A stretch of DNA of 61,807 nt, counting the filler, from Basidiobolus ranarum (taxonomy: Eukaryota), in assembly GCA_040143965.1 (NCBI GenBank). It is 9 parts of 9 records of this genome, joined end to end, with 100 filler letters (N's around TTAATTAATTAA, not from the genome) between each part and the next. Parts side by side here need not be neighbours in the genome. Positions count along the whole stretch, not along the records: positions 34,441 to 41,211 come from JASJQH010008123.1; 8 more parts are not named here. One strand, written 5' to 3'. Below the pieces are notes generated by a model that saw nothing but the letters and a program-made list of their open reading frames with translations, made no database searches and had not been told where the DNA came from. Positions 1 to 61,807 of the stretch are shown piece after piece. How positions within the stretch are numbered: the stretch's first letter is position 1; every line of letters starts with the position of its first letter. The translations under genes were made by a program, and so were the position numbers.

Positions 1-759
1 AACTCTAATTCCCTCTAAGAGTCGACATGATTTGGCTATAATGGTTGCATGTTCCATATCGAAGTTCATCATTTTTAAATCCAAATAACTGAGCATGGAG
101 TACTTCGTATTCAAAGTAAATATTTGATCCAAAGGGATCGACATTCCACAGCATAGTCTCTCAAATGAGGTGGAATATTTATCCCGAAATGGAATCCAAA
201 AACGTTGCATAAATTTCTCGATAAATATTTCGGGTAATATTTTGTAGGAACAAAAATGGCTATGATCCACACGTTGTAGACCTTCTTGTAACCATCTCAA
301 GTCCATATTTTTCACCAAAGACGGGTAGTTTTGATACTTCTTTAGCAGCGAACTATGTGAGGGGGCGACTTCGTATTTCAATACATCCTTATCATGTGCA
401 CATTCTGAAATAGAAATGCAGGATGTCAAATGGCAACTTATCCTCCTTACCATCCTGGACGCACCTTTCAGCAATGGGCTTGGTTTGAAGCATTGGGGCA
501 TAATTCTCTTTCTTTTGCAACTTGTTTTTTGTGTAGTCTCTATTCGTTCTAGAAGTGTCTTGAGTAGCTTTTCAAAGCGTAAAAGTTTGTCTGGGTTGGG
601 ATCCGTATCACCAAAGAGGCTCCAGGGATGCTCATACAAAAATTGGACGGAACATTCAAACCAGCGACTGTTGACTCGACAACATTGGTACAATACAAAG
701 TGGTCTTTTTTTAGCCACCTGAAGATGTTACTTAAGCATGTACTAGATAGTTCTGACAT
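1..759 (-). CDS. F-box-like / LRR protein, 3'-partial (runs off the window start)
   Basis: Manual translation from ATG at 759: MSELSSTCLSNIFRWLKKDHFVLYQCCRVNSRWFECSVQFLYEHPW (F-box-like N-terminus), ending in LRR-like YLDLKMMNFDMEHATIIAKSCRLLEGIRV. The frame is open to base 1, so it is absent from the ORF track. Confidence 0.7.
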   Translation of the reverse strand, partial: MSELSSTCLSNIFRWLKKDHFVLYQCCRVNSRWFECSVQFLYEHPWSLFGDTDPNPDKLLRFEKLLKTLLERIETTQKTSCKRKRIMPQCFKPSPLLKGASRMVRRISCHLTSCISISECAHDKDVLKYEVAPSHSSLLKKYQNYPSLVKNMDLRWLQEGLQRVDHSHFCSYKILPEIFIEKFMQRFWIPFRDKYSTSFERLCCGMSIPLDQIFTLNTKYSMLSYLDLKMMNFDMEHATIIAKSCRLLEGIRV

Positions 760-1305
760 GAGAAGTATCCACTCTGTTGATGGTGAAGGAGAAAGAGACT
801 TTCAATAATTTACTCTAAATTGGAGATACCAACCGGGTCTATATAGCTGGAAGTAAGACCGATTCTCCCTATTTCTCATTGTAATATGCCTCTGATGACA
901 CTACTTAAAACAAGGTTTATTAAGAGACACATATAAGGAACCTGTAGGCGAATTTCTAATGAATCTCTACCATTATGTCTTGGTTTGGTTTAGCTTGGAA
1001 TCTATGACCATCATCATCACCGTTTTGTTCGAGGGACTCCGAGTCCAGTTTTCGAACCATATTAAGACATCGCGGACGATTTGTGGTCATATGGATTCAT
1101 ACGAAATCATCGTAAAAATGATCTATTCAACTTGGTTAGGAATGGGGTTAGCATCTGGGTGAGTTGGTTATCCTCTCATAACAACTCTAAGGATTGAACA
1201 AATCAGAGCCTGGCTAGATCCAATTTTTTTCACTAGTCCTATATAACCTAGCAAGGAGGCGTGAAGGCAAGCTTTCCTTCTTAACCAGTAGGACTTCTTA
1301 TTAAA

Positions 1306-1743
1306 ATGGGTAAAGGAAAGCCTAGAGGTCTTCAGGCCGCTCGTAAACTCCGCAACCACCGTCGTGAAGAACGTTGGGCGGATAAACAATACAAGAAGAG
1401 AGCCCTCGGTACCGCTTTCAAATCTTCTCCCTTCGGTGGTTCTTCCCACGCCAAGGGTATCGTCCTCGAAAAGATTGGTGTTGAAGCTAAACAGCCTAAC
1501 TCCGCTATTCGTAAGTGTGTTCGTGTCCAACTTATCAAGAACGGAAAGAAGATCACTGCTTTCGTTCCTAACGATGGTTGTTTAAACTTCGTCGAGGAGA
1601 ACGATGAAGTTCTCATCTCCGGTTTCGGTCGTAAGGGTCGTGCCGTTGGTGATATTCCTGGTGTTCGTTTCAAGGTTGTCAAGGTTTCCGGTGTCTCCTT
1701 ACTCGCTCTTTACAAGGAAAAGAAGGAGAAGCCCAGATCTTAA
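1306..1743 (+). CDS. RPS23: 40S ribosomal protein S23 (uS12), intronless
   Basis: [15 protein letters not shown]...[16 protein letters not shown]...[13 protein letters not shown]...KEKPRS; strong codon bias; TATA-like tatataa near 1240. Confidence 0.98.
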
Positions 1744-1984
1744 ACCTTTTCTATCTGTATAAAAGCAGTTATAATAAAAACAACTACCATCCATATTGCA
1801 CTACAGTTTCTTTCACTTGCATTTTATTGATTCAGTGATGGATGTATCGGTTTCAGAGGATGATGTTAAGGATTATATACCACGAGTCTAGACATTAAGA
1901 AGTCCAATTTAATATATATATATATAAGCAGATTAACTTACGACTTTCTTTGTCTTCTTGATTCCATGCGCATATATATATCAT

Positions 1985-3874
1985 ATGGGTTTGAAACTCC
2001 CTTTACGATACTCTGTATTGTGTGCTATTATACTCTTAACTGTAATCCATGTGATTTTCCGTTTCATAACCTCTCCTACACACCTTAGAAGGTTAACTAT
2101 TATTCATACGAACGATATCCATGCACATATAGAGCAATTCAACCAGTACGGAAAAGATTGTGACTCTCTTGACATAGAACTCGGAAGTTGTGTAGGTGGC
2201 ATAGCCAGGCAGAAAACTATCATCGATCGAATCCGTCAAAACTCTCCGAACACGTTACTTTTTGACGCTGGAGATCAATTCTCTGGTACAGCGTACTATG
2301 GTTATTACAAAGTAAGTGATTGCTTGATAAACTTTACTAGTAAATATTTATGCCAAACAACACTACTTTCTTAGGGAAACATCAGTCACCAAGTAATGAA
2401 TCTACTGGGTTATGATCTTATGGTGAGAATCATTTTTTGTTATTGATTGATTGACAAGATGACGAACCCTTCCTTTAAATAGACACTGGGAAATCACGAA
2501 TTTGACGATGGTGTAGAACAACTGTCACACTTTTTATCTAAACTAAATTTTCCTACTGTATGCGCCAACTTGGAGATTAAAGAACAACCAGAGTTATCCA
2601 AGAGGGTAAATTCATTAATATTTGTTGAATATTATATTCACCTATTCACCTCCAGTATAACATAGATCAAACCATACGAAATATTTCCAGAATATCAATT
2701 GGGTGTTATAGGAATTGTTACTACCACAACTGAGTTCACCTCGAATTCCGGACCCAATGTGAAGTTTACCCAACCAATAGATATGGTGAAGAAATATGTT
2801 CAGGAGCTTAAAAGTGTCGGTGTGAAGACTATCATTGTACTTAGTCATAATGGTTATAGAGAAGATATCGAATTGGCTACTCAAACCACCGATATTGACT
2901 TGATTGTAGGTGGACATAGTCACACATTTCTCTCTAGTAATTCAGAGGATCCGCACCACTCGCATGCTGAAGGTGACTATCCTACCTTAATCAAGAATTT
3001 AGATGGGCACCCAACTTATATAACTCAGGTTTGTTCTACAGAATGATTCACAATGACACTTCCACTTACAACACTTGGTAACTAGGCTTGGTCTTGGGGT
3101 AGATATGTGGGCCATTTGGAACTTCAGCTCAATGATGAAGGCAAAATTCACGAGATCAATGGAAGGCCAATCCGAATAGACAGCAGCGTACCTGAGGACC
3201 CAGAGGTAGCTATAGCAATTCAAGGATGGCGCGATCCCTTGGTAGAATACATGAATAGAGTTATTGGAAAAGCGATTCTCCCCTTCTCACCACCTACCTA
3301 CTGGGTTACCGTCGAATCCACTATTGGAAACTTAGTAGGAGATGCTATATCACACGTACGCAACACATCAGTTGGAATATTCTTTAATTTTGGTGATGTT
3401 CAAGGAGGATTAGAGATCGGAGATATTCAAATTCAAGATATATTTAGAGTGATTCCATTTGATAGTTCCGTGGTTGAGATTACACTAAGTGGACGTCAAT
3501 TATTTGATATGATTGAAGGAGTATTATCTCACAAGAACCTAGAAAATCAAGAGAAAGTCACTGGTGCCATTCAAGTGAATGGGATTCGATTCCGTTACCT
3601 TCCAAATGCTACCGAATTTCATAAACTACAAGAGTTATTCATTTCGAATGGGAATCTATCTGAATATAATGCTGTACAATTTGATCAACAGTATACTTTA
3701 GTTACTCTTGACTTTGTGGCCAAAGGTGGTGATAACATTCTCTATCCACCAATACCCCATACTACCCCCTTAGGCACTCTAAGGTCCATTTTGATTCAGT
3801 ATATTGAAGCACAAAAAACTCTTATTCCTCATTTAGATGGTAGAATTACAATATCCACAGATAGTATTGAGTAA
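1985..3874 (+). CDS. 5'-nucleotidase/apyrase family metallophosphoesterase, 5 exons (approx. 1985-2311, 2375-2422, 2483-2605, 2666-3028, 3086-3874)
   Basis: Motifs HTNDIH, DAGDQF, TLGNHEFDDG, LSHNG, GGHSHT and a 5'-nucleotidase C-terminal domain (ESTIGNLVGDA, DFVAKGGD); GT-AG introns restore the frame; N-terminal hydrophobic signal/anchor. Confidence 0.9.
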
Positions 3875-4392
3875 CTTTAATAGATTCCCTCATCAATAAA
3901 CTATTATTTTGAACCAGACTAAGATAGAAGCGTGATAATAATGACATTGAGGTATCTGGTAGAACATGAAGCATATTTCATATATAATATTGCACTACTT
4001 GAAGATAATTTTATTACAATCCAGTCTTATAATTGTGTTATATCAACAGTAAAGAATTTCAATGATTTAAATTGAATGTAGACCTTACCATTAATAACCA
4101 TTCTAATTCAATGGTAGTATATATGAGGAAATCTTTTATGTTTAACAATTTCACTTCTTTCAGTAATCAGAATGAAATCAGATATAGGTGTGCTTTCATA
4201 GCTCTGCTGATGGGTTTTAGATAATAAATCCAGAGCCCATTTTCCCTAGCAGAAAGTCACATACACATGTGTTCATAAGTGATTCATATTATAAGTGTGC
4301 AAGTTGGAAAGCCACATGGTTGCCCTTTATGCTATCTGCACACACCAGATCTGTTTGAGTGACACATTCAAAATGTAAGTTATGACAAAAGT

Positions 4393-4705
4393 TGTTGGAT
4401 AATTATGCTTTACTCAACATCCTAGTTAACTTTAGCTATGATACATATATCAGAAACATAATGCAACATATCTATAGCCCCTATATTCTAATTAGGAATA
4501 TCTCTATATCGATATAACAAGTATGTCTTATTACCCCCACTTATCTATTATATCTTATTACACAAACTCCTGAATATCCCAAACAATTGATTTACTTCTC
4601 TACCCTATTAGTCACAGTATTCTCTTAAGAATAATGTTACTAAAACACTCATAAGTTGCCTCTAATATACAAAGTCTACCCCCATTATGTCAAAATCCTC
4701 CAACA
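4393..4705. mobile_element. Solo LTR (family F)
   Basis: TGTTGGA...TCCAACA termini; near-TSD AAAGT/AAAGC; its 3' part is homologous to the reverse complement of 13575-13693. Confidence 0.75.
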
Positions 4706-6344
4706 AAAGCTTAATATGATGATATACTACTTATGATTAGAATGAATTTGGACATCTGCATATTAAGACATAGTGAATTTCAATACTTTGTGTTACCTTA
4801 TTGTGTCCTATTTCCTGCATCATGATGTCTGGGTATTTTACATATTTAAATGTTTTATACCCCTCAACTCCAATTCAATACAGCAAATTCAAACATTTGG
4901 TGGAAAAGAACATACTCAAAGGCTTCTTTCAGCAGTGCTCTCCATATGATAAGACAGGATTTGAACCACAGGATCTGATGGTGCTCAATACATTCACTGA
5001 TCATCAAATGTAATAATATGTCTTGATAAACAATCTTTCATTGTTTTAGCTATATATTTTGGGACTCTTATTGTATTCATTGGTAGTCAACATATGCCAC
5101 AATTCTTCTGAATAAGAACACAATCACTACAAGATAACTTCATTGACCTTTTTCCTTTTTTGATTGAAAGAATCATATAGATCCTCTGAATGATTTTTCT
5201 GTATTAATACATGCAATGCCAACCTCCTTCCTAGTGAATAAGTATGGTCATAAAAGAAGTTAGTTTTTTTAGTAGTTACAGCTCTTTAAGCACATATATT
5301 GTAAGACTAACAAATATATTCATAAAAGCAGTGATTTTTATCCAGAAAAGATAGGTATTTTAAGAATATAGTTAGTTTATAGAAATCATTGAAATTATGG
5401 GCAGTAAAAATCAAAAAATACAAAACAGTGTAAGAAATTATATAACTACTTACCATAGATTTGATAAACACTTAATTTTTGCATCTACTTATAAATATGC
5501 TTGAATTAGTTATGATCAACAGAGTACATAGAAAAAAGAGTGATACCATGGATATGTACTGACTTGCGCTATCATACTCTGAGCTCAATGGTATTAACAA
5601 ACTCAATTTTTTCTTGACATCTTGAGTGCAGTATATACTGCTCACAACTAGAATGGCCTACACAGCAATCTTAGCATATATTGGTTTTTTACAACTTTAT
5701 ACATCAAATCTTATGAGTATCAATGAGAAAGGAAAAGTTTGGAGGACCCAGGATAATGCTAATGTAAATACTACATACTAATTTGTATTATAGCAAACAC
5801 TAAGAAAGGACTAAAGTTTCCATTGATGTTCAGAATGGTTAAGCCTCTGAGGGTATACCGAAATTATCAAAACACTAGTAATTTCTTGAGGTTCAATTAG
5901 AAATCAGATGGGGCCTGTTATGATCGCTATTTTGGTATGTTGGCAGAATATCAATGGTTTGTATTGAAAAGAAAGAACACTTTTCTATTCAAGCCGGAAA
6001 GAACCATCAGTATGCGAGAGTTACACCAACTGCTAGAGTGTTTCCCCACCTCAATTTAGTTATCCCGCTGATTTAATTTGGCAGTTATCCCGCACTTGAT
6101 CACTCAAGAATCTCAACAAGATCAAATTTGATAGTGTTTGAATTGCTCATTATATACAATTAAGGTATGACACATAATTTGAATGTGTACTTCCTATAAT
6201 CCCGAAATTGAAAGTACATCATTGATTAATAATTCATCAAATAGCTGAATTGTTTTATATAAATGCCGGTAGTCAGTTTCGACGATTAGTAAATAGTAAA
6301 CAATCCATCCCTATACAAGCATCTCTATCCTCATAAAAGCATCA

Positions 6345-6746
6345 ATGTCTGGTTTCAAAGTAATTGCAGTTGCTGGCGGTAATGGCAGCTTTGGTAGCCT
6401 GATCGTCCAAGCGTTGTTAGCACGTGGTACTTTTCAAGTCAAGATCCTATCCCGAAGAGCACAGGTAAGATTAACAAACATATTGAGCTCTATCATTGTA
6501 CCTAACCACTCTTTCGTCATTCTATTATTACATGTATTAGGACAAACAAGAACCCAACGTTGAAGTAGCCGTTGTAGACTATGCTAACCATGACTCCCTT
6601 GTACAAGCGTTGAAAGGTGTCGATGTGGTCATCAGTGTTCTTAACGATTATGCCATCGTCGAGCCACAGTTGGCCTTGGTAGAGGCAGCCAAGCAAGCTG
6701 GTGTCAAGCGCTTTGTTCCATCTGAGTTCGCCACTGATTCTGAAGG
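6345..6746 (+). CDS. NmrA/isoflavone-reductase-like NAD(P)-binding oxidoreductase, 3'-partial (exons 6345-6464, 6541-6746)
   Basis: IAVAGGNGSFG Rossmann motif; spliced continuation VDYANHDSLVQALKGVDVVIS...QLALVEAAKQAGVKRFVPSEF; truncated by the contig end. Confidence 0.88.
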
Positions 6747-6798
6747 GTAACGTCACTACCTTTCATTCACAATGAGTAATCATTCTCTTATATTGCTC

Positions 6799-6898
6799 NN
6801 NNNNNNNNNNNNNNNNNNNNNNNNNNNNNNNNNNNNNNNNNNTTAATTAATTAANNNNNNNNNNNNNNNNNNNNNNNNNNNNNNNNNNNNNNNNNNNN
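6799..6898. other. Artificial contig spacer N44-TTAATTAATTAA-N44
   Basis: Identical 100-bp spacer occurs 8 times; the linker gives stops in all six frames. Confidence 0.98.
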
Positions 6899-7570
6899 AA
6901 AAAGTATAAATGCTTTATTTCTGGACAATAAACAATTATCTCACAAAGCTATTCACAACTCCACTTTTCTAAAGTTCCTCCAAACAGCCCATATTTTCCC
7001 AATATCAACTGCTAATTGGAACATATATTATAAATATATAATAATAATATGAGAATTAGCAATTCCATATTTGAAATTTCAAACTTGACTAAATTACCCC
7101 AAAGAGAGCTCATTTTACTCCTACAGATGTTCTGAACACAACCCCAGTGTTAGTTTGTGATATTTCCACCAAAATGTGTAAATGCTTCATATCTGGACAA
7201 TAAATAATTATCTCACAAAGGTTATTCAAACCCCACTTTTCCAAAGTTCCTCCTAGCAGGCTATATTTTCCCAATATACAAAGCCTAAAAAATCTAAAGA
7301 AGGCATGCAGAGTATTTCAAATTCCTACAGCAGTAAACCCAGTAACTTGCCATTTGAAAATAGTTTTTTGAAAAAGTAGTTAGAAATTTAATAACACATG
7401 CCATAATTGGGGATCAATATTTTACTATGTATAAATACCATCAAAAAACTGTCAAGAAGCCACCATCTCACCATCAAAATCCCTGGCAGAATGTGAGCCA
7501 CTAATTTAATGATGGTTCTCTGATGGTTTTGCAATCCAGAAGGGTGGATCTAATCTGGATCGAATCAATT
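6899..7570. repeat. Interspersed repeat family C with internal direct duplication
   Basis: Block tctggacaataaa...ccatattttcccaatat occurs at about 6920 and 7192; homologous to about 8200-8650 and, inverted, 40725-41211. Confidence 0.7.
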
Positions 7571-7574
7571 TTTA

Positions 7575-8126
7575 TTTTGTTATGGAATACAAGCAAACAT
7601 ACAGATATTAGACATCACTTCATTAGAGAGACTATAGAGAATAAGTTTTATTGACTTCAGTTGTTGTTCTGCAGAAGACATGATTGCTGATTTATTAACC
7701 AAACCATTAGCTAGTGAGAAGTTTGACAAATTTAGACCTTTATTAGGAGTAGTATATATGATTATTTAGCTAAGGGAGATTGTTGAAATTAGAATTGCCT
7801 AAGCACCTACATAGTCATATGTAGCTTAGTACTTCGATATCTTAAAATTAAGTAAGATATTATCTCTTATTTTCAATTGGAATTTACTTGAAATATTTTT
7901 ACCAACTTTGAAGTTCTGAGATATATAGATTTTTCAAGCTTGTGCTAGATGCCCCACACTTTGTGCACATGTTTCTGAGACCTTCCTTAACACATTCTAC
8001 ATGTTTGCTTCTTTACATATGACAAAACTATAAATTTCAACTTTCTACTCAAAAAATTAATAAGTGATAACCACCAGTTTCTCCAATTCTCCAAACCACT
8101 TCCAACAGGCTCACAAATACTTTGAT
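7575..8126 (+). mobile_element. Ty1/copia family A 3' end: RNase H fragment, PPT and 3' LTR (7781 to about 8126)
   Basis: EDMIADLLTKPLASEKFDKFR, then purine tract AAGGGAGA and TGTTGAAATTAG LTR start. Confidence 0.82.
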
Positions 8127-8199
8127 AAATCCAAGAGCATATTCTCATTATGAATGGTAACAAGAGTCAGCTATTTGCCAAGTATCAGTGCCATTCAAA

Positions 8200-8650
8200 A
8201 TTTCAGATAGTTAGCAATATTCTACTATTAGTTTGTTGGTCAAGCATATTGATGTTGTTGAGTTATGTATGATTAGTCAAGTATGTGCATATGTAAAGAC
8301 TAAGCACATCACAATTCTTGTATTTTTGATTCTCATTATGGCCGGAATGCAAAGCCTAAAATATGTAAATAATGGCATGTATATTAACTTGAATTCCTGC
8401 AGTAGCAAACTCAGTAAATTGCCACTTGAATATTAGCTTGTTGCAAAATTGTTAGAAATTAACAAATACATGCCAAATATGAGAATCAGTATTTCACCAT
8501 GCATGATTACCATCATAATACTGTCAAGAAGCCATCATTGAACCATCCAAGTCTCTGGCAGAATACACACTACCAGCATTGTTATGGTCCTCTGATGGTT
8601 TTGCCATCCTGAAAGGTGGATCCAATCCGGATTAAACTGATTTTATTTTT
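8200..8650. repeat. Repeat family C copy
   Basis: Similar to 7275-7570 and to the reverse complement of 40725-41170. Confidence 0.65.
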
Positions 8651-8670
8651 TTTATTCAGATATGGGAGAA

Positions 8671-8808
8671 TGCTGAAATTAGCATTGCTTGAGCACCTAT
8701 ATAGTAATCTATAGCTTAGTACCTGGTCATCTTATATTTCACCAAAGTATTACCCATTATTTGCAATTGGAATATACTTGGAGTATTTTTGCCAACTTGG
8801 AAGGTCTC
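8671..8808 (+). mobile_element. Truncated family A LTR (5' half)
   Basis: TGCTGAAATTAGCATTGC...ATAGCTTAGTAC matches the family A LTR start; interrupted at 8809 by unrelated sequence. Confidence 0.7.
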
Positions 8809-9435
8809 TGTCATGATTCAGATCTTGGCACACTGATTCACTGCAAATAGAACTCTTCTATTATTAGATTATGACATCATATCTGCTGTGCCATCCCTTC
8901 TTGGCAATCTTGTGCTAGTTCATCCAGGTTACCTTATATGGAAATCATGTTCTTTGGAACATTCCATGAAATTTAACCAATCATGTTCTTTGGAACATTC
9001 TTTTAAACCTAACCAATCATGTCATCCCACACATAGTGTATTTCCACCAAGACCTTCCATGGAAGGTCACCTGATCATCCTTACATCATCCCTCTTTGTA
9101 TTAGTCCTTGTAGCCCCCAACAACCCAACACCCCAACACTTGAACTTGCCACAGTATATTCCCTATTCAGTATATTATGTTTCACCCTGCAATATCTATA
9201 TAAGCCTCATGTATTCCTTGATCAGACTGAGGTCTGATCAATGCCAGTTATCAATAAAGATCCTTGCCAAAGTATCTTCCCTGTCTAGTCTTGTCTTGTC
9301 TTGTGGTCTATGCCCAAGTACTTTCCTGGCTTCTAGCCTTTTGTTGTTGTTTCCAGTCCTTGTCCAGTTCCTTATTGTGATAGCTGGTCCATATAGATCT
9401 CTTCAGCAAGTTCACCATTCAAAAAAGCAGCTCTA

Positions 9436-12400
9436 GCATCTATTTGATGTTTGATATGCTGAAATTTAGCTAAAATTGCTTAAATCAACCTAATTGAATT
9501 ATACTTTGCTACAGCAGCAAAAATTTCTGTATAGTCTATCTGAGTGTTTGGGAATAGCTTTTGGCTACTAGTCTAGCCTTGTTCTTTTCTATATTGCCAT
9601 CATATTTGCATTTAACTTTGAACACCCATTGGCAGCCATTTGATTTACTATCATTAGTTAAGTTGGTTAAAATCCAAGTTTGATTATTAATCAGAGCATG
9701 GTACTCATCAGCCATTGCAGATCTCTAAGATATTTGTGAAGGCCATTCAGGGTTTCTTTTACACTCTGGGGTGCATGTATTTGAGCTGTTCAGGCATAGA
9801 CCCAATTTTGAGACTCAATGATATAGTAATGAGGGCTATTTCTGATCTGATTTGATTTCCTGGTTTGGGATAAAGGTATTAAAACTTCTGGCATTGTATT
9901 TGGCACTTCAGTAGGCAAATTTTTGATTGAAGGGTTTACAAGAATGCCATTTTCTTCATTGCTTTGGTTTTAATCAATTTGAATGATTGGATCAGAAGAA
10001 AATTGATTTTAATCATCATCTGAGGTCATTTTAGAAGAATATTTTTCATTTTCATCAAACAAATCATCCCTGGACTTGATTAACTTGGAAATTTTGATAT
10101 CATAGAGTCTGTAGGACTTTGTTTGAGTACAATAACCTAGAAATGTGCATTTCTCACTTTTTGGATCACATTCAGACCAACCTATGGTCATAATTTGACA
10201 TGATCAATGCATCCAAAGATCCTCAAATGTTTTGCATCAGGTTTAGCTCCAAACTAAGCTTGATATGGTGTAGAGTTAGACATACTTCTAGTAAAGCACA
10301 TATTCTTCAGATATGTTGCTGTAGCAACAGATTCCACCCAAAAGTTATGAGATAAATTTTGCACATTTATCATAGATCTTGCCATTTCTATTATAGTCCT
10401 GTTAGCTCTTTCAGCAACTCCATTTTGTAGTGGTGAATAGGAGGGAATAGTTTCTTGCTTAATTCCATCAACTTTGCAATAGTGCTTTTATAGTGTTGAA
10501 GTTTATTCTCCACCTTTATCAGTATGTATTTTCTTGATTTTAGTTCCAGTTTTAGTCTCCACAAGAGTTTTACAATCTCTAAAGATAGAGAGAGCTTCTT
10601 CTTTTCTATCTATAAAGTAGACTCAAGTGTATCTTGTGTAATCATCAAAAGGTGTGATTAAATATCTTTTTCTGCCTTAAGAAAATTTTACATAGGTCCA
10701 TGCAAATCTGAATGAATTAGAACCAACTTTTGATAGATTTGATTAAACCAGAGCTCTTGAATGCTTTCCTGGCTTGTTTTCCACATATAAAACCCTCACA
10801 AATTTTCATTTTGGTTGGGGGGTTTATTTGTATACCAGAAATTAGGCAATTTTTGATCATTTTGCTCAAATAATTGAATCCAATATGGCCAAATCTCTTA
10901 TGCCATATTTCAATAGTTTCTTAATTGCAATAACTTATAACTACACATAAACCTCTTGTATTAAATGTTTGTTTGTAAAAGGTCTGATCTTTTTTGCCTG
11001 AAGCTAAATAATTCCCATTTTGATCAAAGATGGTGCATCCTAACCTATCTAAATTGAGTTTTAGCCCTTCTGAGGTGGCCTTGCATAGGGATATTGAATT
11101 CTTGGCAATATCTGGAACATGTAGTAAATCCTTAAAGTATATACTGTCTCTTCAGCAGCTCCAGTTAAATTGACTTGTATTGTTCCCATTCCAATAGCAT
11201 CTAATGAGTGGTCATTTCCTATAAAAACTTTTCCCATTGGGATTTCATCATAATCCACAAACCAATGTTTTTCATTTGTTAAATGTTGGAAAGCTCCAGA
11301 ATTTAATATACCACATCTGAGAGTCCTTGTTGATAGTCATAGATAGAGCAGTTATGAAAAAGTGATCTTCTGTTGTAACTACATTTCCAGATTCATTACA
11401 TTTTTCTTCTTTTGCAATTCATTTAAAGCAATCATTGCTTAAATGGCCAGTCCTTTCACAGTAATCACAAAATGTGTTACTTTTCTTTTTAAAGTGCTTT
11501 TGACCTTTATAGAAAGGCTTCCCATAGCCAATTAAAGCATTTACTTCATTCTTTTGGTTGGAATCTGATATGCATAAACGTTCATCTAGAAGTCTGCCAA
11601 ATGCATAATTTAAGGTCACATTTTCAGTTCTTAATTCTAAAGCCATTACCAGGCCCTGAAACTGTGTGGCAGGTTAATCAGGACTGTAACAATGATTTTG
11701 ATCAGTGGTATGCACTCCAATGCATTACATTTCATCCACTAAGTTAGTGACTCTATTTATCAGTGATATAATGTCTTGTCCTGGCTTCATCTTTAAGTTA
11801 AAGAATTGTCTTCTTAGTAGCATCTTGTTGGCTGCAGAATTTGTTTAGTTGGTGTCTTCCAAGGCTTTCCATACCTTCTTGGCTGTTTTAGCTCTTGATC
11901 ATAGAATTAGCAATTTGTCTTTAACATTAAGACAAATTGTGTTAAAGGCACTTTGTTCTTTTTTAACCTGGAGTAAAACTTTGGTTTCAGATAGTTTTTC
12001 ATGGTTTTCTTCTCCTATAGCAGTAACACAAAGTCCTTTTTCTTGCAGCAGTATTTTCATTTCAACTTTCCAAACTTGATAATTGGTTCCATCCAATTTT
12101 TCAGAAGAGGGAAAAGTTCCAAAATTTGAGAAGTAGACATTACAAGGAGTGCAAGCTTGGGGCTCATAATCTGATATATTATTTGGGAGCCTGTTGGTAG
12201 TGGTTTAAAGAAATAGAGGAATTGGTGGTTTTCTCTTATTGCTATATTGAGTAGAAAGTTGACATTTATATTTTGTCAGCATATAAACAAACAAACATGT
12301 AGAATGTGCTAAGGAGAGTCCTGGAAATATATGTGCAAAGTCTGGGGCCTCTAGCACAAGTTTGAAAAATCTATATATCTGAGAACTTCTAAGTTGGTAA

Positions 12401-12518
12401 AAATATTGTACATAAATTCTAACTGAGAATAATGGATAATGTCTTAGTGAATTATAAGATAACTAAGTACTAAGCTATATATGACTATACAGGTGTTTAG
12501 GCAATGCTAATTTCAACA
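9436..12518 (-). mobile_element. Decayed Ty1/copia family A element: 5' LTR 12172-12518, PBS, gag, protease, integrase, start of RT
   Basis: EKLDGTNYQVWK gag; CDYCERTGHLSNDC zinc knuckle; NSGAFQHLT protease-like; WHKRFGH; KCTFLGY; KARLVAK RT; many stops and frameshifts. Confidence 0.92.
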
Positions 12519-13574
12519 GAACTATATTGCTCACCATTGTTAGTACATACTTTCTTGATTTTAGTTCCAGTTTTAGTCACCACAAGTGTTTTGGAATCTC
12601 TACAGATAGAGAGATTTTTCTTTTCTTTGCATAGTGTAGACCCAAGTATATCATATATAATTGTGAATAAATGTGATCAAGTATCCTTTTCCACTCAGAG
12701 ATGCCTTTTACACTGGTCAACATAAATCTGAATGAATAGATCCAATTTTTTTACAGATTTGATTTGCACTTGAACAGTTGCCAAGCTTGTTTTCCATAAG
12801 TACCACCCTGACCAACTTCTATTTGGGTTGGCAGATTAACTTGAATTCCAGAAATTAAGCAATTTGTTCATTTTGCTCAAATAATCAAATCCAATATGGC
12901 CAAATTTCTTATGCTGTGATTGGATAGTTTCTTGATTGGAATAACTTATATTGACTCATCAATCTCTTGGATTATATGTAGGTTTGTATGAGTTTGGATC
13001 CTTTTCTTCCATGGCCAAGTAAATCCCATTTTGATAGGTGACAATGCATCCTGACTTATCAAAATTGAATTTTAGCCTTTCTGTGGTGGCTTTGCATACA
13101 GATATTAAATTCTTGGCAATATCTGGAACATGTAGTATATTCTTGAAAGTGTACACTTTCTCTTTAGAAGCACTAGTTAAGTTGACCTGAATTGTCGCTG
13201 CTCCAATGGCATCCAATATGTGCTCATCTTCCTTGAAAACCCTTCTAATTGGAATTTCTTCATAATCCACAAACCAATGTATTCATTTGTGAAATGTTAG
13301 GAGGCTCCAAAATTAATATAACTCATCTGAGAATCCTTGTTGGTGGTCATATATAGAGCAGATACAGACCAGTGATCTCTTGTTGTAAGCACATTTCCAG
13401 ATTCATTATGTTTTTCTTCTTGTGTATATCTTTCCAACCAATGTTTCTTATATGGCCAGATGTTTTATAGTATTCACAGAATGTGTTACCTTTCTTCTTA
13501 ATTTGTTCTTGACCCTTATAGGAAGGTTTCCCATAACCTATTAAAGCCTTTTCTTCATTCTTTTGGTTAGATCC
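12519..13574 (-). mobile_element. Second copia family A fragment (gag knuckle to integrase), interrupted by the preceding element
   Basis: Paralogous to 10540-11560 (DYEEIP...KNILHVPDIAKNLISV). Confidence 0.85.
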
Positions 13575-13693
13575 TGTTGGATGATCTTGACATAATGGGG
13601 GTAGACTTTGAGTATTAGAAGCAACTTATGATAGTGTGTTTTAGTTAGTTTATTCTTAAGAGTATATGGTGACTTATATAGTAGAAAAGTAAA
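13575..13693 (-). mobile_element. Partial family F LTR inserted in copia gag
   Basis: Begins TGTTGGA; its reverse complement matches 4591-4705. Confidence 0.7.
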
Positions 13694-13793
13694 NNNNNNN
13701 NNNNNNNNNNNNNNNNNNNNNNNNNNNNNNNNNNNNNTTAATTAATTAANNNNNNNNNNNNNNNNNNNNNNNNNNNNNNNNNNNNNNNNNNNN
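13694..13793. other. Artificial contig spacer
   Basis: N44-TTAATTAATTAA-N44. Confidence 0.98.
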
Positions 13794-14178
13794 AAGCAGA
13801 CTAATGTAGAATGTGTTAAAAAAATCCCAGGAACATGTGTGCAAAGTTTGGGGCTTCTAGCACCAGTTTGAAAAATCTATATATCTGAGAACTTCTAAGT
13901 TGGTAAAAATATTCCAAGTAAATTCCGATTGAGAATAATGGATAATAACTTAGTGAATTATAGATAACTAAGGACTAAGCTATATATGACTATATAGGTG
14001 TTTAGGCAATGCTAATTTCAGCACCTGGGACCTTCCTTAACACATTCTACTTGTTAGTTTTTTTACATCTTGACAAAACTATAAATGTCAACTTTCTACT
14101 CAATAAATCAACAAGTGAAAACCACCAATTTCTCTAATTCTCCAAACCCCTTCCAACAGGCTCCCAAATACTTTAACA
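13794..14178. mobile_element. Family A LTR (minus, 13794-14023) abutting the 3' half of an oppositely oriented family A LTR (14024-14178)
   Basis: Minus copy ends TTTCAGCA at 14023; plus copy resumes mid-LTR and ends CTTTAACA. Confidence 0.8.
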
Positions 14179-15714
14179 TCAAGTTCCACTCAGAAAGTCA
14201 ATATGTTCACTTGCCTAAGCTAAACAGTAACAAAGTTTAAGAGCTACCACAATACGCTATTACATTGATTGTGAAAATACTTGTAGATGCCCACTGTGCT
14301 TGGAAAATCAATCCTTTTCCTAGATCGCACTCAACTTCGTGTATACATATTATTAGTATAAGCTATGATTTGCCAACATCTCTTCACAAACGTGGATAAG
14401 ATAATCCACTGAGAAATATGTATAGAGAACTTGGGTAATAAGAAGTAAACTCAAGAGGCACTGGCTTTGCTGATTTATAGACAAGTAATACAATTCCATT
14501 GATAGTGATTTATGACTTCAATTCGCATCGAAGAAAATATGCAGCTTTAAGTCAAACGAGTTTGAAAATGGAAACACAAGTCATGCGACAGTACTCTATT
14601 ATAGTTATCTAAGCATCCTAATACTGTGGAATACTGAAAATTATGGGCCAAAGCTATACTATGCTCAAGGAATGTTTTACTTAACGTATATTCAATAGCT
14701 CAGATGCAATCCACTTATATGTTACTTTAAACATACCTAATCCTAGTTGAAGCATTTCTTTATTACGTTGTAGTTCATCAGGTTTCTTTTGCACAAGATT
14801 GAGAAATAAGCACACAATATGCATATCTGGGTATGATAAATTAAGCAAGTATTCCGATCAATTGGTTAATGGATTTGGATCTACCACCATCCAATCATTA
14901 AGCTCCAAATTAACTAGGGATAGGGTTATGATTCAGTGATTTTTTGCATGCGAAAGATAATTTATCTGCTTCCCATATTGTAGTGAATTAGTATATAGCC
15001 GACTGATATGAATGAGAACAACTTATCGTGCGGCACCGCTTATTTATACCGTGTTGCTCATAAGCCTCTCAGCACCATAGGCTTGTTACTACTTGTAGTT
15101 TAAAGAGCGTCAACTTAAGCGTAGACGAAAAGAATGTCTTAGCACCCTTTCTTCTTTCCATATTTCCACGGATTGAGGAGGGTCGGAGATTCATAGATTT
15201 CCTTTTTTTTCTAACTATCAAAATATCAAACAAAATTAACACTGCTCTAAGTTAGGCACAGAAACTGTCAGTAATTAGTAGTATTTATTTCATGCATACT
15301 GTATATATATTTATGGCAACATAGTAAATATACTGTGTAATGTGTTGAACCCTAAAATTAACATACGAGACTCCTGTCAATATCAATAGATATCATTTGC
15401 GTGTAACGTGATCAGTAGTTGCCGAGTGTGGGAACATTCTCGGAGCAAATTAGTCATATGAAAGCATTCCATGCTATGACTCTGTAATGCGTTGATTGAA
15501 GTTATTGTGATTATATTATATATTACAAATCATTGGTGACAAGTGATACGTGTTTATTTTCTCTCTAATATACAGTACTAGGAGAGTATGCAGATTGACA
15601 TAATCAAATGATTACATCCGATGAGGCAGAGATTAACAAGTGTATGATTTGATTTTCAATATCTTTTAGGAGTAAATCAAATATGATGCGGGGATATGAT
15701 AGAAGGGGGATTTT

Positions 15715-17337
15715 CTAATGCTTGAATTGTTCTTCAGTGGCACCAGCACCCATAGCTGCTGTGGAAGCTACACCACCAGAGACCAAAGTGATCAATTCGT
15801 CATAATAATAAGCGCCAGACCATTTTTGATGTTGTAGAGTGTCAACACCAAATTCACGTTCCTTACGTTGAACTCCCTCAACATATGCCAACATACCACG
15901 CTTAGCATAATCCCGAGCGAAAAGATCCACTCCAAGAGCATTACAATGGAAACCGGCGAGAGTAATGAACTGCCAGCAGAAACCGAGACGACCAAGATCC
16001 CAGATGAATGAGCGAATTTCTTGGTCAGTCATACCAGCCGCGTCCCAATTGAATGATGGGGAAAGGTTGTAGGCAAGCTTAGCCCATGGGTGCTTTCTGT
16101 GAACACCATCGGCGAATTCTTTAGCTTGAGCCATAATAGGACTCTTAGTTTCCATCCATAAAAGATCAGCATAAGGGGCAAATGCAGCAGCTCTGGCAAT
16201 ACCACACTTGTTACCTCCCAAGTATCTGTAGAAACCTTCGGCAGTACGTGGTTTCTCCCAGTCGAACTCAATTTGAATACCAAGAGATTTGGCGATGCGA
16301 CGAGCTTCAGTGATGGACACATCGCTAACCTCAGAATACCAAGATTTGATCAACTCCTCTTTACCAGGTTTATCAGAAATACGAATAGCTTCAGCGACAG
16401 CATCTGGGTAAGTCTTCAATTGAGCGTCAATCATCCATTGAGCTTCAACACGTCCAATTTCACTTGGGGACATACCGGCTTCACGTGATTCATCCAAAAC
16501 TTCGATGAGAGCACGGAGGTGCTTACTGCTAGTACCCAAAATAAAGGGATGATCACGCTTATCAATAGTACTGGTAATCAAAGTAGCAGCTTCGGCATCA
16601 GTACGAGCAACAATAAGGTTATCTACTCCCATGATATCGAATTGTACACGAGCAGCGATAAGGCGATTGATATGTTCGCAAATAGGAACCAAAACCTTGC
16701 CGGCCATGTGACCACACTTCTTGGTACCGGGTGCTTGATCTTCCATATGAATACCAGCAGCACCACGTTCAACGAACATCTTAGCCAACTTCATAACGGC
16801 AGTGATACCACCATGACCGGTATCAGCATCGGCGATAATAGGTCTCAAGTAATCATGATTTTCGGAAGCACTGCGTACCTTGGGATCCAATTTGAATCTT
16901 TGTTCACGCTGTTTACGATCGTGGAACTGTTGAGCAAGGAACAATTGTTCGACCTTGTTGGGTACGGTGTCCATAGGATAATCAGCCAAATCTGGTCCAG
17001 GTTCATTGGATGAGGATGCAGTGGAGGAACTTTGCCATCCAGAAACGTAGATGGTTTCCAAGTACTTTGACATCAAAGTTACTTGAACTGGATCTAAAGA
17101 TCCGAAAGTGTGGGAGGTGGTACCATTAACGAAACGGTTGGAAACGATCTGCCAAAGTTTCTTGGCCATCACATTAGAAGGATATTCGATATGAAGGGAT
17201 CCGCGCTTAGCAACAATGGACTCGGCGGAGTAGGGACGAGTGACACGGGCGAAACGGTCTGATTGCCACCATTGACGTACTTTGGCACATTCCTCTTCGA
17301 AGAGGGCTTGTTCATCGAAATTTTTGCTGTTACCCAT
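15715..17337 (-). CDS. ICL1: Isocitrate lyase (glyoxylate cycle), intronless
   Basis: 540 aa; [23 protein letters not shown] catalytic motif, [16 protein letters not shown]. Confidence 0.95.
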
Positions 17338-18438
17338 AGTAATTAAAGTAATGGTTGGGAGAGGATAGGTGACTCTAGTGGAATACAGATAACAGGGAAT
17401 GGAATGATTGGAAAAGATGGCAAGCCACTGTTATTTATAGGAATTCGATAAAAAAGGGGACTATGGAACGTCAAGAAAGGGGAAGGGTGAGAAAGTTTCG
17501 AATGTAGAAATGATTGTTTATGCTCTGTACCAGACCCTGAGTAATCATAATCCCCTCTTCCCCCGATGGGAAAACCAGAGAGAACTACGGGTTTAGGGAC
17601 CAGTGAGAGTTGATGCCTCTGAAACCGGAGCGGTTAAATTTAGCTGAGTACAGAATCAGAAGGTTAAGAAAGTCAAATAAAGTGGAATTAACAGTAGGCT
17701 AGCTAGAACCTGCTTTGGTATTATTTTTAGTCATATGAAATAAGTCCACGCTGATTAGCCCACTACTCAGCAATTGAACCATGTGAATAGCATCCCCTCC
17801 TCAGACGGTTCTTCAATAACCGGTTCTTTTGAAATGAATGTGACTCGTCATGATCCCGTTATCTATGCAACTGTTACTAAGGGGATTAGGGTTTCAGCCA
17901 AACTCATTATCATATGATTCCTTCGGGATACACAGAGCTTTTAAACTCCCATTTTGACAGGTGAAGAATCCGGAACTATGTTCCCCTAAAATACTGAATT
18001 TCTGATACTTCGATAATTGTTGTTTCTAGCCATAGTTTCATTTGCTGTTGAAAGTCATATATGATGAGCTCATCTTACATGTGATACCCATGGAGAAGCC
18101 CAACGTGTGACATAGTTCCGTTTCAATGGGAACACATGAGAGTTCCTTTGTCAGTAACGAGGGTCGGAGTATTGGCGGCACCAAATTTGGAACGTGGGAC
18201 TATTTGAAGGTACAATATTCCATGTCTCGGAAAGGTACCAAGTTGGACGCATGAAAGGCATTTAATCAGAATGAGTCGTTGAAAGCTGATTACGAACTTA
18301 TTTACTCCAACAAACGTGACTGTGGTAATATTGTTACGGCTAAGTAAACAAAACCACTTTATGACATAAGACACACCTAACCCTGGTGTTCTTTAATTTA
18401 GTACAACAGGTAAGGTGCTCGATGTCCGACACCGAAAT

Positions 18439-18464
18439 GGGTTAGGGTTAGGGTTAGGGTTAGG
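18439..18464 (+). repeat. Interstitial telomeric repeat (GGGTTA)4
   Basis: gggttagggttagggttagggttagg. Confidence 0.85.
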
Positions 18465-19288
18465 TAAATCCTTAGTTTAATCATTCATTCGATCAAATTA
18501 AACTTCATTATTACTGCAAGTTTCTCGCTCACCGAAAGCCACTAACTTAACCCCAACGCGGATCAATGAAGAAAAGCTACCTTCTTTGTATATTTGGAAT
18601 AGTGGAATCTATAATGGCAGTCATATACGAGGGTAACTCATCAGTCTGCCTGGACAATAGCCCAATTGAGGTTTATGTGGAACGAATGACCGAAAAAGGC
18701 TGAGCCATTATTGAGCCCTTTCGTCTAAAATAAGCCGATATAGTCGGCCACATCCAAATGCTAGTATATGTTCAATTTCAATGTGGATCTGGTAGAACCC
18801 ACAAGAAGACTAACCCTAAGCCCTTATTATCGACAATTAGTTTTGATTCATGGTTATTACGGTATTCACCAAATTTAGTATTAGTTATCACATTCTTTTA
18901 AAAAAAACCACCGCTAGTTATATACTAACAATAAAAAGTGCCGAGATGCAATTCTCGAATGGGATTGGAGACACCCAAGGTTAAACTCACCAACACCGGC
19001 AACTTCTCAGTGCTAAATAAATCACTCCTCATTAATGCGATAATACCCCTGGTTAGGAACATATTCATGCTCATGGGTTAAGGTTTCATCTGTTGAGCTG
19101 GTCCTCACGCTTTGAACAATTCAAGCACTGTAGTATCAGAATACAAATCATATTGCATTCCAATACTTGGAGTTATCTGATGCTTTTAAATATAAATATA
19201 TTATATACAAAGTATCATAGTAGCCAATAAGTTGGTACAATGATATTGTCTGATTCTTTTTGCTAAGTATGCCATTTCATATTGAGGT

Positions 19289-19591
19289 TGTTGAAATCAA
19301 CATGACATAAACATCTATATAGCTTAGTATTTAGTTATTCCATATTTTACTAAGATATCACGAACTATTCTCAAGAGGAATTTACTTGGAATATTTTTGA
19401 GCTTGTTCTAGAGGCCCAAACTTGGGATATATGTTCCTGGGACCTTCCTTAACACATTCCACACATTTGTTTGCTTACTCTTTGACAAAACTACATATGA
19501 CAACTTTCTAGTTAATAAATCAGTGAGTGAAAACCATCAATTCTTTTAAGTTTTCCCAATCACGTCCAACAAATCCCAAAATACTTCAACA
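19289..19591 (+). mobile_element. Diverged solo family A LTR
   Basis: TGTTGAAA...TTCAACA termini and internal match to other copies; no clear TSD. Confidence 0.78.
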
Positions 19592-20586
19592 GAATGGAAT
19601 TTATTTCCTGTTAGGTTTAATCAGATAGGATTATGTAGATACCAAAGAAAAATACTTCAATTTATGAAAGTTTGGAGGGCTTTGATAGTTAAATTCTGAT
19701 GTCTTTTTCCAAGCTAAGTTCAAGATTATACCAAATATATGATATGCAACAGTCGAATTTAGATATCACCTGAATTGAATCCAATATCCAACAGTTACAC
19801 CTAATTTGCTTTTACAATATGAAACATAGCTTTCCTCCATAATTAAGATGGGAATGCACAGTGTATATTTGGAGTTATGGAAACTAATGAATATAGTGTC
19901 AGCCCAGCTCTAAGCACTACTTTTAATGTATATAAACACCACTGTAAATGTTATATGTAGATAGATATCTGCTGACTTCCATGTAACTTGCTACTCTACT
20001 GTCCTGATCAGCTGTTTCATTTGAAGTATTACAAAGCCCAAACCGAACTCAATCAGCCACGTGTTTTTGAAATCTCAATATAGATCTTTATCAACTGCTA
20101 TCACTGGTTTTCTTCATCTGAAAGAAGATTGAATTTTTACACGTATTAACTTGTATGCTTTCCACCCAAAATGGGGTCAAGCTACTGGATTATATCAAAC
20201 TCGGAATCGAGTGATATGTCAACTGATAGATAAGGCAAAAGTAGAAAATTTTAACACTGCGTACGTCATGGACAAATTCGAACCATATATTGGGTAACAT
20301 TACTCATTATTAGTTTGTTTTGAATCCTGGGTAACAGAGAGAAGAGAAGTTTAAAACCCAACCATTTCATACAACCCACATATATACAAATATATATCGA
20401 TCAATTAATGTATTCATAATCCTAATAGAAACAAATGTAGTTATTTTAACCTGCAAATAGAGATTTTATTGAAATATAGTCTGCTGTTTGAGATTGAAAA
20501 TTTAAGTTTTTACAGTTGCTACAACATATAGCTGTAGTATTAGTCTATTCTAAAAAAATTTAGAGAGGGTGACGGAAAGCCTCACC

Positions 20587-20686
20587 NNNNNNNNNNNNNN
20601 NNNNNNNNNNNNNNNNNNNNNNNNNNNNNNTTAATTAATTAANNNNNNNNNNNNNNNNNNNNNNNNNNNNNNNNNNNNNNNNNNNN
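20587..20686. other. Artificial contig spacer
   Basis: N44-TTAATTAATTAA-N44. Confidence 0.98.
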
Positions 20687-21410
20687 CTCCAACCTCAACC
20701 AGTACTTTTCAAAGTGTTGAAATTAGCCCCAAAGGTAAAGGCAAGCAAAAAGCCACACAAACACTGCAAAGCACCCTCAGTAGTGTCACACTACAAGGAT
20801 GTACAAAATAGTCAAAGTGCTTGAGGAATATTTTCAAAAGTATGAAGGGAAAAACATAGTGCACATATGCAGAGAGTGACTTCAGAAGAAGAACATTCAA
20901 CTTGACATTCAGTCTGGTGTTGACCGTGCAGATATCTGGGAAGAGCTTAATACAGAGTGGCACAATATTGCAGGGTATCCACCAGATAGCTGGAAGAATG
21001 TTGATTCAGCAATGTTAATACAATGGTGGGTTTTGACAGAGATATTGATAAAAACTTGTGCTAGATATGAGCTAAACCTTGGGTATGAAGAACTCTATAA
21101 AAGTATTCAGGAGAAAATATCAAAAAGACAAGGGATTTTGAAGGTGCCAAATTAGCATTCAAGTGGTAATTGTGTAAAATTTGATTTATGTTTTTTGCAC
21201 ATGTGTTGATCCATAGTTCTCTGAGATTGTAGCCAATCATGTGCAACTATTTTACAAGATCTTGAAATTTCACTCTTGAAACTGAAAGAATTGATTAAAA
21301 TCAAATCTAACTTGACAATTTTGTGATGGTAAGTAAGTGGTGAATCCCAAATGGATTAAAATTGTGATGGTTTTCCTACAATAACAATCCTCAAATTTCT
21401 GTTAGGGAGA
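20687..21410 (+). repeat. Repeat family D (probable gypsy terminal repeat)
   Basis: Direct copy at about 26090-26560 and inverted copy at 27037-27465; the direct copies flank the gypsy pol remnant. Confidence 0.7.
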
Positions 21411-23459
21411 CTACTAGAGACAGTTACATGCTAATGTGTTACTAGACAGGACTTAACTGGCTCACAGGAAGTACTGACTGGTAGGTATTATATTTCTGAT
21501 ACTTATTCATTTATCCCTAGCTTTGTTTATATATGTTTCAGTGTGAGTCAGGGATGCTAACTTAAATATTCAGTATTAAAGCTTCATCCCTCTACAAATC
21601 TCCTGCCAAGCTGAATTTTTTGTACTGGAAGCTTATGAATATTGATGGGAGATATATTCTTCACTCTATTTTTAAAGGGTAAAGACACACTATGGTATGT
21701 CAATAGCTTGAAGACTTTCTGAGAAAAGATTATTTTTGATAATAGAATTATCAAGAATCCTCAATACTACAAGGGTAGATAAAACTCTGGTGGTTTCTTT
21801 AACTTGAAGTCAGAAGAAATGATATAGTTCTTTTGATATTGGCAAAGACTTTGATTAAGAGTTAGATATATTCTATGGCTGTATAAGTGAAGATAACTAT
21901 GAAAGAATCTGAACTGCAATCTACAATAGTCAAGCCTAGTTGGGTTGCAATAGGAGTCTTGATTATCCTACCATGATGCAGGGTAGAATATCTAGTTAAA
22001 GAAAGAATAAAGAAGATGATGTAGTTTTGGATGGTGCTAAGGCTAGAAGCTTTTTCACTAGGGGGAAGGGTTGCTTATACAAAGAAATAGCTTGAAATCA
22101 ATACTATGAATTGCTGGCTGAGAATAAATCCTGTGTGTGGGTGGCTTAGCATCAAAGTGCCAATAAGATCACTAAGATCAGCTGTAGCCTTGAAACTTTG
22201 GACAGATTAGCATCAAGTACTGTGCCAGTACTGTGCAAAGTTTGAAGACAGTCCATCAGCTGGTTCAAAAGGTAGCACTAGTTTGATGAACATTTTGAGG
22301 TCCTGAATTCCTGTGTTCTGAATGTATGCTAGTGCTGATTTTTGTGTAGGCAATTTTGAAATGGTTATAGCTCCACCAATGGTTGATCAAATCTTATGAT
22401 TCTTGCATGGTTGCAAGCTCTATTTCAGGAGTTTCTGATTGCAGTTAGAGTTACTATATTAAGCCAAGTATTGATGGAACTATAAGCAATTAAATATTCT
22501 TGTTCTTTTTCTTGATTGGTAAAAATATTAAAAGATAGGAATAGAAATATTCCTCCTAATCATTATGTGCAAGATATTGTTCAAATCTTTCCAACACTTC
22601 AACATAAGTAACTTTTTATATATTTGGATAAACCACTTCTGGTGCATCCTTGTTTAAGACCCTGCTGGTTGAGTTTATAGTTGTTTTTGATTGAATATAC
22701 TCCATGTATCCGATTATTCTCAAAGGATGTTGAAGCCATTATACTTTTATTTAGATGCCAGTATATTATACAACAGAAAGCTGGACATTGCATTGTCATT
22801 TATCAGTCCTTTAACATATTTATAGGCTTGATTCTATTTCACCAAGACCCAAGAGACAAACCCATATTACATCATATCTCAGAGTTCTTCAACTTTTCGG
22901 AGAATTCCCACTACTGTTTCAGAACTCAGGTCATACTTAGGAATAGTTTCCAATTGGAGAAGATTGGTTAAGGGATTAGCCTTAATCTTAACCCCATTGC
23001 CTCAACCACTGAAGAAGGAAAGTGTCATTACTTGAAACAGTTAGTGTGAAGCTGCTTTCCAATGCTTTTAAGTTGAACTAGCAAAGTTACCTATCATGAA
23101 GATTCCAGAATATAACTACCTATTCTTTCTCACTACAGATGTCTCAGACTATGCCATAGGAGGAGTCTTAAGCAAGATTCATGATGATATATAAAACCCA
23201 ACTGTTTTTGAGTTAAAGAAGCAGAATGTTGCTGAACAAAACTATGCAGTTCATAAAATGGAGATGCTTGCCATTTTCCATTGCCTCAATGTCTGGCAAT
23301 GCTATTCAGAAGGGGGCAAGACTACTGTGAAGACTGACCATGCCTCTCTGAAATAGGTTAGTAATCAAAAAGTGCTATCAGAAGAATGACATGATGGGTT
23401 GAATACGTGCCACAGTTTGACCTGGATCTCCTCTATGCCTATAGAGAAGTCCATGTTAT

Positions 23460-23740
23460 TGTTCAAATTATTTAGGTAGAAATATTGATCTGGCCAGGAA
23501 CTGAACCTGAGACCTCCTTCACTCTAGCAAGGTGCTTTAACCACTGAGCTACCAGTCCTTGTAAGCTATACCTGTATTGCTTGCAAACCTTAACCTAGTC
23601 TGTTAGTGTATGGTACTTTGGCATTTCAGCTACACAAGCAACTGATTGGTCTTAGACTTTGTGTTCAGATGCAGTCACCATACTCCATATTTTCTCTTTG
23701 GGAATTACTGCTTGTACCACAAGTCACCAGACTTTCAACA
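23460..23740. mobile_element. 281-bp solo-LTR-like insertion carrying a tRNA-like gene
   Basis: TGTTCAAA...TTTCAACA termini; perfect TSD GTTAT (23455-23459, 23741-23745); removal restores REVHVIAAALF, which matches the gypsy NVVADALS motif. Confidence 0.85.
23486..23558 (-). pseudogene. tRNA-like cloverleaf (AGA at the anticodon position, short variable loop), probably pseudo/TE-borne
   Basis: GGACTGG-TA-GCTC-AGTGGTTA-AAGC-A-CCTTG-CTAGAGT-GAAGG-AGGTC-TCAGG-TTCAGTT-CCTGG-CCAGATC-A, 73 nt; A box TAGCTCAGTGG; B-box-like GGTTCAGTTCC. Confidence 0.8.
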
Positions 23741-26089
23741 GTTATAGCAGCTGCTTTGTTTCAAGTTTGTAAGCACAATGAATTCACTATCATTGAAGAA
23801 TCTGATTGGCCTCCAGTAATACCTTTATTTTTGGCGAACCTAATATTTTCAGAACCAGTTGGGGCAGAAGTACTAAAATTAATTTGTTAAAAAGCAGAGA
23901 AATCTGTTGTCCAAGAAGAAGTTATCTATGTTATTGTTGATAACTAGCCAATATTTTACTCTCCCTATTCCCCCCTTTGGAACTTAGCTCCTAAGCTACA
24001 TAGTGACTATGGACATCTTGGAATATAAGAAACACTCAACCTATTGGGGACCAGAGCCTAGTGGCCTAAGACAAAGAGTGACTTAGAGGAACCAGTCAAA
24101 ACTTGCTCTAGTTAATTGTCAATTAAATCAGAGTTGATCTCAGAGATATACAGAAATATTCCATCTGGAGCTAGTAAGATCAACTGAAATATCAGGCATT
24201 GATTTCATTGGAAGACTACCCAGTACTAGAAAAAGCAACCAATGAATTCTTGTTGCCAGCAACCATGCTACCAAGTGGCCAGTTGCCAAAGCCATACCAA
24301 TTGTCAGCAAAGAAGAAGCTGCAAGCTTCATGTACTATGAATTTTGATGAAGTTTGGTTGCTCTGTTAAGATTCTGTCAGACAGAGGAGCTAACATTATG
24401 GCAAAAACACTTTGAGACTTTTTCAAATTTTGAAATATCAAGCATTTGAAGACCTCTGCCTATCTTCCAAAAACCAATAGACTTACTAAGGGATTTAATG
24501 GACTTTTTGGCAAGATATCATCCAAGTGTGCCAATGAAGCAATACTCAGGTTGGATAACAACATTGATAAAGCCTAATGTGCATGGTATATCCAAGCACA
24601 TAGTATAACTCAGAAGTCCCCTTTCTAATTAGTCTCTGGGTGTCACCCAAATATTCCTGGATACAAATTGCAATCAAAACTTACTCAGTTTCTGGAAGAT
24701 TAATTTAGCCAAACAACAGCAATGGAGAAGCATATTCAAGAGAGAAATTTTGCAAAAGCAAGAGTTGCAGCTAGTGCCTCAGAAATGAAAACTTGCTTTG
24801 ACAATACTATAGACTCACAACTAATAACTGATGGAAGCTTTGTGCTGTTAAGAAATACACCAACCTAAAGTTTCAATCTTGCTGGACAGGACCTTTCAAA
24901 CTAATCACAGAATGCCTATTACAGATATATCAGCTAATGGATAAGCAAAGAGTCACCAAAGCAGACTTAGTGTGTTAAAAAGGACCAAAGTTAGCATTCA
25001 CAATAATAATAACCTCTTGGATTTTGGCAAATTTCCATAATGAATTTGGCCAAAATATCCATGACTTGCATTCAACTTATGTCCAGCCATAAATAGATAG
25101 CATAGCTCAGCAGAGACAACATCAAGACCCTCAACTTCCAAAGTGCCTACTTTGCCAACCATTAAATACCCCTCTATAGTAAACTTGGACCAAATCATTA
25201 TAACCAGGCAATCTTGGGCAGAACACCATAGTGGTTTGTATGCAATCTTAAATAAAAGCTGCAAAGTTGCTATACAGGGCATATTAAGCAATAACTCAAT
25301 ATTACCACAATTAATGCAGCATTCTGAAGCAGCTGGTCAATAGTTAGAAAGTCACACAATTATGATAGAAAACTTTCAGAATGGTATACTTAAGCTACAG
25401 CAATAAGCTGCTCTCTCCATCCATTCTAATATGGGATTTCAATCTATCAGACATCATACCTATGAATGTCACTGTGATAATCTAGTAAAGCAGAATAAGT
25501 GTGAGATCACTAAGCCAACAAAACAACCCAAAGTTGCTTAATCAGTTGTAAGGGGTAATCTCAAAGGAAAACTAGCAAACCAAAGGACTTTGAATGTCCA
25601 AGCCACTATTGCTTGCTCTGATGATGAATGGATTAACATTTTGGAAACTGTGTAGAATCTTGCCCATAATTATCTTAATTTGAGCCAATCAGGAAAAAAC
25701 CAGAGACTAGTTGTTGCTATAATGGTTCTTGACTTATTTCATGTGGCTTATCCTGGGTCTTTGCAAGCAACTGGCAATTAAGCTGTTATAGCCCTTTTCA
25801 TGAAACATCTCCAAAAAGTTAACAAATATTAATCTGGGAGCATAAGAAAAGCAGCTAAAGTTGTACTCAAGGAGCTGGAGGTTAGTAAACCCTAGGGAAA
25901 AGCAACAGAGCCAGTGAGTGTGGGCACTTTTGTCCCAAATACCAAATTCTTCAAACCATTACAGAGATCTGTATTTCCAGAGTCAGAAATACCAGCAGAC
26001 CTAAGTATACCGGGATGAGAATTGCCAAATATGGATTTTATTCAACATGTGGCACCTCTCAACAAGCTAAAACTCCACCAAATAATGCT

Positions 26090-26560
26090 CTTGAACCTCA
26101 ACTGGTACATTTCAAATGTGGCAAATAGCCCCAAATGTAAAGGCAACCAAAACACTGCAAAGCACCTACAGTAGTGTCATGCTACAAGGATGTAAAAAAA
26201 CAGTTAAAATGCTTGAAGTGTACTTTCAGGATATTCAAGGAAATTCTAGTGTAAATATGCCAAAAGTTACTTCATAGATAGAACAATGTACTTGACAATC
26301 AGTCTCATGCTGACCAAGCAGATAAATGAGAAGAATTTAATAGAGAGTAGCACAATATTGCAGGGTATCTGCCAGATAATTGGAAGAATGTTGGCTCAGC
26401 AAGGTTAATATAATGGTGGGCTTTGAAGGAGATATGGATAAAAACTCATATTGGATATGAGCTAAATCTTTGGCATGAAGAACTGCATAAAGATATTTAG
26501 GAGAATATATCAAAGAGACTAGGGATTTTGAAGATGACAAATTAGTATTCAAGTAGTAAA
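26090..26560 (+). repeat. Repeat family D copy (truncated)
   Basis: Aligns by eye with 20690-21170. Confidence 0.72.
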
Positions 26561-26569
26561 ATTGTAAAT

Positions 26570-27036
26570 TTTGTTGAAATCAGTATTGACTAAGTACTTT
26601 TCTAAGTAGACAATTCTCTAACTAAAAGATGAAGCCAGGAGAAGAATTTAAATCACTAATTAAGAGAGTTACCACTTTTGTGGATGAAATGCAATGATTT
26701 GGAGTATCTACTGCAGATCAAGATATCACAGTTACAGTTCTGAATAGCCCACCACACAGATTTTAGAGCCTAGTAATGGCTCTAGAATCAAGAACTGAAA
26801 ACTTGACCTTAAATTATGTATTTGAAGACTTGTGGAAGAGGATTTTTGTAAATCAGGATCCAACCAAAAGAATGATGAAAATGCTATAATAGGCTATGCA
26901 AAACCTTCCAATAAAGGTCAAAAGCACTTTAAGAAGAAAATGAATGCATTCTGTGATTAATGTAAAAGAACTGGCCATTTTAGCAAAGATTACTATCAAA
27001 GAATTGCAAAAGAAGAAAACACACTGAATCTGAAAA
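26570..27036 (+). mobile_element. Copia family A gag fragment
   Basis: LVMALESRTENLTLNY, IGYAKP, degraded CCHC knuckle; paralog of 11380-11830. Confidence 0.78.
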
Positions 27037-27465
27037 TGTGATCACCCCTAACAGAAATTTGAGGATTGTTATTGTAGGAAAACCATGACAATTCAAATCC
27101 ATATGGGATTGCCTGTTCACTTACCATCATAAAATCATCAAATCAGATTTGATTTTAATCAACTTTTTCAGTTTCAGGAGCAAAATTTCAAGATCTTGCA
27201 ACATAGTAACACATGATTGGCTACAATTGCAGAGAACTACGGATCACCACAGGTGCAAAAACCTAACTCAAATTTTCCACATTTACCACTCAAATGAGAA
27301 TATGTCACTTTCAAAATTCCTAGTTTCATTGACATATTCACCTGAATCTTCTAATAGAGTTCTTCATACCCAAGGTTTAGCTCATATCCAACATGAGTTT
27401 TTATCAATATCTCATTCTAAGCCGACCATTGTATTAACATTGACAAATCAACATTCTTCTCGCTA
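27037..27465 (-). repeat. Repeat family D inverted copy
   Basis: Reverse complement of about 20985-21410; begins TGTGATCACCCCTAACAG. Confidence 0.72.
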
Positions 27466-27565
27466 NNNNNNNNNNNNNNNNNNNNNNNNNNNNNNNNNNN
27501 NNNNNNNNNTTAATTAATTAANNNNNNNNNNNNNNNNNNNNNNNNNNNNNNNNNNNNNNNNNNNN
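27466..27565. other. Artificial contig spacer
   Basis: N44-TTAATTAATTAA-N44. Confidence 0.98.
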
Positions 27566-28060
27566 CGGTGATCTGAAAAACCTGAAGTCATGTACTGTTT
27601 GCACACAATTGGCAATCACTGAATCAGGTAAATATTGTTCATATTTGGCTTACATACCATTGATTCCCCATCTTAAGGTTTTGATGAAATCACCCTAATA
27701 TAGTTCATTGATCCAATACCAAAGTACTCACCGTAATGTACAGGTGTTTATTGGTTTTCGAACACTTTTACCACAGTTGATTAGCAACTGTTGCTTGCCA
27801 CAGACCTGATACAAGTGGAAAACACTTGTCAATTGTATGACTTAAAATCCTTCAGTACTTTAACTCCTTTCATGTCCAACTCATTGTTGGACTTTCACCA
27901 GTGATCTGAAAAACATCAAGTCATCTACTATTTGCACACAATTGGCAATCACTGAATCAGGTAGAGGTTGCTCAAATTTGGCTTACATACCTTTGATTCC
28001 CCATGTGATAGTGTTGATAAATTCACTCAACACAGAATATTGATCCAATACCAAAGTACT
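27566..28060. repeat. Direct repeat, two ~160-bp copies about 333 bp apart
   Basis: gtgatctgaaaaac...gcacacaattggcaatcactgaatcaggta...gatccaataccaaagtact at 27568-27728 and 27901-28060. Confidence 0.8.
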
Positions 28061-28601
28061 GGCAGTTAAGGTGATAGTATTGCCAATATGTGTGCTTGAT
28101 ATCTATACCAGAACCTGAAAAGTCAAGGTTTCTTCAAGAACAGGTGTGATCATGGTTTTTTTGTGAACAATAGGAACACACACATGCAATGACTCAGGAT
28201 GGTTTCTCACTAAGCAAACATGCTGTTAGAAAGACTTGATAGCCAATAGTTTTCATTAACTTAAATATTAATCCTTCTGAAAGGTATAAGATTCATAATA
28301 CTATGAAACTATCCATCATATCTGATTCTATAACATCAGTGCTTATAGATAGCTTCCTAAAGCCTTTGATTGTGGAAATTTAACAGTTATCAAATGGGTT
28401 CAGATGGGTATATATTTTATTAAGGCTACTATTATAGCATTTATTGGTAACACTCATGCCATGAATAACCATGGATGTTTTCATGGGCACAATGCACTAT
28501 CTTGCTGTTAATTATGTCAAATCAATGGAGTTTACTCTATCAGGCATATGCATTATACAATCTAAATACTAAACCAAATTCCATGACTTTATTGTCAAGA
28601 G

Positions 28602-31600
28602 TGTTGAAACTAAGAAAATAGCAACTCATTGCTTAGTAGTTAATTTATTCATATCTGATTATTTAACACTCTATTCTGCCATTCAAAGACATGCATTAAT
28701 TACTCTAAGCAATGAAAATATTAATTGAATCACTTGTACTAATTCTCACCATTTTGTCAAAACTTCTCCAAATTGCCAAAAATTATCACCCACACTTAGC
28801 AGGCCTGTTAGCTGTTATCTAAGCATGTCCAATGGTCCTTGTTCATAGCAAACTATAAATAGGACATATTTAATTTAATAAACCTTAAGTGTCTAATTAA
28901 CAAATCCTAATCTTGTCCAATACACTTCCAAATCTGCTGAACACTTTTATCAGGTTATGAGACACAAGCTAGCTGTTGATGGAATGTCAACCAATACTTT
29001 TACACTTGTTTTTGCTTTCACAGAGAAGTTGGATGGTGAAGACTCTCATCTTCAGACATTCAAGATGCAAATGGTGCTCAAAGACAAGAAACTTTTGGGA
29101 ATTGTTACAGGAGAAGAAATAGAGCCAAAGCAACCACCAGAAGCTACTGTTGCCCTTAACATGAAGCAGAGGAAATCATTCTCTACACTCTGTCTGCTGC
29201 TCAGAGACTCTCTACTTAGACACATACAAACAGCCAAAGTGTCCAAATGCTTGGAAAAAACTTGAGGTACTATAAGAGCCCAAAAGGCTGGCCAATAGGC
29301 TCTAGCTTGTGTAAATATTATTTTCAATTCAGATTAGTTCTGATGCATCTATTCTTAATTATATGAACTGGACAAAAGCCATGGCAGAAGAGCTCTGATC
29401 CATTGATGCACTTCTAAATGAAGATGACTTTATCATGACACTACTTGGGAGTCTGCCAGACAAGCTTGGGAACTGCGTAAATACCCTAGAATCAAGATTG
29501 GAACATTAACAATGGAATATGTTTGTGCTAGGCTTTTGAATTTGGAGTTAAGGAGACCTAATTCTCTGCAAAATAATGGAGAACAGGCATTATTTGGAGC
29601 TGTAGAATATCCAGCAGCCTTCAATAATGGTGCCCCTAAGAGAAAATCAATCAATCAAATGTATTTCACAAAACTAGGCCATTTAATGGAAAATTACAAA
29701 AAAGGTTTTTTGCTGAAAAGCTAAAATTGGAGCAAGCCAATCAAATAAGCACTGATAGGGCTCATCTGTTTGTGTCTGCTTTATCAGTAACTACTAAAAG
29801 AGACTCAGAAATGTGGTATGTTAATTCAGGAGCGTCCCAACATATATTGAACAAGAAAGATTGGTTTTGCAGCTTAACACTAATCCAATTAGGTAAAATC
29901 TACTGAGTGATGACTATGCACTGGATGCAGTTGGTCAGGGGAAAGTAGTGCTTAATTTAGACCAAAACTCAGCTACACCATCTGCAAAGTTGCACAATGT
30001 ACTCTACATACAAAATATAGCCAATAATCTACTCAAGGTAAGCCAAGTAACTACTCAAGAACTAAATTTTGTATTCAGCAAGGCTGGATTCATTATTATT
30101 GAGCAGATTAAAACTAAATCAGCTACTGGAATCAAAACTCAATACTTGTACAAGCTAGAAATTCACATGTTGCATTCTGAGCACACAAACAGGACCAATA
30201 CCGTGAAATAAGCTGTCAAACATGGCATAGAAGATAAAGCCACATTGGGGAACAAAAACTGGCGCAAATGAATCAAATTAGCTTGTTTCATGCATAAAAA
30301 TTGAAACTAACACTCAATTGGATCTGTGTGAACGTTGCATATATTAATAATATTGCAGATAGCCGTTTTCAAGCGTTGGAGAGATCCAATCTTTTAGAAG
30401 CTTGCCCTATGTGGACCCATGAAAGTGTTGCAATAGGTGAGAAAAGTTACTTTCTGACCATTGTTGATGACAAAACAAGATATAATTGGGTATTCTTTTT
30501 GAAATGAGAATATGAGCCTCAGCTACATTCAAGCACTGCAAAGCAATGGTAGAGAGAGAATCAGCAAAAAAAATGTGGGTACTAAGGAGTGATCATATGG
30601 AGAAAAATACTGCCTGGAAGAATTTGCAAGTTTTGATTCCAAACTTGGAATTAAGCAACAAACTACTGTACCTGAAACTACACAGCATAATGAAGTTGCA
30701 AAATGTGCTAATAGGACCATGGTGGAGATGACTAAGTCACTGTTACATGATCCAAAGTTATATTACCAATATTGGGCTGAATCTGTCCACACTGCAGTCT
30801 ATATCAAAAACTGATGCCCAAAAAGATTAATACAAAATTTTACTCCATTTGAAGCCCTATATGGATCAAAACCCAGTGCGGATCATTTCAGGATCTTTGA
30901 TTGCACTGGTAAAATTAGCATCGTCTAAAAACCTATGTAGTCATATATAGCCTAGTACTCAGTTATCTTATCATTCACTAAGATATTATCAATTAATCTA
31001 AATTGGAATTCACTTAGAATATTTTTACCAACTTAGAAGTTCTCTGATATATAGATTTTTCAGACTTGTGCTAGAAGCCCCAAACTTTGCACACATGTTC
31101 CTGGGACCTTCCTTAATACATTCTACATGTTAGTTTGTTTATTTCTTAACAAAACTATAAATGTCAACTTTCCACTCAATAAATCAACAAGTGAAAAGTA
31201 TCAATTCATCTAATTCTGCAAACCACTTCCAACAGGCTCCAAAATACTTTACCATGCACAGCATATTGCCTAATTCCAACTCAAAAGTGCTCTAACTTGG
31301 AACCTAAAGCAGAAAAAGCATATCACTTTGTTACTGTGACGGATCTAAGGTCTACAGACTGTTTGATACCCAAAATCAGTATCTAATTAAGTAAAAAGAT
31401 GTGATATTTGATCCAAGAGCAAATTTTTTAACCTCAAATCACAGTAATTCATCCAGAAAGCATAATCAGCACTACTTATGAGGTGTCAGATAGAGTTTCA
31501 GCATTATCTCAGCTCTATTCAACCAAAATTCCAGTCCCAATTAAATTCAAGAATGACTTAAAACCCAAAAGATCATCCTGGTGGAATACTTCCAATGATG

Positions 31601-33478
31601 ATGTATATTCTTATGCAGCATTCTGTGCCCAGCCACCAACTCTAGATCAAGCTCTGGAGTGTCCAGAATTGAAATTTTGGGAAAATGCAATGTCATATCA
31701 GTTTTCTTCACTTCAGCTCAATGAAATGTGAGTTTTAAATCCTCTACCATCAGGGAGAAAATTGATAGGTTGCAAATGTGAATACATAGCCAAAAACCAA
31801 GCTGATGCAACCATAAAAAGGTACAAAGCAAGATCAGTAGTAAAAGGTTATTCCCGGACTCCAGGAGTTGATTTAAATGAAATGTTTGCTCCAGTACCTA
31901 GGTTTAACTACATTAGATCAATCCTGGCTCTCTGAGCCATCCATAATCTTGATTTCCATCATATGGATGTACAAACAGCCTTGCTAAATGAATATCTAGC
32001 AGATGAAATTTATATGAAGTAAACAGCTGGATCTGTTGACCCAATACATCCTACTAAGGTCTGTAAACTGCAACAATTGCTATATGGACTCAAACAAGCA
32101 CCCAGGGCATGGTACAACAAGATATATATCTATTTATAATCACTGGAATTTCACAAATGCAAAGCAGAAAATTGTATTTATATTAGTACAACAAGAAATA
32201 TGATCCTTATCTTGGCACTATATGAGGATGACCTGATCATAGCCACAAATGATCTAGAAGCACTTGATTAGATGAAAAGCAGCTTATCAAACCAACATCA
32301 GATGACCAATATGGGTTGATTAAGTTATTTTCTTGGAATACAAATCAAGAGAGATAAACCCAATCAGAAAATTGTGCCGCATCAGTCTAGATATATCCTA
32401 GACAACCTAGAATGCTTCAACATGGAGAATAGCAAGCCTGTGCCACCCATGGATCCAAATGTGAAAGTAATCCAAATTTCAACCTATTTTGCTCCAAATT
32501 ACCCATATCAAAGCCAGGGGTTCCCTTATTGATCCATGGTGGGTAGTTCAATATAACAAATGGTTAGAACATGTCAAGACATTGTGGTGGCTGTGGGAAA
32601 TATCCACCAATAGCTTAAAAATCTAGGATCTGAGCACAAAACTGCAGTAAAATGAATATTCAGGTATTAGAGAAACTGTAGATGCAGTTCTGGATTATTC
32701 TGCCGCTGCTGATGCATAACCTTTGAAGACTACATTGAAGCAGACTGGGGAAGAGACCCTGAAGATACAAGATCAACCACTGGGTACACTTTTCTTTATG
32801 GTAATGATGCCATAACTTGGAATAGTAAGCAGCAACCAACCATAACACTTTCCAATACAGAAGCAGACTATACGGCTGCATCTGCCACTACACATAAAGC
32901 TATGTGGTTAAGGAAGTTATCTACAGACTTAGGATACATGCAAAAATGTGCTATTACTGTATTTGAAGAAAATCAAAGTTATATTTCATTAGTTGTTAAC
33001 TCTACATTTCCTGTTAGAATAAAACAGATATATATTAGGCATCATTTTGTTAGAGAAGCAACAAAGAAAGGTATAAGAGAAGCAATAGAGAATGATATAA
33101 CTAAAATTGTCTATTGCACTACTGAAGAAATGAGTGCTGACATCTTAACCAAACCTTGAGCTAAATCACAATTTGAATTATCTGGATATAATTTATGTTT
33201 GAGAGAAATAAAAAACAAGTAGTAGAGTAGGAATGATGAAATTAGATAAATAGCAACTCACTATTTAGTAGTTTGTTTATTCATGTTCTGATTATTTAGT
33301 ACTCAATTCTGCCATTCAAAAACATGTGTGTATTGCTCTACTTGATGGAAGTATCAATTTGATCACTTTTACCAATTTTTAATATTTTCTCAAGACTTAT
33401 TCAACCATTAACTGGTGTCTAATTCAGAAATCCAAATCTTGTCCAAAACACTTCCTAGTCCCATAATTACTTTTAATA
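28602..33478 (+). mobile_element. Full-length decayed Ty1/copia family B element (LTRs 28602-28952 and 33234-33478)
   Basis: TSD AAGAG on both sides; PBS GGTTATGAG; gag, WYVNSGASQH protease, integrase, LYGLKQAPRAWY and LYEDDLII RT, ADILTKP RNase H. Confidence 0.93.
30907..31254 (+). mobile_element. Solo family A LTR nested in the family B element
   Basis: TGGTAAAA...TTTACCA termini; perfect TSD TGCAC; removal restores FRIFDCTAYCLIP. Confidence 0.92.
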
Positions 33479-33647
33479 AAGAGCCTGGTCAGATTTCTAC
33501 ATGCTCACTGACATCAATTTACTCAACAGTCAGTCTAACATCAAATTAGTATTAGCTGTAGGCCTATGATTATATAACTCAAGCTTATTATTTAACAACA
33601 TTCCAATACTGCTTACTCAGCTATATAGTGGAAAATTCTATATGAAT

Positions 33648-33829
33648 GGACTTGTTCTCTGTGATAGTGCCAGATTGTGCTGCATATATCATATTGGATA
33701 AAGTATTCTAAAATTTATGCGGCACAATTTGGCACTATCCATCACCCTCAGGCATGATCAATTTCAATCACATTTACTCTAATAGATTGATACAAGGTCC
33801 AATAAATCTTGGCACAATGGAACAAGTCC
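33648..33829. mobile_element. Putative MITE
   Basis: TIR GGACTTGTTC/GAACAAGTCC flanked by AAT on both sides; internal 24-bp inverted repeat 33663-33739; related termini at about 48340-48352 and 61702-61713. Confidence 0.55.
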
Positions 33830-34340
33830 AATAAGTCATTTGAGATAGGATCAAAGTGAATGAATTAGGAAAATACTTGAAATCTCAAGATAACATTGTA
33901 GTTTACCAGAACTCCTATCAATATACACTCATCTAGCCATTTATTCAAATGTAAAAACTGGAAATATTGCATTTGTATAAATTCTGGTGAAATCTGGAAA
34001 AGATTTGTGCCTGATAAGTATTGGCAACATTGGGAGTTGTTTGCTCATAGTATTAATATTTTCTTATGGCATTGGAGCAGATTGGTAGATCTCAGGCAGA
34101 CATAGCAACTGTGCAAAGATTTTGTAAATGGATACAAAAAGCATTATTAGAGGTTTAAAGAAGATAGACTGAGTCTATTCCAGTATTCTATACATTTCTT
34201 GCTGCATCCTTCAAAATTCTTAGAGATCATAGGCCCTTGCTATACATTCTGGGAGTTCCCAATTGGGCACACTGGTTGTGAAATGATGCTCTGTGTGAAG
34301 TTGCTAGTATTACCATATGCTAATATGACCAACAATGTAT

Positions 34341-34440
34341 NNNNNNNNNNNNNNNNNNNNNNNNNNNNNNNNNNNNNNNNNNNNTTAATTAATTAANNNN
34401 NNNNNNNNNNNNNNNNNNNNNNNNNNNNNNNNNNNNNNNN
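34341..34440. other. Artificial contig spacer
   Basis: N44-TTAATTAATTAA-N44. Confidence 0.98.
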
Positions 34441-35251
34441 CACCGGCACCGGGGCCTGCTCCATATCCTGGCCGATCACCGGCGCCATTTCCTCCAGGTC
34501 CTGAGCCACCTCCATTTCCGCCAGGGCCGGAGCCACCTCCATTTCCAGTGTCATAAGAGTTTGGTCCTCCGTTACCTCCAGATCCGGATCCTGATCCTTC
34601 ACCGCCACCATTACCACCGGCACCGGGGCCAGCTCCATATCCTGGGCCTTCACCACCGCCATTTCCTCCAGGTCCTGAGCCACCTCCGTTACCACCAGCA
34701 CCATTTCCGGTGTCGTAAGCACTGGGTCCTCCATTATCGCCAGCACCGGATCCTGGTCCTTCGCCTCCACCGTTACCACCGACACTAGGGCCAGCTCCAT
34801 ATCCTGGACCTTCGCCTCCACCATTACCACCGGCACCAGGGCCAGCTCCATATCCTGGACCTTCACCTCCACCATTTCCACCTGCGCCAGGGCCAGCGCC
34901 TCCTCCATTGCCGCCCGATCCTGGCCCCTCACCTCCACCATTGGCACTTTCACATTCTTCTTCGTCATTATCACCACCATGATCACCGCCATTGTCACCT
35001 GATCCAGATCCAGGGCCAGTACCACCACTACCACCACCATTTCCTGGTCCTCCATATCCCCCATTACCTCCTGAACCAGATCCAGGGCCTTCACCACCAC
35101 CATTTCCTAAATTTCCCAAAATATCTGTTATATCGTATGTAGGTTTTGCTACTGTATGATCTTCACCGTTGTGGCGGCGATGTAAAGCGGCACCATTGAT
35201 AGCGGAAATTCCGGAAAGAACAAATAAAAGTTTAGGTGCGGTAATTTTCAT
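34441..35251 (-). CDS. Secreted glycine-rich repeat protein, 3'-partial
   Basis: MKITAPKLLFVLSGISAINGAALHRRH signal peptide plus dibasic site, then GPGAGGNGGGEGPGYGA repeats; TATA-like tataaaa upstream near 35350. Confidence 0.85.
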
Positions 35252-36462
35252 TTTGGTATTAAATAAAAAGTGTCTAAGATTGCAAGTAAAAAAGAGATAG
35301 AAAAGATACTTGATTTCACAATTCAAATATTCAGTCGGAGGGGAAGCTTTTATAGCACGAAAGAGAAGAACTTCGTTTGTTAATGATGTTGAACTAATTA
35401 TACCCCTTTCGTAGAATTCAAAATCAAATATTGTTCCTGTTGAGATTTATGCAGGGGAGGTTTCCTTCAAAATATACACAATGATCTCCTCGATTTCAGA
35501 ACAACTTGATACAACATCCAAATCCACCTGCCCCTAGATTCTGTATGGGTTTCAGGAAGAAAGTCAATGAGATATACGAATATTGACCAAGAAACTGTGC
35601 AACCCATCTTCATTGTATATGGATGATTTGATTTGACGGTAGTGGTAGTGATAATTTGCCTTAAAGGATCCTATTTCCAATGAGATTACAGTAACCATTT
35701 CATGACTAGTTTTGTAAATAGGATAGTAGACATATGCAAGCGATCTTGGTCTAAGGGCTAAGGGATAGAATACAACTACCAAAGTGGCTGCATTACTTTC
35801 ACATTCTAACTCCTTACTTGCTGGGTGTTACAATGTGTTTCAATGGATTCCATTCGTCATCCACCAATATACTCCATCTAAGTAAACAAGCTGATGCTTG
35901 GTATTGGTTCCCTGTATGCGTTGCTTCTAGTCAATGCTGGCTTTTTAACGCTTTAGGTGTTTGTGAGAAGTAATGCAGTGAAGGGCTCTGCTCCAAAACA
36001 TGTAAGGAAGGGGATTGTTTACACGAATATGCCAACGCATGTTTCTCATCAATCCCTCAGCCATGCCACCGCCAGATCCAGATCAATACCTTGGGTCACG
36101 GTCATAGTCATGGTCACAGTCAGGGTCATGCCATTGATAAGGAATTCATTAAATATTTCTAGATCAATATTACAGGTCACAAATGGAAATACTCGGAATC
36201 ATATATTTCTCTGCATCTAAAATTGGTATTTACTTAGATGTACTCATAATACTGATTTTGATGATGAAGCCTCATTGGACAGCTTATACGTCAACGGTGG
36301 CTGCTTTCAAAGATATATCTTCAACGATTATCAAAAGTAATATAGAATCCAGTCCAAGCCTTGAATATGATTTCTCAATTCATGTGTATGATGTTCTGAT
36401 TTTCGGATGCAGTTTAATGGTGAAAAAATGATGCGTTGGAAGTGAAATAGTATAAACCAACA

Positions 36463-36828
36463 TTAGCGACATTTGAAAGTAGTTGTTCCAGAAGGAACTT
36501 CCAAAAAATACGCTTTACGTTTGTTATCTGAGTCTGGTGGCTTTAGGATACATAAGAAAAGAGTTAAACATGATTGTTTCTCACTTTTAAGAGAATGAGG
36601 TATACCTACCTTTTTTGTTTCGAAATCCTCTACTACCTCATCGGTTGTCGTTAGTTCCAAAGACAAGAGCGCGCTAACTAGACGTGCTTGAAGTAAGTAA
36701 TCCTCTTGCGAGAACAAGAGATCACTGAATTTTCTTTCAAATGCTGCTCTCCATTGTTTGGTTCGGTTGTATCGTCGATTAAGTAACTCGAGGAAAAGTA
36801 ACAATTGCTGTTGCTTACCAGGTTCCAT
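36463..36828 (-). CDS. Hypothetical protein (121 aa)
   Basis: ATG-initiated ORF in a region with normal CpG content; no recognised motif. Confidence 0.3.
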   Translation of the reverse strand: MEPGKQQQLLLFLELLNRRYNRTKQWRAAFERKFSDLLFSQEDYLLQARLVSALLSLELTTTDEVVEDFETKKVGIPHSLKSEKQSCLTLFLCILKPPDSDNKRKAYFLEVPSGTTTFKCR

Positions 36829-37741
36829 CTTCGCAGGTAATCATATATGATCTGCCTTTTAGTGAAGGTGGAATGTCACGTGAAGTTTCAGTAGTTCAAA
36901 GTTGTGTCAGTAATCCGATACAAGGATACTAGGAATAGATGATCAGCGATTATAAGCATCAGCGCCATTTTAGGACCAGTGAAAGTTGATTTAGATATTT
37001 CCTAATTCAATCAACTCGTTGGTAAGATATTATTATACACATTTATTGAATTCTATATGAACAATGATTGAAATTCTTTTGGTGATAAAAGTAGAGTAAT
37101 GCAATGACAAGTGAATATCTGTCTCAAGTTGAATTGAAAGTACATAGTTATACCCTTAGATACTAAGAGAAGGAAGGATGCATAACTGTTCCAGTACTTA
37201 ATAACTTCATTTCAACAGGGGTAAATCAGATATTTCATAATAAAAAGTCACCGACCAAATAAAAATTGCTGAAAGAGTGTCTATGTTCATATCTAAAGTT
37301 TGCTGCATTCCTGGTTCCAGTTCCAGATGATTAAGCCCAAGTTTAACTATGCAGTCAGATGATTATAATCATTATGACAGAAGTGAGGCATATAGAACAC
37401 AGGATGCCAAAGTTCCTGGTCCTATAGATTTTCATATTCCCACTTTGCCGTAATTTAGTTAAGAATACTACATAGAGAGTTATCTCAAGAAAGTGAACAA
37501 CACGCGCTTGCGAAATATTCTTTCTATTGAACATTAAAGAATCGTGCATTAATCAAGAGTAGAAGTATCAATATTCCAACAGATTGTTAACATAGTGTAA
37601 AATATATCATATTGCCTTTAAGTTAGTTCAAATCTTTTAGTAAGGGTGGCATATTTTTGGGCTGTGAGTTCACACCGAAACACTAGTCTGTTGTAGGATA
37701 CTAGGCTGGGTATAGTTAACCGCGACCTACGCTGAGGTTAA

Positions 37742-38041
37742 CTACTGAGGTGTTAGGGCTATTATACCATTAAGTTGAATCTGAGTAGAGATAGCGTTGA
37801 TAGCGTCCAGACGTTGTTGAATAGGTTGTGAATCAGTTATCCTTTGTATGCCGTTGGCTACTTGTACTGTCAGTGAACAAATCCTTTGCAAATTGTTGGT
37901 CACATCTTCTAATGCATTGTCAGTTATTTGAGCAAGAGATATAGTATCATTAGCACCACGGTTTACCTGTGCTAACCCATCACCCTGAGCAGTGGACGGA
38001 TGATTTTGAGTAGTACCGTTTGGATTCAAAGTAAAGGCCAG
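37742..38041 (-). pseudogene. Bacterial flagellin N-terminal (D1)-like ORF; no in-frame ATG
   Basis: GLAQVNRGANDTISLAQITDNALEDVTNNLQRICSLTVQVANG...QQRLDAINAISTQIQLNGIIAL resembles FliC [43 protein letters not shown]...QRLNEIDRVSGQTQFNGVKVL (recalled, not searched). Confidence 0.8.
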
Positions 38042-38875
38042 TATTAAATTCTGAGGTGAAGTCAACTGGAAATAAGATACAATATGCAAAGATTTTGAGG
38101 ATTTAAATATATTTTGAGTTATTACTTTATCTCAATTCACTAATAACGTCTCATTTGACCTCGAAAGGAACATAACCTCTTATTTATTTACCCTGCAGTG
38201 CTATATTGAGATTCTATATCGGATGAGGTGTATCTTGTTCAATTTGTTAAAGTGACTTGTTGGTCGTTTTCCCAGAACAATCTCCACTGAAACCATAAGT
38301 CCCGCATCCGATCCAAACTCCTTAATCACTCCATATCACAGTGCTAAGCGCATCGCTCACAGATGTATTCGCCATTTGGGGTGCGAACTTTCAGCAGACG
38401 ATCCAATAAGGATATTTCTACTTTGAATCGTTTCTCGCTTAATAATTTGAATCCCATTCTCTCACTCATGCCCATGACAACAACTGCAAACATTCACAAG
38501 CGTGAAATGAAGTGATGTTACAGAGTCACTGTTCATATGTTCATCAAAATTCAAGGTCACATTGTACAAGAATAGCACGCCTTACTTCTTGACAAGCTTG
38601 ATCATCATGAAATTTTCTCAAGTCAAAGCTGTACAGGAATTTTAAACAAATCAATGTTGTAGTTCTTAAGTTTCACATATACAAGAAATCTCTCCCATTA
38701 ATGTGGATGCTTCTTTGTAAAGGTCGCATCATGGTAAAATTGGTGAAATGGTATGCGTTCTCTTAGAGATTTGCTAATAGTATGCTTCTGTAGTGCATTA
38801 TTGAGCGACCAAAGTGGTGCGGATATTGTTATCAAGTGTATATTATACAAATCTCTGGTAACATGTGCATATAGT

Positions 38876-40700
38876 TGTTAAAGTATTTTGGGAGCTTGTT
38901 GGAAGTGGCTTGCATAACTGGAGAAATTGGTGGTTTTCACTCATTGATCCAAAGTTGAAATTTACAGTTTTGTCACAATAACAACAAACTAACATGTAAG
39001 ATGTGTTAAGGAAGATCCCGGCAGTACATGTGCAAAGTTTGAGGCTTCTAGCACAGGTTTGAAAAAATTTACATATCTGAGAACTTCTAAGTTGGTGTCA
39101 ATATTACAACTAAATCCCAATGAAGAACAATGGGTGATATCTTAGTGAAATATAGGATAACTAAATGCTAAGCTATATATGACTATATGGATGCTTAGCT
39201 AATGATAATTTCAACTAAGTAGTCACATAAACTAATCCTAAAGAAGGTCTAAATTTCTCAAGTTTCTGCCTAGCTAATGGTTTGGTTAATATATTAACAA
39301 TCATGTTTTCAGTAGAACAATGAGTCAAGTTGCTATGCTTATTCTCTATGGCCTTACTTATCAAATGAAGTCCAATATCTATATGGTTGCTTCCAGTATA
39401 AGATATGGGATTTCTAGCCAATATAATTCAACTTTGATTATCCTGAAATAGCATAGTTGATAAGTTTTGCAAAAAGCTCAAATCTGTTAGCTGTCTTTTT
39501 ATGCATATTACTTCTTTTGTTACTTCACAAGCATCCATGTATTGTGCTTATGATGTTGAAAATGCTACCATAGGTTGTTTCTTTGTATTTCAAGAAATGA
39601 CTCCATTACAGCAAAGTAATATTGATCCTATTATAGATCTTCTGTCTTCAATATGCTAAAGTATTTGGGAGCCTGTTGCAAGTTGTTTGGAGAATTAGAA
39701 AAATTGGTGGTTCTCACTTATTGACATATTGAGTAGAAAGTAGATACTTATAGTTTGTCAAGATATAAGCAAACTAATGTGTAAAATATGTTAAGGAAGG
39801 TCCCAGGAACATATGTACAAAGTTTGGGGCTTCTAGCATAAGTGTAAAAAATCTATATATCTGAGAACCTCAGAGTTCATAAAAATTCTATCTAAGTTCC
39901 AATTCTGAGAGCTTCTAAGTTGGCATCAATATTGCAAGTAAATTTTTCATCAGAATAATGGGTAATATCTTAGTGAAATATTAGATAACTAAGTACTAAG
40001 GTATATATGACTGTATTGGTGTTTAGGTAATGCTAACTTCAACATAATATCCCTTTCCCAATATGCATCTGATTATTCCTTCTAAGCAAAATTTGATACA
40101 GATTATGTGAATCTTAAGCACCCATGCATATTTTCATTGCATAACTTGAAAATCTGCTTAACTGATGTGATTTGATTCAATCCACAATTTTAATGATATG
40201 GGCACAATATTACAACAGAATGTGAAACATCTTGCCATGTTCCAACAACAACATATATCAGTGTACCAATTATAGTTTGTCAAGGATTAATACAGCTGTT
40301 ATTCAAATCCAAGAACATCTGAATTGAGCCATTTCTAATCAAGTTCAGCTTTAGCTTCATTGGTATAGATACTGGATCTGATTATTACATGTTAAGGTTC
40401 TTAGCTAATTGAGGATGTAATTAGGCTGGTCCAAAGCTATTGTTTTGTAGCTCTATCTATCTTTAGTTAGATTCCATGACAGTAAGTCAGTTTAACAGGA
40501 TCAGTCTTTTTGAATGTGGCAGATAAGCTTGATTAGGTTCTATCCATAATATTCAAGTGATTGCCTATTACAAGTAAATCATATACATAAAAGGCTAATA
40601 AAACTGGGCGTGTCTAATCCAGCTGGAAGTAGATACTATAGTTAGCATTAATCTTTTGAAATTTGAGTATCTATCAAAAAGGTTTTAACTTGTTTTCCTG
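38876..40700 (-). mobile_element. Copia family A 3' remnant (RT, RNase H, 3' LTR 38876-39215) with a nested solo LTR at 39654-40044
   Basis: HIDIGLHLI...ENMIVNILTKPLAR; nested LTR has near-TSD CAATA/TAATA and splits the RNase H start. Confidence 0.85.
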
Positions 40701-40724
40701 GCTCTAGAAGATTGTCTTATGCCA

Positions 40725-41211
40725 GGGAGTCCCTAACAAAAATAAAATCAATTTGATCCACATTGTATCCACCCTCCAAAATAGCAAAACCATCAGAGAA
40801 CCATCACAATATTGGTGGCTTGCAATCTGCCAGGGATTTTGATGGTGTGCTGGTGATCTCTTAATGGTATTTTGATGGTATTCATACATGTTCAAATATT
40901 GATCCTCAAATTTGGCATGCATTATTCAATATCCGGCAATTTTTGCAAAAATCTAATTTTGAATGGCAAATTACTGGGTTTACTGCTATAAGAATTTGAA
41001 TTAATATGCATGCCTTTAATTAAATATTTTGGGCTTTATATTCCAGCCATAATGAAAATCAAAAAATACAAGAATCTTGTTGTGTTTAGTCTCTACATAT
41101 CCACATACTTTACTGATTAGATATAACTCATCAACATCAATATACTTAGCAGCAAACTAATGGTGGAAATATTGGGAAAATATGGGCTGTTTGGAGGAAC
41201 TGTAGAAAAGT
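40725..41211. repeat. Repeat family C, inverted copy
   Basis: Reverse complement matches 6960-7570 and 8200-8650. Confidence 0.68.
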
Positions 41212-41311
41212 NNNNNNNNNNNNNNNNNNNNNNNNNNNNNNNNNNNNNNNNNNNNTTAATTAATTAANNNNNNNNNNNNNNNNNNNNNNNNNNNNNNNNN
41301 NNNNNNNNNNN
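41212..41311. other. Artificial contig spacer
   Basis: N44-TTAATTAATTAA-N44. Confidence 0.98.
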
Positions 41312-41707
<396 letters not shown>

Positions 41708-42189
41708 TGAACTTTAGATTGTTATTAAATTTCCGAATAAAACAATCTTTTGCGAACATATTCAATAGTTGTTTGATTTGACATGGTAGATAATGAAATC
41801 TTTATTTAAAAACAGGTAAGTCATGACTGAAATGATGAACTCTTGTGATGAGTTTTGCTGAGACAAATGCTGGTTGGAGGTCCCGTATGTTATATTATGA
41901 GAAAATCTATAAACCGGAGGTGGCTATGTCATGATCATGTGTTAATGATTAATATTTCCAGTACAATAAATGAATTCACAGGACAAGTGAGAATTTGGAG
42001 ACATGAGAACCAGTAGAGATATGAAAAAGAGATATTATGGAGGCAGGTTCACAGAACACAACGTAGAATAATACGAGAAAACCCGTGAATGGAAATAATT
42101 AAGTGAAAGTGGATGATTTCAATTGCTAAGGTAAAAATAAAAAAGGTGGATATTTGGTAAAGGGAAAAAAAATACATATAGAGGTGAAC

Positions 42190-43531
42190 TTAGAAGTTTT
42201 GGAAGAGATGTGCGTAGGGATCTTCAAAGCTACCACTTTCAATAGGCTCTTCTGGATACCGGTCAAAATTGGAGGTATCTCCAGGATGACGGAATAAAGG
42301 TACAATAGGTGCCTACAACTGGGAGTTAGAAAAATCGAGTTAAAATATGAGAGAAGATTATTTGACTTACTGGAATTTTACGATCGTGAACAGTTTGCCA
42401 GTCAATCCCGCGAAACCACTTGTGATTCTTTACATCTTCAGAGCCGCCTTTGAGATTTCCTAGACGTTTGGTTCGATCATTTGTCAACAGTTTTTTTATA
42501 AGATCTCTAGCAGTAGGATCAAAGTGAGATGGGAACATGATGCGTCCATCCAAAATCTTCTCGTAGATACCAAATGGATTATCATCAAAGAAAGGTGGAT
42601 ATCTGGGATGAAAGTTATCGATTAGTTGGATTCTAGTTCACAGTGCCCTATACTCTACATACCCTGCCAACATTTCGAAAATCAAAATTCCCAAGGCCCA
42701 CCAATCGACGGGTTTGCACTGTCCTTTACACTGTATGATTTCAGGTGCAAGGTACTCTGGTGTCCCACACAGTGTCCATGTCCTATCCTCCACGATTTTA
42801 GCAAAGCCAAAGTCCGTTATCTTAATATGTCCACGTTCATTTAATAACAAATTTTCTGGTTTAAGGTCTCGATAAATGATATCCTTTGAGTGTAAATACT
42901 CAATTGCAAGAACAATCTCCGCTGCGTAAAACCGAGTCATATCATTTGTGAAACGACCAGCCCGTCTCAAGTGTGAAAATACTTCGCCACCGATCACATA
43001 CTCCAGCAACATGTACAGGTTGTGGTCGTCTTGAAAAGCGCAGAAACTAGTGAATATAAAGTTATTGCTGATGAGTATACAGTGATGAAGATTATTCCAC
43101 ATAATAACTTACAGATTTACTACGAAGGGGAATTCAATCAAAGTCAAGATTTGTTTTTCAGAGTTAATATGTTCGACCTGCTTTAGTCGTACCACTACCT
43201 CCTTCTTTAATACTTTCATTGCATAGTAGTTATCGGTGCCTTTGTGACGTGCAAGATACACTCTTCCAAACGTACCAGTACCTAGTATAAAATTGAAGAT
43301 AGGAAAAAGAGTTTTGACCATTAACATTATTAAATTTCATCATAATAATTTGGCTAAAGCGTAGTTACCTAAAGTTTGCTCAAGTTCAAAGTCCGCAAGA
43401 GTAAAATTTACTTTAGCCGCCTCTTTTACTTCTCGTTCAGCCTTTGTTTCCATCTTGCCATCAGTTTTAGAGAGGACCGGTGTAGCATCATGTTCAAGAG
43501 TGGATACGGGAGCGGTCATTGCCGTGGCCAT
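42190..43531 (-). CDS. cAMP-dependent protein kinase catalytic subunit, 5 exons (43531-43369, 43281-43113, 43046-42663, 42602-42371, 42312-42190)
   Basis: [44 protein letters not shown] and C-terminal FQNF (FxxF); all introns are GT-AG and frame-consistent. Confidence 0.94.
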
Positions 43532-44704
43532 GTATATAACCAGTGGAGTTTGTGTTAGGTTATAGGGAGGTTGTTTTAAATATGGCTATACCCTTATTAA
43601 AAGTAACAAAGAGGTGAAGTAATATGGAGGGAAATTAGTTTCTTTCTCTTTACAAGTTAGAATAGCGTCCAAGGTCAAGAATGCTAGTTGGCAGAAAGTA
43701 AAGGGATGACCAAAAGCAAAATCATGAAAAAAAAACACTTGGTTTGAAATTCCTGGTATATATTACCAAAAGCAATATACACAATTCGATAATTTCCAGG
43801 CTAATGATGGTAAAAGCCAGTAGCGCTTCAATTTCGGCCTATTTTTTTGGACACGTACACTCAAAATCCCAGCAAAACCAATACAGATACTTGGAGAAAA
43901 GCCTACCTCCTGTTCTCACATGTCTATCAGAGTGTCTTAGGTTTCCTAAACTTAACTTAGCTTTATCCCCCTAAACACACTTGAGTTTGGCAGTTATACT
44001 CGCATTTGAAAAATTAATATCGAACAAACAGCGGATTACTGCATTGGAGTCTCGATGAGTAGAGATTAGTTATAATTAGTGAGAGTCATGGTAAAACATG
44101 ATGGAAAATCCGAATCAGCCCCATAGAGTGCCGACGATGCATGCAATGGAGATACAGCATTCCAACTAGCGTATAGTTTTACGGCATTTATTGGTGCCTA
44201 TTATTGTACTGAAACTAAATATCCCCGTGACATCGTATCTAGTTAATGCCTCTCCATATTGTACACTAAAACCCATAATTAGATTCTGTCTGTTCCAGTC
44301 AACGGCACCATATGAGGAGGCACAATGAATAAATCAGCTTCGGAAGAATCCAAACATATCTAGATTAAATTCAGGAGGCTCAAGCAAGGTACTAGCTTAT
44401 CATATCCCAATGAGAAAGCACTTGTGAGTGTCTTTTTACCAACAATAAATCGATTTATGCTGATCCATTCGGATTCCAAGAGTCTGTCCCTTGACTACAA
44501 CCAGGGTAGATTTGTCATTATTGCAATGGCATTTAGTACACATATACGCAGGCTATCTAATCTTTCCTTATCTAGGGTATCGATTTAATATATTGTGCTC
44601 ACTTGATTTCCTCAAATCAATCGACTGCCATTGATCATGCCTCGATACTGAGATATATAAAAGCAAGGATCTGGCCCCTTGTTCTTCATTCAACACTGTG
44701 ACAA

Positions 44705-45004
44705 ATGCCTTCCACACAAGAGCTTATTAAAAAGTATATTCAAGACAATGTGGTGATGGTTTTTTCGAAATCCTTCTGCCCCTATTGCGATGAAGCCAAG
44801 GGTGTTTTATCCCAAGTTTATCCGGATTTCACTGCCATTGAACTAGACCAACTCCCGGATGGCGGAGATATTCAAGACGCTCTACAAAGCCTATCTGGCC
44901 AACGTACAGTCCCGAACATCTACATCAAAGGTAAACATGTTGGAGGCTGTGATGATCTTCTAAGCGCCCAAAAATCAGGTAAGCTTAAGGAACTCTTAGC
45001 TTAG
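44705..45004 (+). CDS. Dithiol glutaredoxin
   Basis: CPYC active site, TVPNIYI, GGCDDL; TATA box at about 44654. Confidence 0.95.
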   Translation: MPSTQELIKKYIQDNVVMVFSKSFCPYCDEAKGVLSQVYPDFTAIELDQLPDGGDIQDALQSLSGQRTVPNIYIKGKHVGGCDDLLSAQKSGKLKELLA

Positions 45005-45818
45005 ACACATATCACCTTTCTATATTATATCCAAAGCTATGAAATAAACCATTGCTTATATCTATTGGTTTTGCGAATTTATCAACGTAAGTTCTTTTAT
45101 TTATTGTGCTAGTACCCAATGTTGATTTGACAAAGGCAGGTCATGTTGGGGAAATATAAATTCATGGACTGAGATCATGGGTACAAAGGTGAACTTAGCT
45201 AATGTAACAGGATTTTGCTATCTCGGGTAAATACACTTTGATGTCAACCTAGCAAGTTAGGGATTGAAATAATGATGTCGATCGTTTCGAATCCATGAGA
45301 ACCTCGGCTGTCGGCTATATTTCCATCACCTTTTCTGTCAGCATGTTTGTGCTATTGCTTTCTTCTAACTTGATTGTAGGTGCAACAGTATAGATCAATT
45401 CCAAATATTCTCTTTAGTGACTTGTTAAAGCAAGTTTTCCATTCCCTAGACAACAGTGGCTTAGTAGTGAATTGTAGATACTCTTATTGTGCCCGAATAG
45501 TTCGTTGTATGGCTTCTTTTACTTGGCATTACAATTCAGACCAAAATTCCAAAATCTATCACTAAATGATGCCGAGATGCATCCTGGAGGTTGGATATTT
45601 GTGATTGCCTCGAAAGCAGAAGGGGAAGTCACCTACCCCTAAGAAGGATTTGCACACCCCATGGCTCAATACCACCAACACTAATTCATCAATTTTGGTG
45701 AGCACTCAGTTGTAGTTAATGTTGGTTCAAACATTATTGAGAATAATTTGGAGAATAGATAAAAAGAATTAACCCTTGGCTATCCACTACCCCTTTTGAG
45801 TGTATAGAAGTTTCTTTC

Positions 45819-46129
45819 TGTTGAGGTATTTTGGGAGTTTGTTGGAAGTGGTTTTTAGAGCTAGAACAATTGGTGGTGTTCACTTATTGATTTATTGAGT
45901 AGAAAGTTGACATTTATAGTTTTGTCAAGAGGTAAACAAACAAACGTATAGAATGTGTTAAGGATGGTCCCAGGAACATGTGTGCAAGGTTTGGACTAGG
46001 ACAAGTTCTCAAAATGTTCCAAGTAAATTCCTCTTGAGAATAGTGAGTGATATCCTAGTTCAATATGGAATAACTAAATACTAAGCTATATATGACCATA
46101 TAGATGTTTAGGCTATGCTAATTTCACCA
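45819..46129 (-). mobile_element. Solo family A LTR
   Basis: Reverse-complement match to other copies; TG..CA ends; no clear TSD. Confidence 0.8.
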
Positions 46130-47076
46130 GATTGTGCTTTTTCATTTTCTGTAACTCTGAAAGTTAAAGCTGGTAAATAATTGCTTGTTTTGTATATTAT
46201 CCTAAAATGGCATACGACAGTTTATTCAAACTAAATTCACAGTTCTGAAGCACCGTTTTTAGTTTCACTCGCAGTACTTGGCTAGATTGTCCCATTGATG
46301 GAGATATATAATTATGGGAAGCAGTCGGTCGCTGTTTGGATATGACAGAATATTGCTGATCTTAGAACAATCCACCGCCAACCTCCAAGTGAGAAGTGAG
46401 TCGAACACGAAACTGTCGAGAACTCATCCTGCTCCTACCCAACTTAGAATTCGTTAGACCTTTGGTCTATATATATTCTAATATATATATAAAACATCAA
46501 TTTAAAGTTGAAGACGCCAAATAGAGCAACACTAAACAGCATATTCTTCAATACTATCAAGTACTAAATATGCACCATTTTAGGCTCAATACATCAGAAC
46601 AAGTCCATTTACAGGACAAATGACTATAGTTTTTAATAAGAATCTACACACAGATTACGGCTCATAACCATAAAAGTATCTAATCCCAATCTGAATTCCC
46701 TTATTTGAATAGTGAGCCATAAAAGAGAGTTCTGTCCAAAAATGATTGATATATTCTCAAAAAAAGGGCTCACTCTACAACCCGAACCAGTCAGATTTTG
46801 TGGTAGTGATTATTGTGAGATTGAACTGAGTGGGAACATAAAAGCTATATTGAGGGAAGAATATACAGGATCAGCCTTGAAGAGAAACTGGCTTATCCAG
46901 CAGGATCAATGCTCGAAGTAGAAATAAACTGAGAAATCCGTACTTGGAGTAGTCGGTGAATTTTAGTATCTTTGCCTTGGATTCGATGTCCACTATTGGA
47001 GTGGCTATCTCATAGTTGGGTGCAGAAAGTTGTTCGATCAACTTTGGTGTGATCATTTTTGATGGTGAGAAGGTAA

Positions 47077-47099
47077 CCTAACCCTAACCCTAACCCTAA
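47077..47099 (-). repeat. Interstitial telomeric repeat (CCCTAA)n
   Basis: cctaaccctaaccctaaccctaa. Confidence 0.8.
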
Positions 47100-48081
47100 G
47101 TACAACAACCCGTAGAGTAAGACCCACGGTTTTATACGTTCACTCAATGTTGACTAATGTATGCTCATAGGATGAAGAGATTTATGGAAGCTCTACCCAA
47201 AATGGATGTGGCCTATGAATAGGAAGCCTATACTGCTATTGTTTCATGCACATTCTTGAGAAGTGGCTTTTCTTTTGCAGGTGACCAACCTTAAGTGAAG
47301 CGAGATATCAGCAACTCGGGAAGTATTCTTGACCTTATTTGACGGCAATAATCGAATGACAGTTAGCACTGTCTCAGCCAATGTATATCTCACAATCAGC
47401 AGTGAGCTATCGGAAGACGTGCAATTTATTTGAGTAAAACCAACCAAGGTTTCTCGCATATTTGAAAGCGACTAGAAATGATATCCCGTAATCAGGGTTA
47501 CCTTAGCCAGATGGCCATTATATATATATATATGGGTGGTATTTTATAATTGGGTGGAAGGAACTTTTTCATTTGTTGCCTTCTTTGGGTGAGTACAAAA
47601 TCTGTAGTCAACCATTTGTAGAATTGTGCAGCCATCTACAATCTTGTACACAATCGAAGATACGGTTCTTTAATGTGTGGACTGTACCAAAAACGACTGT
47701 TACAATGGGTATAATTAAGAATAAAGCATTTCCTGAGAAACTGGAACTCTCCATTGTTACAAATTGCAGCAAAGTGAACTGTCGAGTAGAGCCAAGTAGG
47801 CTGATTTCTTTCCAATGTCCGTAGTTTAATTCTGTCACATACACTACCAACAAACTATCCTTCTCTTTTTGGATGTTGATAAGCCAACACAGGAGATAGA
47901 ATATGGAGGGACACGACGTTGATAGCAGAGATGCCGCCAAGGCTAACGAATCAACAACACTGATAAAGTGTATGTGTACCACCAAGCAGATCGCACAACA
48001 GGTGCATTCCAGATATGTGGGAACTAGTATAAATCCTGTACGGTGTTCGAGAGGCCCTGATCCATCAACAAGATCTTGGGA

Positions 48082-48181
48082 NNNNNNNNNNNNNNNNNNN
48101 NNNNNNNNNNNNNNNNNNNNNNNNNTTAATTAATTAANNNNNNNNNNNNNNNNNNNNNNNNNNNNNNNNNNNNNNNNNNNN
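48082..48181. other. Artificial contig spacer
   Basis: N44-TTAATTAATTAA-N44. Confidence 0.98.
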
Positions 48182-48757
48182 TTGAATGTGCAATAATGTC
48201 TAAAAGTACTTTTCTTAAACATACCACATAAGTAAAATATACTGTTTCCAAAATGGTAAATAACATTGTGCCGGATAGTGCCCAATCATGCCTATTTGTG
48301 CTGGCACACTTTTTAGCTGGCCTGATCTGGCTCAATAAAATGGAACAAGTCTAAAATAAAACCAATCATTAGGAAGACCTCTAGCAAGAGGGTCTTAAAA
48401 TAACACGAAGTCTATCAGATAAATCCAAAATACACATTCCAATATCGACACCGCATAAACCTTACTTTGATGAACAGATTTTAACTGGAAAAAACTTTGC
48501 TATATTAACAGTGAATAATTGCGCGTGTAACACAGTATTAAACGGACTCTCAACGTCAGCCATAGCACATGAAGAATTTACTAATACGAGAGTCAGTTGG
48601 TTTGACCAGAACTACAGAATGTGTGTTTGGATGGGGGTAGAAGATCACTCCCCCATGGAATTTATTTGACTTGAGAGATAACCAGGATAAAAGAAGATTC
48701 AATATTGAAAGAACTTGCTTGAATTTCAATTGAAAACGGGGGATGAATAGAATTCCA

Positions 48758-49774
48758 TTAAAACAACAAAGGTACAGTACAAGTGTTATGAATTGAAATT
48801 CTCATATATGAATTAATAAATAATGGACTTGTCCACCAGAAGAATATCAAGGTTATAATGATTCTAAGTAAACGAGGGAATTTGAACAAGATATGTTGTT
48901 CTAAAAAGATTTCTAATATCATAGCAACCGCTTGAATCATAAAAAATTGAAAATTTTCCCAAATCACCCTTTCTTCTAGTAAATAGCCTACTAAAAATTC
49001 ATGAAATATTCCACTGAAAGCAAACGTTGCTAAGCCCGCCAATATTTTGGCTACTCGGTCGGAACAGCTCCAATGTCTCCTCGAGAATTGGTAAACTGGT
49101 TGTGCAATTACTGCTCTAAAGTCGGTTTGAAACACTCGGTTCCATCTAGTGTTCCAGAATTCTCTTAGAGAACTGGAGATAAAGGGAGCGTCGTGAATCG
49201 AGTAATAAGTGGCTCCTACTATGTAACTAATGCTTCCAAACAAGAGAAAATAAACGAAAGACATATAAAGATATAGTAATATGCAATATAAACCCGTTTG
49301 AAGTGACAATTCAAAGTCAGTAAAATCCAATAGCTTATTAGCGGCAAGATTAGTACGCGGTGGATATTCTCGAAAGTAAACAAAAATGAAATTCGCCAAG
49401 AAATATTGTAAAAATGCTACTGATAGATGATGGGTAAAAGGTTTCGCCACTAAGGTAGGGTCACCAGGCTTATTAAGTGTGAAAAGTTCTCGAAAATAGT
49501 GAGAACTATAGGTTCTTACTTCGGTTTGTTCTACGACGTTATTAACATAGCCTAAATTCAGTAATCGCATTATCAGAAACGCTGCTCCACCTTTGACAAT
49601 TACCGTGAATAGCGGGTGTCCAGTGAGGCGAAAGTTAACGATGAACCATAACTCGAACAGTACACATGCAGCAGTAGTCAACTTAAGTATCGAACGCGAG
49701 CGGAAGCTAAGTGAAACGAATTGAGCATAGGGTCCAGCTAAAGTCAGAGCTGATAGCAAGGACTCACCCAACAT
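48758..49774 (-). CDS. Membrane-bound O-acyltransferase (wax synthase/MBOAT_2-like)
   Basis: Multi-TM protein; PFISSSLREFWNTRWNRVFQ and FAFSGIFHE motifs; FFMIQA. Confidence 0.87.
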   Translation of the reverse strand: MLGESLLSALTLAGPYAQFVSLSFRSRSILKLTTAACVLFELWFIVNFRLTGHPLFTVIVKGGAAFLIMRLLNLGYVNNVVEQTEVRTYSSHYFRELFTLNKPGDPTLVAKPFTHHLSVAFLQYFLANFIFVYFREYPPRTNLAANKLLDFTDFELSLQTGLYCILLYLYMSFVYFLLFGSISYIVGATYYSIHDAPFISSSLREFWNTRWNRVFQTDFRAVIAQPVYQFSRRHWSCSDRVAKILAGLATFAFSGIFHEFLVGYLLEERVIWENFQFFMIQAVAMILEIFLEQHILFKFPRLLRIIITLIFFWWTSPLFINSYMRISIHNTCTVPLLF

Positions 49775-51737
49775 ATCTAATTATTTTATTGTTGGATATG
49801 TACCCTAAGGGCTTATAAGCACTGTCTGAGAACCAATGGAACTTAATCCATGGGGGATATAAAGGTGTAGTGTAGCCTACTTGAATAGGAATTATAAAAC
49901 TATGTTACTCAACACAGGGTGCATTTTGTTTAATTTTCAAGATCATTTGTTGGTTCTTATCTATCCAGTCGCTGACGATTTGCAATAGCCATGAGACCAA
50001 CCAATCCGCCGTGGCCACAAAGAGTATGATCCCATTTTGCCTTTGAGTCAGCGTAGATAGAATTGAAATAGGGAGTTACGTTAGTTGCTTAGAGACCTTA
50101 CCTCACTGGATAAATAATGGGTTAAGGGGGATAGACCAATAGCTCAAGAAAGAAGAATGCTTAGTTACAATTTTACCGCTTTGAGGGTAGCCAATATCGC
50201 CTGGGATACCTTGCTTTGATATGACTGCAGGAATTTCTAGTTTTATTGGAATATGGGATGGCTGGTGTGTTGCCAATCTCCTGCAGTATCATATTCATAA
50301 TAGATAGGATGGCAGTGATCAAGCCATATCCAATAGAATGACACCATGACCTCCGCAAGATGGACTAGTGGAATATGAGCTTCTTTCTTACAGACCCTGG
50401 TTCAGGTCGAATCATGCACACCGGATAAGACAGGCACAAAGTTGAAAGTCTGCGTCACATAAACCCTCCATCAAACAGGCGGACAAGGTACGAAGGTAAT
50501 TTTCCAATTTATACAAGGCAACAATGAGTGTGTGAGTGGGTTTCGAGCCCCAGCCATGAGACACTACCAGATTGGTACAGGCGACAGATCCAGCATGCCT
50601 CCTGCTGTTTATATATACGCAAGTGTATCGAGGCCCATATTAATATATGATACATCAACTGCCACTATATTCAAGAATACCAATACAGAGTGAGGGGAGG
50701 ATCACTAGAGCTGGATAGTGGCCAGACCCCCACTCCTGACCGAGGCTATTATTGCCAAGCGATGTTTGAGTTTCTTTAGGTCTCGGTCATATTTAGCCTT
50801 ATTGTAGGCAAACCTTGGTGAAATCATCCTAGTTCAAATCTGGAAATGTCTAATTTAGATTAGTCAACCAGGTAAATCAGTTCGAATCAATCTCTCCAAC
50901 GCAACGACTGCATACTGTGATTGAGTCTACCCTAGGACTAGGATTCATCGAATGTTTGATTCCTAGCCTCTCTCGTGTCCGTATCCACAACACTCACTCC
51001 ACTCAGCAGGAATGCTAAATCACTTTAGCACACAGTGATACTAACCCAAATCAATGCTCATTTCCTGGGTTTTCCTGCAAGGCCAATCATTGATGCTGCA
51101 GCCGGATTAAATCCATGGGTGAACACTGAGCATGCCTATGGGCGAAGTCAGAGTAAACTCACTCTCACTAGGGACTGATGGCTATGAGATACACAAATAT
51201 CGGATGTTCATTTATATTAGTAGAGGACGTGTTGGGTTACTTTGGATGCCAGGGCTATGCGACTCAATTGCATAAGCCACCGAATGTGTCTCCTATTTTT
51301 ATTGGATGATAAGGATGTAGAGTATATAATATACATCGAGCTTCACTTATATCTCTCTCATTGGCACTCTCACCTTCCTAGAGAGGGCAGAAGGAAATGG
51401 GCTCGAGAATACTGGTAGGGTAGAAAGTTATTGTTGAGTCTGGAATAGCGAAAATCGCATGGAGTGGTTTAAGGATACAGGATAAAAGATAGCAAAACGG
51501 TTGGAAATAGTACAAGATATTATTATGACGCTTCAGAGTAATAAATGGAACGAAACGTAACGTAGAATGGTGAAGGCGGAAATATTACAATTGTGTAGCA
51601 AATGCGTATACAATGCTGTAGGTAGAGTTTGATTGGTGAATCTATGTGTTGGAGCCTTCCCTAAGATTGAATCGACTCTTGATTTTGAATTTATCGAATG
51701 ATTGGCATGCTTAGAGTTGGATTCCTTTTCATTCGAT

Positions 51738-52706
51738 TTAGTTTGGCCAAGTGGCAGTAAAAGTGACACTAAGGCCCAAGTGGCTGGATGGGAACATCTT
51801 TGTTTCGTCACTATCAGTAATAGGCTTGTCACCAATCAACTTGATTCTGGCTGCTTCCCATTGAATCTCTTTGTCGTGGTTGCAAACATACACACGGTCA
51901 TTCCGCGAAGGATTTGACGTAGGGTAATTTACACCTAGGGTGTATCCAGCACCCATTTCGTTTTTAGGGTACTTGTGCGCCCACGCGTCAACAAAGTTCG
52001 CCTTTTTCAGTGCTACATCCTCATCAGATCCGGTGAAGTTGAAATCACCACAAATAACCGATGTCATAAACTTGTCTTTTTCCGACTCTGGTAATAGTAC
52101 AGTTTTTATGGATTCTAATTGCTGTTGTCTGAAGTTTATATTATGATTGGAACTTTCCAGGTGAGATGTGGCGATTCTTACTACCGATTGCTCATTAATG
52201 TATATGTCCGCGTAAAGCATCTTTTTTTGCTGTTTAGATGGGAGATAGGTCGCGAAGAAGGGATGCAGTGGAAGCCGCGAGAGCATCAGGACACCCTGGG
52301 GGTGGAGCGATTGTGACTCGATGTCAGAGAGGATATAGCTTTGTTGCACCCATAGCTCTTTCTTCATCTGATCCACGAATTCAGGGGTCACTTCTTGAAG
52401 ACAAATCACGTCGGCGTCTTCTTGTAATAAAAGATGAAGCAGAGCATCGACACGATGCTCCGAGTGAGGCTTATCTGTGCCAGCTATGTTGTAGCAACAG
52501 AGCTTCCAAGTTCGAAATGCTACGTCATCGTCGAGGTTTTTCCGACCAGATGAGGGGGGAAGAGCATCTAGTTGATCACGATGCAAGGGTAACCATTTCT
52601 TTAGCTCTGAGTTGAAGTAGAAAGGGCTAATTGAACTCTCAGCAGGGAGTTTTTTGGGGGTTTGCGAAAAGAGGGAGAATAGTGAACTGATGCTGGAGCA
52701 GAACAT
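51738..52706 (-). CDS. Endonuclease/exonuclease/phosphatase (EEP) family, TDP2-like
   Basis: YNI, DVICLQEV, SHLES, ICGDFNF, DRVY and FPSSH motifs. Confidence 0.88.
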   Translation of the reverse strand: MFCSSISSLFSLFSQTPKKLPAESSISPFYFNSELKKWLPLHRDQLDALPPSSGRKNLDDDVAFRTWKLCCYNIAGTDKPHSEHRVDALLHLLLQEDADVICLQEVTPEFVDQMKKELWVQQSYILSDIESQSLHPQGVLMLSRLPLHPFFATYLPSKQQKKMLYADIYINEQSVVRIATSHLESSNHNINFRQQQLESIKTVLLPESEKDKFMTSVICGDFNFTGSDEDVALKKANFVDAWAHKYPKNEMGAGYTLGVNYPTSNPSRNDRVYVCNHDKEIQWEAARIKLIGDKPITDSDETKMFPSSHLGLSVTFTATWPN

Positions 52707-54948
52707 TTTGTTGGTATCACAAGCAAGCCAGGGAATGGTGTAGACTAGTGAAATATGGATGGAATTGAAGTAGCCCGCAGCGTAATAAAGGATGCAATTG
52801 AAGGAGCTAGTGCTATGGAGAAGATAGGTATGTAATGTAAATCGGTGTAGAAATAGATGGATGACGGACCATCTTTTATATCCAGGAAACTTGATAATTT
52901 CAGAAACAAATTAAAAATTGTGAAAACGGATCCCAGCATATTTGAGTGCTTCTCCGCCATCTTTGATCCACCCTCTGTCTCTGATATTGCATGGATCCAT
53001 TAAGCAAGAGAAATATTCACAGACACAAAAAGCAATAGGGTGACAGATGCTTGTTTCAATGACTTTCTCTTACTCTATGTTTCCACAGCTCAATTAAGCC
53101 CAGATGGTACTCACAAGCACTCAGTTAGTCTATGCATGTTTGAAAAGGCTTGTTAATCAATGGTGCGTGGACGCTAGACACTCTATCAGGCCAACAACGG
53201 ATATTTCCGATCGGCTATTTTTCACACAACGCAGCTTTGTCTCCCCAAGGAACTTGACAATCCTGGCCAATTTAATATATCTTTCCTATTCTTATCCATG
53301 CTGAAGCATTGTGTAGACAGAGAGGGTGGGAGTAATACAAGGAGGAGGTTTGCTGCTTGGATCTACCAGAAATAGCAAAATGAGATATTGTTTCATCGAT
53401 CCTGACCACATCATAAATTCCTTTAAGTTGCAATCTAAACGACTTACTAGTTATGAAGTCACCCCATCCAATCAAAGAGGAGATGTCTTAGTAACCTGGT
53501 TTATTTGGCTAACCATTTGCTGAGATCGGCTCGTCAAGATCTACTGATGCAAAGAGTGCTGTGTGGGCTCTCGGCCCTTCTTTACTAAATAAAGACCTCC
53601 CTTTGAGTCGCATCCGAACCCACCAGTATCATGGCACTAATCAGAATTCCAAGGATCTGTCAACATGTGTCGTATTCTATGGCTATATGGTTATATGGTT
53701 CGGATCCACCACACTCATCGATCAATGTTCACATGTACTTGATAAGTGAGGGCTTTAGCCCCAAAGAACCTATGTCTGGAATGACTGCTGTTGGATGTGT
53801 GACTCAAATGGACGAATGCCAGTATTATAAGGCGACCCGCACGTATTCTCCTATCTCACCGCCTCCAACACAAGCGGATTGCAATGAGCGCTACACCTTC
53901 ACTAGTGACCCGCAGCAGTGAAGAAATATAGTAAGTGCCGGGGCAGGGCAGAAATGTGTGCAGATCAGGTAACAATCCGCCAAGTGTTCAATCAATAGTC
54001 ATGATCTTGGGATCTCCGTTGACGGTGGCTTAGCTCCTTCCAGCATGAGTCGATGGAGGGTGGCTATGATGGATAGATGATTGCAATGATCCAGAATACG
54101 CAATTTTTCAGTGTGAAAGTGGACAAGTATGGTCGTGAATCCGAGATCAGATAGTGAATGCATAATGTAATGCAATGTCAAGTAGCCAGGAAATTGTTCA
54201 TCTGAAAAATTTAGTTCACATTTGGCCAGGGTAGCCCTGTCGAGACTTTCTATTGGCTGGACCAATGTGTTGCATACACTGAACTACGAAACCATCAAAG
54301 TTTGTAGAAACAATAATACTTCGCTGGCGATTTGAGATAAACAAATTATGAAGTCTGTATGCTCAATAACCTTAAGAGGCGAGATGTTCCAACATATAAT
54401 GCAATTGTTTTTTCAGAGGCTAAATGCACCACGTGGGCTTCAGTGATGCCGTTATTGGCTATAATGGATAGCACCTAACGGAGTAGAATGACTTGCTTCG
54501 ACACAATGGAATGGAGCGAGTGGCACATTCGCCAACAGAGTGTTCCACTATCTTTGGCCTTAGGCTCTAGACATAGCGGGTGCATGCTGAATGGTTCACG
54601 GAAAGAATGACCCAGCTGTTTAATCAAACTAAATTACACCATGCCAGGCCAATAAGTGCCCTTGAGCCAAAGTTAAGGCGATAGAATCCAAAGCCAACAA
54701 TATGAATGATCAATGAATGATTAATTGATTCGCAGATGTTGTGTGCGGTGTGAAACCAGGCGCGATCTGCAAACTCTTACAGAACACGAGATTATACCTG
54801 TTAGCATGCTAATTAGCGAGTTTCAGCTGTAATTTCTTAGACCGGCTCTTCGGCCCAGACGTTAGAGGGTTCGAGTCAGTTTTCATTGGCGCGATGTTGA
54901 AGACTGGCTGGGGCAACTAACAATCCAACGGATCATATTTCACATTTC

Positions 54949-55048
54949 NNNNNNNNNNNNNNNNNNNNNNNNNNNNNNNNNNNNNNNNNNNNTTAATTAA
55001 TTAANNNNNNNNNNNNNNNNNNNNNNNNNNNNNNNNNNNNNNNNNNNN
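54949..55048. other. Artificial contig spacer
   Basis: N44-TTAATTAATTAA-N44. Confidence 0.98.
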
Positions 55049-55896
55049 TATATCTGAGAACTTCTAAGTTGGTGTCAACATTCTAAGTAAATTCCTCATG
55101 AGAATAATGGATAGTATCATTGTGAAATAGAAGATAACTAAGTACTAAGCTATATATGACTATATAGGTGTTTAGGCAAAGCTAATTTCAACACAAACTA
55201 TGTTCATATGGTACTTAGTGTGAAGGTACTTTGGGAATCTGTTTGAAGTGCTGTCGAGTAATAGATAAGTAGGTGGTTTATACTAAGTGATATTTTGAGT
55301 TGAGAGTTCCCTATGAGAAATATGGGTATGAATACCACAGGAAAACCAGAAAAAACACAACTATAGGGGTAGGTAGTGTTATAAGAAAATCGTAGGAATA
55401 GAAGGCTGGTAGAGTAACCATAAGAAAACGGGTGCAATGCCATTACAATACCATTAAAAAAAAGTAGAAAAATAGTACAAAATCTAAACCTAATTTTTTT
55501 TTGTAAGGGAGTTGACATATATATTTTTGTCAAGATATAAACAAGCTAATATGTAGAATATCTTATGGAAAGACCTAGAAACATGGTTGCAAAGCTTGGG
55601 TCTTCTAGCACAAGTTTGAAACAATGTATATATCTGAGAACTTCTTGTTAAAATTAGATTTGCCTAAACACCAATATTGTGATATATAGCTTAGTACTTA
55701 GCTATCTTATATTTCACAAAGATATTCTCAATTATTCTCATAAGGCATTTACTTATAATATTTTTACCAACTTAGAAGTTCTCAGATATATAGATTTTTC
55801 AAACTTGTGCTAGAAGCCCCAAACTTCGCATACATGTTCCTGGAATATTCCTTAACAAATTCTACACATTTATCTGAGTACATCTTGACAAAACTA
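55049..55896. mobile_element. Cluster of partial family A LTRs (minus 55049-55192, minus about 55510-55645, plus 55646-55896)
   Basis: Matches to the family A LTR in both orientations. Confidence 0.8.
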
Positions 55897-58751
55897 TCTC
55901 AGAATTTTGCCCTGATTCATTCTGACATATGTGCACCCACAAAAAACACCTCACTAGGTGGGAAAAGGTAGTTGATTGTCTTTATCAAGGATAAAACAAA
56001 ATATATTTAGGTATTTCCCTGAAATCAAAGTATCAAATCTTGGCTACATTCAAGCACTACAAAGCAATGGTAGAGAACAAACCGGTACAGAAAATACTGG
56101 TACTCAGAAGTGACAATGGAGGAGAATACTGCCTTGAAGACATTGCTAATTCTTGTTCTAAATATCAAATCAGTGACAAACTACTGTAACGTTTACTCCA
56201 CAGCAAATTGGAGTTGTGGAACGTGATAATTGGACTATAGGGGAGATGTCAAGAACAAGGTTACATGATCAAAACTTGGATTACCAACAATGGGCTGAAT
56301 CTGTATCCACTGCAATCAATATCAAAAACAGATGCCCAACAAGATTGCTACAAAATTCTACTGCATTTAAAGCCCTACATAGGTCAAAACCAAGTGTGGA
56401 TGCACTCAGGTTCTTTGGTTGCACAGCATTTTGACTAATTCCTGTTTAAAGCGGTTCTTAATTGGATCCCAAAAGTAGAAAATGCATATTTCTTGGTTAA
56501 TGTGATATATCTAAGGCTAACAGATTGTTCGATTCCAAGAAGCAGAAGTTAATCAAGTAAAGAGATGTAATTTTTGATGAAAAAGCCAATTTTTCCCCTC
56601 AAATCGCAGTTTTTGATTCAGAAAGCACAATCAGTACTGCTCAGGAAGTGTCCAACAAAATCCCATCTCTATCTGAGCCACACTCAACTAAAACACTAGC
56701 CCTATTTACGTCAGAGGATGATTTGGAACCCAGAAGAACATCCAGAAGGAAAAATAAGCTAGGAAACTGGTGGAAAACTTGCAATGATGATGTGTATGCT
56801 TATACAGCATTCTGTGCCAGGCCACAGACTCTAGATCAGGCTCTGGAGTGTACCAAATCAAATTTGTTGGAAAAAGCAATGTCCAATGAGTTCTCTTCAC
56901 TTCAGGCCCAGAAAACACAGGTCCTAAGTCCTCTACCATCAGGAAGAAAGCCAATAGGTTGCAAACAGTGTGTCAGAGTCAAAAATTAAGCTGATGCAAC
57001 CATAGTAAAGTACCAAGCAAGAATAGTTGCAAAAGGTGATTACCAGACTCTAGGAGTTGATTTTAAGGAATCAATGTCTCCAGTAGCTATGTTTAGCTCC
57101 ATTATATCAGTTCAGGTGCTCTCAGCAGTCCATAATCATGATTTGCATCAAATGGATGTAAAAACAACCTTTCTGAATGGAAATCTTGCAAAAGAGATCC
57201 ATAGAGAGCCACCAAATGGATTTGTTGACTAAAAACACCCTGCTATGGTCCGTAAACTGCAGAAATTGCTATATTAACTCAAGCAAGAACCCAGGGCATG
57301 AAACAACAAGTTAGATATTGCTTTGGAATCACTTGAATTCCAAAAATGCAAAGCAGACCGCAATAGCTTCATCAAGACAACTAAAAATAGCATTGTTATC
57401 TTATCACTATGTGTGGATGACTTAATTATAGCCACAAATGATCTAGAAGCATTTAATCAAAAAAGAGCAGCTTATCACACTAATTTCAGATGACTGATAT
57501 GGGTGAATCAAGTTTTTTTCTTAGAATACAAATCAAGAGAAATAAACCCAATCAAAAAGTTATGCTGAATCAGTCTAGAAACATCATTGACATCCTGAAG
57601 CACTTTATAATGGAAAATAGCAAGCCTGTATCAACACCAATGGATCCAAGTGTGAAATTAATCAAACATTCATCCATTTTGGCCCAAAATAACTTGAATC
57701 AAAGCCAGCAGTTCCCTCAGCAATCCATGGTGTGTAGTTAAATGTATACAATGATTGGAACTCATCCAGACATTACTGTGGCAGTGGAAACTGATAGCCA
57801 ATGTCTCAAATATCCAGGATCGGAGCACAAAACTGCAGTAAAACAGTTATTCAGGTATTTGAGAGACACTTTAGATTTAGTTCTGCAATTTCATGCCACT
57901 TCTGATGCACAAAATTTTGAATGCTACAGTGTTGTAGACTGTAAAAGAAATCTTGATGATAGGAGATCAACAACTGTGTACACATTCCTCTCTTGTAATG
58001 GAGCCATAACGCGAAGTAGTAAGAAGGAACCAACCATAAACTTACCACTACTGAAGCAGAGTATATGGCAGCCTCTGCTATCACACAAGAAGCTATTTGG
58101 TTAGGGAAGTAATTTAAAGACTTGGTAAATATGCAAAAATGTATGATTACTGTATTTGAAGACAATCAAAGTTGTATTTCCTTAGCTAAAAACCCTACAT
58201 TTCATTCTAGAACTCAACATATAGATATTGGGCATCATTTTGTTGGAGAAGCAATAGAAAGTGATATGACTGAACTTGTCTATTGCCCTACTGAAGAAAT
58301 GATTGCTGACATCATAACCAAACCTTTAGCTAAAGACCAATCTGAACTATTAAGATATAAGTGACGTTTAAGGGAAACAACAAATAATTAGTTAAGTGGG
58401 AATGTTGAAATTAGGTAAATAGCAACTCAATAATTAGTAGTTAGTTAATCATATTCTGATTATTTATGACTCAATTCTGCCATTCAATAACATGAACTTA
58501 TTGCTCTAATTGATATTTCTATAAATTAGATCACTTTTACCAACTTTCACTTTTTTCCCAAAACTTCTCCAAATCACCTCAAATTTTAACCCAGGCTTAG
58601 CAGGCATGTTTGTTATGATTTAAGCACATCCAATAACCCTATTTATAGTAAGCTATTAATAGAACTTATTCACTTCAACAAAACTTAAGTGTCTAAATCA
58701 CAAATCCAAATCTTGTCCAAACATTTCCAAATCCCCAGCACACTCTTATCA
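55897..58751 (+). mobile_element. Copia family B 3' portion (integrase, RT, RNase H, PPT, 3' LTR 58403-58751)
   Basis: RSDNGGEY, WAESVSTA, MDVKTTFLNG, CVDDLII, ADIITKPL; PPT AAGTGGGAA; LTR homologous to 28602-28952. Confidence 0.9.
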
Positions 58752-58769
58752 CATTAATAATTTTCAAGC

Positions 58770-61700
58770 AAAATAATAGCATATTTTTGCATTCATCCTT
58801 AATCTGTAAACAACTTCCTCAATCAAGCAACATCTTGTGTGGTAGCAGAAATAGCCATATACACTGTTTTTGTAGCAGTATGTTTTATTCTTGGTTGCTT
58901 CCTACTATTCCAAAGTCATGGCAGCATTAATTTGGAGAAAAGTATACCCAGTTGTTGATCATTCATCAATAATGTATCTTCCACAGTGTGCATCACTGTA
59001 ACCTTCAAAATATCATGCATTAAGAGTTGCAGAATATTCCAGAACTAGATCTACAGTTCCTCCCAAATTACTGACCATTTGCTTATTGATGTTTGTGCTC
59101 AGATAATGAATTTTGAGTTATTAGCTGATGGTTCCCATAGCCACAGCAATGTTTGGATGCTTTCTAACCATTGTATATATTCAACTGCTCACCAAGGACT
59201 TATACGGGACCTGCTGGCTCTGATGGGAGTCATTTGGGGCTAAATTGGATGACAATTTGAGTAATTTCACATTGGGATCCATTGGTGTAGATACATGCTT
59301 GATATTTTCTAGTGGAGGTATTTTACAATATCTTGAATTAATCAAGACTGATTTGACATGAATCACTGATTGTGTTTATTTCTCCTGATATATACTCAAA
59401 GGAAATAACTTCATTGATTCATATCAGTCATCTGCAATTAGTTTGATAAGCTGGTTTTTGTTGGATTAAATGTTATTATATCATTTGTGGCTTTGATCAG
59501 GCCATTCACATACAGTGGCAAGATGAGGTTCCTATTTCTGGTTGTTTTGTTATATATATTGTGAACTGTGGTGCATTTTAGGAATTCCAGTAATCCAAAT
59601 AAGTATCTGTCTTGTTGTACCATGCTCTATGTGCCTGCCTGAATCCATATATTAACTTCACAACTTACAGACTATATCAGGGTGTTTTGGGTCAACAAAT
59701 TTGTCTGGTTTCTCCATACAGCTCACTTCTGTTACATTTTAGTTTAGAAAGACTCTTTTAACATCAGTTAAATGTAAATCAGGGTTATGGATGGCCAAGA
59801 TTAATCTAATGGAGCTAAACTTAGCTATTAGAGCAAAGGTTTTGTCAACAACAGCTCCTAGAGTCATAAGCACAGACATCATCCTTGGAAGTGTTCCACC
59901 AGTTCCCTGGATTTTACTCCTTCTTAATGAGCTTTTAGTTTGTGAATCATTCTCTGATGTAACTGGATCAGAATTTCAGGTTCAATTAGGCCCATGAACA
60001 GCTAACACTTTCTCAGACACTTTCTGAATAGAGCTAATTGTGTACATAGGATAATGTGCTGTAATTCAAAGAGCAGTATTTGTTTTTGCATCAAAAATCA
60101 TATATCTGTACCAAATTAACTACTGATTTTTGGTATAATACATATTCATGCCTCAGATCCATCACAGCAACCAAAAAATATGCCTTTGCTGCTTTTATGA
60201 TAGTGGAATAACATTGCAATCTTGTTGGGCATCTGTTTTTGATACAGTTTGCAATGACAACAGATTCAGCCCAATATTGGCAGTCTGGCTGCGGATCATG
60301 TAGCCTTAGTCTTGCCATCTCTACTATGGTCCTATCAGCACATTCTACAACACTATTCTGCTGTGGAGTATAAGGTGCTGTAGTTTGTTTCTTCATTGCA
60401 TGTTTAGAGCAAAGGCTAGCAGAGTCTCGTGACCAGTATTTGTCCCCATTATAGCTCCTTGATATTCTTAATTATTAAGCCAATTCTTTCCCTACCATTG
60501 CTTTGTAATGCTTGAATATAGCCAAAGATTTGGCTTTTCATTTCAGAAAGAATACACAAGTACATCTAGTCTTGTTATAAGTAAGGAGCACAGAGTAGCA
60601 TTGGCTACCCAGTTAGATGTTTCATGGGGCCACATATATCCAAATGAGTAAGGGCAAAGTTCTGAGTGGAGCTCAAATCTCCAGAGCTTTAATATAGCTC
60701 TCTGGGATTGTTCTATATATGCATCATCCAATTTCTGATATTGCCATTTTTTAAGCCTGAAAAAAGTTGTCTCTGGTTTGTTTGGGCCAGTTGTGTTCCC
60801 CAATATGGCCTCATCTTCTATACCACATTTGATCACTTATTTGACTAGCTCTGGCTAAGTCCACATATGCACAATGCATTTAGTAGTATTAAAGCATGTA
60901 TAGGATTTGAGTTTGGATCTCAGTTGCTAATTTGTGAAACTTTGTTTAAATGATAGGGCATCCAGCATTGCTGAACACAAATTTAGTTCTTGAGCTATTG
61001 CTAGGCTTACTGAGAGTAGATTTCTTGCCATATTTGGAGATACCTGGCAATGTTGAGTGCATAGAGTAAATCATCCTATCTTGCAGAAGGAGTAGATGAA
61101 TTTAGGTCTAAATTGAGCACAACTGTGCCCTTACCAGCTGCATCATATGCATAGTCATTACCTAGTTTGTCTGGAATGATATTAAGCTAGAAAACCAATC
61201 TTTCTTATTTGACAAATGTTGGGAAGCTCCTGCTAAAATGTACCTCAATTATGAGTCTCCCTTAATGTATACTGATACTGCAGACACATGTGCATGATCC
61301 CAATAAGTGCTTGCTAGATTTGCTTGCTCCAATTTTAGCATTTTGGCAAAATACCTTTTTCTACAATCTTTAATTTAATGGCCTGGTTTCATGCAATTCT
61401 GATGGATGACCAATTTCCATCAGGGCAACAATGATTGAACATTGTTGGATATTTCAAAGCTCCAAAAAATATCTGATCTGCATTATTTGCTGTGAATTAG
61501 ATTTCCTTCATTCCACATTCAAAAGCCTTGTACCTATATATTCCATTGTTAATGGCTCTAATCTTGATTCTAAGGCAGTTATGTGGGTCCCAAACTTCTC
61601 TGGCAGGCTCACAACTAGTTTTATGATGAAGTTATCCAAACTTCAAGATGCCCCAATGGATGAGAGCTGTTCTGCCATAGCTTGTATCCTGTTTACATGA
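58770..61700 (-). mobile_element. Heavily decayed copia family B internal region
   Basis: TAPYTPQQNSVVECADRTIVEMAR integrase; HVSTPMDPNVKL; gag remnants near 61400-61700. Confidence 0.85.
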
Positions 61701-61807
61701 ATAGACTTGTTCCATCAGACCAGGTCAGATTGTGCTGCTCAATCCAGCCAGCTAGTACACCATCTGGCAGCATCTGTCAATTACCATGGCTTCGTCCTAT
61801 AACACGA

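Follow-up and report, generated by a model that had tools for sequence, protein, structure and literature searches.

Pol III modules inside LTRs

[quoted passage not shown] Helenus belongs to the TRIMp3 elements, as TRIMs with a Pol III promoter are called in the literature (PMC10886601). In that paper, the fungal hosts of Helenus are Pucciniales and Agaricomycetes, with Agaricus and Coprinopsis listed in Table 1 and Amylostereum added in the text. The fungal members are flanked by 5-bp duplications, as are those of plants, and are commonly found as solo LTRs, and the reported LTR lengths run from 120 to 323 bp (PMC10886601). Box A (TRGCY, YGG) and box B (GGTTC) of the tRNA-like sequence are conserved (PMC10886601, section 3.5), and predictions of "tRNA-Ser-AGA" fall within Helenus families. 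This tRNA-like sequence shows no complementarity to the primer-binding site (PBS), and an anticodon-loop-type primer site has been reported for the Copia partners of fungal Helenus (PMC10886601). Kojima's proposal is that Helenus originated through insertion of a SINE2 into the LTR of a TRIM. The same source points out that "not a few" LTRs in Repbase hold tRNA-like parts without belonging to TRIMs, and that only some of the LTRs of this kind are those of TRIMs (PMC10886601).

The Cassandra TRIMs of plants follow the same design, with a Pol III-type small-RNA gene module placed in the LTR of a short non-autonomous element (PMC10886601). In Cassandra the module is derived from 5S rRNA and transcription from the 5S promoter has been validated, whereas the unit described below carries a tRNA-derived module, sits in a fungal host and is known from sequence alone. 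A SINE begins with the tRNA head and ends in a tail, its mobility depends on non-LTR elements, and its duplications vary in length. A SINE2 and the unit have in common a tRNA-derived module with A and B boxes, but the unit differs in its 182 nt before the tRNA head, its TG..CA ends and its 5-bp duplication.

An LTR-like insertion in a decayed gypsy pol gene

The window, by which we mean the whole stretch of 61,807 nucleotides of Basidiobolus ranarum DNA that was analysed (GCA_040143965.1), contains an LTR-like unit inserted in a degenerate Ty3/gypsy pol gene (Table 1). An isocitrate lyase from the window shows 77-92% identity to Basidiobolus ranarum proteins. Read directly, the unit starts with TGTTCAAA and ends with TTTCAACA, and the TSD on its two sides is perfect. 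The unit therefore has, as the preliminary description had claimed, a length of 281 bp, TG..CA ends, a 7/8 terminal inverted repeat and a 5-bp GTTAT duplication, and these are the marks by which an LTR is recognized (TG..CA, a short inverted repeat and a duplication of 4-6 bp). A miniature element with two LTRs was considered for the 281 bp and rejected: an internal direct repeat of more than 12 nt is absent from them, so they form a single unit.

Table 1. Features of the insert and its host gene, in window coordinates
Feature	Position	Strand	Remarks
Left TSD copy, GTTAT	23455..23459	.	Direct read; codes V-I of the host pol frame
LTR-like unit, 281 bp	23460..23740	.	TG..CA ends, 7/8 terminal inverted repeat; one copy within the window
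Right TSD copy, GTTAT	23741..23745	.	Direct read
Segment of 182 nt, upstream of the tRNA-like module in the tRNA sense	23559..23740	-	Outer end reads TGTTGAAA
Pseudo-tRNA, 73 nt	23486..23558	-	AGA at the anticodon position, short variable loop; ARAGORN, Rfam RF00005
Segment of 26 nt, from the 3' end of the tRNA-like module to the end of the unit	23460..23485	-	Without a run of at least 4 T
Decayed Ty3/gypsy pol, host of the insert	23072..24109	+	RNase H upstream of the insert, integrase zinc finger downstream; many stops and frameshifts

The host gene can be followed on both sides of the insert in its decayed frame, with stops read as X. Upstream, Pfam RT_RNaseH is found at 23072-23353 (E 1.1e-18), where PF17917 and PF17919 both match, and downstream, Integrase_H2C2 (PF17921) is found at about 23993-24109 (E 1.6e-7). 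The gap between the RNase H and zinc-finger matches is 639 nt, which becomes 353 nt (about 118 codons) once the insert and one TSD copy are subtracted. The insertion site is a short way C-terminal to the RNase H domain, some 100 nt beyond where the Pfam match ends. Here the frame-2 peptide ..YAYREVHV stops at 23457, with an I codon spanning the junction, and when the 281 bp and one copy of GTTAT are taken out the frame resumes past the insert as IAAALFQ. The closure is exact, and the boundaries of the insert are set independently by the host gene. We take the motif restored in this way for the ..ADALSR-type sequence that is conserved between RNase H and integrase. Since a search for intact gypsy relatives that could be aligned across the empty site gave three candidates and none of significance, the empty-site argument rests on the flanking Pfam domains and the in-frame reading. 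Within the window there is no second copy of the host gypsy to provide a paralogous empty site.

The ends and the duplication have to be weighed with some care. A scan of the window for a 5-bp duplication, TG..CA and an inverted repeat of at least 7/8, at lengths of 100-1000, returned three instances, compared with 0-5 (mean 2.95) in 20 first-order Markov simulations. By itself, the signature is at chance level for a window-wide scan. It gains its weight from the pol frame, which fixes the boundaries, and LTR-type ends at boundaries fixed in this manner are improbable by chance on a rough estimate from base frequencies. The case rests on the signature together with the break in the pol frame, the tRNA-like insert and the end octamer TGTTGAAA that is common to other LTRs.

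The tRNA-like module

The module is called by ARAGORN as a tRNA-Ser(aga) of 73 nt and scores 41.6 bits with Rfam RF00005 (the gathering score is 29; E 2e-5 with the window searched as a whole). It is the only tRNA-like match in the 61.8 kb. Entirely contained in the unit, it has 26 nt of the unit on one side and 182 nt on the other. The intact A box reads TAGCTCAGTGG and the B box, which is close to the consensus, reads GGTTCAGTTCC; in tRNA-sense coordinates of the 281-bp unit they are positioned at 190 and 234. Both box motifs of the Helenus type, TAGCT..TGG and GGTTC, are present in the module. The D loop and anticodon arm may be of a Thr(AGU)-like type, the type that Kojima describes in fungal Helenus.

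Three of the module's four stems are damaged, with an A.A mismatch in the acceptor stem, a G.G mismatch in the anticodon stem and a D stem of only 3 bp, and its free-energy fold is not a cloverleaf and does not surpass that of shuffled sequence (z +1.09, with 173 of 200 shuffles folding at least as well). The promoter boxes have been kept while the tRNA structure decayed. Cytosolic tRNA-Ser has a long variable arm, and the short variable region, the two mismatches, the reduced D stem and the poor fold do not fit a functional tRNA-Ser gene. The complete cloverleaf of the preliminary description stands as to its 73 nt, its minus strand, its start 26 nt into the insert and its A and B boxes, but falls short in its stems and its folding. 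The accompanying remark that AGA is combined with a short variable loop, unlike a normal tRNA-Ser, can be seen in the ARAGORN drawing. A match of Rfam Plastid-ycf2 to the same bases on the plus strand (23.4 bits against a gathering score of 65.7) was rejected as an antisense echo of the tRNA-like sequence.

Of the two segments that flank the module, the longer would be the U3 if the LTR reads in the tRNA-sense direction. In the shorter one, the tRNA-sense strand is missing a T4 run, as are 37% of shuffles, and an argument from the Pol III terminator was dropped as uninformative for that reason.

Other LTRs of the window and the search for further copies

Autonomous Copia and gypsy elements are both present in the window, and it is through its termini that the unit can be compared with them. 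In the tRNA-sense orientation the end octamer of the unit is TGTTGAAA, which is seen 12 times in the window where 6.5 would be expected; at least 6 of these occurrences are at the ends of LTR-like repeats. It is the 5' octamer of Copia LTRs, both of a 5' LTR that starts at 28602 and of a 3' LTR that starts at 58403 just after a purine-rich stretch. The octamer is also found at three ends of an abundant repeat family of about 350 bp, a copy of which (30907-31254, with the end TGGTAAAA) has a perfect 5-bp duplication. Directly after its LTR, the Copia element at 28602 (28602-33455) carries the PBS-like GGTTATGAG. The Copia LTRs (28602-28952 and 58403-58751) and the solo-LTR-like family of about 350 bp resemble the unit in this octamer, in an ..A(A/T)CA end and in a comparable size of a few hundred bp each. 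Beyond the termini they are unlike it, and no tRNA-like sequence is found in any of them. When the end of the unit is set against the other LTR ends, both orientations match about equally, and for this reason the module could be antisense to the LTR.

Within the window the unit has no further copy, and no paired LTR, PBS or polypurine tract (PPT) belonging to it. A full TRIM has two LTRs on either side of a short non-coding internal region with a PBS and a PPT, and is smaller than about 1-1.3 kb in all. Outside the window, metagenome contigs, which probably contain little or no host DNA, had no match to a 24-nt junction pattern or to a 20-nt anticodon-arm pattern, and viral contigs, where host DNA is probably just as scarce, had none to a 23-nt pattern. 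When the 49-aa frame encoded by 23594-23740 was compared with proteins of similar length, no candidate emerged. A search of 1.84 billion representatives with this frame gave two matches, both tandem-repeat ORFs aligned through a short recurring word, which were judged spurious and rejected as relatives. These blank searches are weak evidence because the collections probably hold little or no DNA of the host.

Origin of the insert

We think it probable that the insert is a solo LTR from an element with a complete tRNA-derived module in its LTRs, most likely a short non-autonomous one of the Helenus type (TRIMp3). With Helenus it has in common a tRNA-like module inside an LTR-type unit, boxes A and B kept in an apparently non-functional tRNA, a 5-bp duplication, the solo-LTR state and a length that falls inside 120-323 bp. 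The combination of AGA with a short variable loop resembles the "tRNA-Ser-AGA" predictions of Helenus, and the nearby Copia with an anticodon-loop-type PBS fits the Copia partners proposed there. Helenus differs in its hosts, which among fungi are reported to be only Pucciniales and a few Agaricomycetes, as opposed to Basidiobolus here. The locus also consists of one solo copy without internal region, PBS or PPT, and the likeness drawn here is one of architecture. A solo LTR with an embedded tRNA, offered in the preliminary description as a counterpart of Cassandra, agrees with the ends, the TSD, the size, the boxes and a placement that is incompatible with a SINE. The further statement that the arrangement was undescribed in fungi is wrong, given the Helenus families of Pucciniales and Agaricomycetes (Kojima 2024, PMC10886601). 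The suggestion that the tRNA was captured as a source of primer is spoken against, for the Helenus group, by the missing complementarity to the primer-binding site noted in the same paper.

In a full copy of such an element, the A and B boxes in the module of the 5' LTR would recruit TFIIIC, TFIIIB and RNA polymerase III. Transcription would begin 183 nt into the LTR, where the tRNA-like head lies. The transcript would take in the final 26 nt of the LTR, then the primer-binding site, a short internal region and the polypurine tract, and would continue into the 3' LTR. Reverse transcriptase and integrase would be supplied in trans by an autonomous element, probably of the Copia type, and integration would produce the 5-bp duplication. 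[quoted passage not shown]

Alternatively, the solo LTR may come from a Copia or gypsy family that is autonomous and coding, is transcribed by Pol II and is not a TRIM. The LTR of this family would hold by chance a tRNA-derived stretch left, for instance, when a SINE or tRNA inserted into it long ago. The tRNA-like part would then be a passenger or a TFIIIC-binding site. The ends, the duplication and the size are equally expected from such a family, autonomous Copia and gypsy elements occur in the window, and the module may be antisense, both orientations being alike. By analogy with the non-TRIM LTRs of Repbase that hold tRNA-like parts, as mentioned by Kojima (PMC10886601), the parent element could have been autonomous. 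We nevertheless consider this account rather unlikely. No autonomous element of the window has an LTR similar to the 281-bp unit, and a full-length module whose A box is intact and whose B box is near consensus is more in keeping with a selected promoter than with a passive relic. A single event outside any family, an insertion or rearrangement by which a tRNA pseudogene and its flanking sequence entered the gypsy relic, would agree with the lack of further copies in the window and in the metagenome, viral-contig and translated-frame searches. This appears decidedly improbable, as the perfect TSD and the integrase-type ends at pol-defined boundaries form the footprint of a transposition, and the outside collections are unlikely to contain host DNA.

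The two remaining explanations place the insert outside LTR elements altogether. A tRNA-derived SINE, or another non-LTR retroposed copy, would account for tRNA-derived sequence with Pol III boxes, and would require the TSD and the TG..CA ends to be coincidental, as the chance frequency of the bare signature across the window would allow. The arrangement of the unit makes this very improbable: there are 182 nt before the tRNA head and only 26 nt after it, with no A-rich or simple-repeat tail. A SINE origin is disfavoured because Pol III transcription of a SINE begins at the tRNA head, and the 182 nt ahead of it could not enter the transcript or be carried along by the element. In addition, LTR-type ends at boundaries fixed by the pol frame are unlikely to arise by accident on the rough estimate given above, and the end octamer is that of other LTRs in the window. 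A small, MITE-like non-autonomous DNA transposon with 8-bp inverted repeats and a 5-bp duplication, which picked up a tRNA-like fragment, could also account for the 7/8 terminal inverted repeat and the perfect duplication. To this we give very little credence, as the inverted repeat amounts to just 8 bp and the same octamer ends Copia LTRs with PBS and PPT in the window. A 5-bp duplication with TG..CA ends is typical of LTR integrases, not of the common cut-and-paste superfamilies.

Implications for fungal genomes

With Helenus described, the design is already in print, and the locus probably represents a new host lineage rather than a new kind of element. The possible novelty may be the host itself, as Basidiobolus is an early-diverging fungus. 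A more specific proposal, which we put forward tentatively and would not rate as the likelier outcome, is that the insert is a relic of a Helenus-like, Pol III-promoted TRIM lineage outside Dikarya, born independently of the rust and mushroom lineages and moved by the window's own Copia elements with anticodon-loop-type primer sites. In a bolder variant, the module may lie antisense in the U3 and act as a TFIIIC-bound boundary rather than as the promoter of the element.

Taken by itself, a single decayed solo copy amounts to an ordinary transposon relic. A family, if it exists, would mean that LTR elements with tRNA promoters reach beyond Basidiomycota into an early-diverging lineage of fungi, and would support repeated, independent births of this design. 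Odd "Ser-AGA" tRNA predictions with short variable loops may then be LTR modules, and if the family is large, tRNA gene predictions would be inflated in these genomes, as Helenus inflates them in Puccinia.

Insertion into a decayed gypsy element

A 281-bp unit, best read as a solo LTR, interrupts a decayed Ty3/gypsy pol in the window. The structure proposed for 23455-23745 in the preliminary description (281 bp, TG..CA ends, a 7/8 inverted repeat, and GTTAT on both sides) is confirmed, the ends following from the first bases, TGTTCAAA, and the last, TTTCAACA. Since Pfam matches to RNase H and integrase lie on either side, the host is a decayed Ty3/gypsy pol with the unit between its domains. 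The frame-2 peptide ..YAYREVHV reaches 23457, an isoleucine codon straddling the junction, and with the unit and one GTTAT removed it runs in frame into IAAALFQ.., while the distance between the two Pfam matches falls from 639 nt to 353 nt (~118 codons). We take the rejoined YAYREVHV-IAAALFQ to be a conserved stretch C-terminal to RNase H in gypsy pol. The suggested insertion into gypsy pol therefore holds, with RNase H upstream, integrase downstream, and a frame that closes once the unit is taken out. No further copy of the host gypsy was found within the window, and of 3 candidate intact relatives for an alignment across the site none was significant. Repeats at 20691-21183/26094-26573 and, inverted, at 20987-21407/27046-27465 flank the decayed gypsy with 79-84% identity and might be its LTRs, but their similarity begins directly at an N block and runs beyond a TGTTGAAATTAG motif, which blurs their limits.

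Features of the window
Feature	Position	Strand	Details
RT_RNaseH (Pfam)	23072-23353		E 1.1e-18; frame translated with X for stops
Left GTTAT, 5-bp target-site duplication	23455-23459		read in sequence
281-bp unit	23460-23740		TG..CA ends, 7/8 terminal inverted repeat
tRNA-like module	23486-23558	-	73 nt, AGA at anticodon position (ARAGORN)
Right GTTAT, 5-bp target-site duplication	23741-23745		read in sequence
Integrase zinc-binding domain (Pfam)	~23993-24109		E 1.6e-7; frame translated with X for stops
Copia-type retrotransposon	28602 to ~33455	+	copia-type gag PF14223 and Pol beta-barrel domain
Copia 5' LTR	28602-28952		351 bp; starts TGTTGAAA, ends TTATCA
PBS-like GGTTATGAG	28953-28961		immediately after Copia 5' LTR
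Copia 3' LTR, truncated	from 33234		element at 28602
Second Copia copy	~55646-58751		~78% identical to first; ~25.2 kb downstream along window
3' LTR of second Copia copy	58403-58751		purine-rich stretch just before
~350-bp repeat pieces	7781-8128, 12172-12519, 30907-31254, 38887-39217, 39650-40047, 45830-46131, 55646-55893, and further ones
Isocitrate lyase gene	15718-17334	-	77-92% identical to Basidiobolus ranarum proteins; other named matches lower
N blocks	6799-6898, 13694-13793, 20587-20686, 27466-27565, 34341-34440, 41212-41311, 48082-48181, 54949-55048

The tRNA-like module

The unit carries a tRNA-like module that lies 26 nt from one of its ends and 182 nt from the other. It is the only tRNA that ARAGORN reports in the whole window, and it scores 41.6 bits against the Rfam tRNA model (gathering score 29; E 2e-5 for the whole window), with no tRNA-like match elsewhere in the window at E up to 10. 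The tRNA previously claimed here, with 73 nt on the minus strand, AGA, a short variable region, and both an A box and a B box, is thus recovered. The variable region is short despite the serine reading of AGA. Of the two promoter boxes, A (TAGCTCAGTGG) is intact and B (GGTTCAGTTCC) lies close to consensus; the acceptor stem has an A.A mismatch, the anticodon stem a G.G mismatch, and the D stem 3 bp. Promoter elements have therefore been preserved and tRNA function lost. The minimum free-energy structure is not a cloverleaf, and its stability does not exceed that of shuffles (z +1.09), 173 of 200 of which were at least as stable as the real sequence. The module is a relic of a tRNA.

Nature of the unit

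Terminal features offer little on their own. Defined as a 5-bp duplication, TG..CA ends, an inverted repeat of at least 7/8, and a length of 100-1000 bp, the bare signature was matched 3 times in the window, where 20 Markov simulations gave a mean of 2.95, and so it is no proof by itself; another of the three matches, 30907-31254, belongs to an abundant LTR-like family of ~350 bp. The evidential weight is in the coincidence of the host-frame boundaries, the window's sole tRNA-like sequence inside them, and an end octamer common to other LTRs. A SINE would also contain a tRNA-derived region, but it is ruled out because a Pol III transcript cannot hold 182 nt from 5' of its own start, and the unit has no tail. 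A miniature element with two LTRs is likewise rejected, as the unit lacks a long internal repeat. The unit is probably an LTR with a tRNA-derived module. Within the window, blastn found no extra copies of it. A search with one translated frame returned no relatives from two protein collections, and three DNA pattern scans of metagenome and viral contigs gave 0 matches, all of these being collections unlikely to contain DNA of this organism. The solo LTR with embedded tRNA of the preliminary description is a plausible structure.

Other LTRs of the window

The Copia element at 28602 has a PBS-like GGTTATGAG that presumably reflects priming of the anticodon-loop type. Pieces of the ~350-bp LTR-like family number at least 12 across the 62 kb (71-88% identity), with ends TGTTGAAATTAG.. 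and ..ACTTTAACA in what is likely the true orientation, and the 12-mer TGTTGAAATTAG is common to a repeat end and the start of the Copia LTR at 58403. The copy at 30907-31254 sits inside the Copia element with a perfect 5-bp duplication; paired copies with a PBS and a polypurine tract were not seen in the window. Read in tRNA-sense orientation, the 281-bp unit opens with the octamer TGTTGAAA. The window contains 12 occurrences of this octamer where 6.5 would be expected, and at least 6 of them lie at ends of LTR-like repeats. Comparison within the window found no likeness to the Copia LTRs or the ~350-bp repeat past the termini, and comparing ends with other LTRs does not separate the unit's two strand orientations. 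At 18046, an 11-nt TGTTGAAAGTC matches the tRNA-distal end exactly with no similarity after it, and is probably a coincidence or another LTR's terminus.

Comparison with Helenus

[quoted passage not shown] In fungi they have 5-bp duplications, many copies are solo LTRs, and boxes A and B are conserved, with isotype disagreement in most tRNA predictions; many predicted tRNA-Thr-AGT and tRNA-Ser-AGA 'genes' of rust genomes are Helenus LTRs (PMC10886601). The likely mobilisers are Copia elements primed by a tRNA anticodon loop, mostly initiator Met, and complementarity between the tRNA-like part of the LTR and the PBS is absent (PMC10886601). The 281-bp unit, known here from one solo copy, displays all the Helenus features that a lone solo LTR can. 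It would, on balance, be a Helenus-type element. The view that such an arrangement is undescribed in fungi falls, because fungal Helenus has been in print since 2024 (PMC10886601). No report of Helenus or TRIMp3 (TRIMs with a Pol III promoter) from the Basidiobolus lineage was found in the literature outside Kojima's supplementary family and genome lists, and the only novelty left is possibly the host lineage, a Basidiobolus-like early-diverging fungus judging by the isocitrate lyase of the window.

Other features

An Rfam match to the H/ACA snoRNA snR35 family (15025-15200, plus strand; 43.8 bits against a gathering score of 35, E 2.7e-6) adjoins the isocitrate lyase gene. The N runs (16 of 44 N, paired 12 bases apart and spaced ~6.87 kb) look like masking or scaffolding, not biology. 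An open frame of 353 codons at 34385-35446 (minus strand), which enters an N block, is highly repetitive and Gly/Asn/Pro-rich, with a hydrophobic N-terminal stretch preceding GGNGGG.GPG repeats.

Follow-up and report, generated by a model that had tools for sequence, protein, structure and literature searches.

Flagellin, the classic structural protein of bacterial motility and a well-known immunogen, has N-terminal helices that pair with C-terminal partner helices. A role of the flagellin fold outside motility is represented by p5 and p6 of Sphingomonas sp. A1, which are alginate-binding cell-surface flagellins. The fungi of the Basidiobolus group, to our knowledge, have no bacterial flagella.

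Bacterial genes in Basidiobolus have already been documented. As described in the main text of Tabima et al. 2020 (PMC7466969), bacterial-looking gene models make up 2 to 5% in Basidiobolus, the Actinobacteria rank third among their sources, and the transferred genes have a fungal-like composition. Basidiobolus assemblies comprise three older genomes and the 19 described in bioRxiv 10.1101/2025.03.31.646025. Another transfer would in itself be no news; it is the cargo that is notable here. The word "flagellin" is absent from the main text of that paper, the candidates of which are listed in its supplementary S4 and S5, and literature searches on flagellin and fungi, as well as broader ones, returned no report of flagellin-derived sequence from a fungal genome. 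Here we describe such a sequence in a window of 61,807 nucleotides from Basidiobolus ranarum, the window being the whole stretch of joined contig parts that was analyzed.

A flagellin-derived ORF on the minus strand

The original prediction placed the D1 helices of flagellin in a minus-strand ORF of this fungal contig, and the profile searches bore this out. The 129-codon ORF at 38131-37742 gave a significant match to Pfam Flagellin_N (PF00669), with residues 40 to 123 aligned to positions 44 to 131 of 139 (E value of 1.1e-9; 38.9 bits, above the curated cut-off of 26.6 bits), and it matched the NCBIfam FliC/FljB profile with an E value of 4.2e-19. Among solved structures, 61 distinct flagellin sequences matched at E values of 0.01 or below (best, 3.6e-14), and a full HMMER scan of 1.84 billion representative proteins returned 776 matches at E values of 0.001 or below. 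When 5.8 billion protein clusters were searched by word index, no close relative appeared at that same threshold, a null result which is due to their 5-residue word filter, given the 776 matches of the full scan. The similarity of the ORF to flagellin is therefore real. The short strings noted earlier were also found to be present, namely, CTG-AFTLNPN (38041 onward), the TATA-like ATATATTTAAA (38112-38102), QRICSLTV, and, in another frame, VNLSVG (37739-37722). QRICSLTV aligns with the segment given as the TLR5 hot spot, according to the residue numbering that we assume.

Anatomy of the broken gene

The flagellin-like sequence extends from an old start at ~38155 to an old stop at 37625-37623 (Table 1). 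Read from the ATG at 38173 to the TAG at 37744-37742, the frame translation is interrupted only by the TGA at 38134-38132. The 5' part has a flat GC content by codon position (.30/.38/.27), and the N block that follows it has a coding-like one (.54/.40/.28). This block is ~56% identical to the Streptomycetaceae-type flagellins described below and has lost 12 nt in frame, where these relatives read QEVA or QEVS. The middle of the gene is gone, corresponding to about residues 143 to 248 of a 306-residue relative; this removes the variable domain along with the first half of the C-terminal helical region.

Table 1. Features of the flagellin relic and its surroundings (positions in the window; L004 is one of the Streptomycetaceae-type loci used for comparison)
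Feature	Position	Strand	Description
ATG in ORF frame	38171..38173	-	Six codons 5' of where flagellin residue 1 aligns
Relic 5' part, flagellin residues 1 to ~50	38006..38155	-	D0 helix and flg22-equivalent stretch; in register, heavily diverged
In-frame TGA	38132..38134	-	At flagellin residue 8
Stop-to-stop ORF, 129 codons plus TAG	37742..38131	-	Without any ATG
Well-kept N block, D1 helices, ORF residues 43-125	37757..38005	-	Profile matches and alignments
Piece C1, NTSVVNLSVGR	37722..37754	-	Other frame, net ~7 nt lost; corresponds to DTGVVNLSAAR, L004 residues 249-259
Piece C2, VNYTQPSILQQTSVSV	37673..37720	-	ORF frame again after a 35-nt deletion; corresponds to ANYTQASILQQAGISV
Piece C3, VNSQPKNMPPLLKDLN, plus TAA 37625-37623	37623..37673	-	Shifted by a 10-nt deletion; corresponds to VNAQPKNILPLLQQLG plus stop
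Dispersed repeat, ~330 nt, two copies ~80% alike	38887-39219, 39664-40047		Further copies near 12.2, 45.8, and 55.0-55.6 kb

What remains of the C-terminal side is the last ~45 residues, in three pieces and two frames. When the window was translated in six frames and the 4,292 resulting fragments were compared with a profile of the Streptomycetaceae-type C terminus, pieces C2 and C3 ranked first and second (E values of 1.5e-4 and 9.4e-4), and by tblastn each gave an E value of 1e-3, in order and just downstream of the ORF. Since piece C3 with its TAA matches the tail and stop of the relatives, the position of the original stop codon has been retained. Piece C1 alone was weak in the C-terminal profile (E value of 4.3), yet it has the correct order and place, and the large internal deletion (~L004 residues 143 to 248) directly precedes it. 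VNLSVG had been proposed to be a frameshifted QVG hairpin from the N-terminal side; at the DNA level, by hand count, it fits the C-terminal VVNLSAAR better (19 of 25 bases versus 11 of 20), and a single large deletion that leaves VNLSVG on the N-terminal side was rejected for this poorer match. The preceding N-T-S is compatible with either side, and the exact deletion junction is accordingly uncertain. The damage thus amounts to one stop and five deletions (the large internal one, the 12-nt in-frame one, and frameshifting ones of ~7, 35, and 10 nt). With the TGA at 38134-38132, the TAG at 37744-37742, and three frameshifting deletions, the relic has no uninterrupted start-to-stop frame, and it has no complete in-frame C-terminal helical region.

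The stretch of ~50 residues containing flg22 had been thought to be absent, with a linker of only ~12 residues in its place. Instead, the HMMER alignment was collinear, ORF residues 5 to 126 corresponding to residues 14 to 138 of 9atb_A, and the spacing from the TQN to the ND landmark, counted by hand, was 58 residues in the relic and 57 in its nearest relatives. In fixed register, 9 to 11 of the first 49 codons keep their residue, and their identity at codon positions 1 and 2 was equalled by 5 to 22 of 2,000 codon shuffles. Taken alone, these ~49 codons are not recognizable as flagellin (2.5 bits against the N-terminal profile, equalled by 23 of 300 shuffles), and in the flg22-equivalent stretch 4 of 22 positions agree with the nearest relatives (hand count). 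The possibility that compensating frameshifts conceal flg22 in a different frame was considered and rejected, as the other two frames scored -2.2 bits or nothing with the N-terminal profile. Judged by the alignment, the flg22 segment is still there, in register and decayed rather than deleted.

Support was likewise lacking for the predicted start and for a promoter. Flagellin residue 1 maps to ~38155, with an in-frame ATG at 38173, and not to the CTG at 38041; the collinear register indicates that AFTLNPN occupies the place of ...SSKDDAA... in flg22 and is not the start of a gene. The TATA-like string lies inside former coding sequence, where it reads as codons Q-N-I-F-K. The decay of the relic is uneven, with ~20% identity over the first 49 codons and 56% over the next 81, and this is beyond what simple neutral decay explains.

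Fungal surroundings of the relic

The view that this is flagellin-derived sequence in a fungal contig was confirmed by its flanks, which consist of fungal repeats and genes. An isocitrate lyase in the window has its nearest relatives in Basidiobolus (identity of 74 to 77% with full-length proteins and of 92% with one that is partial), and further eukaryotic genes are present in the window. Copies of the dispersed repeat start ~730 nt beyond the 5' end of the relic, and the GC content of the relic is 0.386, compared with 0.33 to 0.38 in its flanks. Flanking fungal genes and repeats within one contig, with a composition like that of the host, are as expected of integrated bacterial DNA. The expectation that no other bacterial gene lies nearby also held: when the neighbors of the closest bacterial loci were searched for in the window, flagellin alone was matched, together with its own antisense shadow. 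Six small ORFs around the relic matched no Pfam family, and neither strand of 35.5 to 40.5 kb matched an Rfam family.

The relic is extremely unlikely to be an artefact, whether of chimeric assembly or of contaminating bacterial DNA fused to a fungal contig. In contaminating DNA the gene should be intact, whereas one stop and five deletions interrupt it here, and its third-position GC content (GC3) is 0.35 versus 0.93 to 0.97 in the nearest bacterial genes. Only ~0.53 kb is flagellin-like, with no further bacterial gene around it and with dispersed fungal repeats less than 0.75 kb away. No near-identical sequence was found in the protein, species-genome, metagenome, phage, or plasmid collections searched, and the runs of N in the window are periodic masks rather than gaps adjoining the relic.

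The nearest relatives are orphan flagellins of Streptomycetaceae

Over 125 columns, the relic was 58 to 62% identical to nine Streptomycetaceae-type flagellins and at most 50% identical to 115 others. Among the 1.84 billion representatives, two matches of the Streptomycetaceae type stood at 57%; the next-ranked were at ~50%, and none of the rest exceeded 54%. The relic carries 9 of 17 clade-signature residues, and any of the 115 other flagellins carries at most two. In a tree from a quick search of 123 columns, in which the branch of the relic is long, the relic grouped with the nine Streptomycetaceae-type members with an SH-aLRT support of 99, as sister to these bacterial sequences and not nested among them. 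That branch measures 2.14 changes per column, and the letter make-up of the relic is odd. With this long branch, sister position, and odd letter make-up, the phylogeny points to a clade rather than to a donor.

Genes of the clade were found at bacterial loci L001 to L007 (for example, WP_405496553.1, named at source "flagellin [Streptomyces sp. NBC_00096]"). The flagellar export gene FHIPEP/FlhA was found in none of five bacterial genomes of the clade, each of which had one Flagellin_N. From sequence comparison, the relic appears to belong to a small clade of orphan flagellins, otherwise found here only in Streptomycetaceae without a flagellar export apparatus. A cassette of a YidB-like gene and flagellin was present in the six other loci compared with L004 (Pfam was run on L006 only). 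The YidB-like gene had no match in the window at an E value of 1e-3 or below and nothing better than 0.095 in 37 to 40 kb. Phage records held ordinary flagellins only, all below 60% identity. Of 328 plasmid records matching the flagellin query, 327 were below 60% identity, with one in the 80 to 90% band, and a DNA search of plasmids with the 1.6-kb cassette found no copy, returning seven records, all partial and at 60 to 80%.

Coding history and loss of constraint

G and C have been kept at 91 of 122 sites in codon positions 1 and 2 and at 39 of 110 sites in position 3 (Fisher p 1.9e-9), so that GC3 is 0.35 in the relic versus 0.93 to 0.97 in the nearest bacterial genes. When neutral decay of an L004-like gene to a GC3 of 0.36 was simulated, the mean amino acid identity was 9.5% and the maximum was 20% (200 runs), compared with an observed 62%. 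A high-GC Streptomyces-like insertion that was never functional and decayed neutrally was rejected on these two grounds, the unequal loss of G and C by codon position and an identity far above simulation. With position 3 at fungal GC and positions 1 and 2 largely kept, the gene would have evolved at low GC while still coding, prior to its breakage. Changes were found in 17 of 46 near-universal flagellin columns, 3 of them as in the Streptomycetaceae clade. Conservation is 28 of 41 residues in the out-of-frame C pieces and 56% in the in-frame block. As these pieces are as well kept as the in-frame block, the breaks are probably recent relative to the coding history, and there is no sign that the open frame outlived the rest.

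The codon-position signature would be produced equally by an unsampled low-GC bacterial donor, and for this reason a working period in the fungus is something that we infer. A flagellin fragment from such a donor would have been dead on arrival, never expressed in the fungus and only decaying since, with its low GC3 explained without selection there. This is a somewhat unlikely alternative. It accords with the several deletions and the stop, with the relic being sister to the sampled Streptomycetaceae genes rather than nested, and with no intron or other eukaryotic gene structure being seen; yet neutral decay, were it the source of all divergence from the clade, predicts 2.5 to 3.2 in-frame stops in 118 well-aligned codons, and none was seen (P of 0.02 to 0.07). 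The first 49 codons, moreover, are far more diverged than the rest and are nevertheless open and in register. Nor was a low-GC member of the clade found among the 1.84 billion representative proteins, among the 66 loci that a search of 185,579 species genomes gave, or among JGI metagenome contigs, where the single match was an ordinary flagellin at 39% identity.

The same open frame raises the question of whether the locus still functions, as a truncated "mini-flagellin" from the 129-codon frame (or from the ATG at 38173, were the TGA read through or edited, or from an upstream exon) or as a regulatory RNA. We consider this very unlikely. That 129 codons are open in AT-rich DNA, that the well-kept block has a coding-like GC content (.54/.40/.28), and that stops in the 118 aligned codons are somewhat below neutral expectation would all fit such a product, but the ORF has no ATG, and a TGA lies between it and the only in-frame one. 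The C pieces, although out of frame, are no less kept than the in-frame block, and 17 of the 46 near-universal residues are changed. The N-terminal helices lack their C-terminal partner helices, the word-indexed searches of 5.8 billion clusters returned no close protein, and no Rfam family was matched on either strand of 35.5 to 40.5 kb. No evidence for a present function of the relic was found, and it most likely has none today.

Discussion

The stop, the deletions, the fungal flanks, and the bacterial clade make horizontal transfer followed by remodeling, with this copy a pseudogene, the best reading of the locus, as originally predicted. That it is a horizontally acquired flagellin pseudogene, now non-functional, we regard as very probable. 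In the sequence of events that we propose, a Basidiobolus-like fungus would have acquired one complete bacterial flagellin gene horizontally, into its nuclear genome. The gene may have been translated and under protein constraint for a long period in an AT-rich genome, most simply in the fungal lineage, and its breakage would be recent relative to that period. The added step, that the gene once worked in the fungus, stands at about even chances. The statement as a whole, a dead transferred flagellin of the orphan clade that formerly worked in an AT-rich and most simply fungal genome, is one that we hold with slightly better than even confidence.

A more specific and decidedly doubtful possibility is that an orphan-type flagellin was kept as a working fungal gene until it acquired fungal codon composition, with its N-terminal export and polymerization segment drifting freely. 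The copy in the window would then be recently dead, and related strains or species may still have intact ones. If this were true, the flagellin fold would serve a second purpose apart from motility, of use to a filamentous bacterium and a filamentous fungus alike. Should the insertion never have been used, the relic is no more than the usual scar that gene transfer leaves. The codon-position pattern suggests that the gene may have seen long use before its death. The relic is closely related only to flagellins that occur as single genes, together with a YidB-like gene, in actinomycetes without a flagellar export gate. Together, the pattern and these orphan relatives raise the question of what flagellin does in organisms unable to build a flagellum.

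Comparison with known flagellins and transferred genes

With FliC/FljB of Salmonella and E. coli (1ucu and 3a5x), the relic shares the N-terminal D1 helices, which align with an E value of ~2e-11; it differs in being only ~48 to 50% identical and in not being an intact gene. The Basidiobolus genes described in the main text of the study of horizontal transfer (PMC7466969) resemble it in being bacterial-type sequences among fungal genes, of fungal-like composition, with no intron and with Actinobacteria among the donor groups. That catalog, as there described, consists of predicted gene models (secondary metabolism and others), whereas the relic is a pseudogene, of which it includes none.

The closest likeness is to the orphan flagellins of Streptomycetaceae, with which the relic has in common the distinctive C-terminal tail NYTQ.SILQQ...VN.QPKN..PLL, and on both sides the hosts are without flagella. 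The bacterial genes are intact, encode 303 to 307 residues with Flagellin_N and Flagellin_C, and have a GC3 of 0.93 to 0.97, whereas the relic is broken, AT-rich, and without its middle third. They also have a YidB-like gene directly upstream, in a cassette of ~1.6 kb with varying flanks, a partner of which the relic shows no trace. The "Flagellin homolog" chains of Sphingomonas sp. A1 (2zbi, 3k8v, and 3k8w) matched the ORF with E values of 1.8e-10 to 1.6e-9, no closer than ordinary flagellins, and nothing found here suggests polysaccharide binding by the relic or by the Streptomycetaceae clade. The likeness to p5 and p6 is of another kind: they are a precedent for a non-swimming role of flagellin, which is the question posed by the orphan clade.

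Flagellin Identity and Anatomy of the Relic

The stop-to-stop ORF listed in the table had been predicted to follow the D1 helices of flagellin, and a HMMER search against Pfam Flagellin_N bore this out, with an E value of 1.1e-9 and 38.9 bits (curated cut-off, 26.6 bits) over ORF residues 40-123, corresponding to profile positions 44-131 of 139. The FliC/FljB model of NCBIfam matched with an E value of 4.2e-19, 61 distinct sequences of solved flagellins matched at E <= 0.01 (top E, 3.6e-14), and 776 of 1.84 billion representative proteins matched at E <= 0.001 in a full HMMER scan. On the strength of these sequence matches, the similarity to flagellin is judged to be real and far beyond chance. 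All strings cited in the original prediction were found in the sequence. Its observation was therefore confirmed in part, since the flagellin identity held while the anatomy had to be revised at four points, described below, and its interpretation was also supported in part.

Features of the decayed flagellin gene (relic) and neighboring repeats; lesions are scored relative to L004, a 306-aa bacterial relative
Feature	Position	Strand	Basis, size or match
ATG in ORF frame	38173-38171	minus	frame translation
TGA, sole stop between that ATG and ORF	38134-38132	minus	frame translation
Stop-to-stop ORF	38131-37742	minus	frame translation; 129 codons
Piece C1, NTSVVNLSVGR	37754-37722	minus	DTGVVNLSAAR of closest relatives
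Piece C2, VNYTQPSILQQTSVSV	37720-37673	minus	ANYTQASILQQAGISV of closest relatives
Piece C3, VNSQPKNMPPLLKDLN + TAA	37673-37623	minus	VNAQPKNILPLLQQLG-stop of closest relatives
Lesion, TGA	residue 8		
Lesion, in-frame deletion			12 nt
Lesion, net loss	near 37757		~7 nt
Lesion, internal loss	~residues 143-248		variable middle and first half of C-terminal helical region
Lesion, deletion			35 nt
Lesion, deletion			10 nt
Dispersed repeat, two copies just beyond relic 5' end	38887-39219; 39664-40047		~330 nt
Dispersed repeat, three other copies	~12168-12521; 45830-46132; 55049-55621		~330 nt

The flg22 stretch, thought to have been deleted, was instead found to be diverged in place. ORF residues 5-126 were collinear with residues 14-138 of one solved flagellin (HMMER), several library flagellins gave alignments beginning at ORF residue 4, and 58 residues separated the TQN and ND landmarks versus 57 in the nearest relatives (hand count). 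Flagellin residue 1 corresponds to ~38155, and the flg22-equivalent stretch keeps 4 of the 22 residues of the relatives (hand count). The string CTG-AFTLNPN, proposed as the gene start, falls within this stretch; an ATG in the ORF frame is present, and there is none inside the ORF. Similarly, the TATA-like string (38112-38102) that had been taken for an upstream element is former coding sequence.

The first 49 codons (38006-38155, minus strand) were far more diverged than the rest, yet their length and register were kept and the frame was open but for one TGA. Only 9-11 residues were kept in fixed register, and the identity at codon positions 1+2 was equalled by only 5 to 22 of 2000 codon shuffles. 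Alone, this segment was unrecognisable as flagellin (2.5 bits, equalled by 23/300 shuffles). Its GC by codon position was.30/.38/.27 versus.54/.40/.28 further on, and its overall GC was 0.29 versus 0.42 for the remainder. This uneven decay is unaccounted for by simple neutral decay. It would fit a scenario in which the export/polymerisation segment lost constraint earlier, with the gene still translated in a flagellum-less host, or one of local hypermutation.

The end of the gene persists 3' of the TAG of the ORF as three pieces alternating between two frames. C2 and C3, in the correct order, were the top two of 4,292 six-frame window fragments searched with a profile of the last 62 residues of the closest relatives (E values of 1.5e-4 and 9.4e-4); C1 was weak by itself (E value of 4.3) but in the right place. 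Given this placement and agreement at 19/25 bases, versus 11/20 for the N-side (hand count), the VNLSVG that had been read as a frameshifted QVG hairpin was reassigned to the C-terminal VVNLSAAR motif. The exact junction of the large internal deletion is uncertain, because the N-T-S preceding VVNLS fits either side.

Nearest Relatives Are Orphan Flagellins

The top two of the 776 library matches belonged to one family, with 57% identity over ORF residues 43-126; those ranked next showed ~50% identity, and none of the rest exceeded 54%. The source of one cluster member labels it a flagellin of Streptomyces sp. NBC_00096. When the best match was scanned against one genome from each of 185,579 species, 66 loci were found, the closest seven (L001-L007) being from Streptomyces and Kitasatospora. 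In 125 alignable columns, the identity of the relic was 58-62% to these nine sequences versus no more than 50% to 115 other flagellins. A quick IQ-TREE search (123 columns) grouped the relic with the nine at an SH-aLRT of 99, with the relic as sister and the nine together at 82. The relic has a very long branch (2.14) and an odd composition, which leaves its exact position in this tree unsure. Independently of the tree, 17 columns set the nine apart, each with a residue that all nine share and that <10% of the others have; the relic carried this signature at 9 of these columns and no other flagellin at more than 2.

FHIPEP, the flagellar export gate, was found in none of five genomes with these flagellins, while the same search was positive in four flagellated controls; Flagellin_N was present as a single copy in each of the five. 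The Streptomyces and Kitasatospora relatives are thus orphan flagellins, a phrase found in none of the papers listed by a literature search on Streptomyces flagellins. L001-L007 have only ~1.6 kb of DNA in common, comprising a YidB-like gene and the flagellin, and their flanks are otherwise unrelated. At L006:5327-6924, for example, the YidB-like gene (PF20159) is followed by the flagellin, the flagellins being 303-307 aa across the seven genomes. No trace of the YidB-like gene was found in the window. Among 301 sampled genomes of the Streptomycetaceae, 8 had any flagellin match (E <= 1e-10), which in 4 was of the close type.

Fungal Setting

The window contains an uninterrupted isocitrate lyase frame of 571 codons, whose best named relatives were from Basidiobolus ranarum (77%, or 92% for a partial protein) and B. 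meristosporus (74%); those of other early-diverging fungi came next. Further eukaryotic genes include those for a ribosomal S12/S23 protein, a protein kinase, and others. The GC of the relic was 0.386, compared with 0.33-0.38 for its flanks. Copies of the dispersed repeat were ~80% alike, and the two beside the relic lie ~780 nt apart, enclosing a 70-codon frame (39215-39427, minus strand) that matched no Pfam family and whose end presumably resembles the tail of Copia-type polyproteins. ORFs of at least 80 codons from the seven closest bacterial loci had no match in the window besides the relic. By its sequence context, the relic appears to be integrated in the fungal genome.

Paired 44-base N runs occur every ~6.89 kb (6799-6898, 13694-13793, 20587-20686, 27466-27565, 34341-34440, 41212-41311, 48082-48181, and 54949-55048). 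Their regular spacing indicates masking rather than assembly gaps, and none lies beside the relic. One pair intrudes on a Gly/Pro-rich ORF and another on a ubiquitin repeat. The former (34385-35446, minus strand; 353 codons) is built of Gly/Pro-rich repeats and contains direct repeats of 84-155 nt, matched no Pfam family, and may be the "secreted gene" of the original prediction. The head-to-tail ubiquitin repeat (41264-41707, plus strand), recognised by eye, is partly masked, and several protein kinase exons lie at 42326-43585 (minus strand; Pfam Pkinase on 42638-43108). These are ordinary eukaryotic genes, 3-5 kb from the relic.

Coding History and Functional Status

Over 118 codons aligned with L004, the relic retained 91/122 G/C at codon positions 1+2 versus 39/110 at position 3 (Fisher p 1.9e-9). 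Its GC3 was 0.35, compared with 0.93-0.97 for the bacterial genes and 0.30-0.48 for host genes in the window. When an L004-like gene was decayed neutrally to a GC3 of 0.36 (200 simulations), the mean amino acid identity was 9.5% (maximum, 20%) versus the observed 62%, and 39% of G/C at positions 1+2 was retained versus 75%. This mismatch excludes that high-GC, Streptomyces-like DNA was inserted and never used. The pattern indicates that composition shifted while the protein was under constraint. Either an unsampled bacterial donor of low GC or the fungal lineage itself could have been the setting of this shift. The evidence leans weakly toward the fungal lineage, as no collection searched held a low-GC clade member and, according to the main text of Tabima et al. 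(2020, PMC7466969), bacterial-type Basidiobolus genes are compositionally indistinguishable from fungal genes, fitting long residence.

No stops were found in the 118 well-aligned codons, where 2.5-3.2 would be expected if all protein divergence were neutral (P 0.02-0.07) and 1.7 if just one third were (P of none, 0.13). With 28/41 residues kept, the out-of-frame C pieces are preserved no worse than the in-frame block (56%). Together, these results make the breaks look recent relative to the constrained period, and the preservation of the C pieces argues against the N-terminal ORF having outlived the rest of the gene as a mini-protein. Loss of constraint is clear: of 46 near-universal columns, conserved at >=90% across all 124 flagellins, the relic departs at 17, the orphan clade also differing at 3 of these. 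Because of these changes, the stop in the start region, the loss of the partner helices of the retained N-terminal block, and the lack of any Rfam family on either strand of 35.5-40.5 kb, the locus is very probably non-functional today. Whether the gene once worked in the fungus we regard as close to evenly balanced.

Comparison with Known Transfers

A full-text literature search pairing flagellin with fungi found no account of flagellin-derived sequence in any fungus, and none was listed by broader searches on interkingdom transfer and on flagellin homologues of non-flagellated organisms. Bacterial flagellin is unmentioned in the main text of PMC7466969 and in the available text of both a 19-genome Basidiobolus preprint (bioRxiv 10.1101/2025.03.31.646025) and a survey of 44 early-diverging fungal genomes (PMC11291939), where the sole "flagell" match concerns fungal flagellum loss. 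Although a scar itself, the relic directs attention to an orphan flagellin lineage with a possible non-motility role, which is testable. Some 2-5% of Basidiobolus gene models are attributed to documented bacterial transfer, and Actinobacteria rank third among its sources (main text of PMC7466969). The relic is thus the remnant of a horizontally acquired gene in a fungus for which such transfers are on record, and what is unusual is the cargo, a flagellin, and its set of nearest relatives.
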